Source: Bacillota bacterium (GTDB taxonomy: Bacteria > Bacillota > Clostridia > Christensenellales > Aristaeellaceae). Taken from it: 64,000 nt of DNA. Where the stretch lies: the NCBI GenBank assembly GCA_963169565.1, contig CAUJDI010000045.1, positions 13,277-77,276 of the forward strand. The letters are read 5' to 3'. The position numbers and the translations under genes are program-made. Shown piece after piece: positions 1 to 64,000 of this stretch. The first letter of the stretch is position 1; each line of letters begins with the position of its first letter. The notes beneath the pieces are model-generated. The model ran no database searches. It had not been told where the DNA came from and saw nothing but the letters and a program-made list of their open reading frames with translations.

Positions 1-1745
1 ACAGCGCGGCTGCCCGTGATGACCCGCGTGGCAAGCGTCGGCGCAAAGCGGCTGATCTCCGTTTCCCAGTTGTACAGCAGGGTCGTGGGCGAAATGATCA
101 GGGACGGCAAACGGACAGGTTCGCTGAGGACAAAATATTGGATCGCCGCGATCATCTGCGCCGTCTTCCCAAGGCCCATCTCATCCGCCAGAATGCCGCC
201 CAGCCCCAGCATATGCAGCGCGCAGATCCAGCGGAAGCCGCGGACCTGATAGCCATAGAGCCCCTCCACAGGGCTGTCCAGCCCTTCAGGGTCCAGGGCC
301 ACCGCCATCTGCGCGCCTTCATCAAACGTGACCGGCAGGCCGTCTCTCCCGATCAGCGCGGCCAGATAATGCGCGCGCATGGCGGGCAGGTCCCGCTCAT
401 CAGGCTCGACGACGCTATGGATATAGGCATCCGCAAGCGCCTGCCACTCACTCGCGTCCTGCAGGGTAATGAAAGCCCCGTTCTTATAGCGGAAGTACTT
501 CTTCTGCCTGCCGATGGCCTGCAGCAAGGGCAGGATCTCATCGATCAAATTCCCTTCGTCCATCAGCTCCAGGCGGATGCTCCCGGCTTTCATGCGCATA
601 TGGCCCGAGAGGGACGGGGCGCGCGGGGTCAGCTGGCGGAAAGCCTGGCTCAGGTACACCTCAGCCAATCGGTGCATGGCGGACACGCCCTGCATCAGAA
701 AATCAAAGATCCTGTCGTCGTCCTGGAGGTCCGCTCGGCCGGTCCGAGCGCGGAAGCCATACCGGCCCAGCAGGTCCATGATCTCCCGCTCACCGGAAGC
801 GTCCCTGAGCAGATATGCCGGCATAGTCGCGTCAGGCTGGAAGGGATCTGTCTCATATGCTCCGTAGCAGAAGAGGACGCGTGCCGCGATCCCGGGCCCC
901 TCTCTGTCAAGGTACACCTTTGCCTTCAGCGGAAAGCGCAGCAGGCGCTCCTCCAGCTCCTCCTCAAACACGACCGCCTGGGCGCGCTGAAGCCAGGGGA
1001 GCAGCTCCGAAAATACCCGGGGAGTCTCCGCCCTGGAAAAGCGGAAGATGATCTCCCGCACCGCCGGATTCTTCGGCAATGCCATCAGCAAGGCCCGGTC
1101 CTCCGGGCCTAATCTGCACACCTGACCGCCGATGATGACAAACTCCGCATCTTCCGTGAGCCGGGCGACCCGTTCCTGCCAGGCTGCCGTCAGCACGACC
1201 CCGCGGATGTCATACCCCGCGCGGAACAGCAGCGGGAGGGAAGTGGGCTGGATGCCCTGCTGTCTGCTTTCAGTTTTGCCGTGGACCAGCAGAAATTCCT
1301 GCCCGGAAAGCTGTCCAAGCAAGAGCGAAAGCAAAGCGCCGCGAAGCGGCACGTCCCGCCTGAAGATGCCGGAGAGCGGCTGCTGGGCATCCTGCAATGT
1401 CTGGACGTGGGCCGACAGCAATCTGCACAGATGATCCATCTGCGGCGCGAGGTGCATCCAGGCCGGCGAAAAAACGACGCGGCTGCTGACCGGAAAGGAT
1501 GTTCTGCTTTGTATTGCGTCAAGAAAGCCCGGGATGTCGCGGATGTAGGATGCCCTTGCTTCCCCTGCCTTCAGGCTGAGAAAAGCCCCGTCCTCCCTGA
1601 TCCTGAGCACCGGCAGCAGTGCAAAGACACTGCCGCCGGGCAGGATGCCCTGTGCGGATTCAAAAAGAACACGGGGCTCCCCCGCTGCGGTGTCCTCCGG
1701 CTGTACGTCCAATTCCCAGCCTCTTTCCGATGAAGTTGCTTCCAA
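1..1745 (-). CDS. SNF2-family helicase, N-terminal ~580 aa only (3' end beyond the left edge)
   Basis: Absent from the ORF track because it has no stop in the window. The minus-strand frame of the ATG at 179..177 is open from ~1745 to 1 and reads ...GYQVRGFRWICALHMLGLGGILADEMGLGKT (helicase motif I at 200..162). The + strand track ORFs here (138..1112, 514..867, 1281..1733) are Arg/His/Gln-rich shadows. Start is uncertain: TTG at 1745 lies 12 nt after the zupT stop, and the frame stays open further upstream. Confidence 0.8.
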   Translation of the reverse strand, partial: MEATSSERGWELDVQPEDTAAGEPRVLFESAQGILPGGSVFALLPVLRIREDGAFLSLKAGEARASYIRDIPGFLDAIQSRTSFPVSSRVVFSPAWMHLAPQMDHLCRLLSAHVQTLQDAQQPLSGIFRRDVPLRGALLSLLLGQLSGQEFLLVHGKTESRQQGIQPTSLPLLFRAGYDIRGVVLTAAWQERVARLTEDAEFVIIGGQVCRLGPEDRALLMALPKNPAVREIIFRFSRAETPRVFSELLPWLQRAQAVVFEEELEERLLRFPLKAKVYLDREGPGIAARVLFCYGAYETDPFQPDATMPAYLLRDASGEREIMDLLGRYGFRARTGRADLQDDDRIFDFLMQGVSAMHRLAEVYLSQAFRQLTPRAPSLSGHMRMKAGSIRLELMDEGNLIDEILPLLQAIGRQKKYFRYKNGAFITLQDASEWQALADAYIHSVVEPDERDLPAMRAHYLAALIGRDGLPVTFDEGAQMAVALDPEGLDSPVEGLYGYQVRGFRWICALHMLGLGGILADEMGLGKTAQMIAAIQYFVLSEPVRLPSLIISPTTLLYNWETEISRFAPTLATRVITGSRA

Positions 1746-1756
1746 TCCGCTCTGAT

Positions 1757-2560
1757 TCAGATGAAGAGCCACAGGCTCAGCGCCATGACGGCCATGCCGC
1801 CGATAAGACCGTACATGCCCAGATGATGCTCCCCGTACGCCTGGGCGCTTGGCAGCAGCTCATCCAGGGAGATGAACACCATGATGCCCGCCACCCCGGC
1901 GAAAAGAACGCCGTAGAGCACGTCGCCCATGAACGGCAGGAGGATCAGATACCCGATGACCGCGCCGAGCGGCTCCGAGAGACCGGCGAGCAGGGAGTAG
2001 CGCATCGCGATGCGCCGGCTCCCGGTCGCGTAATAGATCGGCATGGAGATGGAGATGCCTTCCGGGATATTGTGGATAGCGATCGCCGCGACGATGGGGA
2101 TGGCAAGCTTCAGGGACTGTGTGGCGGACACGAAGGAGGCCATCCCCTCCGGAAAGTTATGGATCCCGATGACAAGGGCCGTGATGACACCGGTGCGTTT
2201 CAGCCGGCTGCGCTTATGATCCCCCGGCTTTACGGCGCAGACCATCTCATGCGGGTTCTCCTCACAGGGAATCAGCCTGTCGATCCCGGCGATGAGAAGG
2301 ATGCCGGCGAAAAAGGCCAGCAGGGTGTACAGCAGACCGGCCTTATCGCCGTATGCGCTTGAGAGCATCGATCTGGCTTCCGCGAACAACTCCACCAGGG
2401 AAACGTAGATCATCACGCCGGCGGACAGGCCGAGGCTGACGGAAAGGAAACGGGTGCTGATCGTCTTTGCGAAAAAAACGATGGCTCCGCCGATGCCTGT
2501 GGACAGGCCAGCAATCAGAGTCAGCAGCAGCGCACCAGGGATATTGTTCATGCCTGTCAT
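1757..2560 (-). CDS. zupT: ZIP-family zinc transporter ZupT
   Basis: 267 aa polytopic membrane protein with the paired ZIP motifs HNFPEGMA and HNIPEGIS. Confidence 0.9.
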   Translation of the reverse strand: MTGMNNIPGALLLTLIAGLSTGIGGAIVFFAKTISTRFLSVSLGLSAGVMIYVSLVELFAEARSMLSSAYGDKAGLLYTLLAFFAGILLIAGIDRLIPCEENPHEMVCAVKPGDHKRSRLKRTGVITALVIGIHNFPEGMASFVSATQSLKLAIPIVAAIAIHNIPEGISISMPIYYATGSRRIAMRYSLLAGLSEPLGAVIGYLILLPFMGDVLYGVLFAGVAGIMVFISLDELLPSAQAYGEHHLGMYGLIGGMAVMALSLWLFI

Positions 2561-2575
2561 GGGAAGCGTTCCGTC

Positions 2576-3448
2576 CTACACAAAATGATCTCTCGCCTTG
2601 ATGTGTTCAAACACCCGCGCCAATCCTGTCAGGGAAGGCTCGAAGATCAGCCCACGGCGAGGCTCGCTTCCCGAGGACACTGTCCGCCTGAACGCGTCGT
2701 CCAGAAAATCGCAGGCGACAGCGCATGCGCGCGGCAGGGACGCGCCGAGCATCCTCGCCGCGATCACACAGGAGGCAAGCAGGTCTCCCGTTCCCGGGTA
2801 AGACCCCTCATACTCGGGCCTGAACACCGTCAGCGGCTCATTCTGCGAGTCTTCGATCCTCACGCCGATCCCGCCCTGCCCGTCCCTTACGCCCGTCAGG
2901 ATTGCCGCCTTCCCCCCGATCCCCTTCAGCGAGACCGCTTCATGCAAAGCGGGCTCCTGTCCTTCCGGAAGCGGCATGCCCAGCAGCAGGGCCGCCTCGG
3001 TCAGGTTTGGAAAAATGACGTCCGCCTTTGCGCAAAGTGACCTGAACCCCTTGATCAGGCGCTCCTCACAAAAGGCGTAACGGCGGCCGTGGTCACCCAT
3101 CACGGGATCAACAAAAAGCATCGCGCCGGGCGCCATCAGACCTTGAAGCGCTTCCTCCATCAAGCCAAGCTGCGCCGGCGACGCGACATAGCCGATGTAT
3201 ACCGCGTCAAACCTCAGTTCCAGCCGCCCCCAGTGCGAAAGGGTCGCCCGCATGTCCTCGCTCAGATCACGCCGGTGAACAGAGCCGAAACCGCCCGTGT
3301 GGGTGCTGAAATAGGCCGTGGGCAGGAGCGAACAGGCAAGGCCCGCAAGCGACAGCACAGGCAATACCGCCAGCGCGGAACAGCGTCCCGTGCCGGAAAC
3401 ATCCTGTACGATCAGGATTCGCCGCTGTATTTCCTCAGTCACTGCCAC
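2576..3448 (-). CDS. pdxK: pyridoxal/pyridoxamine kinase (ribokinase superfamily)
   Basis: 290 aa with DPVMGD and a C-terminal GTGDLLAS anion-hole motif. GTG start lies 5 nt after the degV stop. Confidence 0.8.
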   Translation of the reverse strand: MAVTEEIQRRILIVQDVSGTGRCSALAVLPVLSLAGLACSLLPTAYFSTHTGGFGSVHRRDLSEDMRATLSHWGRLELRFDAVYIGYVASPAQLGLMEEALQGLMAPGAMLFVDPVMGDHGRRYAFCEERLIKGFRSLCAKADVIFPNLTEAALLLGMPLPEGQEPALHEAVSLKGIGGKAAILTGVRDGQGGIGVRIEDSQNEPLTVFRPEYEGSYPGTGDLLASCVIAARMLGASLPRACAVACDFLDDAFRRTVSSGSEPRRGLIFEPSLTGLARVFEHIKARDHFV

Positions 3449-3453
3449 CGCGG

Positions 3454-4332
3454 TCAGTCCGCGCGCTCATTGCCCATGAAGCAGACGGACAGCGTCCCGG
3501 GGCCGGCATGGGATCCGATGACGGGTCCGATCATCTGGATGCGGATGTCCTGCAGGTCAGGGATCCGGCTCTTCAGCTGGTTCCTGAGGATCTCGGCTTC
3601 ATCCAGGATATCGCCGTGGAGGATGATGACGGTTTTGCCGCTGGTTTCGCCGATGGTTTCCACAGCCCTATCCACCAGGGTCTTCAGCGCCTTTTTGCGG
3701 CCCTGCACCTTGGAATGCGCTTCCAGTTTCCCTGCGCGTGTGATGTGCAGGATGGGCTTGATGTCCAGCATCGTGCCCATGATCGCGCTGGTCGCGGAGA
3801 TGCGCCCACCCCGGCGCAGATAGGTCAGGTCACCTACGGTGAACCAGGCATGGGCTTTCAGGCGGTTGTCCGTCACCCACTGCGCCACTTCCTCCAGTGC
3901 CGCGCCCTTCTCATACAGCTCATGCGCGCCCAGGATCAGCAGGGTCTGCGGACCGGAGATGGACAGGGTGTCCACGACAACAAACTTACGGTCCGGATAT
4001 CTCTCAAGCAGTTCCTTCTGCGCTTCCAGGATGTTCTGGAAGGTTGCGGACATCTGCGAGGAGAAGGCCAGGAAAAGAAGGTCCTTTTCCCTGAGGATCG
4101 GCTCAAAATACTCAAGATAGGCAGCCGTCGGCAGAAGGGACGTGAAGGGTTTGGCCCCTTTGCGCATCCGGTCGAACAGGCCCTTTTCTGCCCCGCTGGC
4201 GCCGTTGTCGTCCAAATACTCCACATCATCCAGTGTATAGGGCATTCTGACGATGGGGATGTTCTTCTCTTTGGCGATCTCATGCGGCAGATCGCTGTCG
4301 CTGTCGCTCATCAGCACATAATCCTTTGCCAT
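3454..4332 (-). CDS. DegV family fatty-acid-binding protein
   Basis: 292 aa with the typical DegV layout and C-terminal GSHAGPGTL. RBS GGAGGG lies upstream of the ATG at 4332. Confidence 0.85.
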   Translation of the reverse strand: MAKDYVLMSDSDSDLPHEIAKEKNIPIVRMPYTLDDVEYLDDNGASGAEKGLFDRMRKGAKPFTSLLPTAAYLEYFEPILREKDLLFLAFSSQMSATFQNILEAQKELLERYPDRKFVVVDTLSISGPQTLLILGAHELYEKGAALEEVAQWVTDNRLKAHAWFTVGDLTYLRRGGRISATSAIMGTMLDIKPILHITRAGKLEAHSKVQGRKKALKTLVDRAVETIGETSGKTVIILHGDILDEAEILRNQLKSRIPDLQDIRIQMIGPVIGSHAGPGTLSVCFMGNERAD

Positions 4333-4500
4333 GGCTGCCCTCCGTCTTCAATCATCATTCGATGTGCTGCAAGTATAATGGAAATCGGACAAAAACACAA
4401 GTTGTGGCGGAAAACAGGGCCGTCTTGCGCTTCGTCCGCCTCCAAACACCTGTGGATAACATCAAAAACCGGAAGCATGGCGATAAATGCTGTTTCAGCA

Positions 4501-4529
4501 TTGAATCCCCGGGTATTTTTGTGTATGAT
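4501..4529 (+). promoter_or_regulatory. putative sigma-A promoter of ppdK
   Basis: TTGAAT (4501..4506), 17 nt spacer, TATGAT (4524..4529), about 70 nt upstream of the ppdK ATG. Confidence 0.5.
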
Positions 4530-4598
4530 AATCGTTGGTGCGTACCCGGACTGGCGCCGGCATGACGCGATCCATCTACAGCACGAGGAGGATTTTCA

Positions 4599-7244
4599 AT
4601 GGCGAAATATGTTTACCTATTCAAAGAAGGCAATGCGCAGATGCGCAATCTGCTTGGCGGAAAGGGCGCGAACCTGGCGGAGATGACCAACATCGGTCTG
4701 CCCGTGCCCCAGGGCTTCACCGTCACCACGGAAGCCTGCACGCGTTATTATCAGGACGGCAAGACGATCGCCCCGGAGATCGAGGAGCAGATCTACGAAG
4801 CCCTTGCGAAGGCCGAGCAGGTCATCGGCAAGAAATTCGGGGACATCAACGATCCCTTCCTGGTCTCCGTACGCTCCGGTTCCCGCGCGTCCATGCCCGG
4901 CATGATGGACACCATCCTGAACCTGGGCCTGAATGACGTGGCCGTGGAAGGGCTGGCCAGGCTGACCAGCAACGAGCGTTTCGCATATGACTCCTACCGC
5001 AGGTTCATCCAGATGTTCTCCGACGTCGTGATGGAAGTGGAGAGAAAACTGTTTGACGCGGAGCTGGATGCCATCAAGAAGGAAAAGGGCGTCAAGGGCG
5101 ATACCGAACTGAACGCAGGCGACCTGAAGGAACTCGTGCGCCGCTACAAAGCGCTGTATCTGAAGCAGAAAGGGGAGGAATTCCCCCAGGATCCCAAAGT
5201 CCAGCTGATGGAGGCCATCAAGGCCGTTTTCCGCTCCTGGGACAATCCCCGCGCGGTCTATTACCGCCGCATGAACGACATCCCCGGCGACTGGGGCACA
5301 GCCGTCAACGTTCAGGCGATGGTGTTCGGCAACATGGGCGACGACTCCGGCACCGGCGTGGCCTTCACCCGCAACCCTTCAACGGGCGAAAAGAAACTGT
5401 ACGGCGAGTACCTGATGAACGCGCAGGGTGAGGACGTCGTGGCCGGCATCCGCACGCCCAGCCCGATTTCCTCCATGGACCAGAGCATGCCGGAGGTCTA
5501 CCAGCAGTTCGTCGACATCGCCAACAAGCTGGAAAAGCACTACCGCGACATGCAGGACATGGAGTTTACCATCGAGCGCGGCAAGCTGTACATGCTGCAG
5601 ACCCGCAACGGCAAGCGCACCGCGGCGGCCGCGCTGAAGATCGCGGTGGACCTGGTCAACGAAGGCCTGCTCAGCCAGGAGGAAGCAGTGCTCAAGGTTG
5701 AACCCAAACAGCTGGACACCCTGCTGCACCCCAACTTCGACGCCAACGTCCTGAAGACCGCCAAACCCTTCGCATCAGGTCTCCCCGCTTCCCCCGGCGC
5801 CGGCGCCGGCGAGGTGTACTTCACCGCGCATGCCGCTGCCGCCGCCGCGAAGACGGGCAAAAAAGTCATCCTGGTTCGTGAGGAGACCACCCCTGAGGAC
5901 ATCGAAGGCATGGATCTGTCCCGTGCGATCCTCACCGCTCGGGGCGGCATGACCAGCCACGCGGCGGTCGTCGCCCGCGGCATGGGCCGTCCGGCCGTGG
6001 TCGGCTGCCATGACATCTTCATCGACGAAGAAACAAAGATAATGACCTCGGTTTCCGGGGATGTCTTCCATGAGGGCGACACCATCAGCGTTGACGGCAC
6101 CACCGGCAAAGTCTACCGCGGGCTGCTGGCGACGGTCGAGGCGTCCGTGACGGGCGATTTCGCGCTGCTGATGAGCTGGGCCGACAAGGCGCGCAGGCTG
6201 AAGGTCCGCACCAACGCGGACACCCCGCGGGATACGAAGCAGGCCGTCTCCTACGGCGCGGAAGGCATCGGCCTTTGCCGCACCGAGCACATGTTCTTTG
6301 AAGCCAGCCGCATCGCGCTCGTGCGCGAAATGATCCTTGCTGATTCCCAGGAGCAGCGCAGGACGGCGCTGGAAAAGATCCTCCCCCTGCAGCAGAAGGA
6401 CTTTGAGGCGATGTTCATCGCGCTGGACGGCCGGCCGATGACGGTGCGTTACCTGGATCCGCCGCTGCATGAGTTCCTGCCGCAGAAGAACATGACCGAT
6501 GAGATCAGCGCGTTGGCCAAACAGCTGAAGACCACGCCTGAGAAGATCATCGAGAAGATCGAAGCGCTGCACGAGTTCAACCCGATGATGGGCCACCGCG
6601 GATGCCGCTTGAGCGTCACCTACCCTGAAATCGCGGAAATGCAGACCAGGGCCGTACTGCAGGCAGCGCTGAAGGTGAAAAAGGAGACCCGCAAGGATTT
6701 CGTGCCCGAGATCATGATCCCGCTCATCAGCACAAAGAAGGAACTTGCCTTCGTCAAGGCCATCGTGATGGAAACGGCGGAGAAGGTCTTCAAGGAACAG
6801 AATGACACGATCAAGTTCATGGTCGGCACCATGATCGAGATCCCGCGCGCCTGCGTGACTGCGGACGAGATCGCGACCGAAGCGGAGTTCTTCTCCTTCG
6901 GCACCAACGACCTCACCCAGATGGGCTTTGGCTTCAGCCGCGACGACGCGACCAAGTTCCTCAACTCCTACTACGAAACGAAGATCCTCGAATCCGACCC
7001 CTTTGCACGCCTCGATCAGGACGGCATCGGCAAGCTGGTCGAAACCGCGATCACCCTTGGGCGCAAAGGCCGCCCCGGCATCAAGCTGGGCATCTGCGGC
7101 GAGCACGGCGGGGATCCTTCCTCCATCGGGTTCTTCCACAAAGTCGGGCTCGACTACGTCAGCTGCTCGCCCTTCCGCGTGCCCATCGCGCGCCTGGCCG
7201 CAGCTCACGCCGCCATCAACGAGAAGATGAACAAGAAAGCTTAA
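4599..7244 (+). CDS. ppdK: pyruvate, phosphate dikinase
   Basis: 881 aa. N-terminus GGKGANLAEM, phospho-His loop GGMTSHAAVVARG, C-terminus ICGEHGGDP. RBS GAGGAGG. Confidence 0.97.
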   Translation: MAKYVYLFKEGNAQMRNLLGGKGANLAEMTNIGLPVPQGFTVTTEACTRYYQDGKTIAPEIEEQIYEALAKAEQVIGKKFGDINDPFLVSVRSGSRASMPGMMDTILNLGLNDVAVEGLARLTSNERFAYDSYRRFIQMFSDVVMEVERKLFDAELDAIKKEKGVKGDTELNAGDLKELVRRYKALYLKQKGEEFPQDPKVQLMEAIKAVFRSWDNPRAVYYRRMNDIPGDWGTAVNVQAMVFGNMGDDSGTGVAFTRNPSTGEKKLYGEYLMNAQGEDVVAGIRTPSPISSMDQSMPEVYQQFVDIANKLEKHYRDMQDMEFTIERGKLYMLQTRNGKRTAAAALKIAVDLVNEGLLSQEEAVLKVEPKQLDTLLHPNFDANVLKTAKPFASGLPASPGAGAGEVYFTAHAAAAAAKTGKKVILVREETTPEDIEGMDLSRAILTARGGMTSHAAVVARGMGRPAVVGCHDIFIDEETKIMTSVSGDVFHEGDTISVDGTTGKVYRGLLATVEASVTGDFALLMSWADKARRLKVRTNADTPRDTKQAVSYGAEGIGLCRTEHMFFEASRIALVREMILADSQEQRRTALEKILPLQQKDFEAMFIALDGRPMTVRYLDPPLHEFLPQKNMTDEISALAKQLKTTPEKIIEKIEALHEFNPMMGHRGCRLSVTYPEIAEMQTRAVLQAALKVKKETRKDFVPEIMIPLISTKKELAFVKAIVMETAEKVFKEQNDTIKFMVGTMIEIPRACVTADEIATEAEFFSFGTNDLTQMGFGFSRDDATKFLNSYYETKILESDPFARLDQDGIGKLVETAITLGRKGRPGIKLGICGEHGGDPSSIGFFHKVGLDYVSCSPFRVPIARLAAAHAAINEKMNKKA

Positions 7245-7260
7245 GATCCAACAATCCAAA

Positions 7261-7295
7261 AAGCGGGGCCCTTTCCGGGTCCCGCTTTTGATTTT
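7261..7295. terminator. bidirectional intrinsic terminator between ppdK and the aldolase gene
   Basis: ~11 bp GC-rich stem (7261..7271 / 7277..7287), flanked by an A-run upstream and TTTTGATTTTT downstream. Confidence 0.8.
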
Positions 7296-7305
7296 TCCTG
7301 ACGCT

Positions 7306-8595
7306 TCAGTCCAGCTTGAAAGCGGCCTTGATCTCCTTCACCTGCTCGTCATCGATCAGCACGGGGGTACCGATCTCCTTCGCGGCGATCACCGCCCTGG
7401 CGCTGTATTCCAGCACTTCCAGGCGATCAAAGGCGTTGAGCAGGTCGCTTCCGGTGACCAGCACGCACTCATTCTCAATGATGATGACGGGCACCTTGCT
7501 TGACAGGGCAGACACCGTGCCCTTGACGTCGTTGGTGGAGCTGAGGAAAGGCAGTTTTCTTACCTCGCGCAGGCTGATGTAGCTCTCGGGGATCAGGCGG
7601 GAATCAAAAGGCGTGCTGGTCACGGCAAAAGCCATGATGGCGGGGGCGTGGGCGATGAGCACGCTGCCGATCTCCGGATGCGCAGCATAGATCGCCTGAT
7701 GCAGCGGAACGGACCGGCTGGGCGTCATCCCGGCCTGGCACATGCCGTCCTTGATGAGCACCAGGTCCTCCGGTTCAAGATACTTCCGGTCGCGGTTATA
7801 GGGAGTGATCAGGAAAGCATCCCCATTGATGCGCTGGGAGTAGGTCCCCTGGGTGGAAGTGAACAGCCTCTGATCGTAGGAACGGTGAATGAACCGGCAC
7901 ATGTCCCGGCGGACGGCCCGTTCCTCGCTGGAAGCCACCCTGGGGATGAACTCATCCATCACCACATGGCGCGGGTACGAGTGGGCCGCCAGCTGTTCAT
8001 CCGTCAGCGCCCTGGGCTGGCCAAGCTTGAGCGCGTCGATCTCCAGCCTTCCGCTGAAATCCAGCGTCTCAAAGGCCATAAAGGCCGAGAAGAGGTCCTT
8101 GGCTCCGATCACGCAGCCATGGTTCTCCATCAGCACGGTGTTGTATCCCTCTTCAAAACGCCTGGCGATGTTGCGCCCCAGCAGCTCGCTGCCCGGAACC
8201 GCGTACTCCGCCACGCCCACGTCGCCGCAGATCTTCAGCACGTCCGGCACCAGGCGGATATTGGGGACCCGGCGTACCAGGGAAAAGGCGATCATCGTGG
8301 GCGGATGGGCGTGCAGCACAGCGCGCAGGTCCGGACGGATGCGATAGATCTCCAGATGCAGCGGCAATTCGACGGACGCACGGTGCATCCCGACCTGCGT
8401 TTTATCCGGCTTGATCCGGATCATGTCCGACCGGGTCAGTGAGCCCTTGTCGATCCCCGAAGGCGTGATCCAGACGTCGCCGTTGTCGTCCCTGATGGAA
8501 AGGTTGCCGCCGGAGGTCGTGGTCATGCCGTACTGGTAGATGCGCTGCATGATCATCACCAGCTGGTCCGCCGGATGCAGCAGGTCAAAACGCAT
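7306..8595 (-). CDS. tandem class II aldolase/adducin-domain protein (two fused domains)
   Basis: Domain 1 has the metal-ligand pattern E...HAH...ENHG (VELPLH, LHAHPP, MENHG). Domain 2 repeats the fold (SVPLH, IAHAP, IENEC). Start moved to the internal ATG at 8595 (MRFDLL), which follows RBS GGGGGAGAG; the track ORF extends to 8712. Confidence 0.75.
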   Translation of the reverse strand: MRFDLLHPADQLVMIMQRIYQYGMTTTSGGNLSIRDDNGDVWITPSGIDKGSLTRSDMIRIKPDKTQVGMHRASVELPLHLEIYRIRPDLRAVLHAHPPTMIAFSLVRRVPNIRLVPDVLKICGDVGVAEYAVPGSELLGRNIARRFEEGYNTVLMENHGCVIGAKDLFSAFMAFETLDFSGRLEIDALKLGQPRALTDEQLAAHSYPRHVVMDEFIPRVASSEERAVRRDMCRFIHRSYDQRLFTSTQGTYSQRINGDAFLITPYNRDRKYLEPEDLVLIKDGMCQAGMTPSRSVPLHQAIYAAHPEIGSVLIAHAPAIMAFAVTSTPFDSRLIPESYISLREVRKLPFLSSTNDVKGTVSALSSKVPVIIIENECVLVTGSDLLNAFDRLEVLEYSARAVIAAKEIGTPVLIDDEQVKEIKAAFKLD

Positions 8596-8786
8596 GGATT
8601 CTCTCTCCCCCTTGCCTTGAAATGGTTTCCGTTCTGATCGTACCCGCGGTGAACCGGGCCGTTCCATCATACGCCAAAACAGGATGGATTTCACGCCCTG
8701 AATGTAATCCATTCAGATTACAAACATTTTTGCATCAGTATGCATCGTCATGCTATAATCCGGCGAGAACAGAAAGCTGGAGAAAA

Positions 8787-9890
8787 ATGATGGAAGACCG
8801 GAAAGAAGAGATCATCCGTCTGCAGAGCAGGATCATCCGCGAAATGACCCGAAAGAACCTTGCCCGGGTCGGGAACGACCTTTGGGGCCGGCCGGATGAT
8901 ACAAAGGATCCGCTGACACCGCCGCCCGGCTACCCGGAGGTGCCGGAAATCGATTTTTACGGAAACGGCGTCACGGAAAAAACGGAAAAAATCAAGGATG
9001 CGGACAAAGCGGAAGAAAAGGATGCCCCCCAGCCCAAGGAGGACATCGACGCCCTGAAGGCGGAGCTGAACAGCTACATCGGCCTGGAAGTGGTCAAGGC
9101 GGAGGTGGAGAGCCTCATCAACCTGGTCAAGGTGAACAGGCTGCGAAAGCAGCATGAGCTGCCCACCGAGGACCTTTCGCTGCACATGGTGTTCTCCGGG
9201 AATCCCGGTACCGGCAAGACCATGATCGCCCGGCTGATGAGCCGGATCTACCGCAGCCTGGACATCCTGTCCAAGGGACACCTGATCGAAGTGGACCGTT
9301 CGGGCCTGGTGGCGGGCTATGTGGGCCAGACGGCCATCAAGACCAGGGAAGCGGTGGACAAAGCCCTGGGCGGCGTCCTGTTCATTGACGAGGCCTATGC
9401 GCTCACGACAAGAGGCCCCCAGGATTACGGGCAGGAAGCGGTGGAGACGCTGCTGAAGAACATGGAAGACCACCGGGACGACCTGGTGGTGATCGCCGCT
9501 GGATACACGGACCTCATGAATGACTTTGTCCACAGCAACCCGGGGCTGGAGAGCCGCTTCAACCGCTTCATGTATTTCCCGGACTATACGGTGGATGAGA
9601 TGTTCGCGATCTTCCAGATGCGATGTGAGAAAGCCGGATACCGCCTGGCAGAGGACGCGCAGGAGAGACTGAGGACGATCCTGATGGAGCAGAGCGAGGA
9701 CAACGTCGGTTTCGGCAACGCCAGGGGCGTGCGCAACCTGTTCGAGCAGGCCGTCTCCCGTCAGGCCAACCGGCTGGCCAGGCAGGAGAGCGTCACGAGG
9801 GATGAACTGATGCTGCTGACGGCTGAAGACCTGGAGACTGCTGAAGAAAACGGGATGGATCCGGAGGGTCCGGACGCAGCCGGCGCTTGA
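8787..9890 (+). CDS. SpoVK/CbbX-type AAA+ ATPase
   Basis: Walker A GNPGTGKT, Walker B VLFIDEAY, and the SpoVK-like GLEVVKAEVESLINL lead-in. Start at the ATG at 8787 (MMEDRK) after GGAGAAAA; the track ORF starts at 8622. Confidence 0.75.
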   Translation: MMEDRKEEIIRLQSRIIREMTRKNLARVGNDLWGRPDDTKDPLTPPPGYPEVPEIDFYGNGVTEKTEKIKDADKAEEKDAPQPKEDIDALKAELNSYIGLEVVKAEVESLINLVKVNRLRKQHELPTEDLSLHMVFSGNPGTGKTMIARLMSRIYRSLDILSKGHLIEVDRSGLVAGYVGQTAIKTREAVDKALGGVLFIDEAYALTTRGPQDYGQEAVETLLKNMEDHRDDLVVIAAGYTDLMNDFVHSNPGLESRFNRFMYFPDYTVDEMFAIFQMRCEKAGYRLAEDAQERLRTILMEQSEDNVGFGNARGVRNLFEQAVSRQANRLARQESVTRDELMLLTAEDLETAEENGMDPEGPDAAGA

Positions 9891-10004
9891 TCCCGTCAGG
9901 GACGTTTTGCATTTTGCTTGCACTTTCATTCATTTTCATGTTATATTGTTGCAACCTCTCACCTGGAGGCTGTAGTATCATACAATATCAAACAGGAGGA
10001 ACGC

Positions 10005-11183
10005 ATGATGAAAAAGTGGATCGCACTGGCAATGGCCCTGATGCTGGTTCTGCCCCTGATCGCTCTGGGTGAGCAGATCAAGGGCGAAATCACCATCGGC
10101 ATCTATGAACCCGCCTCAGGCCCCAACGGCGCCGGCGGCAAGCAGGAGACATTGGGCATCTATTATGCAAACTTTGTCGCGCCCACAGTCCAGCTTTCAG
10201 ACGGTGTATACAAAATCAATCTCGTCGAAGTGGATAACCAGTCTTCCAATGACAAGGCTCCCAGCGCAGCGCAGACCCTGGTGAGCGCCGGCGCTTCCAT
10301 CGTCCTGGGCTCCTACGGCTCCGGCGTGTCCATCGCAGCTTCCGGGATCTTTGACGATGCCGGCCTGGTCGCCATCGGCCTGTCCTGCACCAACCCGCAG
10401 GTGACCATCGGCAACCCGCTGTACTACCGCATCTGCTACCTGGATCCTTTCCAGGGCACGGTGCTGGCCAACTTCGCCAAAGACGAGTTCGCGGCCAAGA
10501 AAGCCTATACGCTGGCGCAGCTTGGCAATGACTATGACGTCGGCCTGGCCTACTATTTCACCGAAGCCTTCAAGGGGCTGGGCGGCGATGTGACCGGCGA
10601 GACCTTCCCGCTGGGCACCAGTGACTTCACCGCCTATCTGACCAGCGCGGTCAACGCGGGCGCGGAAGTCATCTTCTCCCCCACCTCCACGGAATTTGCC
10701 TCCCAGATCATCACCCAGGCGGCGGCCAACGGAGTCAAGGTCCCCATCCTGGCCGGCGACACCTGGGACTCCTCCGTCATCCTGGACGCCGCCAAGGGCA
10801 CGGACCTGTCGGTGAGCGTCTCCACCTTCTTTGACGAGGGTGACACTTCCTCCGCAGCGGCCGAGTTCGTCACCGGCTTCAAGGCCTGGCTGAACGCCAA
10901 TCCGGACAAGCTGGCCAACAATGGCGGGAATGACATCGTCGCGGCCGTGTCCGCGCTGGGCTATGACGGCTACATGGTGGCGCTGGAGGCGCTGAAGAAG
11001 GCCGACTCCGCCGATCGTGAGGACATCGCCGAGATCATGGCTGACGTGACCTACACAGGCGTGACCGGCGCGATCGTATTCGGCGAAAACGGGGATGCCA
11101 TGCGTGACCAGGCCTTCATCAAGAAGACCAACAACGCCGACGGCAGCTGGATCTTCGTGAAAGTCCAGAGCATCGCGAAGTAA
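10005..11183 (+). CDS. ABC transporter substrate-binding protein, Leu/Ile/Val-binding (type 1 PBP) family
   Basis: Signal peptide MMKKWIALAMALMLVLPLIALG after RBS AGGAGGAA, followed by livHMGF. The track ORF starts at 9918. Confidence 0.85.
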   Translation: MMKKWIALAMALMLVLPLIALGEQIKGEITIGIYEPASGPNGAGGKQETLGIYYANFVAPTVQLSDGVYKINLVEVDNQSSNDKAPSAAQTLVSAGASIVLGSYGSGVSIAASGIFDDAGLVAIGLSCTNPQVTIGNPLYYRICYLDPFQGTVLANFAKDEFAAKKAYTLAQLGNDYDVGLAYYFTEAFKGLGGDVTGETFPLGTSDFTAYLTSAVNAGAEVIFSPTSTEFASQIITQAAANGVKVPILAGDTWDSSVILDAAKGTDLSVSVSTFFDEGDTSSAAAEFVTGFKAWLNANPDKLANNGGNDIVAAVSALGYDGYMVALEALKKADSADREDIAEIMADVTYTGVTGAIVFGENGDAMRDQAFIKKTNNADGSWIFVKVQSIAK

Positions 11184-11220
11184 TCCTTTCAAAACCATCC
11201 ATCCGGTCTGACCGGGGCAT

Positions 11221-11253
11221 GGGGGCCGATGTCTCGTCGGCCCCCATTTTCTG
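11221..11253 (+). terminator. intra-operon attenuating hairpin after the binding-protein gene
   Basis: GGGGGCCGA / TCGGCCCCC perfect 9 bp stem followed by ATTTTCTG, between the SBP stop (11183) and the livH start (11269). Confidence 0.65.
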
Positions 11254-11268
11254 TAAGGGGGTCCATCC

Positions 11269-12156
11269 ATGTCGGATTTCATCCGCGCCAACCTGCCCTA
11301 CCTGCTGGCCGGCATCTCCGTGGGCGGTCAGTATGCCCTTATCGCCATCGGCTATACGATGGTGTACGGCATCCTGCGGCTGATCAACTTCGCCCACGGC
11401 GACATCTTCACCGTTGCCGCCTTCGTGATGGTATACATGAACGCGACGATGCCGCTGTACATCTCCCTGCCGCTGACAGCGGCAGTGACGGTGGCGCTGG
11501 GTTTCGCGGTGGAACGCGTCGCCTACAAGCCGCTGCGAACCGCGCCGAGGATGAGCATCATGATTTCCGCGATCGGGGTCAGTTACCTCCTGCAGAACCT
11601 GATGTGGTACATCACCGGCGGCCTTGCCAAGCAGTACCCCACGATCCCCTGGATCTCAAGCTCAGTGACGATCTACACCGCGACGACAAAGATGGTCACG
11701 CTGGTCACCCCGGTGCTGACGCTGCTGCTGGTGATACTGCTGGTGCAGCTGATCAACCACACGAAGATCGGCATGGCGATGCGGGCGGTGAGCAAGGACT
11801 TTGAAACATCCAAGCTCATGGGCATCCGGATCAACCAGGTCATCTCCGTTACCTTTATCATCGGATCTTTCCTGGCGGCAGTCGGCTCGATGCTCTATTT
11901 CTCAAACTACACCGCCGTCACGCCGGTCTCCGGGGCGATGCCAGGGCTGAAAGCCTTCGTGGCCGCGGTGTTCGGGGGCATCGGTTCAATCCCCGGCGCG
12001 GTCATCGGGGCCTTCATCATCGGCATCTGCGAGAACATCATCAAGGCGCTGGGGCTGACCACCTTCTCCGACGCCTTCACCTTTGCGCTGCTGATCATCA
12101 TCCTTATCTTCAAGCCCTCGGGTCTCTTCGGCGAGGCCATCTACGAAAAAGTGTAG
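11269..12156 (+). CDS. livH: branched-chain amino acid ABC permease LivH
   Basis: 295 aa membrane protein with the LINFAHGD motif typical of LivH. Confidence 0.9.
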   Translation: MSDFIRANLPYLLAGISVGGQYALIAIGYTMVYGILRLINFAHGDIFTVAAFVMVYMNATMPLYISLPLTAAVTVALGFAVERVAYKPLRTAPRMSIMISAIGVSYLLQNLMWYITGGLAKQYPTIPWISSSVTIYTATTKMVTLVTPVLTLLLVILLVQLINHTKIGMAMRAVSKDFETSKLMGIRINQVISVTFIIGSFLAAVGSMLYFSNYTAVTPVSGAMPGLKAFVAAVFGGIGSIPGAVIGAFIIGICENIIKALGLTTFSDAFTFALLIIILIFKPSGLFGEAIYEKV

Positions 12157-12165
12157 GTGCGAGAG

Positions 12166-13599
12166 ATGAAAAAGACAAGGATCACACTGATCGTCCTGTT
12201 CACGCTCTGCGCGCTGGCGCTGATCATTTTCTCCCTGTCCGTCAAAGACAGCCTGCCCGGTCTGCTGGACCGGATGGATGCCGAACAAACGGCCACACAG
12301 GATGACAAGATGCTCAAGGCCCGGGACCGGGTACTGGAAAGCATCCGAGAGGGTGACCGCTCCAAGATCCTGCGCAACCTGGAACGCTATACCTCAGGAT
12401 GGGCTGACCGGCTGGATCTGAATGGTGAGATCGGGCTTGAGCTGTTCTTTTTCAGGAACGGTCCTTCCCTCACTGCGCTGGGCCTGTTCCTGCTTGCCGC
12501 GGCAGTCGCCATGGCACTGAGTGTTCTGGACAGGAAAGGCCGTTTCCGGAAAGCGGCGCCGCCGCTGATGCTCATCGCGGCGGTCTATACAGGCGTCTAC
12601 ATCCTGGAAAACGTTGTGGGAAGCGATTCCATGCTGATGACGGTGCTGGAAAAGGGAGCGATCTTCGCGCTCATCGCCGTGTCAATGAACCTGCTCAACG
12701 GCTTTACCGGCCTGTTCTCCCTGGGCCAGGCAGGTTTTATGCTCATCGGCGCCTATACCTATGCGATCTTCACCATTGAGACGGGGACACGCCCGCAGGT
12801 ATACCAGTATTATGCCGGCGGCCTGGTTCAGTTCACGCTGCCCGCTCTGGTGTCCATCGGCCTGGCCGGGCTGGCCGCGGCGTTCTTCGCCTTCCTCATC
12901 GGCTTGCCGGTGCTGCGGCTGAAGAGCGATTACCTGGCCATCGCGACGCTGGGCTTTGCGGAAATCATCCGCGCGGTGTTCCAGTATGACGGGCTGGGCC
13001 CGATCACCAACGGCAGCAACCTGCTGCGAAAATTCGCCACCTATGATACCGTCCTGTTCCCCTTTGTGATCGCCGGGGTCTGCATCGCGCTCATCGCGCT
13101 GATCATCAACTCCACCTACGGGCGTTCCTTCAAAGCCATCCGGGATGACGAGATCGCGGCGGAAGCGATGGGCATCAACCTGTTCCGGCATAAGCAGATG
13201 GCCTTCGTGATCAGCAGCTTCTTCGCCGGCATCGGTGGCGCGCTGCTGGCGATGTACCAGACGACCGTCCAGGCGGCGGCCTTCACCTCGGCCATGACCT
13301 ATGAGATCCTGCTGATCGTCGTCATCGGCGGGATGGGCTCCGTCACCGGCTCCGTCATCGCCAGTTTCCTCTTCGTCGCCGCCAGCGAATGGTGGCTGCG
13401 CTTCCTGGACAACGAGCAGATGATCGGCTCCTTCCAGGTCCCGCTGCTGCGAAGCGGCTTCAGGATGGTGGTGTTCTCCGTGGTCATCATGGCGGTCGTG
13501 CTGTTTTACCGAAAGGGCATCATGGGCGACAGGGAGCTGAGCATCAAACGCCTCACTTCCAGGCTGTCCCTTAGGAAGGGAGGCTTGAAGAATGGCTGA
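12166..13599 (+). CDS. livM: branched-chain amino acid ABC permease LivM (with ~150 aa N-terminal extension)
   Basis: LSLGQAGFMLIGAY core. ATG at 12166 lies 6 nt after AGGTG; GTG at 12157 is an alternative start. Confidence 0.88.
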   Translation: MKKTRITLIVLFTLCALALIIFSLSVKDSLPGLLDRMDAEQTATQDDKMLKARDRVLESIREGDRSKILRNLERYTSGWADRLDLNGEIGLELFFFRNGPSLTALGLFLLAAAVAMALSVLDRKGRFRKAAPPLMLIAAVYTGVYILENVVGSDSMLMTVLEKGAIFALIAVSMNLLNGFTGLFSLGQAGFMLIGAYTYAIFTIETGTRPQVYQYYAGGLVQFTLPALVSIGLAGLAAAFFAFLIGLPVLRLKSDYLAIATLGFAEIIRAVFQYDGLGPITNGSNLLRKFATYDTVLFPFVIAGVCIALIALIINSTYGRSFKAIRDDEIAAEAMGINLFRHKQMAFVISSFFAGIGGALLAMYQTTVQAAAFTSAMTYEILLIVVIGGMGSVTGSVIASFLFVAASEWWLRFLDNEQMIGSFQVPLLRSGFRMVVFSVVIMAVVLFYRKGIMGDRELSIKRLTSRLSLRKGGLKNG

Positions 13600-14431
13600 G
13601 CACGTTCTGGAACTGAAGCATATCACCATGCAGTTCGGCGGGGTCGTCGCGGTGGATGACCTATCCATGCACATCGACCAGGGCGAGATCGTGGCCCTTA
13701 TCGGCCCCAACGGCGCCGGGAAGACCACCGCCTTCAACTGCGTCACCGGGGTGTACACCCCGACAAGCGGGCAGGTGCTCTATCACGGCCGCCTGATCGT
13801 CAGCAACCGGCCCGAGGGACGGATGAAAACGCTCTACGCGGGCAGTCAAAAAGATCATCCCGCGGAGGTGGTCGTCAACACGCCTGACAGGATCACAAAA
13901 CTGGGTCTGGCCCGCACGTTCCAGAACATCCGGCTGTTCAAAACACAGACAGTTTTTGAAAACGTCCTCATCGCCACCCACCTTCACCGCACCAGTAACC
14001 TGCTTACCGCGACCCTTCGCCTGAACTGGCGGGAGGAGAGGGAGATGCGGGAAGAGGTACTGAACCTTCTGGAGGTGGTGGGTCTGAAAGACGCCAGGGA
14101 CGAACTGGCCACCTCGCTGCCCTACGGCAAGCAGCGCAGGCTGGAAATCGCCCGGGCGCTGGCGACACGGCCAAAACTGCTCCTGCTGGATGAGCCGGCC
14201 GCCGGGATGAACCCTCAGGAAACCGACAGCCTGGCGCTGTTCATCAAGCAGATCAAGGACCGCTTTGCCCTGACCGTGTTCCTGATCGAGCATCATATGG
14301 ACCTGGTGATGGACATTTCTGACCGGATCTATGTCATCGACTTTGGCAGGCTCATCGCACACGGGGCTCCGCACGAGGTTCAGGACGATCCCGACGTCAT
14401 CAACGCGTATCTGGGGGTGGACGAGGAATGA
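13592..14431 (+). CDS. livG: ABC ATP-binding protein LivG
   Basis: Walker A GPNGAGKTT, signature LPYGKQRRLEIARAL, Walker B LLLLDEPAAG. Overlaps the livM end. Confidence 0.92.
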   Translation: MAEHVLELKHITMQFGGVVAVDDLSMHIDQGEIVALIGPNGAGKTTAFNCVTGVYTPTSGQVLYHGRLIVSNRPEGRMKTLYAGSQKDHPAEVVVNTPDRITKLGLARTFQNIRLFKTQTVFENVLIATHLHRTSNLLTATLRLNWREEREMREEVLNLLEVVGLKDARDELATSLPYGKQRRLEIARALATRPKLLLLDEPAAGMNPQETDSLALFIKQIKDRFALTVFLIEHHMDLVMDISDRIYVIDFGRLIAHGAPHEVQDDPDVINAYLGVDEE

Positions 14432-15165
14432 GCCTGTTGACAGTCAAGGACCTGCAGGTCAGTTACGGCGGGATCGAAGCCCTCAAGGGAATTTCATTCA
14501 CTGTCGAGAAGGGCCAGATCGTCACCCTCATCGGCGCTAACGGAGCAGGCAAGTCCACCGCGCTGCGCGCCATCAGCGGCCTTGTGCCGGTCAAAGCCGG
14601 AAGCATCACCTTTGACGGCAAGGAGATCAAGGGATGGGACACCTCAAGGATCGTTTCGGAGGGCATCGTGATGGTGCCGGAAGGGCGCAGGGTGTTCCCC
14701 AACCTGACGGTGCTGGAGAACCTGAAGATTGGCGCCTACCTGAGAAAGGACCCTGCGGAGGTCAGCGCATCGATCCAATACGTTTTCGAGCGCTTTCCCC
14801 GGCTGAAGGAGCGCGACTGGCAGATGGCGGGGACCCTGTCCGGCGGCGAACAGCAGATGCTGGCCGTCGGCCGCGCCCTGATGGCCCGCCCCCGGCTGCT
14901 GATGATGGATGAACCCTCCCTGGGCCTGGCTCCGCTGGTGGTCCGGGACATTTTCGCCATCATCCAGCGTCTGATGCAGGAAGGCATCACCATCCTGCTT
15001 ATCGAACAGAATGCCAACGCCGCGCTGCGCGCCGCGCATTACGGCTACGTCCTGGAAACGGGGCGCGTCACGCTGGAGGACACCGGAACAAACCTGCTGA
15101 ACAACCAGAAGGTCCGGGACGCCTACCTGGGACAGAGCCGGAAAAGAAAGGCCCAAGGGGAGTAA
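14428..15165 (+). CDS. livF: ABC ATP-binding protein LivF
   Basis: GANGAGKST, LSGGEQQMLAVGRAL, LLMMDEPSLGL. ATGA overlap with livG. Confidence 0.92.
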   Translation: MSLLTVKDLQVSYGGIEALKGISFTVEKGQIVTLIGANGAGKSTALRAISGLVPVKAGSITFDGKEIKGWDTSRIVSEGIVMVPEGRRVFPNLTVLENLKIGAYLRKDPAEVSASIQYVFERFPRLKERDWQMAGTLSGGEQQMLAVGRALMARPRLLMMDEPSLGLAPLVVRDIFAIIQRLMQEGITILLIEQNANAALRAAHYGYVLETGRVTLEDTGTNLLNNQKVRDAYLGQSRKRKAQGE

Positions 15166-15195
15166 GCGGAGGCCAGGAATACTAAAGAGCAAAAC

Positions 15196-15230
15196 GGGAC
15201 TGGAAACTCGCTTCCAGTCCCATATTGTTC
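15196..15230 (+). terminator. intrinsic terminator of the liv operon
   Basis: GGGACTGGAA / TTCCAGTCCC 10 bp stem (15196..15221) followed by a T-containing tail. Confidence 0.7.
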
Positions 15231-15237
15231 AATCTGA

Positions 15238-15266
15238 TTGCTTATGGCTCATCCCCGGGATATAAT
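15238..15266 (+). promoter_or_regulatory. putative sigma-A promoter of prmA-mtaB-hit
   Basis: TTGCTT (15238..15243), 17 nt spacer, TATAAT (15261..15266), 28 nt before the prmA ATG. Confidence 0.6.
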
Positions 15267-15293
15267 CCCCTCATCAGCAGCGCGGAGGGCAGC

Positions 15294-16229
15294 ATGGACT
15301 GGATCGAGGTATGCGTCAGCACGACAAGCCGTGGCGCGGACACGGTGTCCGGGCTGTTGATGATATGCGGTGCAAAAGGCACGCAGATCATTGACCGCGG
15401 GGATGTGCTGGATGCTGCCCGCCTTCCCGGTTTCGGCGAGATCATCGACGCGGAACTGGCCGCGAAGATGCCGGAGGACGTGCAGGTGAAAGCCTGGTAT
15501 GCCTCCGCCGAGGACGCGATCAGCGCACGAAGCGCCATTGAGAGACTTGCAGGCGGCAAAGAGGCGGACTTCGGCGCGCTCACTGTGAGCAGCTCCACCG
15601 TCGCGGATGAGGACTGGGCCGAGAACTGGAAGAAATACTTCAAGACCGCACGGATCGGGAAGCGCCTGGTCATCAAACCGGTCTGGGAAGAGTACACACC
15701 GCTTACCGGTGACCTGATCATCCATATGGAGCCGGGGATGGCCTTCGGCACGGGGGCGCATGAGACGACGCAGCTATGCCTGGACATGATCGAGCGCACA
15801 TATCAGGGCGGTCCGGCGCTGGACATCGGTACAGGATCGGGCATTCTGTCCATCGCGCTGGCCAAGCTGGGCGGCGGACCGGTCCTGGCGGTGGACATCG
15901 ATCCGGTCGCGGTCAAGGCCGCCGGGGAAAACATCGCTAAAAACGGACTTGCGGATACCGTCACCGTGGTCGCCGGCGACCTGCTGGACCATGCCGCGGG
16001 ACAGTATGCCTATATCTGCGCCAATATCCTGTCGGACGTCGTCATCAGTCTTTCGGATCGCCTCAGGCCATTGCTGGCGCCCGGCGCGCGCTTTCTCGCT
16101 TCCGGCATCATCAGGGACCGCGCGGCGGAAGTGCTGGACGTATATAAAAAAACCGGTTACCGGCTTGTGGAACGCCGTGAACTGGGTGAGTGGGTCGCGC
16201 TGCTGTTTGAAGATGCGGCGGCGCCGTGA
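15294..16229 (+). CDS. prmA: ribosomal protein L11 methyltransferase
   Basis: MDWIEV start after GGAGGG, SAM motif DIGTGSGILSIA, PrmA length and layout. The track ORF starts at 15225. Confidence 0.9.
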   Translation: MDWIEVCVSTTSRGADTVSGLLMICGAKGTQIIDRGDVLDAARLPGFGEIIDAELAAKMPEDVQVKAWYASAEDAISARSAIERLAGGKEADFGALTVSSSTVADEDWAENWKKYFKTARIGKRLVIKPVWEEYTPLTGDLIIHMEPGMAFGTGAHETTQLCLDMIERTYQGGPALDIGTGSGILSIALAKLGGGPVLAVDIDPVAVKAAGENIAKNGLADTVTVVAGDLLDHAAGQYAYICANILSDVVISLSDRLRPLLAPGARFLASGIIRDRAAEVLDVYKKTGYRLVERRELGEWVALLFEDAAAP

Positions 16230-16236
16230 TCCCGGC

Positions 16237-17568
16237 ATGATCCTGAATGAAGCAGTCAATCGATTGATCAGAGAGGCCTGTTTGAAGAAGACAGTGGCAT
16301 TTTATACCCTGGGCTGCAAGGTGAACCAGTATGACAGCCAGGCGATGCTGGAGAGGTTTCTGGAAGCCGGGTATGAGGCAAGGGAGTTCGGCGAGGCAGT
16401 TGACGTGAACGTCGTGGTCACCTGCGTGGTGACCTCGGCAGGCGAACAGAAAAGCCGGCAGATGCTTCACCGGGCAAAAAGGCTCTGCCCCAAAGCGGAG
16501 CTGATCGCGGCGGGCTGCCTCGCGCAGAAGGACGCCGAAAAGCTCAAGGACCTTGGGGCCAGGCTGATCATCGGGAACCAGCACAGGGACGGGATCGTCC
16601 GGCTGCTGGAAGAAGCTGTTCAGGATGACATCCAGCTGATTGCCGTGGAGGATGTGCGCAGGATCCCCTACGAGGATACGTCCATTTCCAGCCGGCAGGG
16701 CAAGACACGCGCGGTGATGAAGATCCAGGAAGGCTGCGACCGTTTCTGCAGCTATTGCATCATCCCCCACGTGCGCGGCGGCATCCGCTCCAGAAGCCCG
16801 GAAAAAATCAGGATGGAAGCAGCCAGGCTGGCATCAGCCGGTTTTCAGGAAATCGTGCTGACCGGGATCCACCTGAGCAGTTATGGCCGGGATCTTGACG
16901 GCGCTGACCTCATCAATGCCATCCGGCGCGTCGCGGAGTCAGGCATCCCGCGCATCCGTCTGGGCTCCCTGGAGCCCATGGCGGCGACGGATGAGTTTGT
17001 CTGCGAACTGAAGAAGATCCCCCAGGTCTGCCCGCAGTTCCACCTGTCCCTGCAATCCGGGTCGGACACCGTCCTTAAGCGGATGCGAAGGGCCTATACG
17101 TCCGCGGAGTACAGGGCATCCGCAACGCGCCTTCAGGCGGCATTCCAAGGCTGTGCGCTGACGACCGACGTCCTGGTGGGTTTCCCGGGGGAAACAGAGG
17201 AGGAGTTCAGCCAGACGCTTGCCTTCTGCCGGGCGGTCGGGTTTTCGAAAATGCACGTTTTCCCCTTCAGCAGCAGGACCGGGACGGCCGCAGAGAAGAT
17301 GCCCGGCCATCTCCCCCGCGCCGTCAAGGCTGAACGCGCCGCGCGCATGGGCGCGCTGGATGAGGAACTGTCCGCCGCTTTCCGTACAGGGATGCTGGGG
17401 ACCGTCCAGGACGTTCTGTTCGAGCAGCCCGCTGAACGGGGAGAGACGGAAGGTTATACGCCGCAGTATTTTACGGTCAAGGTCCTCGGCGGGATATCCG
17501 GCAGGATCCAGCGCGTCCGGCTGGATGCCATGGAAGGCGAAGGCTTCCGCGGAACGCTCATCCAATAG
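16237..17568 (+). CDS. mtaB: tRNA methylthiotransferase MtaB (radical SAM)
   Basis: TLGCKVNQYDS N-terminal domain and radical-SAM CDRFCSYC. Start is Met97 of the track ORF (16237). TTG at 16282 behind GAGAGG is an equally plausible start. Confidence 0.85.
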   Translation: MILNEAVNRLIREACLKKTVAFYTLGCKVNQYDSQAMLERFLEAGYEAREFGEAVDVNVVVTCVVTSAGEQKSRQMLHRAKRLCPKAELIAAGCLAQKDAEKLKDLGARLIIGNQHRDGIVRLLEEAVQDDIQLIAVEDVRRIPYEDTSISSRQGKTRAVMKIQEGCDRFCSYCIIPHVRGGIRSRSPEKIRMEAARLASAGFQEIVLTGIHLSSYGRDLDGADLINAIRRVAESGIPRIRLGSLEPMAATDEFVCELKKIPQVCPQFHLSLQSGSDTVLKRMRRAYTSAEYRASATRLQAAFQGCALTTDVLVGFPGETEEEFSQTLAFCRAVGFSKMHVFPFSSRTGTAAEKMPGHLPRAVKAERAARMGALDEELSAAFRTGMLGTVQDVLFEQPAERGETEGYTPQYFTVKVLGGISGRIQRVRLDAMEGEGFRGTLIQ

Positions 17569-17601
17569 AGACCATCAATCAGTCAGCAAGGAGGAACCAT
17601 C

Positions 17602-17946
17602 ATGAGCGACTGCCTGTTCTGCAAAATCGCGCGGGGCGAGATCCCCTGTGACAAGGTCTATGAGGATAATGATATCCTGGCATTCAGGGATATCCATCCT
17701 CAGACCGCGTGCCATGTGCTCATCATTCCAAAAGACCATTTTCCGGGGCTGAAAGAGCTGGAAAGCGCCAGTGACGCGCTGCTCGCCGGCCTTCTGCGCA
17801 AGGCAGCCGCTGTCGCCAAGTCGGCGGGGATCGACGGCAGCGGATACCGCCTGGTTTCAAACTGCGGCAGGGACGCCTGCCAAAGTGTGCAGCACCTCCA
17901 CTTCCATCTGTTGGGCGGCCAGCAACTCAGTGATAGAATGTCATAG
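17602..17946 (+). CDS. HIT-family (histidine triad) protein
   Basis: 114 aa with HLHFHLLGG. RBS AAGGAGGAA. Confidence 0.92.
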   Translation: MSDCLFCKIARGEIPCDKVYEDNDILAFRDIHPQTACHVLIIPKDHFPGLKELESASDALLAGLLRKAAAVAKSAGIDGSGYRLVSNCGRDACQSVQHLHFHLLGGQQLSDRMS

Positions 17947-17975
17947 CCATTCCTCCATTCAAGGCGCATAAGGTC

Positions 17976-18013
17976 GCGGGACGCATGAAAAATGATGCGT
18001 CCCGCTTTAATTT
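17976..18013 (+). terminator. intrinsic terminator after hit
   Basis: GCGGGACGCAT / ATGCGTCCCGC 11 bp stem followed by TTTAATTT. Confidence 0.8.
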
Positions 18014-18015
18014 GC

Positions 18016-18044
18016 TTGATAATCCGCCGTGATCGGGGTATAAT
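18016..18044 (+). promoter_or_regulatory. sigma-A promoter of the cggR operon
   Basis: TTGATA (18016..18021), exactly 17 nt spacer, TATAAT (18039..18044). Confidence 0.7.
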
Positions 18045-18070
18045 ATCCCGCGTGGGCAGTTTTTGACCCG
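18035..18070 (-). promoter_or_regulatory. candidate CggR operator (tandem direct repeat) overlapping the -10 box
   Basis: The minus strand reads CGGGTC-AAAAAC-TGCC-CACG-CGGGAT-ATTATA-CCCC. This keeps the spacing of the B. subtilis CggR operator CGGGAC-N6-TGTC-N4-CGGGAC-N6-TGTC (consensus recalled from the literature). The second TGTC element matches poorly. Confidence 0.4.
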
Positions 18071-18092
18071 CAAGGAAAGGGTGATTGAAAGC

Positions 18093-19163
18093 GTGCAGGA
18101 GATGAAGTGGTCCACGCTCAAGCGGATTGCGCCCAACCAGGTGGAGGAGATCTTCCGCCGCGCCCTGCTGCTGGAGAGGATCAACGCGATCGGTCCGGTG
18201 GGCAGGCGGACGCTGGCCGCATCGATGCAGCTTTCAGAGCGCGAGGTGCGCGCCGTCGCTGAGGCGCTCAAGGAGGAAGGCTTGATCCTGCTGAACACCA
18301 CCGGCATGATGCTGTCCCCCGCCGGCATCAAGATCCTTCCCGAGGTGCGTTCCCTATGCAGGTCCATCAGCGGCATCCATGAACTGGAGAAAGACCTGAA
18401 GGATAAACTGTGCATTCCGCAGCTGACCGTCGTTCCCGGCGACGCGGATCAGGATCGCATCGTGCTCATCGACCTGGGACGGGCGACCGCTCAGGTGGTC
18501 GAAAGCGTGCTGAAGGACGGGATGATCATCGCGGTATCCGGCGGCAGTACGATGAGCGAGGTCGCCCACGCCATGGCGCCTGCGGCCAGCCACGTGATGG
18601 TGGTGCCTGCACGCGGCGGCTTCGGCCGGATGGCCCAGATGCAGGCCGACGCCGTCGCGGGCGAACTGGCCCAACGGATCGGCGGCGACTGCAGGCTGAT
18701 GCACCTTCCGGAGGGAATGGATCAGGAGACCCTGAGCAAGGCCGTCAAGCTGCCGGGTGTGCGCGCAACACTGGCCCTGATGCGCAACGCGGACATCATT
18801 CTTTACGGCGTCGGGCGCGCTGCCGATATGGCGCAGCGGCGCGGCCTGTCCCTTGCCCTGCGCCGCCAGCTGCAGAAGGAAGGAGCGGTCGGCGAAGCCC
18901 TTGGAGAGTTTTATGACATCAACGGCCGCGTCGTCCATCAAAGCCCTTCCCTGTCCAGCGAGGTCGGGACAGGCAAACCCGGCGCAATGTCCATCATGGC
19001 AGGGGCGGGAGAAAAGAAGGCGGAGGCCATCCTGGCCGGCGTGCGTTGGCATCCCCCCTGGGCACTGGTGGTCGATGAGGGCGCCGGAAGGCGGATCCTT
19101 GCGATGCTGTCCAATCAGGACAATGAATCAGAATCAGAAGAAAAACAGGAGGCAGAACCATGA
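18093..19163 (+). CDS. cggR: SorC/CggR-family central glycolytic genes regulator
   Basis: N-terminal wHTH ([20 protein letters not shown]), sugar-phosphate-binding domain with VVPARGG, and position directly upstream of pgk. Start is ambiguous (TTG 18063, GTG 18081, GTG 18093, ATG 18102); 18093 has the best spacing to GGAAAGGGTG. Confidence 0.8.
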
Positions 19164-20344
19164 GCAAGATGACCGTGCGCGACGTAGAGCTGAAAGGCAA
19201 GAAGGTCCTGGTCCGGGTCGATTTCAACGTTCCCATGGATGAAGCAAAGCAGATCACCGATGAGAACCGCATCATCGGCGCGCTTCCGACCATCCGCTAT
19301 CTGAAGGATGCCGGCTCGCGGGTCATTCTGTGCAGCCATCTGGGCCGCCCCAAGGGCGAGTTCAACATGAAATATTCATTGGCCCCGGTGGCAGCCCGCC
19401 TTGGCGAGCTGCTGGGACAGGAAGTCAAGATGGCCAAGGACGTGATCGGCAGCGACGCGGACAGCCTGGTCGCCTCCCTGAAGGACGGCGAGGTACTGCT
19501 GCTGGAAAACCTGCGCTTTCATAAGGAAGAGGAGAAGAACGACGAGGCTTTCGCCAGGAAGCTTGCCTCCTATGCTGATGTATACGTCAACGACGCGTTC
19601 GGCACAGCACACCGCGCCCATGCCAGCACAGAGGGCGTCGCGCATTTCCTGCCCGCGGTATCAGGCTTCCTGATCGAAAAGGAACTTCAGTTCATGGGCA
19701 AGGCGCTGGAGAACCCGGACAGGCCGTTCGTTGCCATTCTGGGCGGCGCCAAGGTCTCCGACAAGCTTGGGGTCATCAACAACCTGCTGGAGAAGGTGGA
19801 CACCCTGATCATCGGCGGCGGGATGGCCTACACCTTCGCAGTGGCCGCCGGCGGCAAGGTCGGCAACAGCCTGCTGGAGCAGGACAAGGTCGAATATGCC
19901 AAAGACATGATGATAAAAGCCAAAGAGAAAGGCGTAAAGATGCTGCTGCCGGCGGATACGGTGGCGGCGGACAGGTTTGATAACGACGCGAACACCATGA
20001 TCGTGCCGACCAGCAGCATCCCCGATGGCTGGCAGGGGCTTGACATCGGGCCTGAAACCTGCAAGACCTTCGCCGAGGCGATCAGCAAAGCCAAAACAGT
20101 CATCTGGAACGGCCCGATGGGCGTGTTTGAAATGCCCAACTTCGCTCATGGCACAAAGGCAGTCGCTCAGGCGCTGGCTGAGAGCGGGGCGACCAGCATC
20201 GTCGGCGGGGGCGACTCCGCGGCAGCCGTCACACAACTGGGATACGCGGACAGGATCAGCCACATCTCAACAGGCGGAGGGGCATCGCTGGAGTTCCTGG
20301 AAGGCCTTGTACTGCCCGGCGTGGCGGCGCTGAAAGACAAATAG
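19160..20344 (+). CDS. pgk: phosphoglycerate kinase
   Basis: 394 aa with VRVDFNVP, standard Pgk throughout. ATGA overlap with cggR. Confidence 0.97.
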
Positions 20345-20436
20345 GCACGGGGCGGTGCATGACCGCCCCTTTTCCCTGCGGCTGAGCAGGGCAAAATAAC
20401 AGTGTGACGGCTTTTTGCCGAAAAGATGGAGGAACA

Positions 20437-21189
20437 ATGCGCGTACCTGTCATTGCCGGTAATTGGAAAATGAACAAAGGACCGAAGGAAGCGGCCGCCC
20501 TGATCAATGAACTCAAGCCGCTGGTCAAGGATGCCGAAGCGACAGTGGTCGTCTGCGTTCCGGCGGTCGATCTGCACGCGGCAAAGCAAGCCCTGCGCGG
20601 AAGCAAGATCAAGCTGGGCGCGCAGAACGTCCACTACAAGGAGTCCGGCGCCTATACAGGCGAACTGTCCGCCGGCATGCTCAGGGAAGCCGGAGCGGAG
20701 TACGTCATCATCGGCCACAGCGAGCGGCGCCAGTATTTCGGAGAGACCGACGAGACGGTCAACCTGCGCGTGAAGGCGGCCGTCCAGGGCGGGCTGATCC
20801 CCATCATCTGCGTGGGTGAAAAGAGGGAACAGCGCGAAGCCGGGTACACCGACACGCTGGTCACCTATCAGACGCTCATCGCGCTGACGGGGCTGACGGG
20901 GGATGAGGTCAGCAAGACCATTATCGCCTATGAGCCTGTCTGGGCCATCGGCACGGGGCTGACCGCCACGGACGAACAGGCCAACGAGACCATCGCTGTC
21001 ATCCGCGAGGCGATCCGGGCAAAATATGGCAAACGGGTCAGCAACAAGGTGCGCATTCAGTACGGCGGAAGCATGAACCCCAAGAACGTCAAGGGGCTGA
21101 TGGCGCAGCCGGAGATCGACGGCGGCCTGATCGGAGTCGCGTCGCTGAAAGCGGCGGATTTTTCCCAGGTCGTGAACTACAGCAAATAA
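20437..21189 (+). CDS. tpiA: triose-phosphate isomerase
   Basis: [13 protein letters not shown] and [11 protein letters not shown]. Start at Met12 of the track ORF, after GGAGGAA. Confidence 0.95.
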
Positions 21190-21228
21190 GAGAGCGGCCA
21201 ATGCCGCACTGTTGACGAAGGAGCGAAT

Positions 21229-22767
21229 GTGACCAAGAAACTGACAGCCCTGATCATCATGGATGGTTTCGGCTATAATCCAAACCCTTTGGGCAACGCG
21301 ATCATGGAAGCGGGTACGCCCAACATTGACCGGCTGAAGCAGAAATATCCGCACGTTCTGCTCTCAGCTTCCGGCCCTGACGTCGGGCTGCCCCCCGGAC
21401 AGATGGGCAACTCGGAAGTCGGGCATCTGAACATCGGAGCAGGCCGGATCGTCAACCAGGAGCTGATGCAGATCACCCGGGACATCCAGTCCGGCAAGCT
21501 GTTTAAAAAGGAACCCCTCAACTGGGCGATGGACGAGGCGCTGAAGAGCGGCAAAGCGCTCCACCTGATGGGGCTGCTGTCCGACGGCGGGGTGCACAGC
21601 CATATTGAGCACCTGAAAGCGCTCCTGGACATGGCCAAGATGAAGGGACTGACAAAGGTGTTCGTCCACTGTCTGCTGGACGGGCGCGACGTGCCGCCGG
21701 ACAGCGGCTCCGGCTTCGTCCGCGAGCTTGCGGACAAGCTGAAAGAACTTGGCGTCGGAAAGATCGCCAGTGTCCAGGGGCGGTACTGGGGCATGGACCG
21801 CGACAACATCTGGGAGCGCGTCAGGCTGGGGTACGACGCGATGGTGCTGGGCGAAGGTGTGAAGAGCGAGGACCCTGTCCAGGCGGTGCTGGACAGCTAT
21901 GCCGCGGGCGTCACCGATGAGTTCGTTAAGCCAACCGTCATCACAGAGGGCGGCATTCCAGTCGGCACCGTACAGGCCGGCGACAGCCTCATCTGCTTCA
22001 ATTTCCGCCCGGACAGGATGCGGCAGATCACCCGCGCCTTCATCCAGGAGGATTTCAAGGGTTTTGAGCGCGCAAAAGGGTTCCTGCCGCTGCAGTACGT
22101 CACCATGACCCAGTATGACGAGACCTTCACGGGCCTGAGGATCGTCAACCCACCTGAAACGCTCAGGGGCACCATGGGCGAGTATCTGGCGGAGCTGGGA
22201 CTGGCGCAGGTACGCATCGCGGAAACGCAGAAATACCCCCACGTGACCTTCTTCTTCAACGGCGGGATCGAAAAATCCTACGCCGGCGAGGACAGGGTGC
22301 TGATCCCCTCCAGCAAGATCGCCACCTTTGACCTGAAGCCCGAGATGTCCGCGCCCGAGGTGACGGCAAAAGCGCTTGAGATCATTGATTCGGGCAAGTA
22401 TGACGTGATGATCCTCAACTTCGCCAACTGCGACATGGTCGGCCATACCGGCGTCATCCCGGCAGCCGTCCAGGCCGTGAAGGAAGTTGACAGGGACGTA
22501 GGGCTCCTGGTCGACCGCATCCTGGAACTTGGCGGCCGGGCTTTTGTGACCGCCGACCACGGCAATGCCGACCAGATGATCGACTACGAAACCGGCGGCC
22601 CCTTCACGGCGCACACGACCAATCCAGTTCCCTTCATCGCCTGCGGAAAGGAGTTTGCCGGCCTGACACTTCGCGAGGGCGGGCGGCTTGCAGACATCGC
22701 GCCGACCATGCTCAAGGCGATGGGAATCCCGGTACCGGGAGAGATGACCGGTGAATCGCTGATATAG
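21229..22767 (+). CDS. gpmI: 2,3-bisphosphoglycerate-independent phosphoglycerate mutase
   Basis: 512 aa with [18 protein letters not shown] start after GAAGGAG. Confidence 0.95.
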
Positions 22768-22784
22768 TCATATCAACCTTCTTT

Positions 22785-22815
22785 AGGCCGGGGGAAGTAC
22801 CCGGCCTTTTCATTT
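22785..22815 (+). terminator. intrinsic terminator after gpmI
   Basis: AGGCCGGG / CCCGGCCT stem (22785..22807) followed by TTTTCATTT. Confidence 0.8.
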
Positions 22816-22904
22816 CGAACTTGCGCAGGCAGCGCATGAAGGGTAGAATACGCTCAGCCTGCCGAAAGACCTTCACGCGCAGGCTGCCAGGAAGGAAACC
22901 GCAG

Positions 22905-23798
22905 ATGCAAGCCAGACTGATCAGATTTTTCGCCCTCTTGACAGCGATGATCCTCATCTTCCTGCCGTCCCTGGCAGATGAGGCGCAGACGACCACGCTG
23001 ACATTGAAGGACCTTCGGGAGAACGCGCCTGAGGGCACCTTCCTCGCCCCCGGAGAATCCCCCGTCATCACGCAGGACAGCTATCAGAGCGAGAACATCG
23101 CTATTCAGATCAAGCGGGTGCGCGATGAGGAGTCTTCCTCTGACGTTACGATCGCCGACATCTACGTATCCTCCGTAGCCTACCTCCGGCGGGGTTTCCC
23201 TCTGGGCAAATGGAAGGGCGAGATGCGCTCGCTCAAGACCATCGCCAATGAATCAAACGCCATTCTCGCGATGACGGGGGACTACTCCAGCCTGCTCAGC
23301 GCTGGATTGGCAGTGGCCAACGGCGAGATCCTCTTGAACAAGGGGAACAATTTGCGAGACAATTGCCTGATCCTGGCGGACGGACAGATGGTGACCTACC
23401 GGCGCCGGGAGATGGATCTTTCAGAGGTCCTGGATGACGGTCTCTGGCATTCTTTCCTCTTTGGCCCGGCCCTTCTATCAAACGGCGAGGCGATCACGAG
23501 TTTTGATTCCAAGATCCGGGGGACCAATCCGCGCAGCGCGATAGGCTATTATCAGCCGGGGCATTACTGCTTTGTCCTGGTGGACGGCAGAAGCAAGGCC
23601 AACCGGGGCATGACCCTGGTCCAGCTGAGCCGCTTCATGCAGGAACTCGGCTGCAAGACAGCCTACAACCTGGATGGCGGACAGTCCGCCGTGCTTTGGT
23701 TCAACGGGGAGGTCATCAACAAGCCTTATAAAGGCGGGAGGCGCCTGACGGACATCGTTTACGTGCCGTTGGATACGGCAGATACTCAAGGCAAGTAA
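22905..23798 (+). CDS. exported phosphodiester glycosidase (NAGPA/DUF2233) family protein
   Basis: Signal peptide MQARLIRFFALLTAMILIFLPSLA, then NPRSAIGY and AYNLDGGQSAVL motifs. Start at Met29 of the track ORF, after GAAGGAAA. Confidence 0.7.
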   Translation: MQARLIRFFALLTAMILIFLPSLADEAQTTTLTLKDLRENAPEGTFLAPGESPVITQDSYQSENIAIQIKRVRDEESSSDVTIADIYVSSVAYLRRGFPLGKWKGEMRSLKTIANESNAILAMTGDYSSLLSAGLAVANGEILLNKGNNLRDNCLILADGQMVTYRRREMDLSEVLDDGLWHSFLFGPALLSNGEAITSFDSKIRGTNPRSAIGYYQPGHYCFVLVDGRSKANRGMTLVQLSRFMQELGCKTAYNLDGGQSAVLWFNGEVINKPYKGGRRLTDIVYVPLDTADTQGK

Positions 23799-23818
23799 AA
23801 AACCGGCATGAAACAGCG

Positions 23819-23857
23819 AAAACCGGCGCTGCAGTTTGATTGCGGAGCCGGTTTTGC
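23819..23857. terminator. probable bidirectional terminator between convergent genes
   Basis: AAAACCGGC...GCCGGTTTT imperfect hairpin with A/T runs on both sides. Confidence 0.5.
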
Positions 23858-23942
23858 GTGTCAGTCAATCACTGTTCATTCCGTCATAAGGTGCGCTCTC
23901 CGTCCGGCCCTGAACTGTCTGGGCTTACGACCAAACGCGCCA

Positions 23943-25007
23943 TCACAGCGAGTTGACCAGCTGATAGATGTGCCGTTTGAAACGCGGTCTGATCTTCAGC
24001 GCCTTGTCGATGGGCATATGGAAGATGCGTCCCCGGCGCATGCCGATGACTTCGTTCCCGATGCCATTTCTGAGCAGCTCCACCGCCATGCTGCCGGACT
24101 CGAAGGCGAAGGCCGCGTCCTGGGCGGTAGGTTCATGCCCGCGTTGGACATATCCGATGATGTTGTACCTGACTTCCATGCCCGTTTTGTACTTGAGGAC
24201 ATGGGCCAGCCGTCTGGCTGAGATCCCCTCCCCCGGGAAGACCTGGGTGAAATCCTTCAGGTAGTCGTACACGTCAAACGGCTTCATCGTCTGATAGGCA
24301 CCTTCCGCGATGATGACGGTGGCGCGGGTATTGCCGCGCCGGTGCAGTTCAGACAGGCGTTTTGAGACGTCTTCGATCTTCCAGTTTTTGACTTCCGGCA
24401 CGATGAGGACCTCAGACCCGGTGGACATCGCGGTCTGCATCGCGATGTCCCCGCAGTTGCGGCCCATGACCTCCACCACCGCGGGCCTGTCGTGGGACCT
24501 TGAGGTGGCGCGGATCGCGCGCACAGCATCCATGCAGACGTTCACCGCTGTATCAAATCCCAGTGAAGTCTCCGAGTATTCCAGGTCGTTGTCGATCGTG
24601 CCCGGAATGCCGATGCAGGGCATGCCCAGTTCACACAGCCGCTGGGCCCCCTTGTAGGAGCCGTCGCCGCCGATGACCACCAGCCCCGCCACGTTGATGC
24701 TGCGCAGGAACCGAACTGCCTTTTCCTGGTACTCGGGCTGGTAGAACTCCTCGCATCGGGCGGTGCGCAGATAGGTGCCCGGCAGGTCGGCAATGTCCAG
24801 CACCGTGTCGATGGACATCTCCGTATAGCTGTCCTGCGGGCTGTATTTGCCGATCAGCCCGTTGTATCCGCGCTTGATGCCGATCAGCGGCATCCCGGCC
24901 TTGGCCGCAAAGCGCGCCACTTCCATTACAGCCGCGTTCATTCCCGGGCTGTCGCCGCCGCTGGTCAGCACTGCGATCCTGTTCTTGCTGCTCAAGGTAT
25001 CCTCCAT
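23943..25007 (-). CDS. pfkA: ATP-dependent 6-phosphofructokinase
   Basis: VLTSGGDSPGMN, GGDGS (Gly at the E. coli position-104 equivalent), IPGTIDND (Gly at the 124 equivalent). The ATG at 25007 sits inside its own GGAGG, so TTG at 24995 (MSSKNRIAVL) with GGAGGA 5 nt upstream is a good alternative start. Confidence 0.93.
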   Translation of the reverse strand: MEDTLSSKNRIAVLTSGGDSPGMNAAVMEVARFAAKAGMPLIGIKRGYNGLIGKYSPQDSYTEMSIDTVLDIADLPGTYLRTARCEEFYQPEYQEKAVRFLRSINVAGLVVIGGDGSYKGAQRLCELGMPCIGIPGTIDNDLEYSETSLGFDTAVNVCMDAVRAIRATSRSHDRPAVVEVMGRNCGDIAMQTAMSTGSEVLIVPEVKNWKIEDVSKRLSELHRRGNTRATVIIAEGAYQTMKPFDVYDYLKDFTQVFPGEGISARRLAHVLKYKTGMEVRYNIIGYVQRGHEPTAQDAAFAFESGSMAVELLRNGIGNEVIGMRRGRIFHMPIDKALKIRPRFKRHIYQLVNSL

Positions 25008-25018
25008 AAATCATAACG

Positions 25019-25042
25019 CAGGATGGCCCGGGCCATCCTGCA
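25019..25042 (-). other. perfect intercistronic palindrome/hairpin between pfp and pfkA
   Basis: GCAGGATGGC-CCGG-GCCATCCTGC, a 10 bp stem that reads the same on both strands. Confidence 0.7.
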
Positions 25043-25057
25043 GCATCAGAAAAGGAT

Positions 25058-26272
25058 TTATTTGAACAGGATCTTGGGAACGATCGGCGCGCGGAGCCTG
25101 GAGGCTTCCGGCATGTCGGACCCCAGCAGCGGTCTCAGGTAATGGGTGAATGCATCGGTCACGTTGTTGCCTTCCTTGTTGATGAACTCGTCAGGCATCA
25201 GGCGGGTCTTTGCCGCGATCTCCTTAAGATCCACAAGCCTGTAGTCCACGGAGTAATCCCCCGTTCGTACAATGGCGATCGAACCGTCAACGTTATGCCA
25301 GATGGCGAACTGCGCCGCCTTCTCCCCGACCTCCCGCGCCTCGCGCTGGTCGACGTCGGAAACGCAGCCGATGAAGGAGCGCTGCAGATAGCCCAGCGTA
25401 TCGGAGCGCACGCGCTTGAGGCCGAGTTTTTCCTTGACCTGGTTGGACAGCTGTTCTCCCAGCGCGCCTGTTCCGGAAAGCTGCACGTTGCCATGAGCGT
25501 CATGCTCGGTCTGCATCAGCCTGGACAGGATGGGAACGCCCTCGTCATCCTGGATGCCTTCTGACACCGCGACCAGGCAGCGGCCGTAGCGGTCATTCAT
25601 CCCTTTGACATCCTTCAGGAAGCTTTCAACGTCAAAGGGCCGCTCCGGCAGGTAGACCAGATGGGGCCCGTCGTCGGGATTCTTGTGTGCAACTGCCGAC
25701 GCTGCCGTGAGGAAGCCTGCATGGCGGCCCATGACCACCACGATGTGCACTCCGGGCAGCGCGCGGTTGTCCAGGTTGACGCCGATGAAGCTTTGGGCCA
25801 CGAACTTCGCCGCAGAGGGATACCCGGGCGTGTGGTCGTTCACCATCAGGTCATTGTCGATGGTCTTGGGGATGTGGATGGCGCGGAACTCATAGTTCGA
25901 CCTCTCTGCCTGCTCGTTGACGATCCGCACGGTGTCAGAGGAGTCGTTGCCGCCGATATAGAAGAAGTAACGGACGTCATGCGCGCGGAAGACCTTGAAG
26001 ATCTCCTTGCAGTACTTCTCGTCCGGTTTGTCCCGGGTGGAGGAGAGCGCGGAGGATGGCGTGACGGCCACACGTTCCAGGTTGTGGGTGGTCTCCTGGG
26101 TCAGGTCCATGAACTCCTCGTCGATGATGCCGCGCACGCCGCCGATCGCGCCGTAAACCTTTGTGATCTGAGGAAACTTGCGGCTTTCCAGCACAGCGCC
26201 GACAAGGGATTGGTTGATGACCGCTGTCGGGCCGCCCCCCTGGGCGACGACGACCTTTCCTTTCAGTTCCAT
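25058..26272 (-). CDS. pfp: pyrophosphate-dependent phosphofructokinase (PPi-PFK type)
   Basis: 404 aa. QGGGPTAVIN, GGNDS (Asp110 at the position-104 equivalent), IPKTIDND (Lys136 at the 124 equivalent). This is the Asp/Lys signature associated with PPi use. Confidence 0.8.
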   Translation of the reverse strand: MELKGKVVVAQGGGPTAVINQSLVGAVLESRKFPQITKVYGAIGGVRGIIDEEFMDLTQETTHNLERVAVTPSSALSSTRDKPDEKYCKEIFKVFRAHDVRYFFYIGGNDSSDTVRIVNEQAERSNYEFRAIHIPKTIDNDLMVNDHTPGYPSAAKFVAQSFIGVNLDNRALPGVHIVVVMGRHAGFLTAASAVAHKNPDDGPHLVYLPERPFDVESFLKDVKGMNDRYGRCLVAVSEGIQDDEGVPILSRLMQTEHDAHGNVQLSGTGALGEQLSNQVKEKLGLKRVRSDTLGYLQRSFIGCVSDVDQREAREVGEKAAQFAIWHNVDGSIAIVRTGDYSVDYRLVDLKEIAAKTRLMPDEFINKEGNNVTDAFTHYLRPLLGSDMPEASRLRAPIVPKILFK

Positions 26273-26313
26273 GAAGTCTCCCTTCCTGTTGAAGAATTGC
26301 CGGGGAGAAACGT

Positions 26314-27243
26314 TCAGTTTTTGCCGTTGCAGCCCAGGACGTTGACGATCTTGTGGCGCACCATGGCCTTGAGCGCCGCGCGCGCGTCGGCGAGGTACTG
26401 GCGCGGGTCAAAATGATCCGGATGCTCGGCAAAGTGCTTGCGGATCACGCCGGTAAACGCGAGGCGAAGGTCAGAATCGATGTTGATCTTGCACACAGCC
26501 ATGCTGGCCGCCTTGCGGAGCATCTCTTCCGGGACCCCCTGGGCGCCCTGCATGCTGCCGCCGTATTTGTTGATCATCTCAACATACTCGGGAATGACGC
26601 TGGACGCCCCGTGCAGGACGATCGGGAAGCCGGGCAGGCGACGGCTCACATCCTCCAGGATGTCAAAGCGCAGTTTGGGCTCGCCCTTGAACTTGAACGC
26701 GCCGTGGCTGGTGCCGATGGCAATGGCCAGGCTGTCGCAGCCGGTCCTGGTAACGAATTCCTCCACGTCTTCCGGGCGTGTATAGCTGGAGTCCTCGGCC
26801 TTGACCTTGATGTCGTCTTCAACGCCGGCCAGCCGGCCCAGTTCGCCTTCAACGGTGATGCCGCGGTCGTGGGCGTACTCGACCACGCGGCGGGTCAGGG
26901 CGATGTTGTCTTCAAAAGGCAGATGGGATCCGTCAATCATCACCGAGGTAAATCCGCCGTCGATGCAGGACTTGCAGGTCTCAAAATCCGGGCCGTGGTC
27001 CAGGTGGACGACGATGTCCAGGTTGCTGGTCTCCACCGCGGCCTCGATCAGCTTCATCAGATAGGTGTGGTTGGCGTACTTGCGCGCCCCGGCGGACACC
27101 TGCAGGATCAGGGGCGCTTTTTCTTCCTGGGCTCCCTCGACGATGCCCTGGATGATCTCCATGTTATTGACGTTGAAAGCGCCGATGGCATAGCCGCCTT
27201 CATAAGCGCGTCTGAACATTTCCCTGGAATTGACTAAGGGCAT
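26314..27243 (-). CDS. fba: class II fructose-1,6-bisphosphate aldolase
   Basis: MPLVNSREM...GAFNVNNME and VHLDHG. Start at Met27 of the track ORF, after AAGGAGGAAGCA. Confidence 0.93.
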   Translation of the reverse strand: MPLVNSREMFRRAYEGGYAIGAFNVNNMEIIQGIVEGAQEEKAPLILQVSAGARKYANHTYLMKLIEAAVETSNLDIVVHLDHGPDFETCKSCIDGGFTSVMIDGSHLPFEDNIALTRRVVEYAHDRGITVEGELGRLAGVEDDIKVKAEDSSYTRPEDVEEFVTRTGCDSLAIAIGTSHGAFKFKGEPKLRFDILEDVSRRLPGFPIVLHGASSVIPEYVEMINKYGGSMQGAQGVPEEMLRKAASMAVCKINIDSDLRLAFTGVIRKHFAEHPDHFDPRQYLADARAALKAMVRHKIVNVLGCNGKN

Positions 27244-27256
27244 TGCTTCCTCCTTG

Positions 27257-27276
27257 CTGTCCGCTCCTGCGGACAG
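27257..27276 (-). promoter_or_regulatory. 5' UTR stem-loop of fba
   Basis: CTGTCCGC-AGGA-GCGGACAG perfect 8 bp stem between the predicted start site and the RBS. Confidence 0.55.
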
Positions 27277-27288
27277 GGCTTTTTGTAG

Positions 27289-27317
27289 AGTATACAACGC
27301 ATCCCAACTGCTGTCAA
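27289..27317 (-). promoter_or_regulatory. sigma-A promoter of fba-pfp-pfkA
   Basis: Minus strand reads TTGACA (27317..27312), 17 nt spacer, TATACT (27294..27289). Confidence 0.7.
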
Positions 27318-27327
27318 ACAAAGGAAA

Positions 27328-27356
27328 TTGACAAAAAACCCTTTTTCGTCTATAAT
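27328..27356 (+). promoter_or_regulatory. consensus sigma-A promoter of the E2-like gene
   Basis: TTGACA (27328..27333), 17 nt spacer, TATAAT (27351..27356). Both hexamers are perfect. Confidence 0.75.
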
Positions 27357-27402
27357 CCCATCAATCTTGAAGCTCAAAAAAACCGGAAGCAGAGGCTACT
27401 GA

Positions 27403-28293
27403 ATGTTTGGAAGACGCCCTGACGGATACCTGGTGAAAGGCATTGACCCGATCATTGCTCTGACGCCCTATCTGATGCCCATGCGCTGTGACGCGCAGGT
27501 GATGCTCAACTATAAGATCGACTATGAGGTTCTTGCCCGATTTACGGCGGACAAGGCCAGGGAAGGCTTCAAGATCTCCTTCATGGAGATCTTTATCGCG
27601 TCATACGTAAGGACCATCTCCCAGCTGCCGGAGCTGAACCGCTTCATCGCGAACAAGCGCTTTTACGCGAGGAAGGGCATCGTCGTGTCTTTTGTCGTGC
27701 TGCAGGACACCGCCGACGGATCCGTCATGGAGAACGTCGCCAAATGCATGTTCGACCCGACGGACACCATCTTTGACGCCGCGCTTCGCATCAAGGCCGC
27801 GATCGAGGAAACGCGCAGGGGAAACGCTTCCAACAACACGCTGAAGGTCGCCAACGTCCTGAAGAATCCACTCATCGCCAACACCATCGTCCTGATCGCG
27901 AGAGGGCTTGACCGTTATGGGCTCATGCCCCGTTTCCTGGTGGATGCAAGCCCGTTCCACACAGGGATGTTCTTCAGCAACAACACCTCCATCAGCCTGC
28001 CTCCCGTGAACCACCACATCTACAATTTCGGCACAACCTCCCTGTTTGTGGTCATCGGCAGCGTTGAGCGGACAGTCGCCCTCGACGGGGACGGCCAGCC
28101 CGTGCGCAAGCGCTACCTTCCCGCCGGTGTGACGGCGGACGAACGGATCTGCGCGGGGATGATCTACAGCAGATTCCTCCATCTTTTCCGGCATCTCCTG
28201 AACAATCCGCAGGAACTGGAGCGGCCTCCGGAGAAAGTTTTCTTTGACGAGGGGCACGTCATCAGCCTGCCCAAGCCCAAACCCGTCGCCTGA
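27403..28293 (+). CDS. stand-alone 2-oxoacid dehydrogenase E2 / CAT-like acyltransferase catalytic-domain homolog
   Basis: 296 aa. FFSNNTSISLPPVNHHIYNFGTTSLFVVIG and LPAGVTADERICAGMIYSRF align by eye to the E2 motifs ISNLG...PIINPP...AIL and LSLSFDHRVIDGA..ARF. There is no lipoyl or subunit-binding domain. Confidence 0.55.
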   Translation: MFGRRPDGYLVKGIDPIIALTPYLMPMRCDAQVMLNYKIDYEVLARFTADKAREGFKISFMEIFIASYVRTISQLPELNRFIANKRFYARKGIVVSFVVLQDTADGSVMENVAKCMFDPTDTIFDAALRIKAAIEETRRGNASNNTLKVANVLKNPLIANTIVLIARGLDRYGLMPRFLVDASPFHTGMFFSNNTSISLPPVNHHIYNFGTTSLFVVIGSVERTVALDGDGQPVRKRYLPAGVTADERICAGMIYSRFLHLFRHLLNNPQELERPPEKVFFDEGHVISLPKPKPVA

Positions 28294-28310
28294 ACTGGCA
28301 CACAAAATAA

Positions 28311-28350
28311 AAAGCCCTCCGTTCCATTCAGCGGAAGGGCTTGTTTGTTT
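28311..28350. terminator. bidirectional terminator between the E2-like gene and ftsH
   Basis: AAAGCCCTCCG...CGGAAGGGCTT hairpin with AAAATAAAA upstream and GTTTGTTT downstream. Confidence 0.75.
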
Positions 28351-28356
28351 CAGCCG

Positions 28357-30198
28357 TCAGACAGCGGCCGGTCCCTCTAGAGCGGGTGCTTCATTCAGGA
28401 TGGACATGAACTGCTCGCCGGTAAGCGTTTCCTTTTCATACAGGGTCTCTGCGATCCTGTGCAGTTTCTGTGCATTGGCCCTGAGCGTTTCCTTCGCCTT
28501 TTCGTACTGCTCCCTGACGATCTTGACCGTCAGCTCATCGATGCGTCCCTGGGTCTCGCTGGAACAGTTGCTGACAAATCCGCCGTCCAGGTACTGACCC
28601 TGCTGGCGCTCAAACGCGACCATGCCGAACTCCTCCGCCATGCCGAACCGCGTGACCATCGCGCGCGCGAGCTTGGTGGCCTGCTCGATGTCATTGGCAG
28701 CGCCGGTCGTGATGGAATCAAAGACGAGTTCTTCCGCCGCCCGTCCCCCGGTGATGGTGGCGATCTTGTTTTCGATGTCCGTCTTGCTCATCAGGAAGCG
28801 CTCCTCTTCCTCCACCTGCATGGTGAAGCCCAGAGCGCCGGAGGTGCGCGGAATGATCGTGATCTTGTGCACCGGCGCTGAGTCGGTCTGGAGCGCCGCC
28901 ACCAGGGCGTGGCCGACCTCGTGGTAGGCGACGATCTTTTTCTCGCGGTCGTTCATGACGCGCTCTTTTTTCTGGTAGCCTGCGACGACTACGTCGATGC
29001 TCTCCTCCATATCCTCCTGGCTGACGGTCCTGCGTCCGTTTCGGACTGCGCGCAGCGCGGCTTCATTGATGATGTTGGCAAGGTCCGCGCCTGAAGCGCC
29101 GGCCGCGGCGCGCGCGACCTGCTTGAGGTCGACGTCCGGCGTCATCTTCACTTTTTTGGCATGCACCCTCAGGATCGCTTCCCGTCCGGCCAGATCGGGC
29201 AGTTCGACCGGGATCCGCCGGTCGAACCGGCCGGGACGGGTGAGCGCGGGATCGAGGATCTCAGGCCGGTTGGTGGCCGCCAGGATCATCACGCCGTTTC
29301 GTCCGTCAAATCCGTCCATCTCGCTGAGCAGCTGGTTCAGCGTCTGCTCCCGCTCGTCATTGCCGCCAAAGCCCGCGCCGGACTCGCGGCGCTTGCCGAT
29401 GGTGTCGATCTCATCGATGAACACGATGCACGGGGCCTTTTCGCCGGCTTGCTTGAACAGGTCGCGCACCTTGGCGGCGCCCATGCCGACGAACATCTCG
29501 ACAAACTCGGAACCGGAGATCGAGAAGAAAGGAACGTTCGCCTCGCCGGCAACCGCCTTTGCCAAAAGCGTTTTTCCGGTGCCGGGAGGGCCGATGAGCA
29601 ACACGCCCTTGGGCATCACCGCACCGACCTCCGTATACTTCTGCGGGTTATGCAGAAAATCGACCACCTCGCTGAGCGCTTCCTTGGCTTCCTCCTGGCC
29701 GGCTACGTCCGCGAAACTGACGCCTGTCTTGGACTCGATATAGATCTTCGCGTTGCTCTTCCCCAGCTGCATGGCGTTCATGCCGCCCAGCTTGCTCATC
29801 CTCCGGCTCATGTACTGGCCGACGAGGACAAACAGCCCGATGGGGATCAGCCAGGTCATCAGAAAACTGGCCAGCGGGGACGCAGGCTCAACGATGGGGG
29901 AATAAAACCGGACGCCGGCGGCATTCAGCCGGTCCACCAGCGTCGGATCATCCATGATCCCGGTCTTGAACAGCCTAGGCGTCTGGGATCTGTCCGAAAA
30001 GGTGATCTGGACGTTATCACGGCTCACCTCGCTGACTTCTCCCTTCTCAAGCATGGACAGAAAGGTGCTGTAGGGCACCTCGGACACCTGCGGCTGCATG
30101 AGATCCGGGAAGATGAAGGCGTTGAGCAGGATGAGGATGCCCATGGCGATAACGTAGTAAAAGATGAGCGGCTTCCTGGGGGTCTTGATCTCTTTCAT
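28357..30198 (-). CDS. ftsH: ATP-dependent zinc metalloprotease FtsH
   Basis: 613 aa. Two N-terminal TM segments, Walker A GPPGTGKT, Walker B VFIDEID, zinc motif HEVGHAL. Confidence 0.97.
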
Positions 30199-30231
30199 GC
30201 TGATCCTCCTTGGTGGAGAAGCGGCTGCCGA

Positions 30232-31986
30232 CTAATCAACCATCGACAGCCTGTGGGTCAGAAAACGCAGCAGGATGCGGGCGACGCGACCGCCCTGGAT
30301 CTGGTAGTTCAGGATGGTGGACGTTCCGTCCCCGCTGCCCACGTACACATACTCCAGCAGGCCGGTGAGCGGATCGTCGGATGCGACGGTATAGCGCGCA
30401 TAGCCTTGCGCGATGTCATAGTAAATGCCCCGGCTCCCCCGATCGTTGGGCAGCTGACCCATATCGCGGAATTTGGCCGTGACGTCGGACAAGGACATGC
30501 CCACCTGGCTGCCGCGGGGGCCTTTCATATCGGCGCCGGATGTGTCGATGTGGTAGAGCATATCCCCGTCCTCGCCCCTGAAGAAGCGCGCCTCGCCCCA
30601 GGGATAGGTCAGTAGGGTGGCGGCGCCCGAAACGGCGTCGTCCTCGATCTGCGCCGTGGTGACCGGCTCCCCCATTTTTCTGATAAAATCATCTTTTGAG
30701 GTCTTCAGCAGCGCCAACCCATCAAAGCCGTCGTCCTCAGCGCGGAAGTATTTCTTGAACCCTGCGCTGATCTTGTATTCCACGACCATCTCATTGGAGA
30801 TCTTGCCGTAGCGGTTCACGGCGATCGCCCTGAGCAGCACGCGCCCGCCGGGCAGCAGGATCGGGTCGCCCTTGTACCGCGGCGAGTCCAGGGTTGGTTT
30901 TGATCCGTCGATGGTATAGTACAGCTCGACGTTCTTGTCCTCCTCATCCACAACCCGCAGGGATACGCGGATCGGGCGTTCATAGGTCTTTGACGCCATG
31001 TTGGCCTTGGGCGCCATGGGTGTGGGCAGCGTGATGGTATAACGGATGGACATCTCGTCGCTGACCAGACGGCTTGAGACCGTCACTGCGCGGAAATTGT
31101 ACGTCCCCTCGTTGAGGGTGATCGGTCCGGTATACAGCGTCCCCGTCTCGGGCAGCGGCCCGTCCCCGGAGGTGTAGTAGATTTCATATCCCTGGGAGGA
31201 GAGGAACTCCACGTTCTTGGAATACATATGCCGCCCGGACGGCAGCGAAGCGGTGGGGGGAAGCGGCACCAGCTGCGAGCGCTGGTTCTGGAAGGCCTCG
31301 TCGCCGGTATTCTCATACGCCAGCCTCATCAGCTCGACCGCCTCAAACACCCGTTCCTGGGAGAGCAGGATGCTGATGGCGAGGCGGTAGGCGATCGGGT
31401 TGTTCTGGTCATATTCGCTGTAGATCCGTGTGTACGTCCGCTCGGCCTTGTCCATCTGGTCGGCCGCTTCATAGGCTTCCGCCAGCAGGAGCAGCTTCTC
31501 TCCCAGGTCTTTCCGCTCCGGGTCCGCTTTCTCCGCTTTCAGGTAGGTTTCTACAGCGCGGCTGATGTAGCCCTGATCAAGGTACTCCATGCCAAGCGCC
31601 CAATAGGCGTCCGAGCTGGCCTCCCGGCCCATGCGCGCCATCACCAGCTGCCCCTGGGGCGTCAACCGCAGCCAGATAAAAGCGCCAGCGGCCAGCAGCA
31701 GCATCACCGCCAGGGAAAAGATCCCGACCTTGACCCAGTTGATCCGTCTGCTCTGGTAGGTGTCCTTCCGGGTCAGGCGGCTTCGGCGCATGCGGCGCTT
31801 TCGCCGCGGCTTGCCCGCCGCATGCTTGCGCGGCTGCAGCCGCGCTGACCAGGACCGGTCCATCTGCTCCAGCAGCGCCGGATCCGCAGGTTCCGCCTCA
31901 GCGGGCTCAGCCCCCATGTACAGCCCGCAATACGGGCAGACCCTCGTGGGCGTATCGGATTCCCTGGAACAATTCCTGCATTTCAT
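30232..31986 (-). CDS. membrane-anchored Zn-ribbon / TPR / tandem chitobiase-C-like (Ig-fold) domain protein, function unknown
   Basis: N-terminal CRNC...CPYC zinc ribbon, a basic stretch, one TM segment (INWVKVGIFSLAVMLLLAAGAFIWL), a TPR-like region, and two repeats of the Y.GPI.L...A pattern (LYTGPITLNEGTYNFRAV; YKGDPILLPGGRVLLRAIAV). Confidence 0.6.
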   Translation of the reverse strand: MKCRNCSRESDTPTRVCPYCGLYMGAEPAEAEPADPALLEQMDRSWSARLQPRKHAAGKPRRKRRMRRSRLTRKDTYQSRRINWVKVGIFSLAVMLLLAAGAFIWLRLTPQGQLVMARMGREASSDAYWALGMEYLDQGYISRAVETYLKAEKADPERKDLGEKLLLLAEAYEAADQMDKAERTYTRIYSEYDQNNPIAYRLAISILLSQERVFEAVELMRLAYENTGDEAFQNQRSQLVPLPPTASLPSGRHMYSKNVEFLSSQGYEIYYTSGDGPLPETGTLYTGPITLNEGTYNFRAVTVSSRLVSDEMSIRYTITLPTPMAPKANMASKTYERPIRVSLRVVDEEDKNVELYYTIDGSKPTLDSPRYKGDPILLPGGRVLLRAIAVNRYGKISNEMVVEYKISAGFKKYFRAEDDGFDGLALLKTSKDDFIRKMGEPVTTAQIEDDAVSGAATLLTYPWGEARFFRGEDGDMLYHIDTSGADMKGPRGSQVGMSLSDVTAKFRDMGQLPNDRGSRGIYYDIAQGYARYTVASDDPLTGLLEYVYVGSGDGTSTILNYQIQGGRVARILLRFLTHRLSMVD

Positions 31987-31998
31987 CACTTTTGCCGC

Positions 31999-32823
31999 TC
32001 ACATCAGGCCGCGCAGCGCTTCATACTCAGGATCATCTGAAAAGGCCCTGTCCGGAGCCTCCCCGCCGAGGGTCTCAATGGCCGCGCGCAGTTCGATATA
32101 GTCAAAATACCTAAGGCCCTCTTCCTCGGCGCGGGCAGTCAGCAGCGGCAGCGCCCGGGCATCGCCGAACCGGCCCAGAAAGGCAGAGAGCGTGGCCTGA
32201 CGCTCAGGGCATGCTTCAAACAGGCGGATCAGCGCCTCATACACCCCCGGGCAGCCCGGAAAGCGGCTGAGGACGCCCAGCAGCGCCTCTCGTCCCGCAT
32301 CTACGGCCTCACCAAGCGCGTCCAGCATGAACGGGACCGCTTCCTCCCCCATCTCCTCAAGGCTTTCCAACGCTCGGTCCGCCAGTTCGTCCTCATCCCC
32401 CCGCATCTGCTGCCAGGATACATATAGCTGAAGCGGCAGGCGGCTGCCGATCTGCTGAAGCAGATGGATGCACAGCATTCTGGCTTCATTTCCGGCTGTC
32501 TCATCCTGCAGCAGGTCATACAAGGGCCCTTCCGCCTTCATGCCCAGCTCCCCGATGCTGTCCAGGAGCAGTTCAGGCACGGGGATCCCGGCGTCCAGGT
32601 ATTCCGCCATGGCTTCCACAAGGCTTTGGGGCCCGGGGAAGGCGCTGAAATAGTCACAGGGAATGGCGCCGTCCATCCAGGCTGCGGGAGTATGCAGAAA
32701 CTGTTCATACAGTTCCGGCATCAGGGTTTCCACTTCACGGATGTCCTGGTACTTTTCACTGTTGTCTTCCAGCCAGGCGCGCAGAAAGGCAGTAAATTGG
32801 CCGTCAAAATCAATCAGTTCCAA
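31999..32823 (-). CDS. hypothetical protein with HEAT-like repeats
   Basis: 274 aa acidic helical protein with GDARALPLL-type HEAT-like repeats. TTG start after GGAGAAACG; overlaps the hslO end by 14 nt. Confidence 0.5.
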   Translation of the reverse strand: MELIDFDGQFTAFLRAWLEDNSEKYQDIREVETLMPELYEQFLHTPAAWMDGAIPCDYFSAFPGPQSLVEAMAEYLDAGIPVPELLLDSIGELGMKAEGPLYDLLQDETAGNEARMLCIHLLQQIGSRLPLQLYVSWQQMRGDEDELADRALESLEEMGEEAVPFMLDALGEAVDAGREALLGVLSRFPGCPGVYEALIRLFEACPERQATLSAFLGRFGDARALPLLTARAEEEGLRYFDYIELRAAIETLGGEAPDRAFSDDPEYEALRGLM

Positions 32824-33724
32824 GCATCGTTTCTCCTCTCAGCAATGCGCCGATGTCCGCGGCGTCAAACTCCCTCACTGTCCTGCAGAAATGACAGGTC
32901 ATCCGGGCGGGTTCGCCGGAATCCCTCATTTCTTCAAGCTCTTTCCGGTTCAGCGCGCTCAATGCCCGCAGCATTTTCATCCGGCTGCAGTCGCACCGCA
33001 ATTCCAGGGGATCCTCCGCCAGGAAAACCGGATTCATGTCACGCAGCCAAGCTTCCGCCAGTCCCCTGATCGGGCGGTCGTAGATCTCCCGGCTGATGTT
33101 GGCGAAGAAGGGGATGCGGTTCTCCAGGTTGTCCAGCGTGGCCGCGCTGCAGCCCGGCATCGCCTGGATGAGCATGCCGCCGGATGACAGGACCGTTCCT
33201 GCCCCGTTCAGGCAGCCGAGGGCCACCAGGGACGGGATCTGCTCGGACAGGGTGAAATAGCTGGCAAAATCCTCACCGAGTTCGCCTGAGACCAGGTTGC
33301 TCAAAGAGGTGAAGGGTTCGCCCGCGCCGTAATCCTTGACGACAGCCAGCTGGCCGCGCCGCCCGACAAAGCCCGCGACATCCAGTTTTCCGTCCGGAAG
33401 CGGCGGCAGTTCCGCCTGGGGGTTCGCCACCGCGATCTTTAGCCGGCCCGCCTGAACGCCGCAGGTCATCCTGCCGCCTGCGCCATCCCCGGATACCGTG
33501 ACAGTCAGCCTCCCGTTCTGTTCCTTCAACAGTGCGCCGGTCATCGCGCAGGCCGCCAGCAAGCGCCCGATCGCGGCGGCGGCCGTGTCGCTGGCCATAT
33601 GGATGTCCGCCGCTTCCTGCGCCATGCGGGTCGTGCGGACCATCAGCACACGCGCCTCCCCGTCCCTCAGGGTCAACCTCAGCAGGCTGTCCGGATCCTT
33701 ATAAATCAGCTGATCATTCGTCAT
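32810..33724 (-). CDS. hslO: redox-regulated chaperone Hsp33
   Basis: C-terminal zinc centre CDCS...CHFC and Hsp33 length. Start is the ATG at 33724, in an ATGA overlap with the upstream methyltransferase stop. The track ORF starts at TTG 33754. Confidence 0.88.
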   Translation of the reverse strand: MTNDQLIYKDPDSLLRLTLRDGEARVLMVRTTRMAQEAADIHMASDTAAAAIGRLLAACAMTGALLKEQNGRLTVTVSGDGAGGRMTCGVQAGRLKIAVANPQAELPPLPDGKLDVAGFVGRRGQLAVVKDYGAGEPFTSLSNLVSGELGEDFASYFTLSEQIPSLVALGCLNGAGTVLSSGGMLIQAMPGCSAATLDNLENRIPFFANISREIYDRPIRGLAEAWLRDMNPVFLAEDPLELRCDCSRMKMLRALSALNRKELEEMRDSGEPARMTCHFCRTVREFDAADIGALLRGETMLGTD

Positions 33725-34476
33725 CCGTTCACGTCTTTCGGTTTCTCCGCGCAAAAGTGCAGCCGCTGCCCCTTGTGGGCGGAAGGCGAAAAATCCCGCC
33801 CGATGTCACAGCGGATGGATGAAAAGCCTTCCGCTCTCAACGCCCTGATGATCTCTTCCTTCTCCCAGGCGCGCTGTGTCTGCGTCTCCTCGATCAGGTC
33901 CCATGCGCCGTCAAATCGCATTATGAAGATGGAAAGCTGCATCAAAAGGCGCCGGCTGCGCCCGTTCCATCTGTTCTCCCAGAAGTAACAGATATCCTTT
34001 TCCTTTTGGATGCGCGGCCTGTCACCCAAAACCTTCGTGAGCTTTTGGGCGGAGGAGATATCAAAGGCGATGGCGCCGCCGGGTTTCAGGACGCTGTTCG
34101 CTGTCCGCAAAAAGCGCCGAAGATCCCCCTCACCGAGGAGGTAGTTGACACCGTCGCAGGCGCTGATGACAGCATCCACCGGGCGGTGCGCCTGAAGGCA
34201 TCTCATGTCCTGGCAGAGAAAATTCAGGTCAAGCCCCTGCCCTCGCGCCTTATCGGCTGCGAGGGTGAGCATCTCACCGGACAGGTCTCCGGGCAGTACC
34301 CGGTAACGCCTGGCCAGGCGCACTGTCATGCTGCCCGTCCCGCAGGCGGCTTCCAGCACAGTCCCCATTTCCGGCACGCCGGATGCGGAGAGGAGCCCGT
34401 GATAGAACTCCGCCCAGGCATCATAGTCCACGTCGGCCATCAGACGGTCATAGACGCGGGCAAAGTCACCGTACAT
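33721..34476 (-). CDS. class I SAM-dependent methyltransferase
   Basis: MYGDFARVYD... and motif I LEAACGTGS. Start at Met79 of the track ORF (34476), 1 nt after the upstream stop. The upstream part of the track ORF overlaps the DUF624 gene. Confidence 0.8.
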   Translation of the reverse strand: MYGDFARVYDRLMADVDYDAWAEFYHGLLSASGVPEMGTVLEAACGTGSMTVRLARRYRVLPGDLSGEMLTLAADKARGQGLDLNFLCQDMRCLQAHRPVDAVISACDGVNYLLGEGDLRRFLRTANSVLKPGGAIAFDISSAQKLTKVLGDRPRIQKEKDICYFWENRWNGRSRRLLMQLSIFIMRFDGAWDLIEETQTQRAWEKEEIIRALRAEGFSSIRCDIGRDFSPSAHKGQRLHFCAEKPKDVNG

Positions 34477-34477
34477 G

Positions 34478-35461
34478 TCAGGCGTTCCCGTCTCCGGTCT
34501 GCTCTGCCTGTTCCTCTTCCTCCTCATCATCCTCCTCGGCAAGGCCGCGGTTGACCGGCGCGCCGGGGATGCGGGTGTTGATGAAGCGGTCAAACACGGC
34601 GTTTGACAGGGAGGCGTAGACAAACCGCGCCAGGGCGTTCCCGATGAGCAGATAATACCCGCAAAGCGCCATGAGCGCGTACATCGCATAAGGGGTGAAG
34701 AAGGCGGCAAGGCCCGCGATGAGGGCGGGTACGAGCATCAGAAGGCGCATGCCCGCCGCATGCGGAAGGCGGCCGACCGCCAGTAGAAGCCCGTTGCGAA
34801 GCAGGGTGCCAAAGCCCATCCGGTAGGACACCATCATGGGATAGATGAAGGCAAGCGCCAGCATCCAAACCAGGCCCAGCATCAGGGTCAGCATCTGCGG
34901 GACGACAAAGAAAGCGCTCTGGGTTGCCATGCTGCCGTAGAACTGATAACACACCAGCACCACCAGCGGCATCACCCCCGTGATCGCTGACACGCCCAGC
35001 GCCTGCTTCCAGTTCTCCTTGACGGCGTCCTTAAAGTCCGACCACACAAAAGCATGCTCATCCCGTGCCCAGTTGCGCGTCACGTAGGCCATGCCGGCCT
35101 GGACCGGCCCGGTGATCAGGATACAGGGAATGAGCATCACAAGCGCGGAGAACAGGATGCTGTAGATCACCTCCGGGCTGTTCCTGACAAGTTCCAGCGT
35201 CTGTTCGCTTCCGGCTTGCGCGGTGATGGCCTCGGACAGCGTGAGCAGGTGGTCAAAAAGCGTGTTGGACAGGATGATGAACACGTACACAATCGGCAGG
35301 AAAGCGACGGCCGTCATCAGATTCAGCCGGACGAGCCCGGACAAACGGATGCGCAGCATCTCAAAAAACAGCTGCCTGCGGTTTTTCGGCAGATCGTCCC
35401 GTTTATAGTCGCCCTTTCCGCTCTTGCCGTAGTAGTAATTATTCATCAGTTTTCCGAACAC
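34478..35461 (-). CDS. YesL/DUF624 family membrane protein with acidic C-terminal tail
   Basis: YYYGKSGKG...RQLFFEMLRIRLSGLVRLNL, multiple TM segments, tail EEDDEEEEEQAEQ. GTG at 35461 lies 7 nt after GGAGGG; TTG at 35467 is directly adjacent to the RBS. Confidence 0.7.
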   Translation of the reverse strand: MFGKLMNNYYYGKSGKGDYKRDDLPKNRRQLFFEMLRIRLSGLVRLNLMTAVAFLPIVYVFIILSNTLFDHLLTLSEAITAQAGSEQTLELVRNSPEVIYSILFSALVMLIPCILITGPVQAGMAYVTRNWARDEHAFVWSDFKDAVKENWKQALGVSAITGVMPLVVLVCYQFYGSMATQSAFFVVPQMLTLMLGLVWMLALAFIYPMMVSYRMGFGTLLRNGLLLAVGRLPHAAGMRLLMLVPALIAGLAAFFTPYAMYALMALCGYYLLIGNALARFVYASLSNAVFDRFINTRIPGAPVNRGLAEEDDEEEEEQAEQTGDGNA

Positions 35462-35490
35462 GCTCAACCCTCCATTCCATTCCTCACGGC

Positions 35491-35499
35491 ATTATACCA
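35491..35499 (-). promoter_or_regulatory. extended -10 element (TGGTATAAT) for the DUF624-to-ftsH string
   Basis: Minus strand reads TGGTATAAT. A GC-rich hairpin (35506..35539, GCGCCGGCC/GGCCGGCGC) just upstream could terminate the EIIC transcript. Confidence 0.45.
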
Positions 35500-35559
35500 T
35501 ACCAAGCGCCGGCCTTACACCCGCAAGTGCGGCCGGCGCCAAGAGCTTGGCGTATCCTC

Positions 35560-36585
35560 TTATCCCAGGCTCAGCTTCATATCCCCCGGCCTGATCCATC
35601 CGAATCTCCGGAACAGCCGGCTGATTAGAAAGGCCAGCAGCGCCGGGAGAATAAAGTGCGCAAGAAGGATGAGCAGCAGGGACTCCGCCGCGCCAAAGCT
35701 CTCCTTCATGGACGCCCAGGCGGCGAACTGGCCCACCAGACCGCTGGTGCCCATCCCGCCGCCCATGGGATTGTTCGGCATTTTAAACAAGACGGTAGAC
35801 ACGGGGCCCATGATCGCGGAAACGAGGGTGGGCGGAAGCCAGATCAGAGGTTTCCTCATGATGTTGCCAAACTGCAGCATGGACGTGCCCAACCCCTGGC
35901 TCACCAGGCCGCCCAAACCGTTGTCCGGATAGGACTGCACGGCGAAACCGATCATCTGCGCGCAGCAGCCGGCACAGGCCGCGCCGGCCGCAAGGCCTTC
36001 CAGCCCCAGGGAAATGCTGATGGCGGCGGAACTGATGGGCGCGGTCAGCGCCAGGCCCATGACGGACGCGACCAGGATGCCCATGGGCAGCGGGTTCAAC
36101 TCGGTGGCGCGGTTGATGACCCCGCCCAGGCCGTTCATCAGAGCGCTGACCGCGGGGCCGGCCAGCATGCCGGTCAGACCTCCCGCGACGATGGTCAGGG
36201 CGGGGACCAGCACGATGTCCACCGGTGTCTTCCCGGCGATGAGGGAGGAGACCTCAGCCCCGACGACGGATGAAAGATAGGCGCCCACGGGGCCGCCCAG
36301 CTGATATCCGATGGCGCCGCTGACGGCGGAGGAGAAGATGACCAGGGGCCTTGCCTTCAGGCCGTAGGCGACCGCGACGCCGATGGCCGCCCCCACGACA
36401 GGCGAGGAGGCGGAGATCAGGCCCGTAAACTCTTTCAGGAACGACAGAAAGGGGACAGCCGACAACTGGTTGAGGATCAGTCCGATGATCAGCGAGGAGA
36501 ACAGACCCAGCGCCATGTAGCTCATGGCGTCGATGAAATACCGCCTGAAAATGGCATGCAGACTGCCCGAGTGTTTCTTTTCCAT
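35560..36585 (-). CDS. PTS EIIC-like membrane protein (orphan; no EIIA/EIIB nearby)
   Basis: 341 aa, Gly/Ala-rich and polytopic, recognised by eye as the PTS_EIIC_2-type family. Start at Met52 of the track ORF, after GGGAGGCTGT. Confidence 0.6.
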   Translation of the reverse strand: MEKKHSGSLHAIFRRYFIDAMSYMALGLFSSLIIGLILNQLSAVPFLSFLKEFTGLISASSPVVGAAIGVAVAYGLKARPLVIFSSAVSGAIGYQLGGPVGAYLSSVVGAEVSSLIAGKTPVDIVLVPALTIVAGGLTGMLAGPAVSALMNGLGGVINRATELNPLPMGILVASVMGLALTAPISSAAISISLGLEGLAAGAACAGCCAQMIGFAVQSYPDNGLGGLVSQGLGTSMLQFGNIMRKPLIWLPPTLVSAIMGPVSTVLFKMPNNPMGGGMGTSGLVGQFAAWASMKESFGAAESLLLILLAHFILPALLAFLISRLFRRFGWIRPGDMKLSLG

Positions 36586-36703
36586 ACAGCCTCCCGGCAG
36601 GGATCCTGTCCCTGCCATGATCGCCGGGGCGTTTTCGTGCATCAGGGGAACAGAACAGACCGCCTGACACTCCCGGGGATCCGGTCCGGCGGGCCAATCA
36701 GGC

Positions 36704-37738
36704 TCAGCCGGCCAGGAACGCCTCCACCTCATGGACAAAGCGCTCCGGATCCTCCAGGTGCGCGCTGTGAGCGCATCCTTCCATCACCGCTTCGCGGTAC
36801 GTACCGCCGTTGATCCGGTACTTTTCCAGCAGCGCGCGGGTCTGCCCCACCATGGGCTGGGACGGGAAAACGTCCTCGCCCGGATAGCCCGGCACAAGCC
36901 CCAGGCTGCCCAGCACCGCCAGGTCAGACATCGACCGGTCGCTCACCAGCTTGTCCTGATCCCCCCTGATCCACAATACAGGCGGTTTGTGCGGGATGTC
37001 GGCGAACGCCTTCATGTCGGCATACTGGGGCGCCAGGGAGTTGGAGATCCCGCGCTTCCCCGGGAGAACGAAGGGGAACTCGGCGATCGCCCGGTAATCC
37101 CCGGGGTAATAGTCCTCTCCCAGACGGATCTTGAGCAGCTCATCCACATACAGGTCCTGCCATTCCCTGCCCACCGGCCAGCCTGCGGCGAAGAGGGACC
37201 TCTCCAGCACGGACCGCGGGGACATCGGGGAATCGCCCCTGTCCTTTTCCTTGAGCCGTCTGATGAACTCAGGGTTGGCAAACCCGCCCGGGGAGCCCCA
37301 GCCGTCCGCGTCGTACATCTCCCCCTCCAGGCCCCTTGTCCCGCCGAAACCGCAGGGCGACATGGGTGAAAGCAGGAGAAGATGGGTCAGTCGCCGGGAG
37401 TGGTCGATACCGAACCGCCAGGCCACTCCGCCGCCCAGGGACCAGCCCAGCAGCGCGAAGCGGGGGACGTTCAGCGCGTCGGCAAGCGCAGCGACGTCCG
37501 CCGCCCAGTCAGCCAGCGCGGTGGGTGCGTGCACCGGCGTGGCCTCCGTATCGCCAAAGCCGTTGAGGTCCGGCGCGATGACGTCGAAGCGCTCCGCCAG
37601 GGAGGTGATGACCGGAAAAAAGAAAGCGGAGGAAGAGGCGTTGCCGTGGATGAGGAACAGCTTCTTACGGTTCCCTTCACCCATGCGGTAGTAGGCGGTG
37701 TATCGGCTCTTTGTCCTGATGAACGATTTTTGCGTCAT
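36704..37738 (-). CDS. alpha/beta hydrolase
   Basis: HGNASS oxyanion region, nucleophile elbow GWSLGG, then GDQD and a C-terminal AHSAH. Start at Met36 of the track ORF, after GGAGGAG. Confidence 0.8.
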   Translation of the reverse strand: MTQKSFIRTKSRYTAYYRMGEGNRKKLFLIHGNASSSAFFFPVITSLAERFDVIAPDLNGFGDTEATPVHAPTALADWAADVAALADALNVPRFALLGWSLGGGVAWRFGIDHSRRLTHLLLLSPMSPCGFGGTRGLEGEMYDADGWGSPGGFANPEFIRRLKEKDRGDSPMSPRSVLERSLFAAGWPVGREWQDLYVDELLKIRLGEDYYPGDYRAIAEFPFVLPGKRGISNSLAPQYADMKAFADIPHKPPVLWIRGDQDKLVSDRSMSDLAVLGSLGLVPGYPGEDVFPSQPMVGQTRALLEKYRINGGTYREAVMEGCAHSAHLEDPERFVHEVEAFLAG

Positions 37739-37986
37739 TCCGCGCACTCCTCCCTCCCTATGGCGATGTCCGGTTTGAGTATAGGACGCAGCCTGATCGA
37801 TGTCAAACCGGTGTCCCGGGACAGAATCGTCCCGGCCGGTCAAGGCTGTTCATGTATGAAAATCTCACCATTTTTTGTATTCTCCGGTGTTCTGTTTTCG
37901 TGTAAAGAGAATATGGAACATGAATCACCTTTCAGTTTTCCGGAGCGCGAAGTGCGTCTGGGTTGAGGGGAACATAGGAGGGCAGA

Positions 37987-39192
37987 ATGGGCAGAGTATT
38001 CATCGCCGCCGCGCGGCGCACGGCCATCGGGTCTTTCATGGGGGCGCTGGGCGGGACCGGCGCGGCGGAGATGGGCGCGCAGGTCGTCAAGGCGGTCCTG
38101 GATGACGCAAAGGTCAGGCCGGAGCAGGTGGACGAGCTGATCTGCGGCAATATCCTCTCCGCCGGTCTGGGCCAGGGCATTGCCCGGCAGATCGCGGTAA
38201 AGGCCGGCATCCCCGTGGAGGTCTGCGCCTACTCCCTGAACATGCTCTGCGGTTCCGGCATGAAGGCCGTGCTCAATGGCATGGCGGAGATCCGCAGCGG
38301 CGTAGCAGACCTGATCGTCGCCGGCGGGGTGGAGTCCATGACCGGTGCGCCTTACCTGCTGCCCAGGGAGATCCGCAAGGGCATCAGGATGGGTTCCTTC
38401 CAGGCGGAGGACCACATGCTCAAGGACGCGCTCACCGACGTGTTTGACAACGTCCACATGGGCATCACGGCGGAGAACGTCGCCGAGCGCCACCACATCA
38501 CCCGCGAGCAGCAGGACGCCTTCGCGTACACCTCCCAGCAGAAGGCCATCAAGGCTGTGGACGAAGGCGTGTTTGACGAGGAGATCGTGCCGCTGACGGT
38601 CAAGGCAGGCCGGGAAGACGTGGTCTTCAGCCGGGACGAGTATCCCAACCGCGGGACGAACCCGGAAAAGCTGGCCAAACTGCGCCCGGCGTTCAGGAAG
38701 GACGGGACGGTGACAGCGGGCAGCTCCTCCGGCATCAACGACGGCGCTTCATTCGTGCTCCTGGCCAGCGAAAAGGCCGTGAAGGAGCTGGGGCTGACGC
38801 CGATGGCGGAGATCCTGGGCGTCGGCCAGGGCGGGGTGGAGCCCTCCCTGATGGGCCTGGGCCCGGTGCCCGCGGTACGAAAAGCGCTTAAGAACGCAGG
38901 GTTGAAACTGCAGGATATGGAACTGATCGAGCTCAACGAAGCCTTCGCGGCGCAGTCCCTGGGCGTACTGAAAGAGTTGAGCGTGGAACATGGGATGAGC
39001 GAGGAGGCCATCATGGAGAGAACAAATCTCTTCGGCGGCGCCATCGCGCTGGGCCACCCTGTAGGCGCATCGGGCAACCGGATCCTGGTGACGCTGCTCC
39101 ACGGGCTCAGGCGCACCGGACGTACGGTCGGCCTGGCCTCCCTGTGCATCGGGGGCGGCATGGGCACCGCGGTCATTGTCAGGCGCGTTTAG
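37987..39192 (+). CDS. acetyl-CoA C-acetyltransferase (thiolase II)
   Basis: 401 aa. NMLCGSG (nucleophile Cys), GHPVGASG, CIGGGMG. RBS AGGAGGG. Confidence 0.93.
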   Translation: MGRVFIAAARRTAIGSFMGALGGTGAAEMGAQVVKAVLDDAKVRPEQVDELICGNILSAGLGQGIARQIAVKAGIPVEVCAYSLNMLCGSGMKAVLNGMAEIRSGVADLIVAGGVESMTGAPYLLPREIRKGIRMGSFQAEDHMLKDALTDVFDNVHMGITAENVAERHHITREQQDAFAYTSQQKAIKAVDEGVFDEEIVPLTVKAGREDVVFSRDEYPNRGTNPEKLAKLRPAFRKDGTVTAGSSSGINDGASFVLLASEKAVKELGLTPMAEILGVGQGGVEPSLMGLGPVPAVRKALKNAGLKLQDMELIELNEAFAAQSLGVLKELSVEHGMSEEAIMERTNLFGGAIALGHPVGASGNRILVTLLHGLRRTGRTVGLASLCIGGGMGTAVIVRRV

Positions 39193-39275
39193 GGAAACAG
39201 GGGACCCTTTCCCCCGATCTCCCCAATGATATACAGATTCAAATATCACAAGAGCAGGAAAAGGAGACAGGAACC

Positions 39276-39995
39276 ATGAGGCTGGAAGGAAAAGTCGCGA
39301 TCGTCACCGGCGCCGCCAAGGGACTTGGCGCGGAAATGGCGCAGCTGTTTGCCAGGGAAGGCGCGAAGGTCATCGCCGCGGACATGGCGGAACCCGTTTA
39401 TCAGGCTGAAAATGTTGAGTACTGCAAGCTCAATGTGACCGACGGCGCGGCCTGTGAAGCGCTGTTCAACTATGCCAGGGATAAATATGGCCGCATCGAC
39501 GTGCTGGTCAACAACGCCGGAATCACCAAGGACGCCATGACCCGCAAGATGACCGATGAGCAGTGGGACGCGGTCATCGCCGTCAACCTCAAGGGCATCT
39601 TCAACCTCACGCGGCATATCGGGCCCTTTATGCAGCAGCAGGGCAGCGGATCCATCATCAGCATTTCCAGCGTCGTGGGCGTGTACGGCAACATCGGCCA
39701 GGCGAATTATGCCGCGACCAAGTCGGCCATCTTCGGCCTGACCAAGACCTGGGCAAAGGAGTTCTCCCTGAAGGGAGCCGCGGTGCGTGTGAACGCCATC
39801 GCCCCGGGTTATACGATGACGGACATCCTCAAGACCGTTCCCCAGGACCTGCTGGACAAGTTCGCCGCGCAGACCATGCTGGGCCGCCTGGGGCAGCCGC
39901 ATGAGATCGCCAGCGCCGCGCTGTTCCTGGCCAGCGATGAAGCCAGCTACATCACAGGGCAGATCCTTCAGGTGGACGGCGGGATGCGCCTGTAA
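39276..39995 (+). CDS. SDR family 3-oxoacyl / acetoacetyl-CoA reductase-like oxidoreductase
   Basis: TGAAKGLG, NNAG, and S...YAATK catalytic motifs, 239 aa. Start at Met45 of the track ORF, after AAGGAGA. Confidence 0.88.
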   Translation: MRLEGKVAIVTGAAKGLGAEMAQLFAREGAKVIAADMAEPVYQAENVEYCKLNVTDGAACEALFNYARDKYGRIDVLVNNAGITKDAMTRKMTDEQWDAVIAVNLKGIFNLTRHIGPFMQQQGSGSIISISSVVGVYGNIGQANYAATKSAIFGLTKTWAKEFSLKGAAVRVNAIAPGYTMTDILKTVPQDLLDKFAAQTMLGRLGQPHEIASAALFLASDEASYITGQILQVDGGMRL

Positions 39996-40030
39996 GGGAA
40001 AGGCTTGATGACAATCCAAGGAGCGCAGAG

Positions 40031-41068
40031 ATGAACAACGACCACGTAGGCATTGCCGGGACCGGGATCTACCTGCCGGAGGGCAGGATGACAGCGCGGG
40101 AGATCGCTGAGGCGACCCTCGGCGTCTGGAGCGAGGCCGCGGTGCGGGATAAGCTGGGCATCAACCGGAAGACGATGCCCCTGGACCCATTGAGGGACGG
40201 CACGCAGGAGATGGGCGCGCTGGCCGCGCTGGACTGCCTGAAGAACACCGGCACAGATCCCGTGGATATCGACGTCGTCCTGTGCATCGGCGAGGAATGG
40301 AAAGAGTATCCCCTCACCACATCGGCGCTGTACATCCAGGACCGCATCGGCGCCGTTAACGCCTGGGGGATCGACGTGCAGAACCGCTGCTGCACCTGCG
40401 TCTCCGCCATGAAGATCGCAAAGGACATGCTGCTGGCGGACCCGGAGGTCAGCACCGTCCTGGTCGTGGGGGGCTACCGCAACGGCGACTTCCTTGACTA
40501 CACCGACAGGAACATGTCCATGATGTACAACCTCGGCGCGGGCGGCGGGGCAATACTGCTCCGGAAAAACCTCGGCAGAAACCTGCTGCTGGGCAGCCAA
40601 ATCCTGTCGGACGGCTCGCTCGCGCGCACGGCCGGCGTTCAGATCGGCGGCACGGCCGAACCTGTCACACACGAGAACCTGGAGGAGGCTCGCACCTCGC
40701 TGCGCCTGTTTGAGCCGGAGAAGATGAAAAACCGGCTCAATGAAGTCTCCGCAAAAAACTGGGTCACCTGCATCGAGAGGTCCCTGGCCAAGTCAAGCCT
40801 GCGGCTTTCAGACCTGGATTACCTGGCCATCCTGCACATCAAACGCTCTGGACATCTGGGCATGCTCAAGGACCTGGGCCTGAGCGAGGAACAGTCCGTC
40901 TACCTGGAGGACTATGGCCACATCGGCCAGATCGACCAGATCCTTTCCCTTCATCTGGCGCTGGAGCAGGGAAAGGTGAAGGACGGCTCAGTCATCTGCA
41001 TGCTGGCGGCCGGCATCGGCTACGTGTGGGCGGCGAACATCATCAAATGGGGGCAGGCAGCTGTATGA
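40031..41068 (+). CDS. KAS III (FabH)-like condensing-enzyme family protein with a non-canonical catalytic triad
   Basis: GTGIYLPE N-terminus and a FabH-like alignment throughout. Cys120 (IDVQNRCC), His269 (AILHIK), and His297 (YGHIGQ) where FabH has the Asn of HGNTSAAS. Confidence 0.75.
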   Translation: MNNDHVGIAGTGIYLPEGRMTAREIAEATLGVWSEAAVRDKLGINRKTMPLDPLRDGTQEMGALAALDCLKNTGTDPVDIDVVLCIGEEWKEYPLTTSALYIQDRIGAVNAWGIDVQNRCCTCVSAMKIAKDMLLADPEVSTVLVVGGYRNGDFLDYTDRNMSMMYNLGAGGGAILLRKNLGRNLLLGSQILSDGSLARTAGVQIGGTAEPVTHENLEEARTSLRLFEPEKMKNRLNEVSAKNWVTCIERSLAKSSLRLSDLDYLAILHIKRSGHLGMLKDLGLSEEQSVYLEDYGHIGQIDQILSLHLALEQGKVKDGSVICMLAAGIGYVWAANIIKWGQAAV

Positions 41069-41982
41069 CACTTCAGTCGTTTCTCCAGTCACTGGTCAAC
41101 GCCCTTCCCCTGATGGGGCGATATGCCCTGGTGACGATGGGCATCGTGCTGATCTTCCGGACGACGGCGACCACGAACTTCGCGCAGGGCCTGATCGGCA
41201 CGTTCGGCGCCTTTGTCGTCACCTGGGCCGCCCTTGAGTGGACTTCGCTGCCGCTGTGGATCGCGATCGTCCTGGGGATGCTCACAGGCTTCATTTTGGG
41301 GGCGGCTGTTGATATCGCGCTGATCCGGATGGCCAAGCGCATCACGCCCGCCGGAAAGCAGATGATCACGATGGGCATCATGATGATACTGGTCAACGTG
41401 GTTCCCAAGATCTTCAGCAGGATCGTCCTGAACAACCTCCCGGGAAAGAGCATCTCGACAAAGAACCTGGAATTCACCCTGTTCGGACAGAGCCTCTATA
41501 TCCCCATCAACGGGGTGTGGGCGTTCATCATTGCGGCGGTCATCCTGACCGCGGTATTCCTTGCTTTGAAGTTCACCAGGTGGGGCCTCGGAGTCCGCGC
41601 AACGGCCGCAAATGAGACCGTGGCACAGATGCTGGGCGTGAACACAAGACTGATCACCGCGTTCTCCTGGGGCCTGGCCGGAGCGCTCAGCGCCCTTGGC
41701 GGCTTCTTTACAGGATTCGGAACGGTGCTGAACGTCAACCTGATGGGAAACGTGCAGGTTTTCGCGTTCCTTGCCTGTGTTCTGGGCGGCTTTGGCAGTT
41801 TCCCCGCGCCGATTCTGGGTTCGGTCATCATTCCCCTCGTCTATGTGTTCGCCGGCAATCCGAACATCATGGGCAAGCAGGCAGGCATCTGGCAGAACCT
41901 CACGACCTTTGTCGTCGTCCTTCTCCTGATTCTGATCTTCCCGAACGGGATCCTTGGCAAAAAGCTCATCAAAAAGGTCTGA
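41065..41982 (+). CDS. LivH-type ABC permease
   Basis: 305 aa polytopic protein with ATTNFAQG (compare NFAHG). ATGA overlap with the KAS III-like gene. Confidence 0.85.
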   Translation: MTLQSFLQSLVNALPLMGRYALVTMGIVLIFRTTATTNFAQGLIGTFGAFVVTWAALEWTSLPLWIAIVLGMLTGFILGAAVDIALIRMAKRITPAGKQMITMGIMMILVNVVPKIFSRIVLNNLPGKSISTKNLEFTLFGQSLYIPINGVWAFIIAAVILTAVFLALKFTRWGLGVRATAANETVAQMLGVNTRLITAFSWGLAGALSALGGFFTGFGTVLNVNLMGNVQVFAFLACVLGGFGSFPAPILGSVIIPLVYVFAGNPNIMGKQAGIWQNLTTFVVVLLLILIFPNGILGKKLIKKV

Positions 41983-41995
41983 GGAGAGGAGCAAG

Positions 41996-44011
41996 ATGAA
42001 AACGCCCGGCAAGAAACGGTCCTTCATGCGCCATCCCTTCGCCGCATTCATCGGGCTTGGGATATTCCTGGCATTGTTTCAGATCATTGCCGTCATCACC
42101 GATGGAGAGTGGCCTAAATCCTTTGTTCTCAACGGCTTCGCGAACGTGATCATGTATGCGATCGTCGGCTACGGGTTTTCGTTCCTGATCGGATACGCAG
42201 GGCTGGCTTCCCTTGGAACAGCGGGCTTTGTCGGTTTCGGAGCATACTTTACCGCCTTCTTCCTGAAACAGGGAATGCCTGATATCCCATATTTTGTCGT
42301 GATCATCAGCGCGCTGACGGTGTCCGTTCTTCTGGGTTTGATCGTCGGCTTTATCTCATTGAGGATCGAAGGCATCTTTCTTGCCATCGTCACCCTCGGT
42401 ATCAGCGAAGTGTTCTACCAGCTGTTCAACAGCTGGATGGACGGTACCGGCGGACCCAACGGCGCGTCCATCAGGGTATATCCGATCTTTCAGAAAGTGT
42501 TCGGCATGAGCACGGGAGACGCCAAAAGCGCCATGTACCTCTTCCTTGTAGCCGCAATGGTCCTCCTGATGCTGCTGACGTACAACCTCGGAAGATCCAG
42601 GACAGGCCGGGCCATGCTGGCCATGAAGAACTCCAGCTCCGCCGCTCAGGCAATGGGGATCTCCCTGCTGAAATACCGTCTGCTGGCGTTTTTGCTGTCC
42701 ACGGCCTATGCCGTGTTCGCGGGCATCCTGTTTATGAGCTACAACCGCACAACACTGCCATACAACTACACCATCATGCTTTCACTGGAAATACTGGCCG
42801 TCGTGCTGATCGGCGGATCGCGGAGCCTGTTGGGCACCTTTATCGGCAGCTTCATCGTGTTCGGTTCCACGCCGATCCTCTTCCAGAACATCAAAGTGCT
42901 CAGTGACAACGCCTGGCTGATCAAGGTCATCATCGGCGCCATCATCATCCTGGTGGTCATGTTCTATCCGGGCGGCCTCGCGCAGCTTGCCGCGTCAGTC
43001 AGGAGCAGGCTGACCGCACGCCTTGGTCTCAGAAAGCCAGCCGGCGACACGCCGCAGGCTGGCTTGCTGGAAACCGCTGTCAGGACCGTCTCCGCAGACC
43101 CGGACAGGACAAAATCCGCAAAACGACGGGAGATCGCCGCGATGCTCAGCACTTCGCCGCCTGAAGCGCATTCACAGCCGATTGACCCGAAGCACGGAGG
43201 GTCCGGGGAATATGTTCTGCGCGTCAGTGACCTGAGCATGGTGTTCGGCGGTTTGAAGGCTGTGGACGGTTTAAGCTTTGATGTGATCAAAGGTGAGATC
43301 TTCGGCCTGATCGGCCCCAACGGAGCCGGAAAGACAACAGTGTTCAACTGCATCACCCAATTCTACAAGCCCACTTCCGGCAAACTGCTCTTCCGCACGG
43401 CGCAGGGCGAGGGCGTCGACCTCAATCATCTCCAGGTGCACAGGGTGATCACCAAAGGCATCGTCAGAACCTTCCAGAACGTGGAAGTGATCGGTGAATT
43501 GACCATCCTGGAAAACCTGCTGATCGCGGCGCACTCCCAGTACCGCAGCTCGCTGCTGGCCCAGGTATTGAATACAAGACACGTGCGCGCCGAAGAGGAA
43601 AAGATCCAGGAGCGCGCGAAGATGATCCTGGACTACTGTGATCTGCTCGCGGTCAAGGATGTCCCGCCGGTGGGACAGCCTTACGGCATCCTCAAGCGGA
43701 TCGAACTGGCCCGAACGCTGATGGCGGGAGCAAGCCTCATCATCCTGGATGAACCCGCCGCCGGGCTGAATGACCAGGAGACGCTTGAGCTGACACATCT
43801 GATCCGGGACATCCAGCGAGACTTCGGTATGACCATCTTCCTGGTCGAGCACAACATGGGTCTGGTGATGGACCTGTGCGACCACATCTGCGCCATTTCC
43901 TTCGGCAGGAAGCTCGCCTACGGAACGCCTGCGGAAATCCAGCGGGACAAGCGGGTTCAGGAAGCCTATCTTGGCACCAACGACACACGCGAACTGGAGG
44001 CCGTACGATGA
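41996..44011 (+). CDS. fused LivM-type permease / LivG-type ATPase
   Basis: A single 671 aa frame. The N-terminal part is a permease (GYAGLASLGTAGFVGFGAY). A ~70 aa Pro/Ser/Arg-rich linker follows. The C-terminal part is an ABC ATPase (GPNGAGKTT, LIILDEPAAGLN). Confidence 0.8.
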   Translation: MKTPGKKRSFMRHPFAAFIGLGIFLALFQIIAVITDGEWPKSFVLNGFANVIMYAIVGYGFSFLIGYAGLASLGTAGFVGFGAYFTAFFLKQGMPDIPYFVVIISALTVSVLLGLIVGFISLRIEGIFLAIVTLGISEVFYQLFNSWMDGTGGPNGASIRVYPIFQKVFGMSTGDAKSAMYLFLVAAMVLLMLLTYNLGRSRTGRAMLAMKNSSSAAQAMGISLLKYRLLAFLLSTAYAVFAGILFMSYNRTTLPYNYTIMLSLEILAVVLIGGSRSLLGTFIGSFIVFGSTPILFQNIKVLSDNAWLIKVIIGAIIILVVMFYPGGLAQLAASVRSRLTARLGLRKPAGDTPQAGLLETAVRTVSADPDRTKSAKRREIAAMLSTSPPEAHSQPIDPKHGGSGEYVLRVSDLSMVFGGLKAVDGLSFDVIKGEIFGLIGPNGAGKTTVFNCITQFYKPTSGKLLFRTAQGEGVDLNHLQVHRVITKGIVRTFQNVEVIGELTILENLLIAAHSQYRSSLLAQVLNTRHVRAEEEKIQERAKMILDYCDLLAVKDVPPVGQPYGILKRIELARTLMAGASLIILDEPAAGLNDQETLELTHLIRDIQRDFGMTIFLVEHNMGLVMDLCDHICAISFGRKLAYGTPAEIQRDKRVQEAYLGTNDTRELEAVR

Positions 44012-44751
44012 GCAGCGTGCTGGAAATAAGGGATCTGGTCGTTTCCTACGGCGCTGTCAAGGCGCTGCAAGGCATAGACCTGGATGTGGAAAAGGGAAGC
44101 ATCGTCGCTATCCTTGGTGCAAACGGCGCCGGCAAGTCAACCCTGCTGCGCACCATCTCCGGCGTGGTCAAGGCGAAATCAGGCAGCATCAAACTGAACC
44201 AGCGGTTTGAATTGCTGGGGATGTTCCCTTATAAGATCGCTGAACAGGGCGTCATCCAGTCGCCTGAAGGTCGTCTCATCCTGCAGGGCCTAACCACAGA
44301 GGAGAACCTCTTTGTCGGCAGCTACGGACTGAAAAGCGAACAGAACAAAAGAAGGAGCGCAAGGGTCCGGGAAAACCTGGACAGGGTTTACGCGCTGTTT
44401 CCGATCCTGTTTGAACGGCGCAGGCAACAGGCCAATACCCTTTCAGGCGGCGAGCAGCAGATGCTGGCCATCGGCAGGGCCCTGATGGCCAGCCCCAGCG
44501 TCCTGCTGCTGGATGAACCTTCCCTGGGCCTGGCGCCACTGATCATCCGGGATATCTTCAAAGTGATCCAACAGCTCAAGCAGGAGGGCAATACCATTCT
44601 GATCGTTGAGCAGAACGCGTTCCAGACGCTGAAGATCGCCGATTACGCGTATGTGCTGGAGCTTGGCCGCATTTCCATGCAGGGCCCGGCCCATGAGCTC
44701 ATCCACAACGAGTCCCTGGTGGAAGCCTATCTGGGCGGGCAGAAAGCCTGA
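44008..44751 (+). CDS. LivF-type ABC ATP-binding protein
   Basis: GANGAGKST, LSGGEQQMLAIGRAL, LLLLDEPSLGL. ATGA overlap with the fusion gene. Confidence 0.9.
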   Translation: MSSVLEIRDLVVSYGAVKALQGIDLDVEKGSIVAILGANGAGKSTLLRTISGVVKAKSGSIKLNQRFELLGMFPYKIAEQGVIQSPEGRLILQGLTTEENLFVGSYGLKSEQNKRRSARVRENLDRVYALFPILFERRRQQANTLSGGEQQMLAIGRALMASPSVLLLDEPSLGLAPLIIRDIFKVIQQLKQEGNTILIVEQNAFQTLKIADYAYVLELGRISMQGPAHELIHNESLVEAYLGGQKA

Positions 44752-44826
44752 ACTCAACTGGGTATTGAGCGCAGAAAAACCTGCGTTTGATAAATAAACT
44801 GAGGATAACCCTCAAGGAGAGACAAC

Positions 44827-46188
44827 ATGAAAAAGATCCTTTCCCTGGCACTGGTCCTTGCCATGCTTCTGTCGATGGCCTCCGTCGCATTGGCCGAAAC
44901 GGGCGTGGACACCACCTCCGTGGAAAAGGGAGGCGTCCAATTCAAGGGCACTGTCAAGATCGGCAACGTCATGGCCGAAACCGGCGCGGTTTCCGCGGTC
45001 GGCATTCCCTATGCCCAATTCTACAAGCTCTTTGTGAAGTACATCAACGAGGTCTGGGGCGGTGTCGCCAAGGACGCTGACGGCGTGGGCTACTACCTGG
45101 ACCACAAGACCTATGACGATGGTTTCAACGGCCAGGCCGGCCAGAACTTCATCAACCAGCTGATCAATGACGACAAGGTGTTCTCCATGGTCGGCAACCT
45201 GGGAACGTGGAACCTGATCGCTTCCCAGAATGACATCGTGGAGAGCGGCGTTCCTTCTGTGTACTGGGGCACCGGCGCGGATGCCCAGCGCTATGACAAG
45301 GCTGAGGGCAATGAACGCTTCACCTTCCCCGTACAGCCGGTTTACGGCAATGAAGGCCGCATCATGCTGCTGCGCGCCCTGAACATGCCCAAGATCCCTG
45401 ATTCAGGCGTAGAATCCGTCAAGAAGATCGGCGTGATCTACTCCGCGGACGACTCCGGCACCAACATCTACAAGGGCGCTGAAGCCCAGTATAACCTCCT
45501 GGAAGGCGAAAAACCCGAGATCGTCTATCAGATGGCCAATACGGCTTCCACGGATGAACTGGCAACCGCGGTGGCGGCGCTTGAGGGCTGTGACGTGGTG
45601 ATCATCGGCGGCCTTCAGTCCGTGTATCCCCCGATCTACACAGCCATGCAGCAGAATCCCAAGACCCGCGGCATCCCGGTCATCGTTTCCTACGTGAACG
45701 TCGCCCTGGCATACGTTCCTGTTGATTATGCCAACGAACCCGACGCGAGTGACATTTACGGCGGAGCCTGGGTCATTATCGATCCGGCCGCCCAGACGGA
45801 ACAGCAGAAAGCCGAACTGGCCGAGTTCACTTCCATCGTCAACTGGGGCCTTGAGAAAGGGTACATTCCCAAGGAGATGGCAGACGTACTCCTCGGTGCC
45901 GGCGCCGCTTACGCCATGAGCTCCTACATCGCCCTGAAAGTCTTCATGACAGGCCTTGACCGCATCGCGGCGGCCGGCAAGGAAATCACCCGTGAGGCCT
46001 TGCTGGAGGCGATGGAGTCCGAGCCGATCCATGTCCCGATCTCCAGCAGCGTTGACTACTCCAACGGCGCCCGTGTGGGCCTGGCCGGCATCGCGTTCGC
46101 GAAGTATGACAAGAACTATACCAACATCAACGCAGCGTTCGTCACGGTGGACAACCTCCGCTCCATTGAAGAGCTGCTGGGCAAGTAA
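44827..46188 (+). CDS. ABC substrate-binding protein, type 1 PBP (Liv-like) family, ligand unknown
   Basis: Signal peptide MKKILSLALVLAMLLSMASVALA, 453 aa. RBS AAGGAGAG. Confidence 0.8.
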   Translation: MKKILSLALVLAMLLSMASVALAETGVDTTSVEKGGVQFKGTVKIGNVMAETGAVSAVGIPYAQFYKLFVKYINEVWGGVAKDADGVGYYLDHKTYDDGFNGQAGQNFINQLINDDKVFSMVGNLGTWNLIASQNDIVESGVPSVYWGTGADAQRYDKAEGNERFTFPVQPVYGNEGRIMLLRALNMPKIPDSGVESVKKIGVIYSADDSGTNIYKGAEAQYNLLEGEKPEIVYQMANTASTDELATAVAALEGCDVVIIGGLQSVYPPIYTAMQQNPKTRGIPVIVSYVNVALAYVPVDYANEPDASDIYGGAWVIIDPAAQTEQQKAELAEFTSIVNWGLEKGYIPKEMADVLLGAGAAYAMSSYIALKVFMTGLDRIAAAGKEITREALLEAMESEPIHVPISSSVDYSNGARVGLAGIAFAKYDKNYTNINAAFVTVDNLRSIEELLGK

Positions 46189-46335
46189 GAGCCCCTGCTC
46201 AGCAACAGAAGGCGCACGTTCCCGGGGAGGGGTCTCCAGCGGATCCCTCCCCCCTTCCATCCTCAGCTTGTGTCAGGCACCGGCCGCACGAGGCCTGCCC
46301 GGCAGGTCAGATGATTAAGTCAAAGGGGAAACGCC

Positions 46336-47652
46336 ATGAATTATCAAGACAAGCTCATCACTGTCCAACAGGCGGTCGACCTTGTGAAGTCCAACGATTA
46401 CATCGTCACAGGCCTGGGCTGTTCCACAGCGGACGCGTTTTTCAACCACCTGCACACGGCTGCCGGCAGGCTTAAGGACGTTCTGATCTCCACCTGCCTG
46501 CCGATGCGGGACTACCCCTGCTTCAACGACCCCGTATACAAGGACAGCTTCCTGCATGACAGCTGGTTCTACAGTGCCGCCACCCGCAAGGCACACAAGA
46601 CAGGGAGTACGTCCTTTGTGCCCAACTGCCTCCACTTCGCTGCACACAAGCGCCTGGCGCACCGCAGACCCAACATTTACGTCGGCGCGGCTTCCATGCC
46701 GGACAGGCACGGCTACATCTCGCTGTCCTGTTCCAACACCTACGAAACGCACATGATCGAGGCGGCGGACATCACGATCCTGGAGATCAACCCGAATTAC
46801 CCGCGCACCTTCGGTGACGTCAACATCCATTACTCCCGGATTGACCACCTCATCCTGACAGAGTATGATCCTCCCGCGCTGCCGGATGTTCCGCCAAGCG
46901 TCAAGGACCGCGTCATCGGCGGATTGATCGCCCCCTACATCCATGACGGCGACTGCATCCAGCTGGGCATCGGCGTAATGCCCAACGCACTGGCAGAAGC
47001 CCTGATGGACAAGAAGGATCTGGGCATCCACACAGAGATGCTGACAACCAACATGATGAAACTGTACATGGCCGGCGCTGTCACCGGGCGCAGAAAGCAG
47101 ATCCAGAAGGGGAAAATGGTATGCACTTTCATCATGGGTTCCAAGGAACTGTATGAGTTCGCACATGACAACCCCGGGGTTGAAGTGATGGCGGGCAGCT
47201 ACGTCAATGACCCCTATGTCATCGCTCAGAACGACAACATGGTCTCCATCAACTCCACCATGGAGGTGGATCTGACGGGCCAGTGTGCCAGCGAATCATT
47301 GGGCTCGGTCCAGTTTTCCGGCACCGGGGGGCAGGCAGACACAGCCGTGGGCGCGCAGAACTCAAAGAACGGCCGCTCCTTCATCTGCCTGTATTCCACC
47401 GCCATGGTCAAAAACCCCCAGACCGGCGAGCGTGAGGAAGTCAGCAAGATCGTACCCCAGCTTAAACCGGGCGCCGCGGTCACCCTCTCGCGCAATGACG
47501 TCGACTATATCGTGACAGAATACGGCGTCGCCTGGCTGCGGGGCACCAGCATCCGGGAGCGCGTGGACCTGCTCATCGGCATCGCGCACCCGAAGTTCCG
47601 CGATGAACTGCGCCGCCAGGCGCTGGATATCGGGATCATCAGCCAGCGATGA
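46336..47652 (+). CDS. acetyl-CoA hydrolase/transferase family (4-hydroxybutyrate / butyryl-CoA:acetate CoA-transferase type)
   Basis: 438 aa. GIHTEML catalytic-Glu region and SGTGGQAD motif. Confidence 0.85.
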   Translation: MNYQDKLITVQQAVDLVKSNDYIVTGLGCSTADAFFNHLHTAAGRLKDVLISTCLPMRDYPCFNDPVYKDSFLHDSWFYSAATRKAHKTGSTSFVPNCLHFAAHKRLAHRRPNIYVGAASMPDRHGYISLSCSNTYETHMIEAADITILEINPNYPRTFGDVNIHYSRIDHLILTEYDPPALPDVPPSVKDRVIGGLIAPYIHDGDCIQLGIGVMPNALAEALMDKKDLGIHTEMLTTNMMKLYMAGAVTGRRKQIQKGKMVCTFIMGSKELYEFAHDNPGVEVMAGSYVNDPYVIAQNDNMVSINSTMEVDLTGQCASESLGSVQFSGTGGQADTAVGAQNSKNGRSFICLYSTAMVKNPQTGEREEVSKIVPQLKPGAAVTLSRNDVDYIVTEYGVAWLRGTSIRERVDLLIGIAHPKFRDELRRQALDIGIISQR

Positions 47653-48467
47653 GCAGCTTTGTTTTCAGGGGGAAAAGCGTTCATTACGAGCTCGTTGGCG
47701 AGGGCCGTCCCCTCCTGCTGCTCAACGGGATCATGATGTCCACCAGGTCATGGGCGCCCTTCCTGGAGGCCTTCCAAGCGGGCGGGAACAGGCTGATCCT
47801 GGTCGACCTGCTGGACCAGGGCGAGAGCGCTGCCATGGACGGGCCATTTGAGCAGCGCCTTCAGGCGGAGATGCTCAGGGAGCTGATGGATCATCTGCAG
47901 ATCCCGTCCACAGCGGTGTTCGGCACCAGCTACGGCGGCGAAGTCGCGCTGAACCTGGCGGTCGATTACCCGGAAAAAGTCAGCAGAATGGTCCTGGCCA
48001 ACACAGTGGCGAGAACCAGCGCCTGGCTCAAGGAGATCGGGGAAGCCTGGAACCTCGCCTCAAAGGATCCGATGGCCTATTACTCCACCACCATTCCCGT
48101 CATCTACAGCCCGGATTTCTATGACCGGCGGGCGGAGTGGATGGCCAAACGAAAGGAACTGCTGACGAAGACCGCCTTCGCCGACCCGGATTTTCTCGCG
48201 CGCATGGTCCGGCTGACGCGTTCGGCTGAGAGCCACGACGTACGGGAGCGCCTGGGCAGGATCGCTTGTCCGGTGCTCATCATCTCCTCTGACCAGGACC
48301 ACATCACCCCTTTGGAGGAGCAGGTCTTCCTCCGCGAAAACATCAGGGGCGCCGAACACGTGCTTCTGCCCAGAACAGGCCACGCCGCCTTTTATGAGCG
48401 GCCCGATCTCTTCGTCAGCGTCATGATGGGCTTCATCAACCACAGGGAGTCGATCCGCCTGCCCTGA
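47649..48467 (+). CDS. alpha/beta hydrolase
   Basis: 272 aa. Nucleophile elbow GTSYGG, then SSDQDHIT and TGHAAF. ATGA overlap with the CoA-transferase gene. Confidence 0.85.
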   Translation: MSSFVFRGKSVHYELVGEGRPLLLLNGIMMSTRSWAPFLEAFQAGGNRLILVDLLDQGESAAMDGPFEQRLQAEMLRELMDHLQIPSTAVFGTSYGGEVALNLAVDYPEKVSRMVLANTVARTSAWLKEIGEAWNLASKDPMAYYSTTIPVIYSPDFYDRRAEWMAKRKELLTKTAFADPDFLARMVRLTRSAESHDVRERLGRIACPVLIISSDQDHITPLEEQVFLRENIRGAEHVLLPRTGHAAFYERPDLFVSVMMGFINHRESIRLP

Positions 48468-48500
48468 GGGAGGCCAAAACAGCACCGAAAGGAACCTCTG

Positions 48501-49130
48501 ATGAACGAGCCAAAAACCACCCGGGGACAGAAGACGTTGAACCGCATCATCAAGGCGGCTGAAAACGAGTTCGGGAAGAAGGGCTATTACAACACCACCA
48601 TCAACGACCTCGCCGCGCGCGCCAAGGTCGCCCCCGGCACGATCTACATCTATTTCTCCGACAAATATTCCCTATACTGCCACCTGCTCAACCGCTACGG
48701 ACATGAGATCCGGAAGAAGATCGCAGAGGATACCGCGGGATGCGCCACAAGGCTGGACGCCGAACGGGCGGGCCTGCTGTCCTTTCTCAGGCAGGTGAAA
48801 AAACAGCCTTACATGTACCAGATCATCTGGGAATCCCTGTACATCAACCCCACGCTATTCGTTGAATACTATGAATCATTTGCCCTGCGCTACAAGACAA
48901 AACTGGACGAGTCGGCAGGGGAGATCACCCGGATGGACAACACCGTGCTGGCTTATATACTCATGGGCATCGTCAATTTCATCGGGCTGAAATATGTCTT
49001 TTTTGACAAGGGTGCGGATCTGGAAAAGGTGGCCGATCAGGCGATGGCATTTTACCGCTACGGCCTTTCCGGTTTGGGTCAGCCGGCCGAAGGCCCGGCC
49101 GGGGAGCAGCCGGGCGGCTCCGCTTGCTGA
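48501..49130 (+). CDS. TetR/AcrR family transcriptional regulator
   Basis: 209 aa. N-terminal HTH GYYNTTINDLAARAKVAPGTIYIYF. Confidence 0.9.
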   Translation: MNEPKTTRGQKTLNRIIKAAENEFGKKGYYNTTINDLAARAKVAPGTIYIYFSDKYSLYCHLLNRYGHEIRKKIAEDTAGCATRLDAERAGLLSFLRQVKKQPYMYQIIWESLYINPTLFVEYYESFALRYKTKLDESAGEITRMDNTVLAYILMGIVNFIGLKYVFFDKGADLEKVADQAMAFYRYGLSGLGQPAEGPAGEQPGGSAC

Positions 49131-49260
49131 TTTTCCGACCGAAGCAGGCGGCGCAAGGGGAATAATATGGTCAAAATCCCCTGAAAATCCTGCATTCTTT
49201 ACTTGCCAGGCACGCTATGATATACTTCCAGCGGAATTCCTCAGGAGGTTTTTTCGGCTG

Positions 49261-50556
49261 ATGCCTGAATATAAACTGGTCATCTCCGGCGGCAGGGAAC
49301 TCAGGGGCGAGACGAGCGTGTCCGGCGGCAAGAACACGTCGCTCGCCGTCATCCCGGCGGCGCTGCTGGCGGATTACCCATGCCAGATCGAGAACCTTCC
49401 CGACATCGACGACGTCCGAGTGCTCGTCCGGATCCTCAGGTCCCTGGGCGCGAAGGTGGACTGGCACCCGGAAGCGAAGCAGATGGTGATCGACCCCGGC
49501 ACTGTGACCAGCAATACCGTCCCTTTCGCCCTGAGCCAGAAGATGCGCGCCAGCTATTACCTGATGGGCGCGCTGCTGGGGCGCTACGGGTCCGCAAGGG
49601 TCGGCTACCCGGGCGGGTGCGACCTTGGCAGCAGGCCGATCGACCAGCACCTGAAGGGCTTCCGCGCCCTGGGGGCCAGCATCCGCGACGAAAACGGGAT
49701 GATCGTCACGGAAGGCAGGCTCAAGGGCGCCAACATCAATTTTGACATGGTCACCGTGGGCGGGACCATCAACGTCATGCTGGCGGCTGTGCGCGCCGAA
49801 GGCGATACCTTGATGACCAACTGCGCAAAAGAGCCGCATATCGTCGATACCGCGAACTTCCTCAACCGGATCGGCGCTCACATCCGCGGAGCGGGCACCG
49901 ACACCATCCGCATCCACGGCGTAAGCCGGCTAGGCGGCGCGTCCTATACCGTCATCCCGGACCAGATCGAGACCGGGACCCTGATGATCGCCGCTGCCGC
50001 CACCCGCGGGGACGTGACCCTTCACGGATGTATCCCCACGCACATGGAAGCGCTGACGGCAAAACTGCTTGAGATGGGCGTGATGGTCACCAGCCAGGAC
50101 GACGTCATCAGCGTGAAGCTGCGCCAGGGACACCGCGCCATCAGGCTGAGCACGCAGGAGTATCCCGGCTTTCCCACCGATCTGCAGCAGCCGATGTCAG
50201 CGCTGCTCACCCGCGCGGTGGGGACCAGCGAGGTCATCGAGAATATTTTCGAGTCCCGTTTCAAGCACCTGGACGAGATGCGCAAGATGGGGGCAAAAGC
50301 CGTCATCAACGGACGGGTCGCGCACATCGAGGGCGTGCCGGAACTGCACGCAGCGCCGGTGTATGCGCCTGACCTGCGCGGCGGCGCGGCCCTGGTCATC
50401 GCCGGTCTGATGGCGCATGGCACGACGGAGATCTACAACCCCGAAAACATCGCGCGCGGTTATGAGCACCTGGAGAACAAGCTCAACCGCCTGGGCGCGA
50501 GCATCAGCAGGATGCCCTGTGTCAATGAGGTCAACGGCGATGCAATCCGCGTTTGA
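49261..50556 (+). CDS. murA: UDP-N-acetylglucosamine 1-carboxyvinyltransferase
   Basis: LVISGG..L.GE..VSGGKN and GGCDLGSRPIDQHL (active-site Cys loop). Start at Met90 of the track ORF; GGAGG lies 12 nt upstream. Confidence 0.9.
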   Translation: MPEYKLVISGGRELRGETSVSGGKNTSLAVIPAALLADYPCQIENLPDIDDVRVLVRILRSLGAKVDWHPEAKQMVIDPGTVTSNTVPFALSQKMRASYYLMGALLGRYGSARVGYPGGCDLGSRPIDQHLKGFRALGASIRDENGMIVTEGRLKGANINFDMVTVGGTINVMLAAVRAEGDTLMTNCAKEPHIVDTANFLNRIGAHIRGAGTDTIRIHGVSRLGGASYTVIPDQIETGTLMIAAAATRGDVTLHGCIPTHMEALTAKLLEMGVMVTSQDDVISVKLRQGHRAIRLSTQEYPGFPTDLQQPMSALLTRAVGTSEVIENIFESRFKHLDEMRKMGAKAVINGRVAHIEGVPELHAAPVYAPDLRGGAALVIAGLMAHGTTEIYNPENIARGYEHLENKLNRLGASISRMPCVNEVNGDAIRV

Positions 50557-51067
50557 GCTGCTGGGCCTTCAGCCGGGAGCGGACGAGACCTCTGTCCGCG
50601 CGGCTTACCATCAATTGGTCAAAACCTGCCATCCGGACAGCTTTTCGGACCCGGAAATGCAGAAAGCCGGACAGGAAAGGCTGATCAGCATCAACCTTGC
50701 CTATGAGCAGGCGATGAAGATCGTCGAATCAAGGCAGACCGCCTCCGCCTCCCTTCCTTGCGAACAAGCCAAGAACTGGGCAAAGAAGCTGCTGGAGCGC
50801 AGGCAGTACGAACTGGCGCTGCTTCAGCTGAGCAAGGCGGAGAGCAAGGACGCCGAGTGGTTTGCCCTGCAGGGGGAGACGCTCACAGGTCTGAAGCAGT
50901 ACCTGAGCGCCTACCAGGCCTGGCGGACAGCGGCGCGCACGGACCCCTCCTGCCTGGCGTACCGGCGGGGGGCGCTAGAGGCTGAGATGAAGCTGAAGAA
51001 GATGGGGTCCTTCACACAGAAGACCTTAAGCCAGGTGAAAGCGCTCTTTCAGCGGAAAGACAGCTGA
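50540..51067 (+). CDS. J-domain (DnaJ-like) protein with TPR-like C-terminus
   Basis: FELLGL...AYHQLVKTCHPD (HPD motif). Start at Met42 of the track ORF; overlaps the murA end by 17 nt. Confidence 0.7.
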   Translation: MQSAFELLGLQPGADETSVRAAYHQLVKTCHPDSFSDPEMQKAGQERLISINLAYEQAMKIVESRQTASASLPCEQAKNWAKKLLERRQYELALLQLSKAESKDAEWFALQGETLTGLKQYLSAYQAWRTAARTDPSCLAYRRGALEAEMKLKKMGSFTQKTLSQVKALFQRKDS

Positions 51068-51145
51068 GAAATGCCCCGGGAAAAAAACCTGCGATTGAAG
51101 GAAGCCCCCTTCAGGGCAGGTTTTTCCTGTTTGACAGATGCCGGG

Positions 51146-51688
51146 ATGCGATATCAGCTGATCCGGAGCAGCCGCAGGACCGTGTCATTGGAAGTGACCC
51201 CGGAAGGCGCGCTGATCGTCCGCGCGCCCGCCCAAATGCCAGACAGAGCTGTTGAGCGTTTTGTCCTGGACAGGGCGGACTGGATCAAAAAGCACCTGTC
51301 ACACCTGAAGCCGCGCCCGGAAGCGTTCAGCGCCTGGGAGGAACAACTGCTTCGGAAAAAAGCGCAGAAACTGCTTCCGGAATTGATCGCCCGATACGGG
51401 CGGATGCTTTGCGTATCCCCGGCGACCATCCGCGTGACTGCTGCCAAAAAACGCTTCGGCAGCTGCAGCGCCAGGGGCAGCGTATGTTTTTCCTTCAGGC
51501 TGTTCGCCTATCCCAGGGAAGCGGTCGAATACGTCGTGGCACACGAGCTGGCTCATTTGAAACACCTGAACCATTCCCCCGCGTTCTACCGGCTGCTGGG
51601 GGAGGTCATGCCCGATTACAGGCGGCGCGCCAGATTGCTGGCACATCCCGCGGAAGATTGTCTCAGAAACGGTATGGGAGGAATATGA
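51146..51688 (+). CDS. DUF45/YgjP-like (M48-related) metallopeptidase
   Basis: HELAHLKHLNHSPAFY (HExxH). The family typically starts close to the Y.L.RS.RR segment, so the ATG at 51146 is preferred over 51071. Confidence 0.75.
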   Translation: MRYQLIRSSRRTVSLEVTPEGALIVRAPAQMPDRAVERFVLDRADWIKKHLSHLKPRPEAFSAWEEQLLRKKAQKLLPELIARYGRMLCVSPATIRVTAAKKRFGSCSARGSVCFSFRLFAYPREAVEYVVAHELAHLKHLNHSPAFYRLLGEVMPDYRRRARLLAHPAEDCLRNGMGGI

Positions 51689-52533
51689 TGTACAGGATCA
51701 CCGCGAAGACGCGCCTGAGCGGCAATGCCTCAAAGATATCCGTCCTCGCGCCCCTCATCGCCAGAAAAGCACAGGCGGGACAGTTCATCATCCTCAGGGC
51801 GAAGGAAGATTCCGAGCGGATCCCCCTGACCATCCACGACCAGGACAGGGAGCAGGGCACCGTGACCGTGGTCTACCAGGTCGTCGGCGCGGGCACGATG
51901 GAGCTTGATACCCTGGAATCCGGCGATTCCTTGCACGACCTTGTCGGACCCTTGGGTACGGCGACCAAAACGGAGGGAATCAAAAAAGTCTGTGTGATCG
52001 GCGGGGGTGTTGGCTGCGCGATCGCCTACCCGGTCGCCCGGAAACTGTTTGAGCAGGGCAGCGAGGTCCACGTCATCGCCGGGTTCAGGAGCAGGGACTT
52101 CGTGTTTCTGGAAAAGGAGTTCAAAAAAGTATCACACGTTCTGAAGGTCATGACGGACGACGGCAGCTACGGTTCGCGCGGCCTGGTCACGGACGCGCTG
52201 GAGGGGATGATCGCCGAGGGCCATCATTATGATGAAGTCATCGCCATCGGCCCGCTGGTCATGATGAAGTACGTCAGCCTGCTGACAAAGAAATACGGCA
52301 TCAAAACGACGGTGTCCATGAATCCGATCATGGTGGACGGTACCGGTATGTGCGGAGGCTGCCGCCTGACAGTGGGCGGGAAGATCAGGTTTGCCTGCGT
52401 GGACGGGCCGGACTTTGACGGGCATGAGGTGGACTTTGACGAGGTGATCAGCCGTAACCGCATTTATGAGGACTTTGAGCGGCGGGAGCGCGAGGAGAAC
52501 TGCCTTCTTTTCAAAAAGGAGGTGCAGAGCTGA
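51685..52533 (+). CDS. nfnA: NADH-dependent reduced ferredoxin:NADP+ oxidoreductase subunit A (sulfide dehydrogenase-like FAD/NAD protein)
   Basis: 282 aa with a C-terminal CGGCRLTVGGKIRFACVDGP [2Fe-2S] motif. ATGA overlap with the upstream gene. Confidence 0.8.
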   Translation: MMYRITAKTRLSGNASKISVLAPLIARKAQAGQFIILRAKEDSERIPLTIHDQDREQGTVTVVYQVVGAGTMELDTLESGDSLHDLVGPLGTATKTEGIKKVCVIGGGVGCAIAYPVARKLFEQGSEVHVIAGFRSRDFVFLEKEFKKVSHVLKVMTDDGSYGSRGLVTDALEGMIAEGHHYDEVIAIGPLVMMKYVSLLTKKYGIKTTVSMNPIMVDGTGMCGGCRLTVGGKIRFACVDGPDFDGHEVDFDEVISRNRIYEDFERREREENCLLFKKEVQS

Positions 52534-53945
52534 TGAGTCGCAACATGTCCCCCAGCAAAGTCGCCATGCCGGCGCAGGATCCGCAGGAGCGCAGCCTGAA
52601 CTTCAGGGAAGTCGCCCTGGGCTACACGCGCGAAATGGCCATGGAGGAAGCCGCGCGCTGCCTTGAATGCAAGCACAGGCCCTGTGTGAACGGCTGCCCC
52701 GTCAAGATCGACATCCCCGGCTTCATCCGGGAGATCGCCAGGGGAAACATGGAGGAAGCTTTCCTCATCCTCAACAGGGACAGCGCCCTGCCGGCGGTCT
52801 GCGGCCGCGTCTGCCCGCAGGAGACCCAGTGCGAACAGACCTGCGTCCGGGGCATCAAGGGTGAGAGCGTGTCCATCGGGCGCCTGGAACGCTACGCCGC
52901 CGACTGGTACAGGGAGAACGCATGCACGCTGCCGCCCAGACCGGAACCGAACGGACACAGGGCGGCGGTCGTGGGTGCGGGGCCGGGCGGGCTGACCGCC
53001 GCGGGCGAGCTGGCCCGGATGGGCTACGCGGTGACCGTGTTTGAAGCGCTTCACCTGCCCGGCGGGGTGCTCACCTACGGCATCCCGGAGTTCCGCCTGC
53101 CCAAGGACATCGTGATGGCGGAGGTGGACGCGCTCAGGCGGCTGGGCGTGGAGATCCAGCTCAACACGGTCATCGGAAAGACGCTGAGCATCGACGAACT
53201 GCTGGAATACGGTTATGAGGGCATCTTCATCGCCAGCGGCGCCGGCCTGCCCCGCTTCATGGGCATCCCGGGTGAGACATTGAAAGGCGTGTATTCCGCC
53301 AACGAATACCTGACCCGCATCAATCTGATGAAAGCTTATGAGAAAGACAGCCTGACCCCCGTCATGCGCGGCAGGCACGTGGCCGTAGTGGGCGGGGGCA
53401 ACGTGGCCATGGACGCCGCGCGCTGCGCCAGGCGGCTTGGCGCGGAGGAGGTGTCCATCGTCTACCGCCGCGGGATAAAGGAGCTGCCGGCCCGGCTGGA
53501 GGAGGTCCACCACGCGCAGGAGGAGGGCATCACCTTTCGGATGCTGACCAACCCGGTACAGGTGTTGGGCGACGCGAACGGCTGGGTGCGCGGCCTGGAA
53601 TGCGTCCGAATGACCCTGGGGGAGCCGGATGCCTCCGGCCGCAGACGCCCCATCGAGGAGCCAGGCAGCAATTATGACCTTCCCGCAGACGTGGTGGTCA
53701 TCGCCATCGGGACTTCCAGCAATCCCCTCATCCGCCTGACCACCCCGGGGCTGGAGACCGACCAGTGGGGCTGCATCAAAACCAAGGGACCCGGCGGTGA
53801 GACCAGCCGGGAGAAAGTGTTTGCCGGAGGCGACGTTGTGACGGGCTCAGCCACGGTCATCCTGGCCATGGGCGCCGGCAAGGACGCCGCGCGCGCGATG
53901 GACAGGATGATCCGGGGCAGGGAAATGGCGGTTCAGCATGGCTGA
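52533..53945 (+). CDS. nfnB: NfnB / glutamate synthase small-subunit-like NADPH oxidoreductase
   Basis: 470 aa. CLECKHRPCVNGCP, VVGAGPGGL, VVGGGNVAMD. One-base overlap (TGATG) with nfnA. Confidence 0.85.
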   Translation: MSRNMSPSKVAMPAQDPQERSLNFREVALGYTREMAMEEAARCLECKHRPCVNGCPVKIDIPGFIREIARGNMEEAFLILNRDSALPAVCGRVCPQETQCEQTCVRGIKGESVSIGRLERYAADWYRENACTLPPRPEPNGHRAAVVGAGPGGLTAAGELARMGYAVTVFEALHLPGGVLTYGIPEFRLPKDIVMAEVDALRRLGVEIQLNTVIGKTLSIDELLEYGYEGIFIASGAGLPRFMGIPGETLKGVYSANEYLTRINLMKAYEKDSLTPVMRGRHVAVVGGGNVAMDAARCARRLGAEEVSIVYRRGIKELPARLEEVHHAQEEGITFRMLTNPVQVLGDANGWVRGLECVRMTLGEPDASGRRRPIEEPGSNYDLPADVVVIAIGTSSNPLIRLTTPGLETDQWGCIKTKGPGGETSREKVFAGGDVVTGSATVILAMGAGKDAARAMDRMIRGREMAVQHG

Positions 53946-53981
53946 GCGCAAATGAAGCCACTTGAACATTTACATATCAAA

Positions 53982-54016
53982 GGAACCGCGGCGCACAGGC
54001 CGCGGTTCCTTTGTAT
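53982..54016. terminator. bidirectional terminator between nfnB and msrA
   Basis: GGAACCGCGGC / GCCGCGGTTCC 11 bp stem, TTTGTATG downstream and an A-rich tract upstream. Confidence 0.85.
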
Positions 54017-54030
54017 GATAGGAGAACGGG

Positions 54031-54936
54031 CTATTCTACTTTATACGGCCAGTTGATGATCCCGCCCAGGTCCCAGAGGTTGGTGTAGCCTTGCCTGACC
54101 AACTGGAGAGCCCCTGTCTGGCTGCGGGCTCCGGAGCGGCAGTAAAGGTAGATCAGGGCGTCCTTGTCCGGCAGATGGGTCTTTGCCAGCTCCGTCAGCT
54201 GACCCAGCGGCAGGTTGATCGCGCCGGGGATATGGCCGGCATCGAACTCATAGGGCTCGCGCACGTCGACGATGATCGGGTCCTGCCCCGCGTCCATGGC
54301 GGCCTTGGCATCCCTGGGGGTGATGGCGCGGTACTCAGCCTTGCGCGGTTCAGGTTTTCTGCCGGTCTCGCGGGCGCGCTGGAAGTCTTCCTGGGTCAGG
54401 TGACAGTAGCCGTAGGGATTCTTCACCAGATAATCCTGATGGTACTCCTCCGCGTCCCAGAACGCGCTCAGGGGCTCGATCCGGACAAAAAAGGCGGCGT
54501 GTTTCGATTTCTCGGCTTCTGCGGCTGCCCTAATGACCTCACCGTCAGCCTCGTCCACATAGAAAATGCCCGTCTGGTATTGTGTGCCGACGTCGTTGCC
54601 CTGACGGTTCTCCACCGTCGGGTCGATGGACGAGAAATACAGCCCCAGCAGTTCCTCAAGCGTGACCAGAGACGGGTCATACCGGACCTCGACGGTCTCC
54701 CGGTGTCCGGTGGTCCCTGTGACCACCTGCTGGTAGGTTGGGTTCTCCAGCGTGCCGTTCGCATATCCGCTCACAGCCTGAATGACCCCGGGAACCTGCG
54801 CCATCATGTGTTCAACGCCCCAGAAACAGCCCCCGGCGAAATAGACCAGCCTGCTTCCCTCCGCATTGACGGGAACTGCGAAAAACAAAACGCCCAGCAG
54901 GGTGATGACGATCAGTGTTACGATGGTTGCGGTCAT
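54031..54936 (-). CDS. msrA: exported peptide-methionine (S)-S-oxide reductase MsrA fused to a C-terminal rhodanese domain
   Basis: Signal/anchor MTATIVTLIVITLLGVLFFAVPVNA, MsrA GCFWGVE, and rhodanese active-site loop YCRSGARS. Start at Met23 of the track ORF, after AGGAGGAGGAAAG. Confidence 0.85.
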   Translation of the reverse strand: MTATIVTLIVITLLGVLFFAVPVNAEGSRLVYFAGGCFWGVEHMMAQVPGVIQAVSGYANGTLENPTYQQVVTGTTGHRETVEVRYDPSLVTLEELLGLYFSSIDPTVENRQGNDVGTQYQTGIFYVDEADGEVIRAAAEAEKSKHAAFFVRIEPLSAFWDAEEYHQDYLVKNPYGYCHLTQEDFQRARETGRKPEPRKAEYRAITPRDAKAAMDAGQDPIIVDVREPYEFDAGHIPGAINLPLGQLTELAKTHLPDKDALIYLYCRSGARSQTGALQLVRQGYTNLWDLGGIINWPYKVE

Positions 54937-55044
54937 GATCTTTCCTCCTCCTTGATTCCTGATGATTCTACCCCTCCGGCAGCCTTTCAAGCAGCGCTTC
55001 ATTTCACCGGGCTTTCAGGCTATAATGGCACAGATGGAGGAGAC

Positions 55045-55494
55045 ATGATCCGTAAGACCGCCTTGCCTGCGCTGCTGATTACATTGCTGGACCTGACGCT
55101 CAAGCTGATCCCCCTGGGGGAGAACAGGCCCTTGATCCCCGGCATCCTTGGGATCCACAGCCTGTCCAACAAGGGGGTCGCTTTCGGGTTTCTGGCTCAG
55201 AGCCCCCTTGTCAACCTGCTGCTGATCGTTCTGCTCCTCCTTTCAGCCGGAGCGTGGCTGCATCACAATCCGCCGTCAGGGCTTCAGGCGTGGGCGGCGG
55301 CGATGATGCTGGGCGGCGCGGCCGGGAACCTGATGGATCGCATGGCGCATGGCGCGGTGAGCGATTACCTTCAGTTCCTTTTCTTCCAGTTTCCGGTGTT
55401 CAACCTGGCCGATGCCTGCGTGACCGTCGGCGCGGGCTTCCTGATCCTGAACATGCTCCTTGCGCGTGAGAAGCCGAGATATGAACAAGATTAA
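55045..55494 (+). CDS. lspA: lipoprotein signal peptidase II
   Basis: 149 aa with NKGVAFG and VFNLADA. This is only the last third of track ORF 54091..55494; the rest is antisense to msrA. RBS GGAGGAGAC. Confidence 0.88.
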   Translation: MIRKTALPALLITLLDLTLKLIPLGENRPLIPGILGIHSLSNKGVAFGFLAQSPLVNLLLIVLLLLSAGAWLHHNPPSGLQAWAAAMMLGGAAGNLMDRMAHGAVSDYLQFLFFQFPVFNLADACVTVGAGFLILNMLLAREKPRYEQD

Positions 55495-56392
55495 TAGAAC
55501 AGGCAACGGCACCCGGCTGGACCTGCTATTGGCGGACGGAGATCTTTCCCGTTCCCAGGCGGCCCGGCTCATCCGGGACGGTCAGGTCAGCGTCAACGGG
55601 ATTGTGGTGAACAAGCCCTCGTTTATTCCGATTATCGGTGCCGAAGTGGTTCTCTCCCTTCATGAAGCGGCGGATTCAGGGAACTTGGCGGAGGATATTC
55701 CCATATCCATCCTTTATGAGGATGAGGAGATGGCAGTGATCTGCAAACCCGCCGGGCTGGTGGTGCACCCAGCGGCCGGCAATCCATCCGGCACCCTGGT
55801 AAACGCTTTGCTGTTCCACCTGACCAGCCTCTCCGGCATCGGCGGGGAGAAACGGCCCGGCATCGTGCACCGGCTGGACAAGGACACTTCGGGGCTGATG
55901 CTGGTGGCCAAGAACGACAGGGCTCACCTGGCCCTGTCAAGCGCCCTTTCGGAACGCAGGATCATCAAGCACTACCTTGCGGTGGTGGCCGGGCAGATGA
56001 AAGAAGAAAAGGGCGAAATGAATGGCACCATCGGCCGGAGCCGCAAGGACCGCAAGAAGATGGCGGTGGTGCCGGGCGGCAGGGAGGCCCTCACAAGGTG
56101 GCGGCTGGTCCGCCAGGACGGGCAGAGCGCGCTGGTCCTCATCCATCTGCTCACCGGGCGGACGCACCAGATCCGGGTGCATTTCTCCCATGCCTATCAT
56201 CCGGTGCTGGGCGACCCGCTTTACGGCTTCAAGGGAATGCCCAAAGCCCCTCGGCTGATGCTGCACGCCTGGTCGCTGGCATTTGAGCATCCCATTACAG
56301 GCAAGCGGATGCGCTTCACCGCGATGCCGGAGACGAGCTTTCAGGCGCCACAGGAAGCAGATCTGCTGAGAATTATATCGAAAATGGAATGA
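55481..56392 (+). CDS. rluD: RluA-family 23S rRNA pseudouridine synthase (RluD-like)
   Basis: S4 domain followed by HRLDKDTSG, in the conserved lspA-rluD pairing. Overlaps the lspA end. Confidence 0.9.
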   Translation: MNKINRTGNGTRLDLLLADGDLSRSQAARLIRDGQVSVNGIVVNKPSFIPIIGAEVVLSLHEAADSGNLAEDIPISILYEDEEMAVICKPAGLVVHPAAGNPSGTLVNALLFHLTSLSGIGGEKRPGIVHRLDKDTSGLMLVAKNDRAHLALSSALSERRIIKHYLAVVAGQMKEEKGEMNGTIGRSRKDRKKMAVVPGGREALTRWRLVRQDGQSALVLIHLLTGRTHQIRVHFSHAYHPVLGDPLYGFKGMPKAPRLMLHAWSLAFEHPITGKRMRFTAMPETSFQAPQEADLLRIISKME

Positions 56393-56437
56393 CAGCGAAA
56401 TCATATCCTGTGCAAAAATCGAATAGGCTATAACATG

Positions 56438-56475
56438 AGCGCTCGCGGTCACCCTTGCCGCGAGCGCTTTCTTGT
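56438..56475 (+). terminator. intrinsic terminator after rluD
   Basis: AGCGCTCGCGG / CCGCGAGCGCT 11 bp stem followed by TTCTTGT. Confidence 0.8.
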
Positions 56476-56639
56476 ACTATCATGATTTTCCAAATTCATT
56501 TTTGCTCAGTGCAGCAACTGCTGAAGAAAAGACGCAAAACATCAAAAAAATAAAGTTCTAAGGGAGTCCGGTGGCATTCTTTCAAGAACGCCCCCGGCGT
56601 CTTTCCGCTCCCCTGCGTTCCCTTGTGCCCCTCTCCTCG

Positions 56640-57434
56640 TCAGCCCAGCACCATCCGGTCGTTGATGATTTCCTCCCCCGCGCGGCTGGAAAACATCCTG
56701 ATGAGCTGTTCGACGGTGAGTTTTTTCTTCTCCTCGCCGTTGACATCCAGGATGATTTTTCCCTGGCTCATCATGATGAGGCGGTTGCCCACGGCAATGG
56801 CGTCGCGCATGTTGTGGGTGACCATCATGCAGGTAAGGCTCATGCTGCTGATGAAGCGGTCGGACAGCTCCAGCACCTTGCGCGCGGTCTTGGGATCCAG
56901 CGCCGCGGTATGCTCGTCCAGCAGCAGCAGCTTGGGGGTGTTCAGGATCGCCATGAGCAGGGTGAGCGCCTGGCGCTGCCCGCCGGAGAGCAGGCGGACC
57001 TTGACGGACATGCGGTCTTCAAGTCCCAGCCCCAGGGAGGCGAGCTGCTTGCGGAACTCGATCTTTTCCTTGGCGGTGACGCCCCAGCTCAGGCTGCGGA
57101 AGGTGCCCCGCCTCAGGGCGAGGGCCAGGTTCTCCTGGATCTCCATGTCCGCGGCGGTGCCCATCAGCGGGTCCTGGAAAACGCGGCCCAGGTATTTGGC
57201 GCGCTTGTGCTCAGGCAGGTTGTCGATCCGAAGGCCGTCCAGTTCGATACTGCCCTTTTCCTGCCGGTAGACGCCGGCAATGCAGTTGAGCAGGGTCGAC
57301 TTGCCGGCGCCGTTGCCGCCGATGACGGTGACGAAATCCCCGGGCTTCAGGTACAGGCTGACGTCATCCAGCGCGGTCTTCTCATTGATGGTGCCGGGAT
57401 TGAATACCTTGTTGAGCCCTGTGACTTTAAGCAT
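56640..57434 (-). CDS. ABC transporter ATP-binding protein (ABC_sub_bind-type uptake system)
   Basis: GGNGAGKST, LSGGQRQALTL, LLLLDEHTAALD. Overlaps the permease gene end. Confidence 0.9.
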   Translation of the reverse strand: MLKVTGLNKVFNPGTINEKTALDDVSLYLKPGDFVTVIGGNGAGKSTLLNCIAGVYRQEKGSIELDGLRIDNLPEHKRAKYLGRVFQDPLMGTAADMEIQENLALALRRGTFRSLSWGVTAKEKIEFRKQLASLGLGLEDRMSVKVRLLSGGQRQALTLLMAILNTPKLLLLDEHTAALDPKTARKVLELSDRFISSMSLTCMMVTHNMRDAIAVGNRLIMMSQGKIILDVNGEEKKKLTVEQLIRMFSSRAGEEIINDRMVLG

Positions 57435-58332
57435 GGCTCTTCCTCCCGTTCATGGACACCTTGAGGGTATCCCGCAGGTCCTTGAACCGCGGCAGGGAAA
57501 GCGCCAGGGCAACGGTGAGCGCGGTGAAAAGCTTCAGGTCATCCGCGGGCATGCCCAGGCGAAGCACCAGGGCGATGATGACGCGGTAGGTCATCGCGCC
57601 AAAAAGCATGGACAGCAGGCGGCTCAAAAAGCTGCGCTTGCCGAAGAGCACTTCGCCGATGATCAGGCTGGCCAGGCCTATGACGATGGCGCCGGTGCCC
57701 ATCTGTACGTCGGCATAGTTCTGCGACTGGGCGATGAGCCCGCCGGAAAGGGCGACCAGCCCGTTGGCCAGCATCAGCCCGATGAGGATGGTGCTGTCGG
57801 TGTTGACGCCCTGGGCGCGCACCATGCGGGGATTGTTGCCGGTGGCCCGGATGGCGCTGCCGATCTCCGTTCCGAAAAACCAATAGAGGGTGAAAACGAT
57901 GGCCAGGGCCATCAGACCGCCCAGGAGGATGACGGAGACCGTTTTGCTCAGGCCCAGCAGGCTGCCCAGGATGGAGTAGGCGGTGGTCATCCGCAGCAGG
58001 GAGACGTTGGCCATGCCCATCACGCGCAGATTGATGGAGTACAGGGCGATCATCGTGAGGATGCCCGACAGCAGCGCGGGGATGCGCAGCTTGGTATGCA
58101 GCAGGCCGGTGGCCAGCCCGGCCGCCATGCCGCCGAAAAAGGCGACCAGCAGCGCAAGGAATGGATCGCCGCCGGTGCTGATCATGCGTGCGCAGACCGA
58201 CGCGCCCAGCGTGATTGAGCCCTCCACCGTCAGATCGGCAACGTCCAGCACCCGGTAGGAAATATAGACGCCCAGGGTCATGATGGACCACAGCAGGCCC
58301 AGGGAGACAGCGCCCAACAGTATTTGTTCCAT
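57427..58332 (-). CDS. ABC transporter permease of the same system
   Basis: 301 aa polytopic membrane protein between the SBP and ATPase genes. Confidence 0.88.
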   Translation of the reverse strand: MEQILLGAVSLGLLWSIMTLGVYISYRVLDVADLTVEGSITLGASVCARMISTGGDPFLALLVAFFGGMAAGLATGLLHTKLRIPALLSGILTMIALYSINLRVMGMANVSLLRMTTAYSILGSLLGLSKTVSVILLGGLMALAIVFTLYWFFGTEIGSAIRATGNNPRMVRAQGVNTDSTILIGLMLANGLVALSGGLIAQSQNYADVQMGTGAIVIGLASLIIGEVLFGKRSFLSRLLSMLFGAMTYRVIIALVLRLGMPADDLKLFTALTVALALSLPRFKDLRDTLKVSMNGRKSHA

Positions 58333-58391
58333 AAAGTCCTCAGTTGTCAGAATGGCCCCTCCCCGGATTCCCGGGGAGGGGATTTGGATGA

Positions 58392-59369
58392 TTACTTGCC
58401 GATCTCTTCGGCGAAGGGCAGGAGGTCCCCGGGAATTTCCAGGCCGATCTCATCGCAGAAGGTTTTGTTGATGAGGAACTGGAAATCAGTCTGCGACTGG
58501 ATGGGCATTTCAGAGACCACAGCTTCCCCGCGCAGCAGCGTAGCCGCCATCCTGCCGGTCTGTTCGCCCAGGTTGAAGTAGCTGATGCCCAGGGTGAAGG
58601 TGCCGCCGCCGCGGACCATGCCTTCCTCGCCGCAGGCGATGGGGATTTTCCTGTTGAGCGCTTCCTCCGCCACCAGGGCCATGGAGGAGGCGATGATGTT
58701 GTCGGTGGGGACATACAGTACGTCGCACTGTTCCAGGATGCTGACGGCAGCCTGCTGGACGTCGTTGGAGTTGTTGACGGTGACCTCCACCACCTTCATC
58801 CCCAGCTTCTCCGCCTCAACTTTGGCGATATCAGCCTGGACGCGGGAGTTGACTTCGCTGCCGGTAAACAGCAGGCCCAGGGTCTGGGCGTCCGGGACCA
58901 TCTTCTTGACCATGGCGATCTGGTCTGCCACCGGATTCATGTCCGTCGTGCCGGAGACGTTGAAGCCGGGGGCTTCATTGCTGCTGACCAGGTTGGCGGC
59001 GACATAGTCGGTGACTGCGGTGCCCAGGATCGGGATACTGTCCGTCTTGCCCGCAAGGGCCTGCACGGCGGGTGTCGCGATGCCAAGCACCAGGTCCACC
59101 CCGTCGGCGATGAACTTGTCGGCGATGGAAGCGCAGATGTCCTGCGCGGCCTGCCCGTTCTGGTAATCAATGGTGACGTTCTCACCGTCCACAAAGCCTT
59201 CCGCGGCCAGACCCGCCAGGAAGCCCTCACGCGCTGCGTCCAGCGCAGGATGCTGCACAAACTGGAGGATGCCGATGAGCGGCTTTTCACCCTCCCCGAG
59301 CGCATAACCGGGCACAAGCAGCGCAGCGACCAGTATCAGGGACAGCACCAGGGTCAACAACTTTTTCAT
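58392..59369 (-). CDS. ABC substrate-binding protein (ABC_sub_bind family), copy 1
   Basis: Signal peptide MKKLLTLVLSLILVAALLVPGYA, 325 aa. RBS AAGGAGGAA. Preceded by T-box leader 1. Confidence 0.88.
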   Translation of the reverse strand: MKKLLTLVLSLILVAALLVPGYALGEGEKPLIGILQFVQHPALDAAREGFLAGLAAEGFVDGENVTIDYQNGQAAQDICASIADKFIADGVDLVLGIATPAVQALAGKTDSIPILGTAVTDYVAANLVSSNEAPGFNVSGTTDMNPVADQIAMVKKMVPDAQTLGLLFTGSEVNSRVQADIAKVEAEKLGMKVVEVTVNNSNDVQQAAVSILEQCDVLYVPTDNIIASSMALVAEEALNRKIPIACGEEGMVRGGGTFTLGISYFNLGEQTGRMAATLLRGEAVVSEMPIQSQTDFQFLINKTFCDEIGLEIPGDLLPFAEEIGK

Positions 59370-59397
59370 TCCGGGTTCCTCCTTAAATATTGTCTGT

Positions 59398-59650
59398 ATA
59401 AATCAAACGCCCCCTGCGAACTGCAGAGGGCGGAAGATCCGCGGTACCACCTCAATTTTCTGTCCGAAGACAGCTCACCGGCAACCATCATTGCCTTCCC
59501 CTGTAACGGGGGGAACCCGGCTCGGCCTACTCCCCTTTCAGCCTGCGGCTCCCGGGATGTACTCGCGCTTGCTTCCCCTGCTGCCTTGCAGCGGCCGGCA
59601 GTTCTCTGAAGGGGTGGTACAAGGGCTACCTGTTCCTGGTCATCGCCTTT
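59398..59650 (-). promoter_or_regulatory. T-box leader 1 (tRNA-sensing transcription attenuator), specifier read as UAC (Tyr)
   Basis: The minus strand carries these elements in order: GCGATGA GA-motif, AGAGA bulge, specifier loop GAG-UAC-A (UAC at 59561..59559), AGUAG, F-box CCGUUA, stem III CUGUC-UUCG-GACAG, T-box AAAUUGAGGUGGUACCGCGG (59457..59439), and terminator CGCCCUCUGC/GCAGGGGGCG plus UUUGAUUU (59432..59398). Putative promoter: TTGAGA (59689..59684), 18 nt spacer, TATGAT (59665..59660). Confidence 0.85.
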
Positions 59651-59818
59651 GATACGGGAATCATAGACTCAAATCACACCGGTTCTCAATGTTCCAATTG
59701 GCCTGTATTTTACCATTTCGCTCTAATCCCCCCGAAAAACAAAGTGAATACAGGAAGGCACGCCCGTTGACGGGCAGAAGCGCGGCGGGTATGATAAACG
59801 ACAGGATCCGGAGGTCGT

Positions 59819-60847
59819 ATGCGAAAAGCCTTTTCCCTTCTCCTGTGCGCCGTCCTTCTATCCGCGTTTTTCCCCGGAACGAAGGGGGACGCGGAGGACG
59901 TTTCATATACCGCGCTGGTCCGCGGCGGGGCGCTGCATCTGCGCGCAAAGCCCGACAAAGGCTCACTTTCCCTGGGCCGGTATCCAAGCGGCACCCGGGT
60001 GAGGGTGCTCGCGGACGGGGATGTTTTCTGCCGCGTCAGGACAGATGAAGGCAATGAAGGGTACATGATGAAGGAGTTTCTCAGTTTTGAAAACGGTCTG
60101 CCGCCGATGGAAACCGTGACCCCTGCCCCGGAACCCACGCCTGACCCGACACGCCTGAGAGCGCTTGAACGCGGAGTCGACCCGAACAGGCCGATGATCG
60201 CCCTCACCTTTGACGACGGGCCGCAGCCCCAGACGCTCAAAGTGCTGGAAATCCTTGAAAAGTACGGCGCAAGGGCCACTTTCTTTATCCTCGGGAAGAA
60301 CATCAAGGGCAATGAGGAGATCCTGAAGCGCGCCTCGGAGGGCGGACACCAGCTTGGCGCGCATTCCTGGTCGCATCCCAATCTCAATGAGATCTCCGAG
60401 TCCGCCGTGCGGTCCCAAATGACGCGCACGATGGACAGGATCTTCGAAATCACCGGGCAGCAGGTCGTCATGATGAGGCCGCCCTACGGGACCAGCAATC
60501 GCCTGTCCCGCAGGCCTCTGACGGATCTCGGCCTGCCCCTGATCCTGTGGTCGGTGGATTCCCTTGACTGGAAGACCCGCAGCGCGTCCAAAACGGTCAG
60601 CACCATCCTCGACGGGGCCGTAAACGGCGCGATCATCCTCTGCCATGACGTGTGGGAGGAGACAGGGGCGGCGATGGAAACCGTCATTCCCAAATTGATC
60701 CAGAGAGGCTACCAGCTGGTGACCGTGGCGGAAATGATGGCATTCCGGGCGGAACCGCTCAGACCCGGCTGGGAATACAGTTTCCTGGACGTCAACAAGA
60801 TCCAGCCGGGCATCACGCCGCTGCCGCATACAACGCCAGCACCTTAG
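59819..60847 (+). CDS. exported SH3b-domain polysaccharide deacetylase (NodB/CE4 family)
   Basis: Signal peptide MRKAFSLLLCAVLLSAFF, an SH3-like segment, then NodB motifs TFDDGP and HSWSHP. Confidence 0.88.
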   Translation: MRKAFSLLLCAVLLSAFFPGTKGDAEDVSYTALVRGGALHLRAKPDKGSLSLGRYPSGTRVRVLADGDVFCRVRTDEGNEGYMMKEFLSFENGLPPMETVTPAPEPTPDPTRLRALERGVDPNRPMIALTFDDGPQPQTLKVLEILEKYGARATFFILGKNIKGNEEILKRASEGGHQLGAHSWSHPNLNEISESAVRSQMTRTMDRIFEITGQQVVMMRPPYGTSNRLSRRPLTDLGLPLILWSVDSLDWKTRSASKTVSTILDGAVNGAIILCHDVWEETGAAMETVIPKLIQRGYQLVTVAEMMAFRAEPLRPGWEYSFLDVNKIQPGITPLPHTTPAP

Positions 60848-60884
60848 GGTTTGCAAACTGATCCGGATACGCTTTCAGGATGGA

Positions 60885-60916
60885 AACAGCGCCGGAGCCT
60901 TTGCCCCGGCGCTGTT
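60885..60916. terminator. bidirectional terminator between the deacetylase gene and SBP copy 2
   Basis: AACAGCGCCGG / CCGGCGCTGTT 11 bp stem with a 10 nt loop. Confidence 0.6.
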
Positions 60917-60935
60917 GATTGCTGGATGCCTCAGT

Positions 60936-61919
60936 TCAGGGATTCGCAGGCGTCTCCATTTCTGTCGCATAGGGCAGGAGATCTTCGGGGATCTCGATCC
61001 CCATCGCGTCATTGGCGGTCTTGTTGATATAGTAGTTGTACTCGCTCTGACGCTGGATAGGCATCTGCGACACGTCCGCGCCGTCCCGAAGCACCGCGAC
61101 CGCCATCTTGCCGGTCTGGTAGCCCAGCTTCTCATAATCGATCCCCAGGGTGAAGTTGCCGCCCTGCAGGACCATGTTGCCGTCCCCGGCGACCACCGGC
61201 ACCTTTGCTCCAAGCGCGACCTCATAGACGATGGGCATGGCGGAGGCCAGCGTGTTGTCTGTCGGGATGTAAAGGGCGTCGCACTGCGCCACAATGGAGG
61301 ACATGGCCTGCTGGACATCGTTGGAGTTGTTGACGGTGGTCTCCTTCCAGGAGAGGCCCAGGCGCTCGATCTCCGCCTTGGCCAGGCGCACCTGCATCTG
61401 GGAGTTGACTTCACTGGCGGTATAGATGATGCCGATGGTTTTCACATCCGGCACCAGGCGCTGGATCATCGCGATCTGGGCTTCCACTGGGTTCATGTCC
61501 GTGGTGCCGGATACGTTGTAACCGGGCACGTCATTGCTCTGAACGAGCTTGGCTTCCACATAATCCGTCACCGCTGTGCCCAGGATCGGGATCGTCTCGG
61601 TCTTGCCGGCCACGGCAAGGGCGGACGGCGTCGCGATGGCCAGGATCAGATCGACGTTCTGGCCGACAAAATAGTCAGCGATGCTGGACAGGGTATCCTG
61701 GTTGCCCTGGGCATTGCGGTAATCCACCGTCATGTTCTGCCCGTCGACATATCCTTCTTCGGCAAGCGCGCGCAGGAAGCCTTCCCGCGCGGCATCCAGC
61801 GCATTGTGGTTGACGATCTGGACGATGCCGATGATCGGCCTGACTGGTTCCGCAAAAGCCGGCAGCACCAAAATACACAGGGAAAGGATCAGAGCCAGGG
61901 TCAGGGTCAGCTTCTTCAT
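60936..61919 (-). CDS. ABC substrate-binding protein (ABC_sub_bind family), copy 2, orphan
   Basis: 327 aa. Colinear by eye with copy 1 along its whole length (shared blocks ALDAAREGF, TAVTDYV, NVSGTTDMNPV, TVNNSNDVQQA, MPIQ). No permease or ATPase gene follows it. RBS AAGGAGGAGAC. Confidence 0.88.
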   Translation of the reverse strand: MKKLTLTLALILSLCILVLPAFAEPVRPIIGIVQIVNHNALDAAREGFLRALAEEGYVDGQNMTVDYRNAQGNQDTLSSIADYFVGQNVDLILAIATPSALAVAGKTETIPILGTAVTDYVEAKLVQSNDVPGYNVSGTTDMNPVEAQIAMIQRLVPDVKTIGIIYTASEVNSQMQVRLAKAEIERLGLSWKETTVNNSNDVQQAMSSIVAQCDALYIPTDNTLASAMPIVYEVALGAKVPVVAGDGNMVLQGGNFTLGIDYEKLGYQTGKMAVAVLRDGADVSQMPIQRQSEYNYYINKTANDAMGIEIPEDLLPYATEMETPANP

Positions 61920-61961
61920 GACGGTCTCCTCCTTGAAAAAATGTGTTTATCCGATTTCCTT

Positions 61962-62212
61962 AACAGAAAACGCCCTCAGCCATCGCTGAGGGCGGATAAA
62001 CCGCGGTACCACCTCAATTTCCTGTCCGAAGACAGCTCCGGGCAACTATCATTGCCTCCCCCGGTAACGGCGGGGCTCCGGCGCGGCCTACTTCACTTTC
62101 AGCCTGCGGCTTCCGGGAGGAACTCACCGTCTTGCTGCCCGCTTCCTCGCACCGCCCGGAAGCTCTCTTGAAGGCCTGCAGGACCGCTACACGTTCCCGG
62201 TCATCGCCACTG
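61962..62212 (-). promoter_or_regulatory. T-box leader 2, specifier read as UUC (Phe)
   Basis: Same architecture as leader 1: GCGATGA, AGAGA, distal GGUGCGA, specifier loop GAG-UUC-C (UUC at 62122..62120), AGUAG, CCGUUA, CUGUC-UUCG-GACAG, T-box AAAUUGAGGUGGUACCGCGG (62019..62001), and terminator CGCCCUCAGC/GCUGAGGGCG plus UUUUCUGUU (61993..61962). Extended -10 TGATACAAT (-10 hexamer TACAAT at 62228..62223). Confidence 0.85.
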
Positions 62213-62321
62213 GAAGAAGCATATTGTATCAATATGCATGAATCAATGTTCTATCCGGTAGAAATTTGGCCGAGAGCGATGAAAACAATGGAAAAACATA
62301 CCGTTCGGTGCATATGGCGCG

Positions 62322-63269
62322 TCATGACGCAACGATTTCCGTTCCCCTCTCCCCCGAGAGCCCCTGAAGCGCCAGGTCCAGCCGGGTGATGATTGCACGG
62401 CGTCCCGTCATGCCCTCCACAAAGCGAAGGGCGGCATCCACCTTGGGGCCCATGGATCCGGCGGCGAAATGCCCCTCGTTGAGGTAGGCCCGCATCGCTG
62501 CGGCAGGGACGCGCGTGAGCACCTTCTGGTTGGGCTTGCCATAGTTCAGGCAGGCGTTCTCCACTTCCGTGAGGATCAGCAGGGTGCTGGCATCCAGGCC
62601 TTCCGCCACGCGCCAGGCGGCCAGGTCCTTGTCGATCACAGCCTCCACGCCGACATACCCCCTTCCCGCCTCATAGACGACCGGGATGCCTCCGCCGCCG
62701 GCCGTCACAGGCACAAAGCCCGCGTCCAGCAGCGTCCTGACCTGGTTCAGTTCCACGACTTCAAGCGGCATCGGGGAGGGAACGACGCGCCGCCAGCCGC
62801 GGCCCGCGTCTTCCCTGAAGACAAAACCCTTCTCCCGCGCGATGCTCTCCGCCTCCTCTCTGGAATAGAAAGGGCCGATGGGTTTGGTGGGATGAAGGAA
62901 GGCCGGGTCGTTCACGTCCACGCGGACCTGCGTGACCAGGGTGACCGGCCGCCCGGGCAGGCCTGCCCGCTCCATCTCCTCGCCGAGGGCCTGCTGGATG
63001 TGGTAGCCGATCATCCCCTGGCTCATCGCGCCGCAGACGTCAAAGGGCATGGGCGGAGTGATTTTCCGCGCGGCTTCATTCTGAAGCGCGATCCGTCCCA
63101 CCTGCGGTCCGTTTCCGTGCACCACCGCCAGGCGCCAGCCGGCTTTCAGAATAGCAAGCAGCTGTGCCGCGGTTTCCCGCACCACCTTCAGCTGGCTATC
63201 GGCGTCAGCGGGCATTCCGGCGCGCTGCAGCGCGTTTCCTCCAAGGGCGATGACGAGGGTCTCAGTCAT
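62322..63269 (-). CDS. arcC: carbamate kinase
   Basis: 315 aa. IALGGNAL and VVHGNGPQVG. Confidence 0.9.
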   Translation of the reverse strand: MTETLVIALGGNALQRAGMPADADSQLKVVRETAAQLLAILKAGWRLAVVHGNGPQVGRIALQNEAARKITPPMPFDVCGAMSQGMIGYHIQQALGEEMERAGLPGRPVTLVTQVRVDVNDPAFLHPTKPIGPFYSREEAESIAREKGFVFREDAGRGWRRVVPSPMPLEVVELNQVRTLLDAGFVPVTAGGGGIPVVYEAGRGYVGVEAVIDKDLAAWRVAEGLDASTLLILTEVENACLNYGKPNQKVLTRVPAAAMRAYLNEGHFAAGSMGPKVDAALRFVEGMTGRRAIITRLDLALQGLSGERGTEIVAS

Positions 63270-64000
63270 GACGTTCGTTCTCCCCGATATTGATATAGGT
63301 CTTCCGGACGTAGGGGCTGGTATAGGCTTTCAGCAGCGCGCCGTATCCCGGGACAAAGTCGAGCGCGTCTCCCACACGGTACGGTTTGGCATGGGTCAGG
63401 TCCGCGATCAGGTGGTCTGAGCTGGCGCCGAGCAGCCTGACGTCCTGATCCGCGGGGAGGAGGCTCTGCGGATCCGTATCCTGCCGGCCGATTGCCAGAA
63501 TGCCCCTTTGCATGAGCCCGAGATCCGGAAAGAAGACCTGCTCGCCAAAGGCGTTGGGCCCCGTGCTGCCCTCGGGTTTGGAGGGCTTGTCCTGCACTTC
63601 GACCAGACGGGCTGACAGAGTAAACACACGTTGGCTCAGCTGAGGAAAAGGCTTTCCGCAGGAGGTGTCCGTGCCCAGCAGCAGGCTCTCCCCGATGCGC
63701 AGCTGGTTGATCCCCGCCGGGAGGCGCCCCTCAAACAGCAGATGGAGCGAGCTGGAATTGCCCCCGGAAACGATCGGCAGCGGGATCCGGAAGGCTTTCC
63801 TGATCTTCTCCGCGATCCCGATCAGAAGACCCAGGTTCCGCTCATCCGGCAGGATCCCCCCAAAACAGGTCAGGTTGGTGCCGACCCCGGCCAGTTCCAG
63901 CCCTTCTTCCCGGACAGCCTCCCCGGCCGTTTCAAGGATCCGCGCCTCATCGCTGTACGGGATCCCCTCCCGCAGATCTCCCAGGTCGATCATCAGGATG
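63262..64000 (-). CDS. alanine racemase-fold PLP enzyme (ornithine/amino-acid racemase or YhfX-like), C-terminal part; 5' end beyond the right edge
   Basis: The frame stays open upstream of the listed Met (63993) to the window end. MIDLGDLREGI and SGGNSSS resemble the alanine/ornithine racemase family. The stop overlaps the arcC start by 8 nt. Confidence 0.6.
   Translation of the reverse strand, partial: ILMIDLGDLREGIPYSDEARILETAGEAVREEGLELAGVGTNLTCFGGILPDERNLGLLIGIAEKIRKAFRIPLPIVSGGNSSSLHLLFEGRLPAGINQLRIGESLLLGTDTSCGKPFPQLSQRVFTLSARLVEVQDKPSKPEGSTGPNAFGEQVFFPDLGLMQRGILAIGRQDTDPQSLLPADQDVRLLGASSDHLIADLTHAKPYRVGDALDFVPGYGALLKAYTSPYVRKTYINIGENERHD

What the first reader, a model, noticed from the sequence alone, without database searches (positions are those of the whole stretch)
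37987..49130. Ten-gene co-directional cluster joining a Liv-type ABC importer to thiolase, SDR, atypical KAS III, CoA-transferase and hydrolase, closed by a TetR gene
**What the sequence shows**
- All ten genes are on the + strand. Three junctions are ATGA-type overlaps (41065/41068, 44008/44011, 47649/47652), and the largest gap is 147 nt. This fits one or two transcripts.

**What follows from family knowledge**
- The enzyme set is neither a full beta-oxidation set (no acyl-CoA dehydrogenase or enoyl-CoA hydratase), nor fatty-acid synthesis (no ACP, FabD or FabZ).
- It is also not PHA synthesis (no PhaC) and not olefin synthesis (no OleC-type ligase).

**Inference**
- The simplest reading is import of a carboxylate, possibly a 3-hydroxy or 3-oxo acid or an ester or oligomer of one.
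- The hydrolase would release the acid, the CoA-transferase would activate it, the SDR would oxidise the 3-hydroxyacyl-CoA, and the thiolase would cleave it.
- That leaves the Cys-His-His KAS III-like enzyme without a role.
- Liv-family binding proteins are known to bind non-amino-acid carboxylates in some bacteria, so an amino-acid substrate should not be assumed.
- I do not recognise this gene combination as a characterised pathway.
Basis: partly seen in the sequence, partly recalled or inferred. Interest (0 to 1): 0.72.

Follow-up and report, generated by a model that had tools for sequence, protein, structure and literature searches.

The report
Conserved short-chain hydroxyacid uptake operon
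This is a real operon, conserved in hundreds of anaerobic species, that pairs an ABC importer with enzymes for short-chain acyl-CoA metabolism; it most likely scavenges 3-hydroxybutyrate-type compounds, and it contains a condensing-enzyme-like protein whose job is unknown.

Summary
Ten + strand genes lie at the stated coordinates, with three 4-nt overlaps and a largest gap of 147 nt. All family calls hold, including the Cys-His-His KAS III-like protein.

The cluster is larger than reported. A divergent second alpha/beta hydrolase (36704-37738, - strand) is part of the conserved set. In relatives MaoC dehydratase, acyl-CoA dehydrogenase, EtfBA and acetate kinase join it.

The set is syntenic in about 80 species-level genomes examined, out of 338 relatives of the KAS III-like protein: Christensenellales, Acholeplasma, Izemoplasmatales and Erysipelotrichaceae. 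More distant versions occur in Spirochaetota, Chloroflexota and Desulfobacterales.

Two components tie it to (R)-3-hydroxybutyryl chemistry:
- The Acholeplasma laidlawii orthologue of the SDR is 100% identical to PDB 4NBT, an NADH-type "FabG".
- The second hydrolase's orthologues pass NCBI's cut-off for intracellular short-chain PHA depolymerase. The window's own copy does not.

Best reading (about 0.4): TetR-controlled import and catabolism of (R)-3-hydroxyalkanoates or their esters to acetyl-CoA. The KAS III-like enzyme stays unassigned, yet it is the gene most faithfully linked to the transporter, the CoA-activating enzyme and the SDR.

Main rival (about 0.25): a CoA-based, FAS-like elongation of an imported acid.

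I found no published description in ten searches.

The parts
36704..37738 (-). Hyd2: second alpha/beta hydrolase (344 aa from the ATG at 37738, GWSLG serine motif), transcribed divergently from the thiolase gene. It is a diverged PhaZ-type esterase.
   Evidence: Pfam Abhydrolase_1/6. Best NCBIfam match is NF050089, intracellular scl-PHA depolymerase, at 109 bits against a cut-off of 300, N-terminal half only. Best PDB match is 8YNV, poly(3HB) depolymerase. Start codon and ribosome-binding site GGGAGGGAGGA. The family is present in 39-40 related loci. 39% identity to A. laidlawii Hyd2 over the core.
37917..37934 (.). Candidate TetR operator, AACATGAATCACCTTTCA (imperfect ATGAA-N6-TTCAT inverted repeat), about 55-70 nt upstream of the thiolase ATG in the 248-nt divergent intergenic region.
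   Evidence: The motif recurs at the same position in L003, L004, L016, L017, L020 and L023. In L022 it is the perfect palindrome TGAATCATGATTCA. Sequence read. Function is inferred, not tested.
37987..39192 (+). Thiolase II (acetyl-CoA C-acetyltransferase type), 401 aa
   Evidence: Thiolase_N and Thiolase_C. TIGR01930 scores 457 bits against a cut-off of 240, and the PhaA, BktB and PcaF equivalogs all fall below cut-off. The sequence shows the catalytic motifs LNMLCGSG, NEAFA, GHPVGASG and LCIGGGMG. 56-80% identity in related loci.
39276..39995 (+). Classical SDR, 239 aa: NAD(H)-type (R)-3-oxoacyl/3-hydroxyacyl-CoA oxidoreductase
   Evidence: adh_short_C2. The FabG equivalog NF004198 scores 276 bits against a cut-off of 296. 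Best PDB match is 4NBT at 362 bits, then 2ET6, a (3R)-hydroxyacyl-CoA dehydrogenase. The A. laidlawii cluster orthologue is 100% identical to 4NBT. An Asp in 'VIAADM' at the end of beta-2 suggests NAD(H) preference (sequence plus family knowledge).
40031..41068 (+). KAS III-like (FabH-fold) protein with a Cys120-His269-His297 triad, 345 aa. It is the most conserved gene of the cluster and its role is unknown.
   Evidence: NF005308 (PRK06840) scores 460 bits against a cut-off of 315, while fabH TIGR00747 scores only 90 against 292. Invariant residues. AF2 model pLDDT 84; the Foldseek top hits are FabH structures at 18-23% identity. 70-91% identity across 80 loci.
41065..41982 (+). LivH-type ABC permease, 305 aa
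   Evidence: BPD_transp_2. UrtB scores 77 bits and LivH 61 bits, both far below cut-off. 4-nt overlap with the KAS III-like gene.
41996..44011 (+). Fused LivM-type permease and LivG-type ATPase, 671 aa
   Evidence: BPD_transp_2 (residues 44-321), ABC_tran (424-588) and BCA_ABC_TP_C. The two are fused in the window and L008, and the tblastn pattern suggests the same in L001 and L007. They are separate genes in most other loci.
44008..44751 (+). LivF-type ABC ATPase, 247 aa
   Evidence: ABC_tran. LivF equivalog scores 237 bits against a cut-off of 441.
44827..46188 (+). Very divergent cluster-B (Liv-type) substrate-binding protein, 453 aa, with a signal peptide
   Evidence: Peripla_BP_6 at only 58 bits, no NCBIfam match and no PDB sequence match. 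AF2 pLDDT 92.6. The Foldseek top hit is 4N03, a fatty-acid ABC binding protein, at 14% identity. LivJ alpha-amino contacts are not kept.
46336..47652 (+). Family I CoA-transferase of the 4-hydroxybutyrate / butyryl-CoA:acetate type, 438 aa
   Evidence: AcetylCoA_hyd_C at 205 bits. TIGR03948 scores 297 bits against a cut-off of 675. PDB 3EH7, 3GK7 and 9VAG, all 4-hydroxybutyrate CoA-transferases, score 286-306 bits.
47649..48467 (+). Hyd1: cytoplasmic alpha/beta serine hydrolase (GTSYG), 272 aa
   Evidence: Abhydrolase_1/6. PcaD scores 107 bits against a cut-off of 256. PDB 4Q3L, the metagenomic esterase MGS-M2, scores 248 bits. Replaced by a Cys-only KAS III-like protein in L062 and L078.
48501..49130 (+). 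TetR-family regulator, 209 aa
   Evidence: TetR_N at 55 bits. Weak matches to Bacillus FadR, FasR, PsrA and KstR, the acyl-CoA-sensing types. Present in 50 loci, either at the 3' end or divergent at the 5' end.

Best explanation
The cluster is a TetR-repressed module for uptake and catabolism of a short-chain (R)-3-hydroxyalkanoate. The most likely substrate is (R)-3-hydroxybutyrate, together with its small ester oligomers released from polyhydroxybutyrate.

**Proposed route:**
1. The Liv-type ABC system, with its own divergent binding protein, imports the compound.
2. Two cytoplasmic serine esterases (Hyd1, MGS-M2-like; Hyd2, PhaZ-like) split ester bonds.
3. The CoA-transferase moves CoA from acetyl-CoA, or butyryl-CoA, onto the free acid.
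4. The NAD-linked SDR oxidises (R)-3-hydroxyacyl-CoA to 3-oxoacyl-CoA.
5. The thiolase cleaves this to acetyl-CoA, which yields ATP through acetate kinase.

In related genomes an attached MaoC dehydratase plus Bcd/EtfAB reduces part of the 3-hydroxyacyl-CoA to butyryl-CoA as the electron sink.

**Shown:**
- the gene families and the synteny
- the identity of the A. laidlawii SDR orthologue with PDB 4NBT
- PhaZ-equivalog scores for the Hyd2 orthologues

**Inferred:**
- the substrate
- the direction of flux
- the role of each enzyme
- the operator

**Unassigned:** the Cys-His-His KAS III-like enzyme. It presumably acts on the CoA ester of the imported acid, by C-C cleavage or formation or by ester-to-thioester acyl transfer.
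For: **Conservation**
- The whole set is conserved across about 80 species genomes. The transporter and enzyme blocks are rearranged in some lineages but always adjacent.

**SDR**
- The best PDB match is 4NBT, and the A. laidlawii cluster gene is 100% identical to it. The organism of 4NBT is confirmed in PMC5264612.
- From my memory of Javidpour et al. 2014 (paper not held), 4NBT is an NADH-dependent acetoacetyl-CoA reductase.
- The second-best fully characterised match is 2ET6, a (3R)-hydroxyacyl-CoA dehydrogenase.

**Hydrolases**
- Hyd2 orthologues in A. laidlawii, A. granularum, P. vituli, L036, L049 and L080 score 315-343 bits. The cut-off of NF050089, intracellular scl-PHA depolymerase, is 300.
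- The window's Hyd2 and Hyd1 both have this family, or PDB 8YNV, among their matches.
- Hyd1 is close to a solved carboxylesterase, 4Q3L.
- Neither hydrolase has a signal peptide (sequence).

**Other enzymes**
- The CoA-transferase resembles 4-hydroxybutyrate and butyryl-CoA:acetate transferases.
- Relatives carry MaoC ((R)-hydratase type), a Bcd/AcrC-like dehydrogenase and EtfBA next to the cluster in 10-14 loci, and acetate kinase in 7.

**Transporter**
- The binding protein keeps a Ser/Thr at the LivJ carboxylate contact but loses the alpha-amino contacts.
- A second, more canonical Liv system sits elsewhere in the window.
Against: - The window's own Hyd2 fails the PhaZ equivalog cut-off (109 bits against 300) and has a different C-terminal half.
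- No role follows for the KAS III-like enzyme. Yet it is the most conserved gene, at 70-91% identity, and the only enzyme kept in all distant versions.
- Several distant versions lack the thiolase: L084, L085, L086 and L088.
- Cluster-B binding proteins usually take small ligands, and uptake of 3HB or its oligomers by a Liv-type system has no precedent that I could find.
- The closest structural neighbour of the binding protein is a fatty-acid binder.
- The enzyme types (KAS III, FabG-like, hot-dog dehydratase) are those of synthesis, not classical beta-oxidation.
- There are no expression, binding or growth data.
Confidence: 0.4

Rival explanations
1. CoA-based, FAS-like elongation or primer feeding. 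An imported short carboxylic acid is activated to its CoA ester. The KAS III-like enzyme condenses it with a malonyl (or acetyl) thioester. The SDR acts as ketoreductase, MaoC as dehydratase and Bcd/Etf as enoyl reductase. The product is released by CoA transfer or by the hydrolases, or is handed to fatty-acid synthesis.
For: - The invariant core in distant lineages is transporter + CoA-activating enzyme + KAS III-like + SDR, without a thiolase: L084 Thermoflexus, L085 Rectinema, L086 and L088.
- Gene orders there are ligase-KAS3-SDR and ligase-KAS3-MaoC.
- Cys-His-His is the triad of the decarboxylating KAS I/II enzymes (family knowledge).
- The stereochemistry is FAS-like (R).
- The top structural neighbour of the binding protein is a fatty-acid binding protein.
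- The TetR weakly resembles FadR and FasR.
Against: - No ACP gene occurs in any of 89 loci.
- No malonyl transferase or acetyl-CoA carboxylase showed up among the recurrent gene families.
- The SDR has an NAD(H)-type cofactor motif (sequence reading plus family knowledge; its orthologue 4NBT is NADH-dependent by my memory of Javidpour 2014).
- FabH residues W32 and R249, which contact CoA and ACP, are not kept.
- A PhaZ-type depolymerase, a second esterase, a fermentative CoA-transferase, a thiolase and acetate kinase fit catabolism better.
- A costly ABC importer for diffusible short acids is hard to justify (inference).
Confidence: 0.25
2. Catabolism of another beta-oxo, beta-hydroxy or lactone substrate. 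Examples are 3-hydroxy-5-oxohexanoate or triacetate from phloroglucinol-type phenolics, or a 3-oxoadipate-enol-lactone-like compound. The hydrolases would open a lactone or a beta-diketone, and the KAS III-like enzyme would carry out a retro-Claisen step before the thiolase.
For: - The best named family for Hyd1 is 3-oxoadipate enol-lactonase: 107 bits here, 126-166 bits in the Rectinema and Thermoflexus copies. C-C hydrolases such as BphD and HsaD also match.
- CoA-transferase + dehydrogenase + thiolase is the classical triacetate route described for Pelobacter (my knowledge of Brune and Schink 1992).
- Liv-type binding proteins for aromatic acids are among the structural neighbours.
- This reading gives the KAS III-like enzyme a role, and it explains the versions that lack a thiolase.
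Against: - All lactonase and C-C hydrolase scores are far below their cut-offs.
- There is only one reductase.
- No phloroglucinol reductase or cyclohydrolase signature was seen.
- Hyd2 orthologues meet the PHA-depolymerase equivalog instead.
- Retro-Claisen activity of a FabH-fold enzyme is unproven.
Confidence: 0.1
3. A PhaC-independent storage cycle. The KAS III-like enzyme, acting as an O-acyltransferase, builds oligo- or poly-3-hydroxybutyrate from 3HB-CoA. Hyd2 (PhaZ-like) and Hyd1 mobilise it again. Thiolase, SDR and MaoC play the roles of PhaA, PhaB and PhaJ.
For: - Functional analogues of PhaA, PhaB, PhaJ and PhaZ are all present in the extended cluster.
- Some KAS III-like enzymes, such as CerJ, form esters from acyl-CoA (family knowledge; CerJ is among the PDB matches).
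- In L062, L078 and L085 a second, Cys-only KAS III-like protein sits beside the CoA-transferase.
- This reading gives every gene a role.
Against: - To my knowledge, no PHB granules have been reported in Acholeplasma or Christensenellales.
- It does not explain why an importer is the most constant partner of the KAS III-like gene.
- No phasin or PhaR genes were seen.
- Purely speculative chemistry for this family.
Confidence: 0.07
4. Two unrelated units that are merely adjacent: an ordinary branched-chain amino-acid importer next to an acetoacetyl-CoA or butyrate fermentation operon.
For: - The permease and ATPase genes are annotated as Liv-type by Pfam.
- The 75-nt and 147-nt gaps flank the binding-protein gene, and the 147-nt gap holds a hairpin.
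Against: - Adjacency survives rearrangement in about 80 Bacillota loci. It recurs in Spirochaetota, Chloroflexota, Desulfobacterales and other distant contigs.
- The KAS III-like gene overlaps the permease gene by 4 nt.
- The binding protein is highly atypical and lacks the alpha-amino contacts.
- A second Liv system exists in the same window.
Confidence: 0.04

Closest known systems
PHB mobilisation and (R)-3-hydroxybutyrate catabolism (Bacillus PhaZ-type depolymerase with PhaA/PhaB/PhaJ-type enzymes)
   Same: - Thiolase.
- An (R)-specific 3-oxoacyl-CoA oxidoreductase.
- In relatives, a MaoC (R)-hydratase.
- An esterase family whose Mollicute and Erysipelotrichaceae members pass the NF050089 equivalog cut-off.
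   Different: - No PhaC, phasin or PhaR.
- An ABC importer is integral to the cluster.
- Activation is by a family I CoA-transferase, not by 3HB dehydrogenase plus acetoacetyl-CoA synthetase.
- There is an extra KAS III-like enzyme and a second esterase.
- The window's own Hyd2 fails the equivalog cut-off.
E. coli atoDAEB (acetoacetate and short-chain acid utilisation)
   Same: The logic is the same: transporter + acetyl-CoA-dependent CoA-transferase + thiolase, giving acetyl-CoA.
   Different: - The CoA-transferase is the single-chain 4-hydroxybutyrate type, not AtoDA (TIGR02428 scores only 19 bits).
- The transporter is ABC, not AtoE.
- The regulator is TetR, not AtoSC.
- SDR, KAS III-like protein and esterases are additional.
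Clostridial acetyl-CoA to butyrate pathway (Thl-Hbd-Crt-Bcd/EtfAB-But)
   Same: In 10-14 related loci the cluster carries thiolase, a Bcd-like dehydrogenase, EtfBA and a But-like CoA-transferase.
   Different: - It uses (R)-specific FabG-like and MaoC enzymes in place of Hbd and crotonase.
- It is joined to an importer, esterases and a KAS III-like enzyme.
- The Bcd/Etf part is absent from this window.
FabH (KAS III) and its CoA-using relatives (NphT7, BioZ, PA3286, OleA)
   Same: - FabH fold, with TM 0.78-0.86 to FabH structures.
- The catalytic Cys and first His are kept.
- It is genetically coupled to an acyl-CoA-forming enzyme, as BioZ is to a CoA-transferase.
   Different: - His replaces the Asn of the Cys-His-Asn triad.
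- It has a family-specific invariant loop, EEWKEYPLTT.
- It has a 12-residue insertion.
- Identity to any solved member is only 18-23%.
- No ACP gene lies nearby.
OleABCD / beta-lactone synthesis sets
   Same: The protein families co-occur: a KAS III-like condensing enzyme, an SDR, alpha/beta hydrolases and, in Thermoflexus, AMP-ligases.
   Different: - The hydrolases use a GxSxG serine, not the OleB aspartate.
- The SDR is a classical 240-aa type, not the extended OleD type.
- There is no ligase in this window.
- An importer, a thiolase and a CoA-transferase point to catabolism.
Liv-type organic-acid uptake systems coupled to CoA activation (e.g. Rhodopseudomonas palustris CouP; fatty-acid binding protein 4N03)
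   Same: A cluster-B binding protein and a LivHMGF-like transporter sit next to CoA-activating and beta-oxidation-type genes. These proteins are the structural neighbours of the binding protein.
   Different: - Identity is only 12-20%.
- The ligand is unknown.
- The binding protein is about 70 residues longer.

Membership tests
NF005308 / PRK06840 '3-oxoacyl-ACP synthase' (uncharacterised FabH-like family) | Whole-protein score at or above the curated cut-off of 315 bits | tested here: met
   460.7 bits over residues 3-342
FabH / KAS III (TIGR00747) | Cys-His-Asn catalytic triad | tested here: not met
   C120 and H269 are kept. FabH Asn274 is His297, invariant in 73 close and 9 distant members.
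FabH / KAS III (TIGR00747) | Score at or above the curated cut-off of 292 bits | tested here: not met
   90.5 bits
FabH / KAS III (TIGR00747) | Thiolase-like FabH fold | tested here: met
   AF2 model pLDDT 84. The Foldseek top 20 are FabH structures, with E as low as 4e-27 and TM 0.75-0.86.
FabH / KAS III (TIGR00747) | Condenses acyl-CoA with malonyl-ACP | not testable with these tools
   No ACP gene in 89 loci. FabH W32 and R249 are not kept. An enzyme assay is needed.
Intracellular scl-PHA depolymerase (NF050089, Bacillus PhaZ type) | Score at or above the equivalog cut-off of 300 bits, end to end | tested here: not met
   The window's Hyd2 scores 109 bits on the N-terminal 120 residues only, and Hyd1 scores 66 bits. 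Orthologous Hyd2 proteins of six other loci score 315-343 bits.
Intracellular scl-PHA depolymerase (NF050089, Bacillus PhaZ type) | Serine nucleophile in a GxSxG box | tested here: met
   GWSLG in Hyd2 and GTSYG in Hyd1
Thiolase II (TIGR01930 acetyl-CoA C-acyltransferase) | Score at or above 240.55 bits, with Cys/His/Cys catalytic motifs | tested here: met
   457 bits. The motifs are visible in the sequence. The PhaA, BktB and PcaF equivalog cut-offs are not reached.
FabG, NADPH-dependent 3-oxoacyl-ACP reductase (NF004198 / TIGR01830) | Equivalog cut-off of 296-298 bits | tested here: not met
   276 and 259 bits. The closest solved relative is the A. laidlawii protein 4NBT, identical to that organism's cluster orthologue. 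I recall 4NBT as NADH-dependent, from a paper that is not held.
Butyryl-CoA:acetate CoA-transferase (TIGR03948) | Equivalog cut-off of 674.8 bits | tested here: not met
   297.5 bits. It scores 286-306 bits against solved 4-hydroxybutyrate CoA-transferases.
Leu/Ile/Val-binding protein (LivJ/LivK type) | Contacts to the alpha-amino and alpha-carboxylate groups (LivJ S79, T102, Y202, E226) | tested here: inconclusive
   S79 aligns with T127 and is kept. T102 aligns with G150, Y202 with L263 and E226 with V287. The alignment is at about 14% identity and used a LivJ sequence recalled from memory. There is no NCBIfam match and Pfam gives only 58 bits.
3-oxoadipate enol-lactonase PcaD (TIGR02427) | Equivalog cut-off of 255.85 bits | tested here: not met
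   Hyd1 scores 106.9 bits and Hyd2 55 bits.
OleABCD olefin / beta-lactone system | OleC-type AMP ligase and an OleB hydrolase with an Asp nucleophile | tested here: not met
   There is no AMP-binding gene in the window cluster, and both hydrolases have a Ser nucleophile. AMP ligases do occur in the Thermoflexus version.

The most novel reading that the evidence does not exclude
The Cys-His-His KAS III-like protein is a new kind of acyl-transfer enzyme in 3-hydroxyalkanoate metabolism. It either cleaves imported 3HB ester oligomers with CoA, saving the ester bond as a thioester, or builds oligo- or poly-3HB without a PhaC synthase. Either way, Mollicutes, Christensenellales and relatives would have a previously unrecognised PHB-type carbon economy.
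Probability: 0.1. Interest if true: 0.85.

Novelty: new variant of a known kind. Interest (0 to 1): 0.6.

Why it matters
**How widespread it is.** The cluster is present in at least several hundred species-level genomes of anaerobes from gut, rumen, digesters and sediments. These include small-genome Mollicutes, which keep few catabolic operons. None of the ten literature searches found a description of it.

**What the best reading would mean.** It would identify how these fermenters scavenge 3-hydroxybutyrate-type carbon, for example PHB from dead cells or the host ketone body. It would also correct two current labels: "branched-chain amino acid transporter", and "FabG/FabH of fatty-acid synthesis" for this SDR and KAS III-like gene.

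**The KAS III-like family.** It is an orphan enzyme family with an unusual triad, and it is always coupled to uptake and CoA activation of an acid. Solving its reaction would add a new function to the thiolase superfamily.

**Why it is testable.**
- A. laidlawii carries the cluster and has genetic tools (PMC10805103).
- Solved structures already exist for its SDR (4NBT) and for a metagenomic homologue of Hyd1 (4Q3L).

Tried and rejected
**Considered and rejected**
- **Canonical FabH of fatty-acid synthesis.** Rejected: below cut-off, His in place of Asn, and no ACP nearby.
- **HMG-CoA synthase-like enzyme.** Only weak N-terminal matches (45 bits), and no HMGS among the top 50 structural hits.
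- **Ole or beta-lactone system.** Rejected for this window: no ligase, and serine hydrolases.
- **Biotin (BioZ/BioH) route.** BioH matches are weak (54-93 bits), and no bioF/A/D/B genes appeared in any locus.
- **Beta-ketoadipate pathway.** All scores are far below cut-off.

**Led nowhere**
- **Literature.** Ten searches found no description of the cluster: Acholeplasma and Izemoplasma metabolism, annotation-string combinations, MGS-M2 and 4Q3L, anaerobic PHB degradation, and oligomer hydrolase with ABC uptake.
- **Papers not held.** Three key papers are not in the library: Javidpour 2014, Alcaide 2015 and Tseng 2006.
- **RNA elements.** The Rfam scan of 35000-51000 found nothing.
- **Promoter and terminator scan.** It gave nothing above shuffled expectation for terminators.
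- **Binding-protein fold search.** It gave only generic Liv-type neighbours at 12-20% identity, so the ligand cannot be read from it.
- **Look-up of P0212.** It failed because the gene is not on record.

Full report
**1. Observation**

ORF listing and translation, together with a junction check, confirm ten + strand genes:

| Gene | Coordinates |
|---|---|
| Thiolase | 37987-39192 |
| SDR | 39276-39995 |
| KAS III-like | 40031-41068 |
| LivH-like | 41065-41982 |
| Fused LivM+LivG | 41996-44011 |
| LivF | 44008-44751 |
| Binding protein | 44827-46188 |
| CoA-transferase | 46336-47652 |
| Alpha/beta hydrolase (Hyd1) | 47649-48467 |
| TetR | 48501-49130 |

- The gaps between successive genes are 83, 35, -4, 13, -4, 75, 147, -4 and 33 nt.
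- Pfam and NCBIfam confirm each family.
HMMER alignment to FabH structures and a 73-sequence family alignment put C120 at the FabH cysteine, H269 at His244 and H297 at Asn274, all invariant.

**2. Organism and conservation**

- The KAS III-like protein has 338 relatives among GTDB species genomes. The 80 best (70-91% identity) are Christensenellales, Acholeplasma and Acholeplasmataceae, Izemoplasmatales, Erysipelotrichaceae and unclassified Bacilli or Bacillota MAGs.
- L001, an uncultured Christensenella MAG, carries eight of the ten proteins (KAS III-like to TetR; the contig starts inside the cluster) at 88-99% identity. The window is therefore from Christensenellales.
- tblastn of the ten proteins shows the whole set in essentially every locus that is long enough.
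- Unbiased ORF clustering gives each gene in 27 to 35 of the 36 loci with full flanks.
- The transporter block sits between KAS III and the CoA-transferase in most loci. It lies upstream in Acholeplasma, and downstream in L026, L046, L040 and L044. It is always adjacent.
- Identity to the window proteins across these loci falls in the order KAS III-like (70-91%), SDR (66-93%), thiolase (56-80%), CoA-transferase (52-88%), Hyd1 (42-94%). The binding protein falls furthest, to 28-41% outside Christensenellales.

**3.

The clustering revealed further conserved members:
- **A second alpha/beta hydrolase, Hyd2, in 40 loci.** In the window it is the divergent upstream gene at 36704-37738 (ATG with a strong ribosome-binding site).
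- **MaoC-type dehydratase, a Bcd/AcrC-like acyl-CoA dehydrogenase, and EtfB and EtfA** in 10-14 loci. These often lie between TetR and the thiolase, giving 16-gene co-directional clusters (for example L049, L059, L074 and L080).
- **Acetate kinase** at the edge in 7 loci, including A. laidlawii.

**4. Links to known biochemistry**

- **SDR.** The best PDB match is 4NBT (362 bits), followed by a (3R)-hydroxyacyl-CoA dehydrogenase.
  - 4NBT is from A. laidlawii (PMC5264612).
  - The SDR gene inside the A. laidlawii copy of this cluster is 100% identical to 4NBT.
  - From memory, 4NBT was described as an NADH-dependent "FabG" assayed on acetoacetyl-CoA (Javidpour et al. 2014; the paper is not held).
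- **Hyd2.** Orthologues in A. laidlawii, A. granularum, Paracholeplasma vituli, L036, L049 and L080 score 315-343 bits end to end. This is against NF050089, intracellular short-chain-length PHA depolymerase, whose cut-off is 300.
  - That family is the Bacillus PhaZ type (PMC4908106, citing Tseng 2006).
  - The window's Hyd2 shares only the N-terminal core: 39% identity and 109 bits. It is related to that family but is not a member.
- **Hyd1.** It is close to the solved metagenomic esterase 4Q3L, at 248 bits.
- **CoA-transferase.** It resembles 4-hydroxybutyrate CoA-transferases.
- **Location.** Neither hydrolase has a signal peptide, so any ester is split in the cytoplasm.

**5. The transporter**

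- The binding protein is very atypical: Pfam gives 58 bits, and there is no NCBIfam or PDB sequence match.
- A confident AF2 model (pLDDT 92.6) has a fatty-acid binding protein (4N03) as its top neighbour. Next come Liv-type proteins binding amino acids, aromatic acids, urea or amides, all at 12-20% identity.
- In an alignment with LivJ (sequence recalled from memory, so weak), the Ser/Thr that holds the carboxylate is kept. T102, Y202 and E226, which hold the alpha-amino group, are not.
- The window carries a second, more canonical Liv system at 9918-15165. The cluster's system is therefore a specialised paralogue.

**6. The KAS III-like enzyme is the centre, not a leftover**

- An exhaustive search of 50%-identity representatives finds 106 with E below 1e-30.
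- Contexts of distant members (27-52% identity) were read, as tabulated below.

| Locus (organism) | Gene order |
|---|---|
| L084 (Thermoflexus) | TetR, hydrolase, AMP ligase, SDR, hydrolase, AMP ligase, KAS III-like, MaoC, binding protein, LivGFHM |
| L085 (Rectinema) | KAS III-like, SDR, binding protein, LivHMGF, two hydrolases; divergently TetR, a second KAS III-like and a CoA-transferase |
| L086 | ACAD, MaoC, KAS III-like, LivHMGF, AMP ligase, binding protein, TetR |
| L088 | sodium:solute symporter, AMP ligase, KAS III-like (overlapping the ligase), SDR |
| L083 (Desulfobacterales) | AMP-binding, enoyl-CoA hydratase, LivGFHM, KAS III-like |

- L087 (52% identity) shows TetR, thiolase, SDR and KAS III-like; its downstream genes carry no Pfam record. 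L089 is a 2.4-kb contig and is uninformative.
- None of the five tabulated loci has a thiolase.
- The recurrent core is therefore an importer, a CoA-activating enzyme and the KAS III-like enzyme. An SDR joins it in three of these five distant loci and a TetR in four.
- The family signature "YGH" (His in place of the FabH Asn) holds in all nine aligned family members. The first His is kept in seven of the nine, and the Cys in all but Thermoflexus, which has Ser. An acidic residue followed by Tyr (E92-Y93) is constant.
- The AF2 model is FabH-like.
- No ACP gene is present in any of the 89 loci.
- In L062 and L078 Hyd1 is replaced by a second KAS III-like protein. That protein keeps only the Cys.

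**7. Mechanism**

The best-supported reading (about 0.4) is a TetR-controlled catabolic module for (R)-3-hydroxyalkanoates, most simply (R)-3-hydroxybutyrate and its oligomeric esters. The steps would be:
1. Import.
2. Ester hydrolysis by Hyd1 and Hyd2.
3. CoA transfer.
4. NAD-linked oxidation.
5. Thiolysis to acetyl-CoA.

In relatives a MaoC/Bcd/Etf branch to butyryl-CoA would act as electron sink, and acetate kinase would give ATP.

The gene families, the synteny, the 4NBT identity and the PhaZ-equivalog scores are shown. The substrate, the direction of flux and the individual roles are inferred.

The weak points are these:
- The KAS III-like enzyme has no assigned role.
- Distant versions lack the thiolase.
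- The window's Hyd2 is not a PhaZ member.
- No Liv-type 3HB uptake system is known to me.

The main rival (about 0.25) reads the same genes in the synthetic direction:
1. The imported acid is converted to its acyl-CoA.
2. The KAS III-like enzyme carries out a decarboxylative condensation.
3. The SDR acts as ketoreductase.
4. MaoC acts as dehydratase.
5. Bcd/Etf acts as enoyl reductase.

This explains the invariant core and the FAS-like enzyme types. It does not explain the depolymerase-type esterases, the fermentative CoA-transferase, the acetate kinase, the apparent NAD(H) preference of the SDR or the absence of ACP.

Lesser rivals are:
- catabolism of another beta-oxo or lactone substrate (0.1);
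- a PhaC-independent storage cycle (0.07);
- coincidental adjacency (0.04).

**8. Regulation**

- The 248-nt divergent region between Hyd2 and the thiolase gene holds AACATGAATCACCTTTCA (37917-37934). This motif recurs at the same place in seven related loci, once as a perfect palindrome. It is a plausible TetR operator, untested.
- No Rfam element was found.
- The 147-nt gap after the binding-protein gene contains a G+C-rich hairpin without a T tract. This may tune the ratio of binding protein to enzymes.

**9. Comparison and novelty**

- The cluster works like a combination of an ato-type uptake/CoA-transferase/thiolase system and PHB-mobilisation enzymes. In relatives an (R)-specific butyrate branch is added.
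- It is not a member of any of the named equivalog families tested, except the uncharacterised PRK06840 family and the generic thiolase family (see the membership table).
- Ten literature searches found no description of the cluster. This does not prove that none exists.
- I rate it a new variant of a known kind, with an orphan enzyme family at its centre. Interest is 0.6.

Noticed in passing
window 41996-44011: LivM-type permease and LivG-type ATPase are fused into one 671-aa ORF, joined by a low-complexity linker of about 70 residues. The fusion is also called in L008, and the tblastn pattern suggests it in L001 and L007. Most other loci have two genes, often with an unusually long LivG ORF of about 475-525 aa in my crude calls.
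   Followed up: partly
window 44827-44900: The binding protein's signal peptide ends in 'VALA/ETG' and has no lipobox cysteine. The consensus of its homologues has 'AC' at that position, as lipoproteins do. In A. laidlawii the orthologue is 583 aa with an N-terminal Big_3 domain.
   Followed up: no
window 35560-36738 (- strand): A PTS_EIIC_2 family membrane protein lies next to Hyd2. The same gene sits next to, or within a few kb of, Hyd2 in five Christensenellales loci (L003, L004, L006, L008, L016) at 71-77% identity. It may be a lineage-specific extra member of the cluster.
   Followed up: partly
window 9918-15165 (+ strand): A second complete Liv-type ABC system (binding protein, LivH, LivM, LivG, LivF). 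Its binding protein matches Peripla_BP_6 much better (124 bits) and aligns to LivJ at 24% identity. It is probably the real amino-acid importer. Only the binding protein and LivM were scanned against Pfam.
   Followed up: partly
L062:18529-19503, L078:11801-12787, L085:6429-7436: A second, distant KAS III-like protein (25-27% identity) keeps the Cys but has Thr in place of the first His and Tyr in place of Asn/His. It lies beside the CoA-transferase in L062 and L085 and takes the place of Hyd1 in L062 and L078. It passes the generic 'beta-ketoacyl-ACP synthase 3' subfamily cut-off despite lacking the condensing residues.
   Followed up: partly
window 37848-37862: A second conserved box, GTTCATGTATGAAAA, is seen as (C/T)ATAATGTATAAAA or ATGATGTATAAAA in relatives. 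It lies upstream of the operator-like motif, in the Hyd2-thiolase intergenic region. It may be a promoter element or a second operator.
   Followed up: no
window 46224-46252: A G+C-rich hairpin (GGGGAGGGG...CCCTCCCC), not followed by a T tract, lies in the 147-nt gap between the binding-protein gene and the CoA-transferase gene. It may be a processing or attenuation site.
   Followed up: no
L032, L037, L043, L050, L051, L055, L056, L058, L061, L068, L070, L073, L076 (upstream of TetR): In 13 loci, mostly Izemoplasmatales-type, two tandem large proteins with apparent GGDEF/EAL features lie immediately upstream of the divergent TetR gene. The features were judged from the sequences only; no Pfam scan was run.
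   Followed up: no
window 4599-7244, 18063-27321: The window is rich in glycolytic genes: pyruvate phosphate dikinase, a CggR-like regulator, phosphoglycerate kinase, iPGM, two phosphofructokinases and class II FBP aldolase. This is consistent with a sugar-fermenting organism.
   Followed up: no
L084 (Thermoflexus hugenholtzii CP076326.1): In this distant version the catalytic Cys of the KAS III-like protein is replaced by Ser (EICGTSAG), and two AMP-dependent ligases replace the CoA-transferase. Both hydrolases are present, but there is no thiolase.
   Followed up: partly
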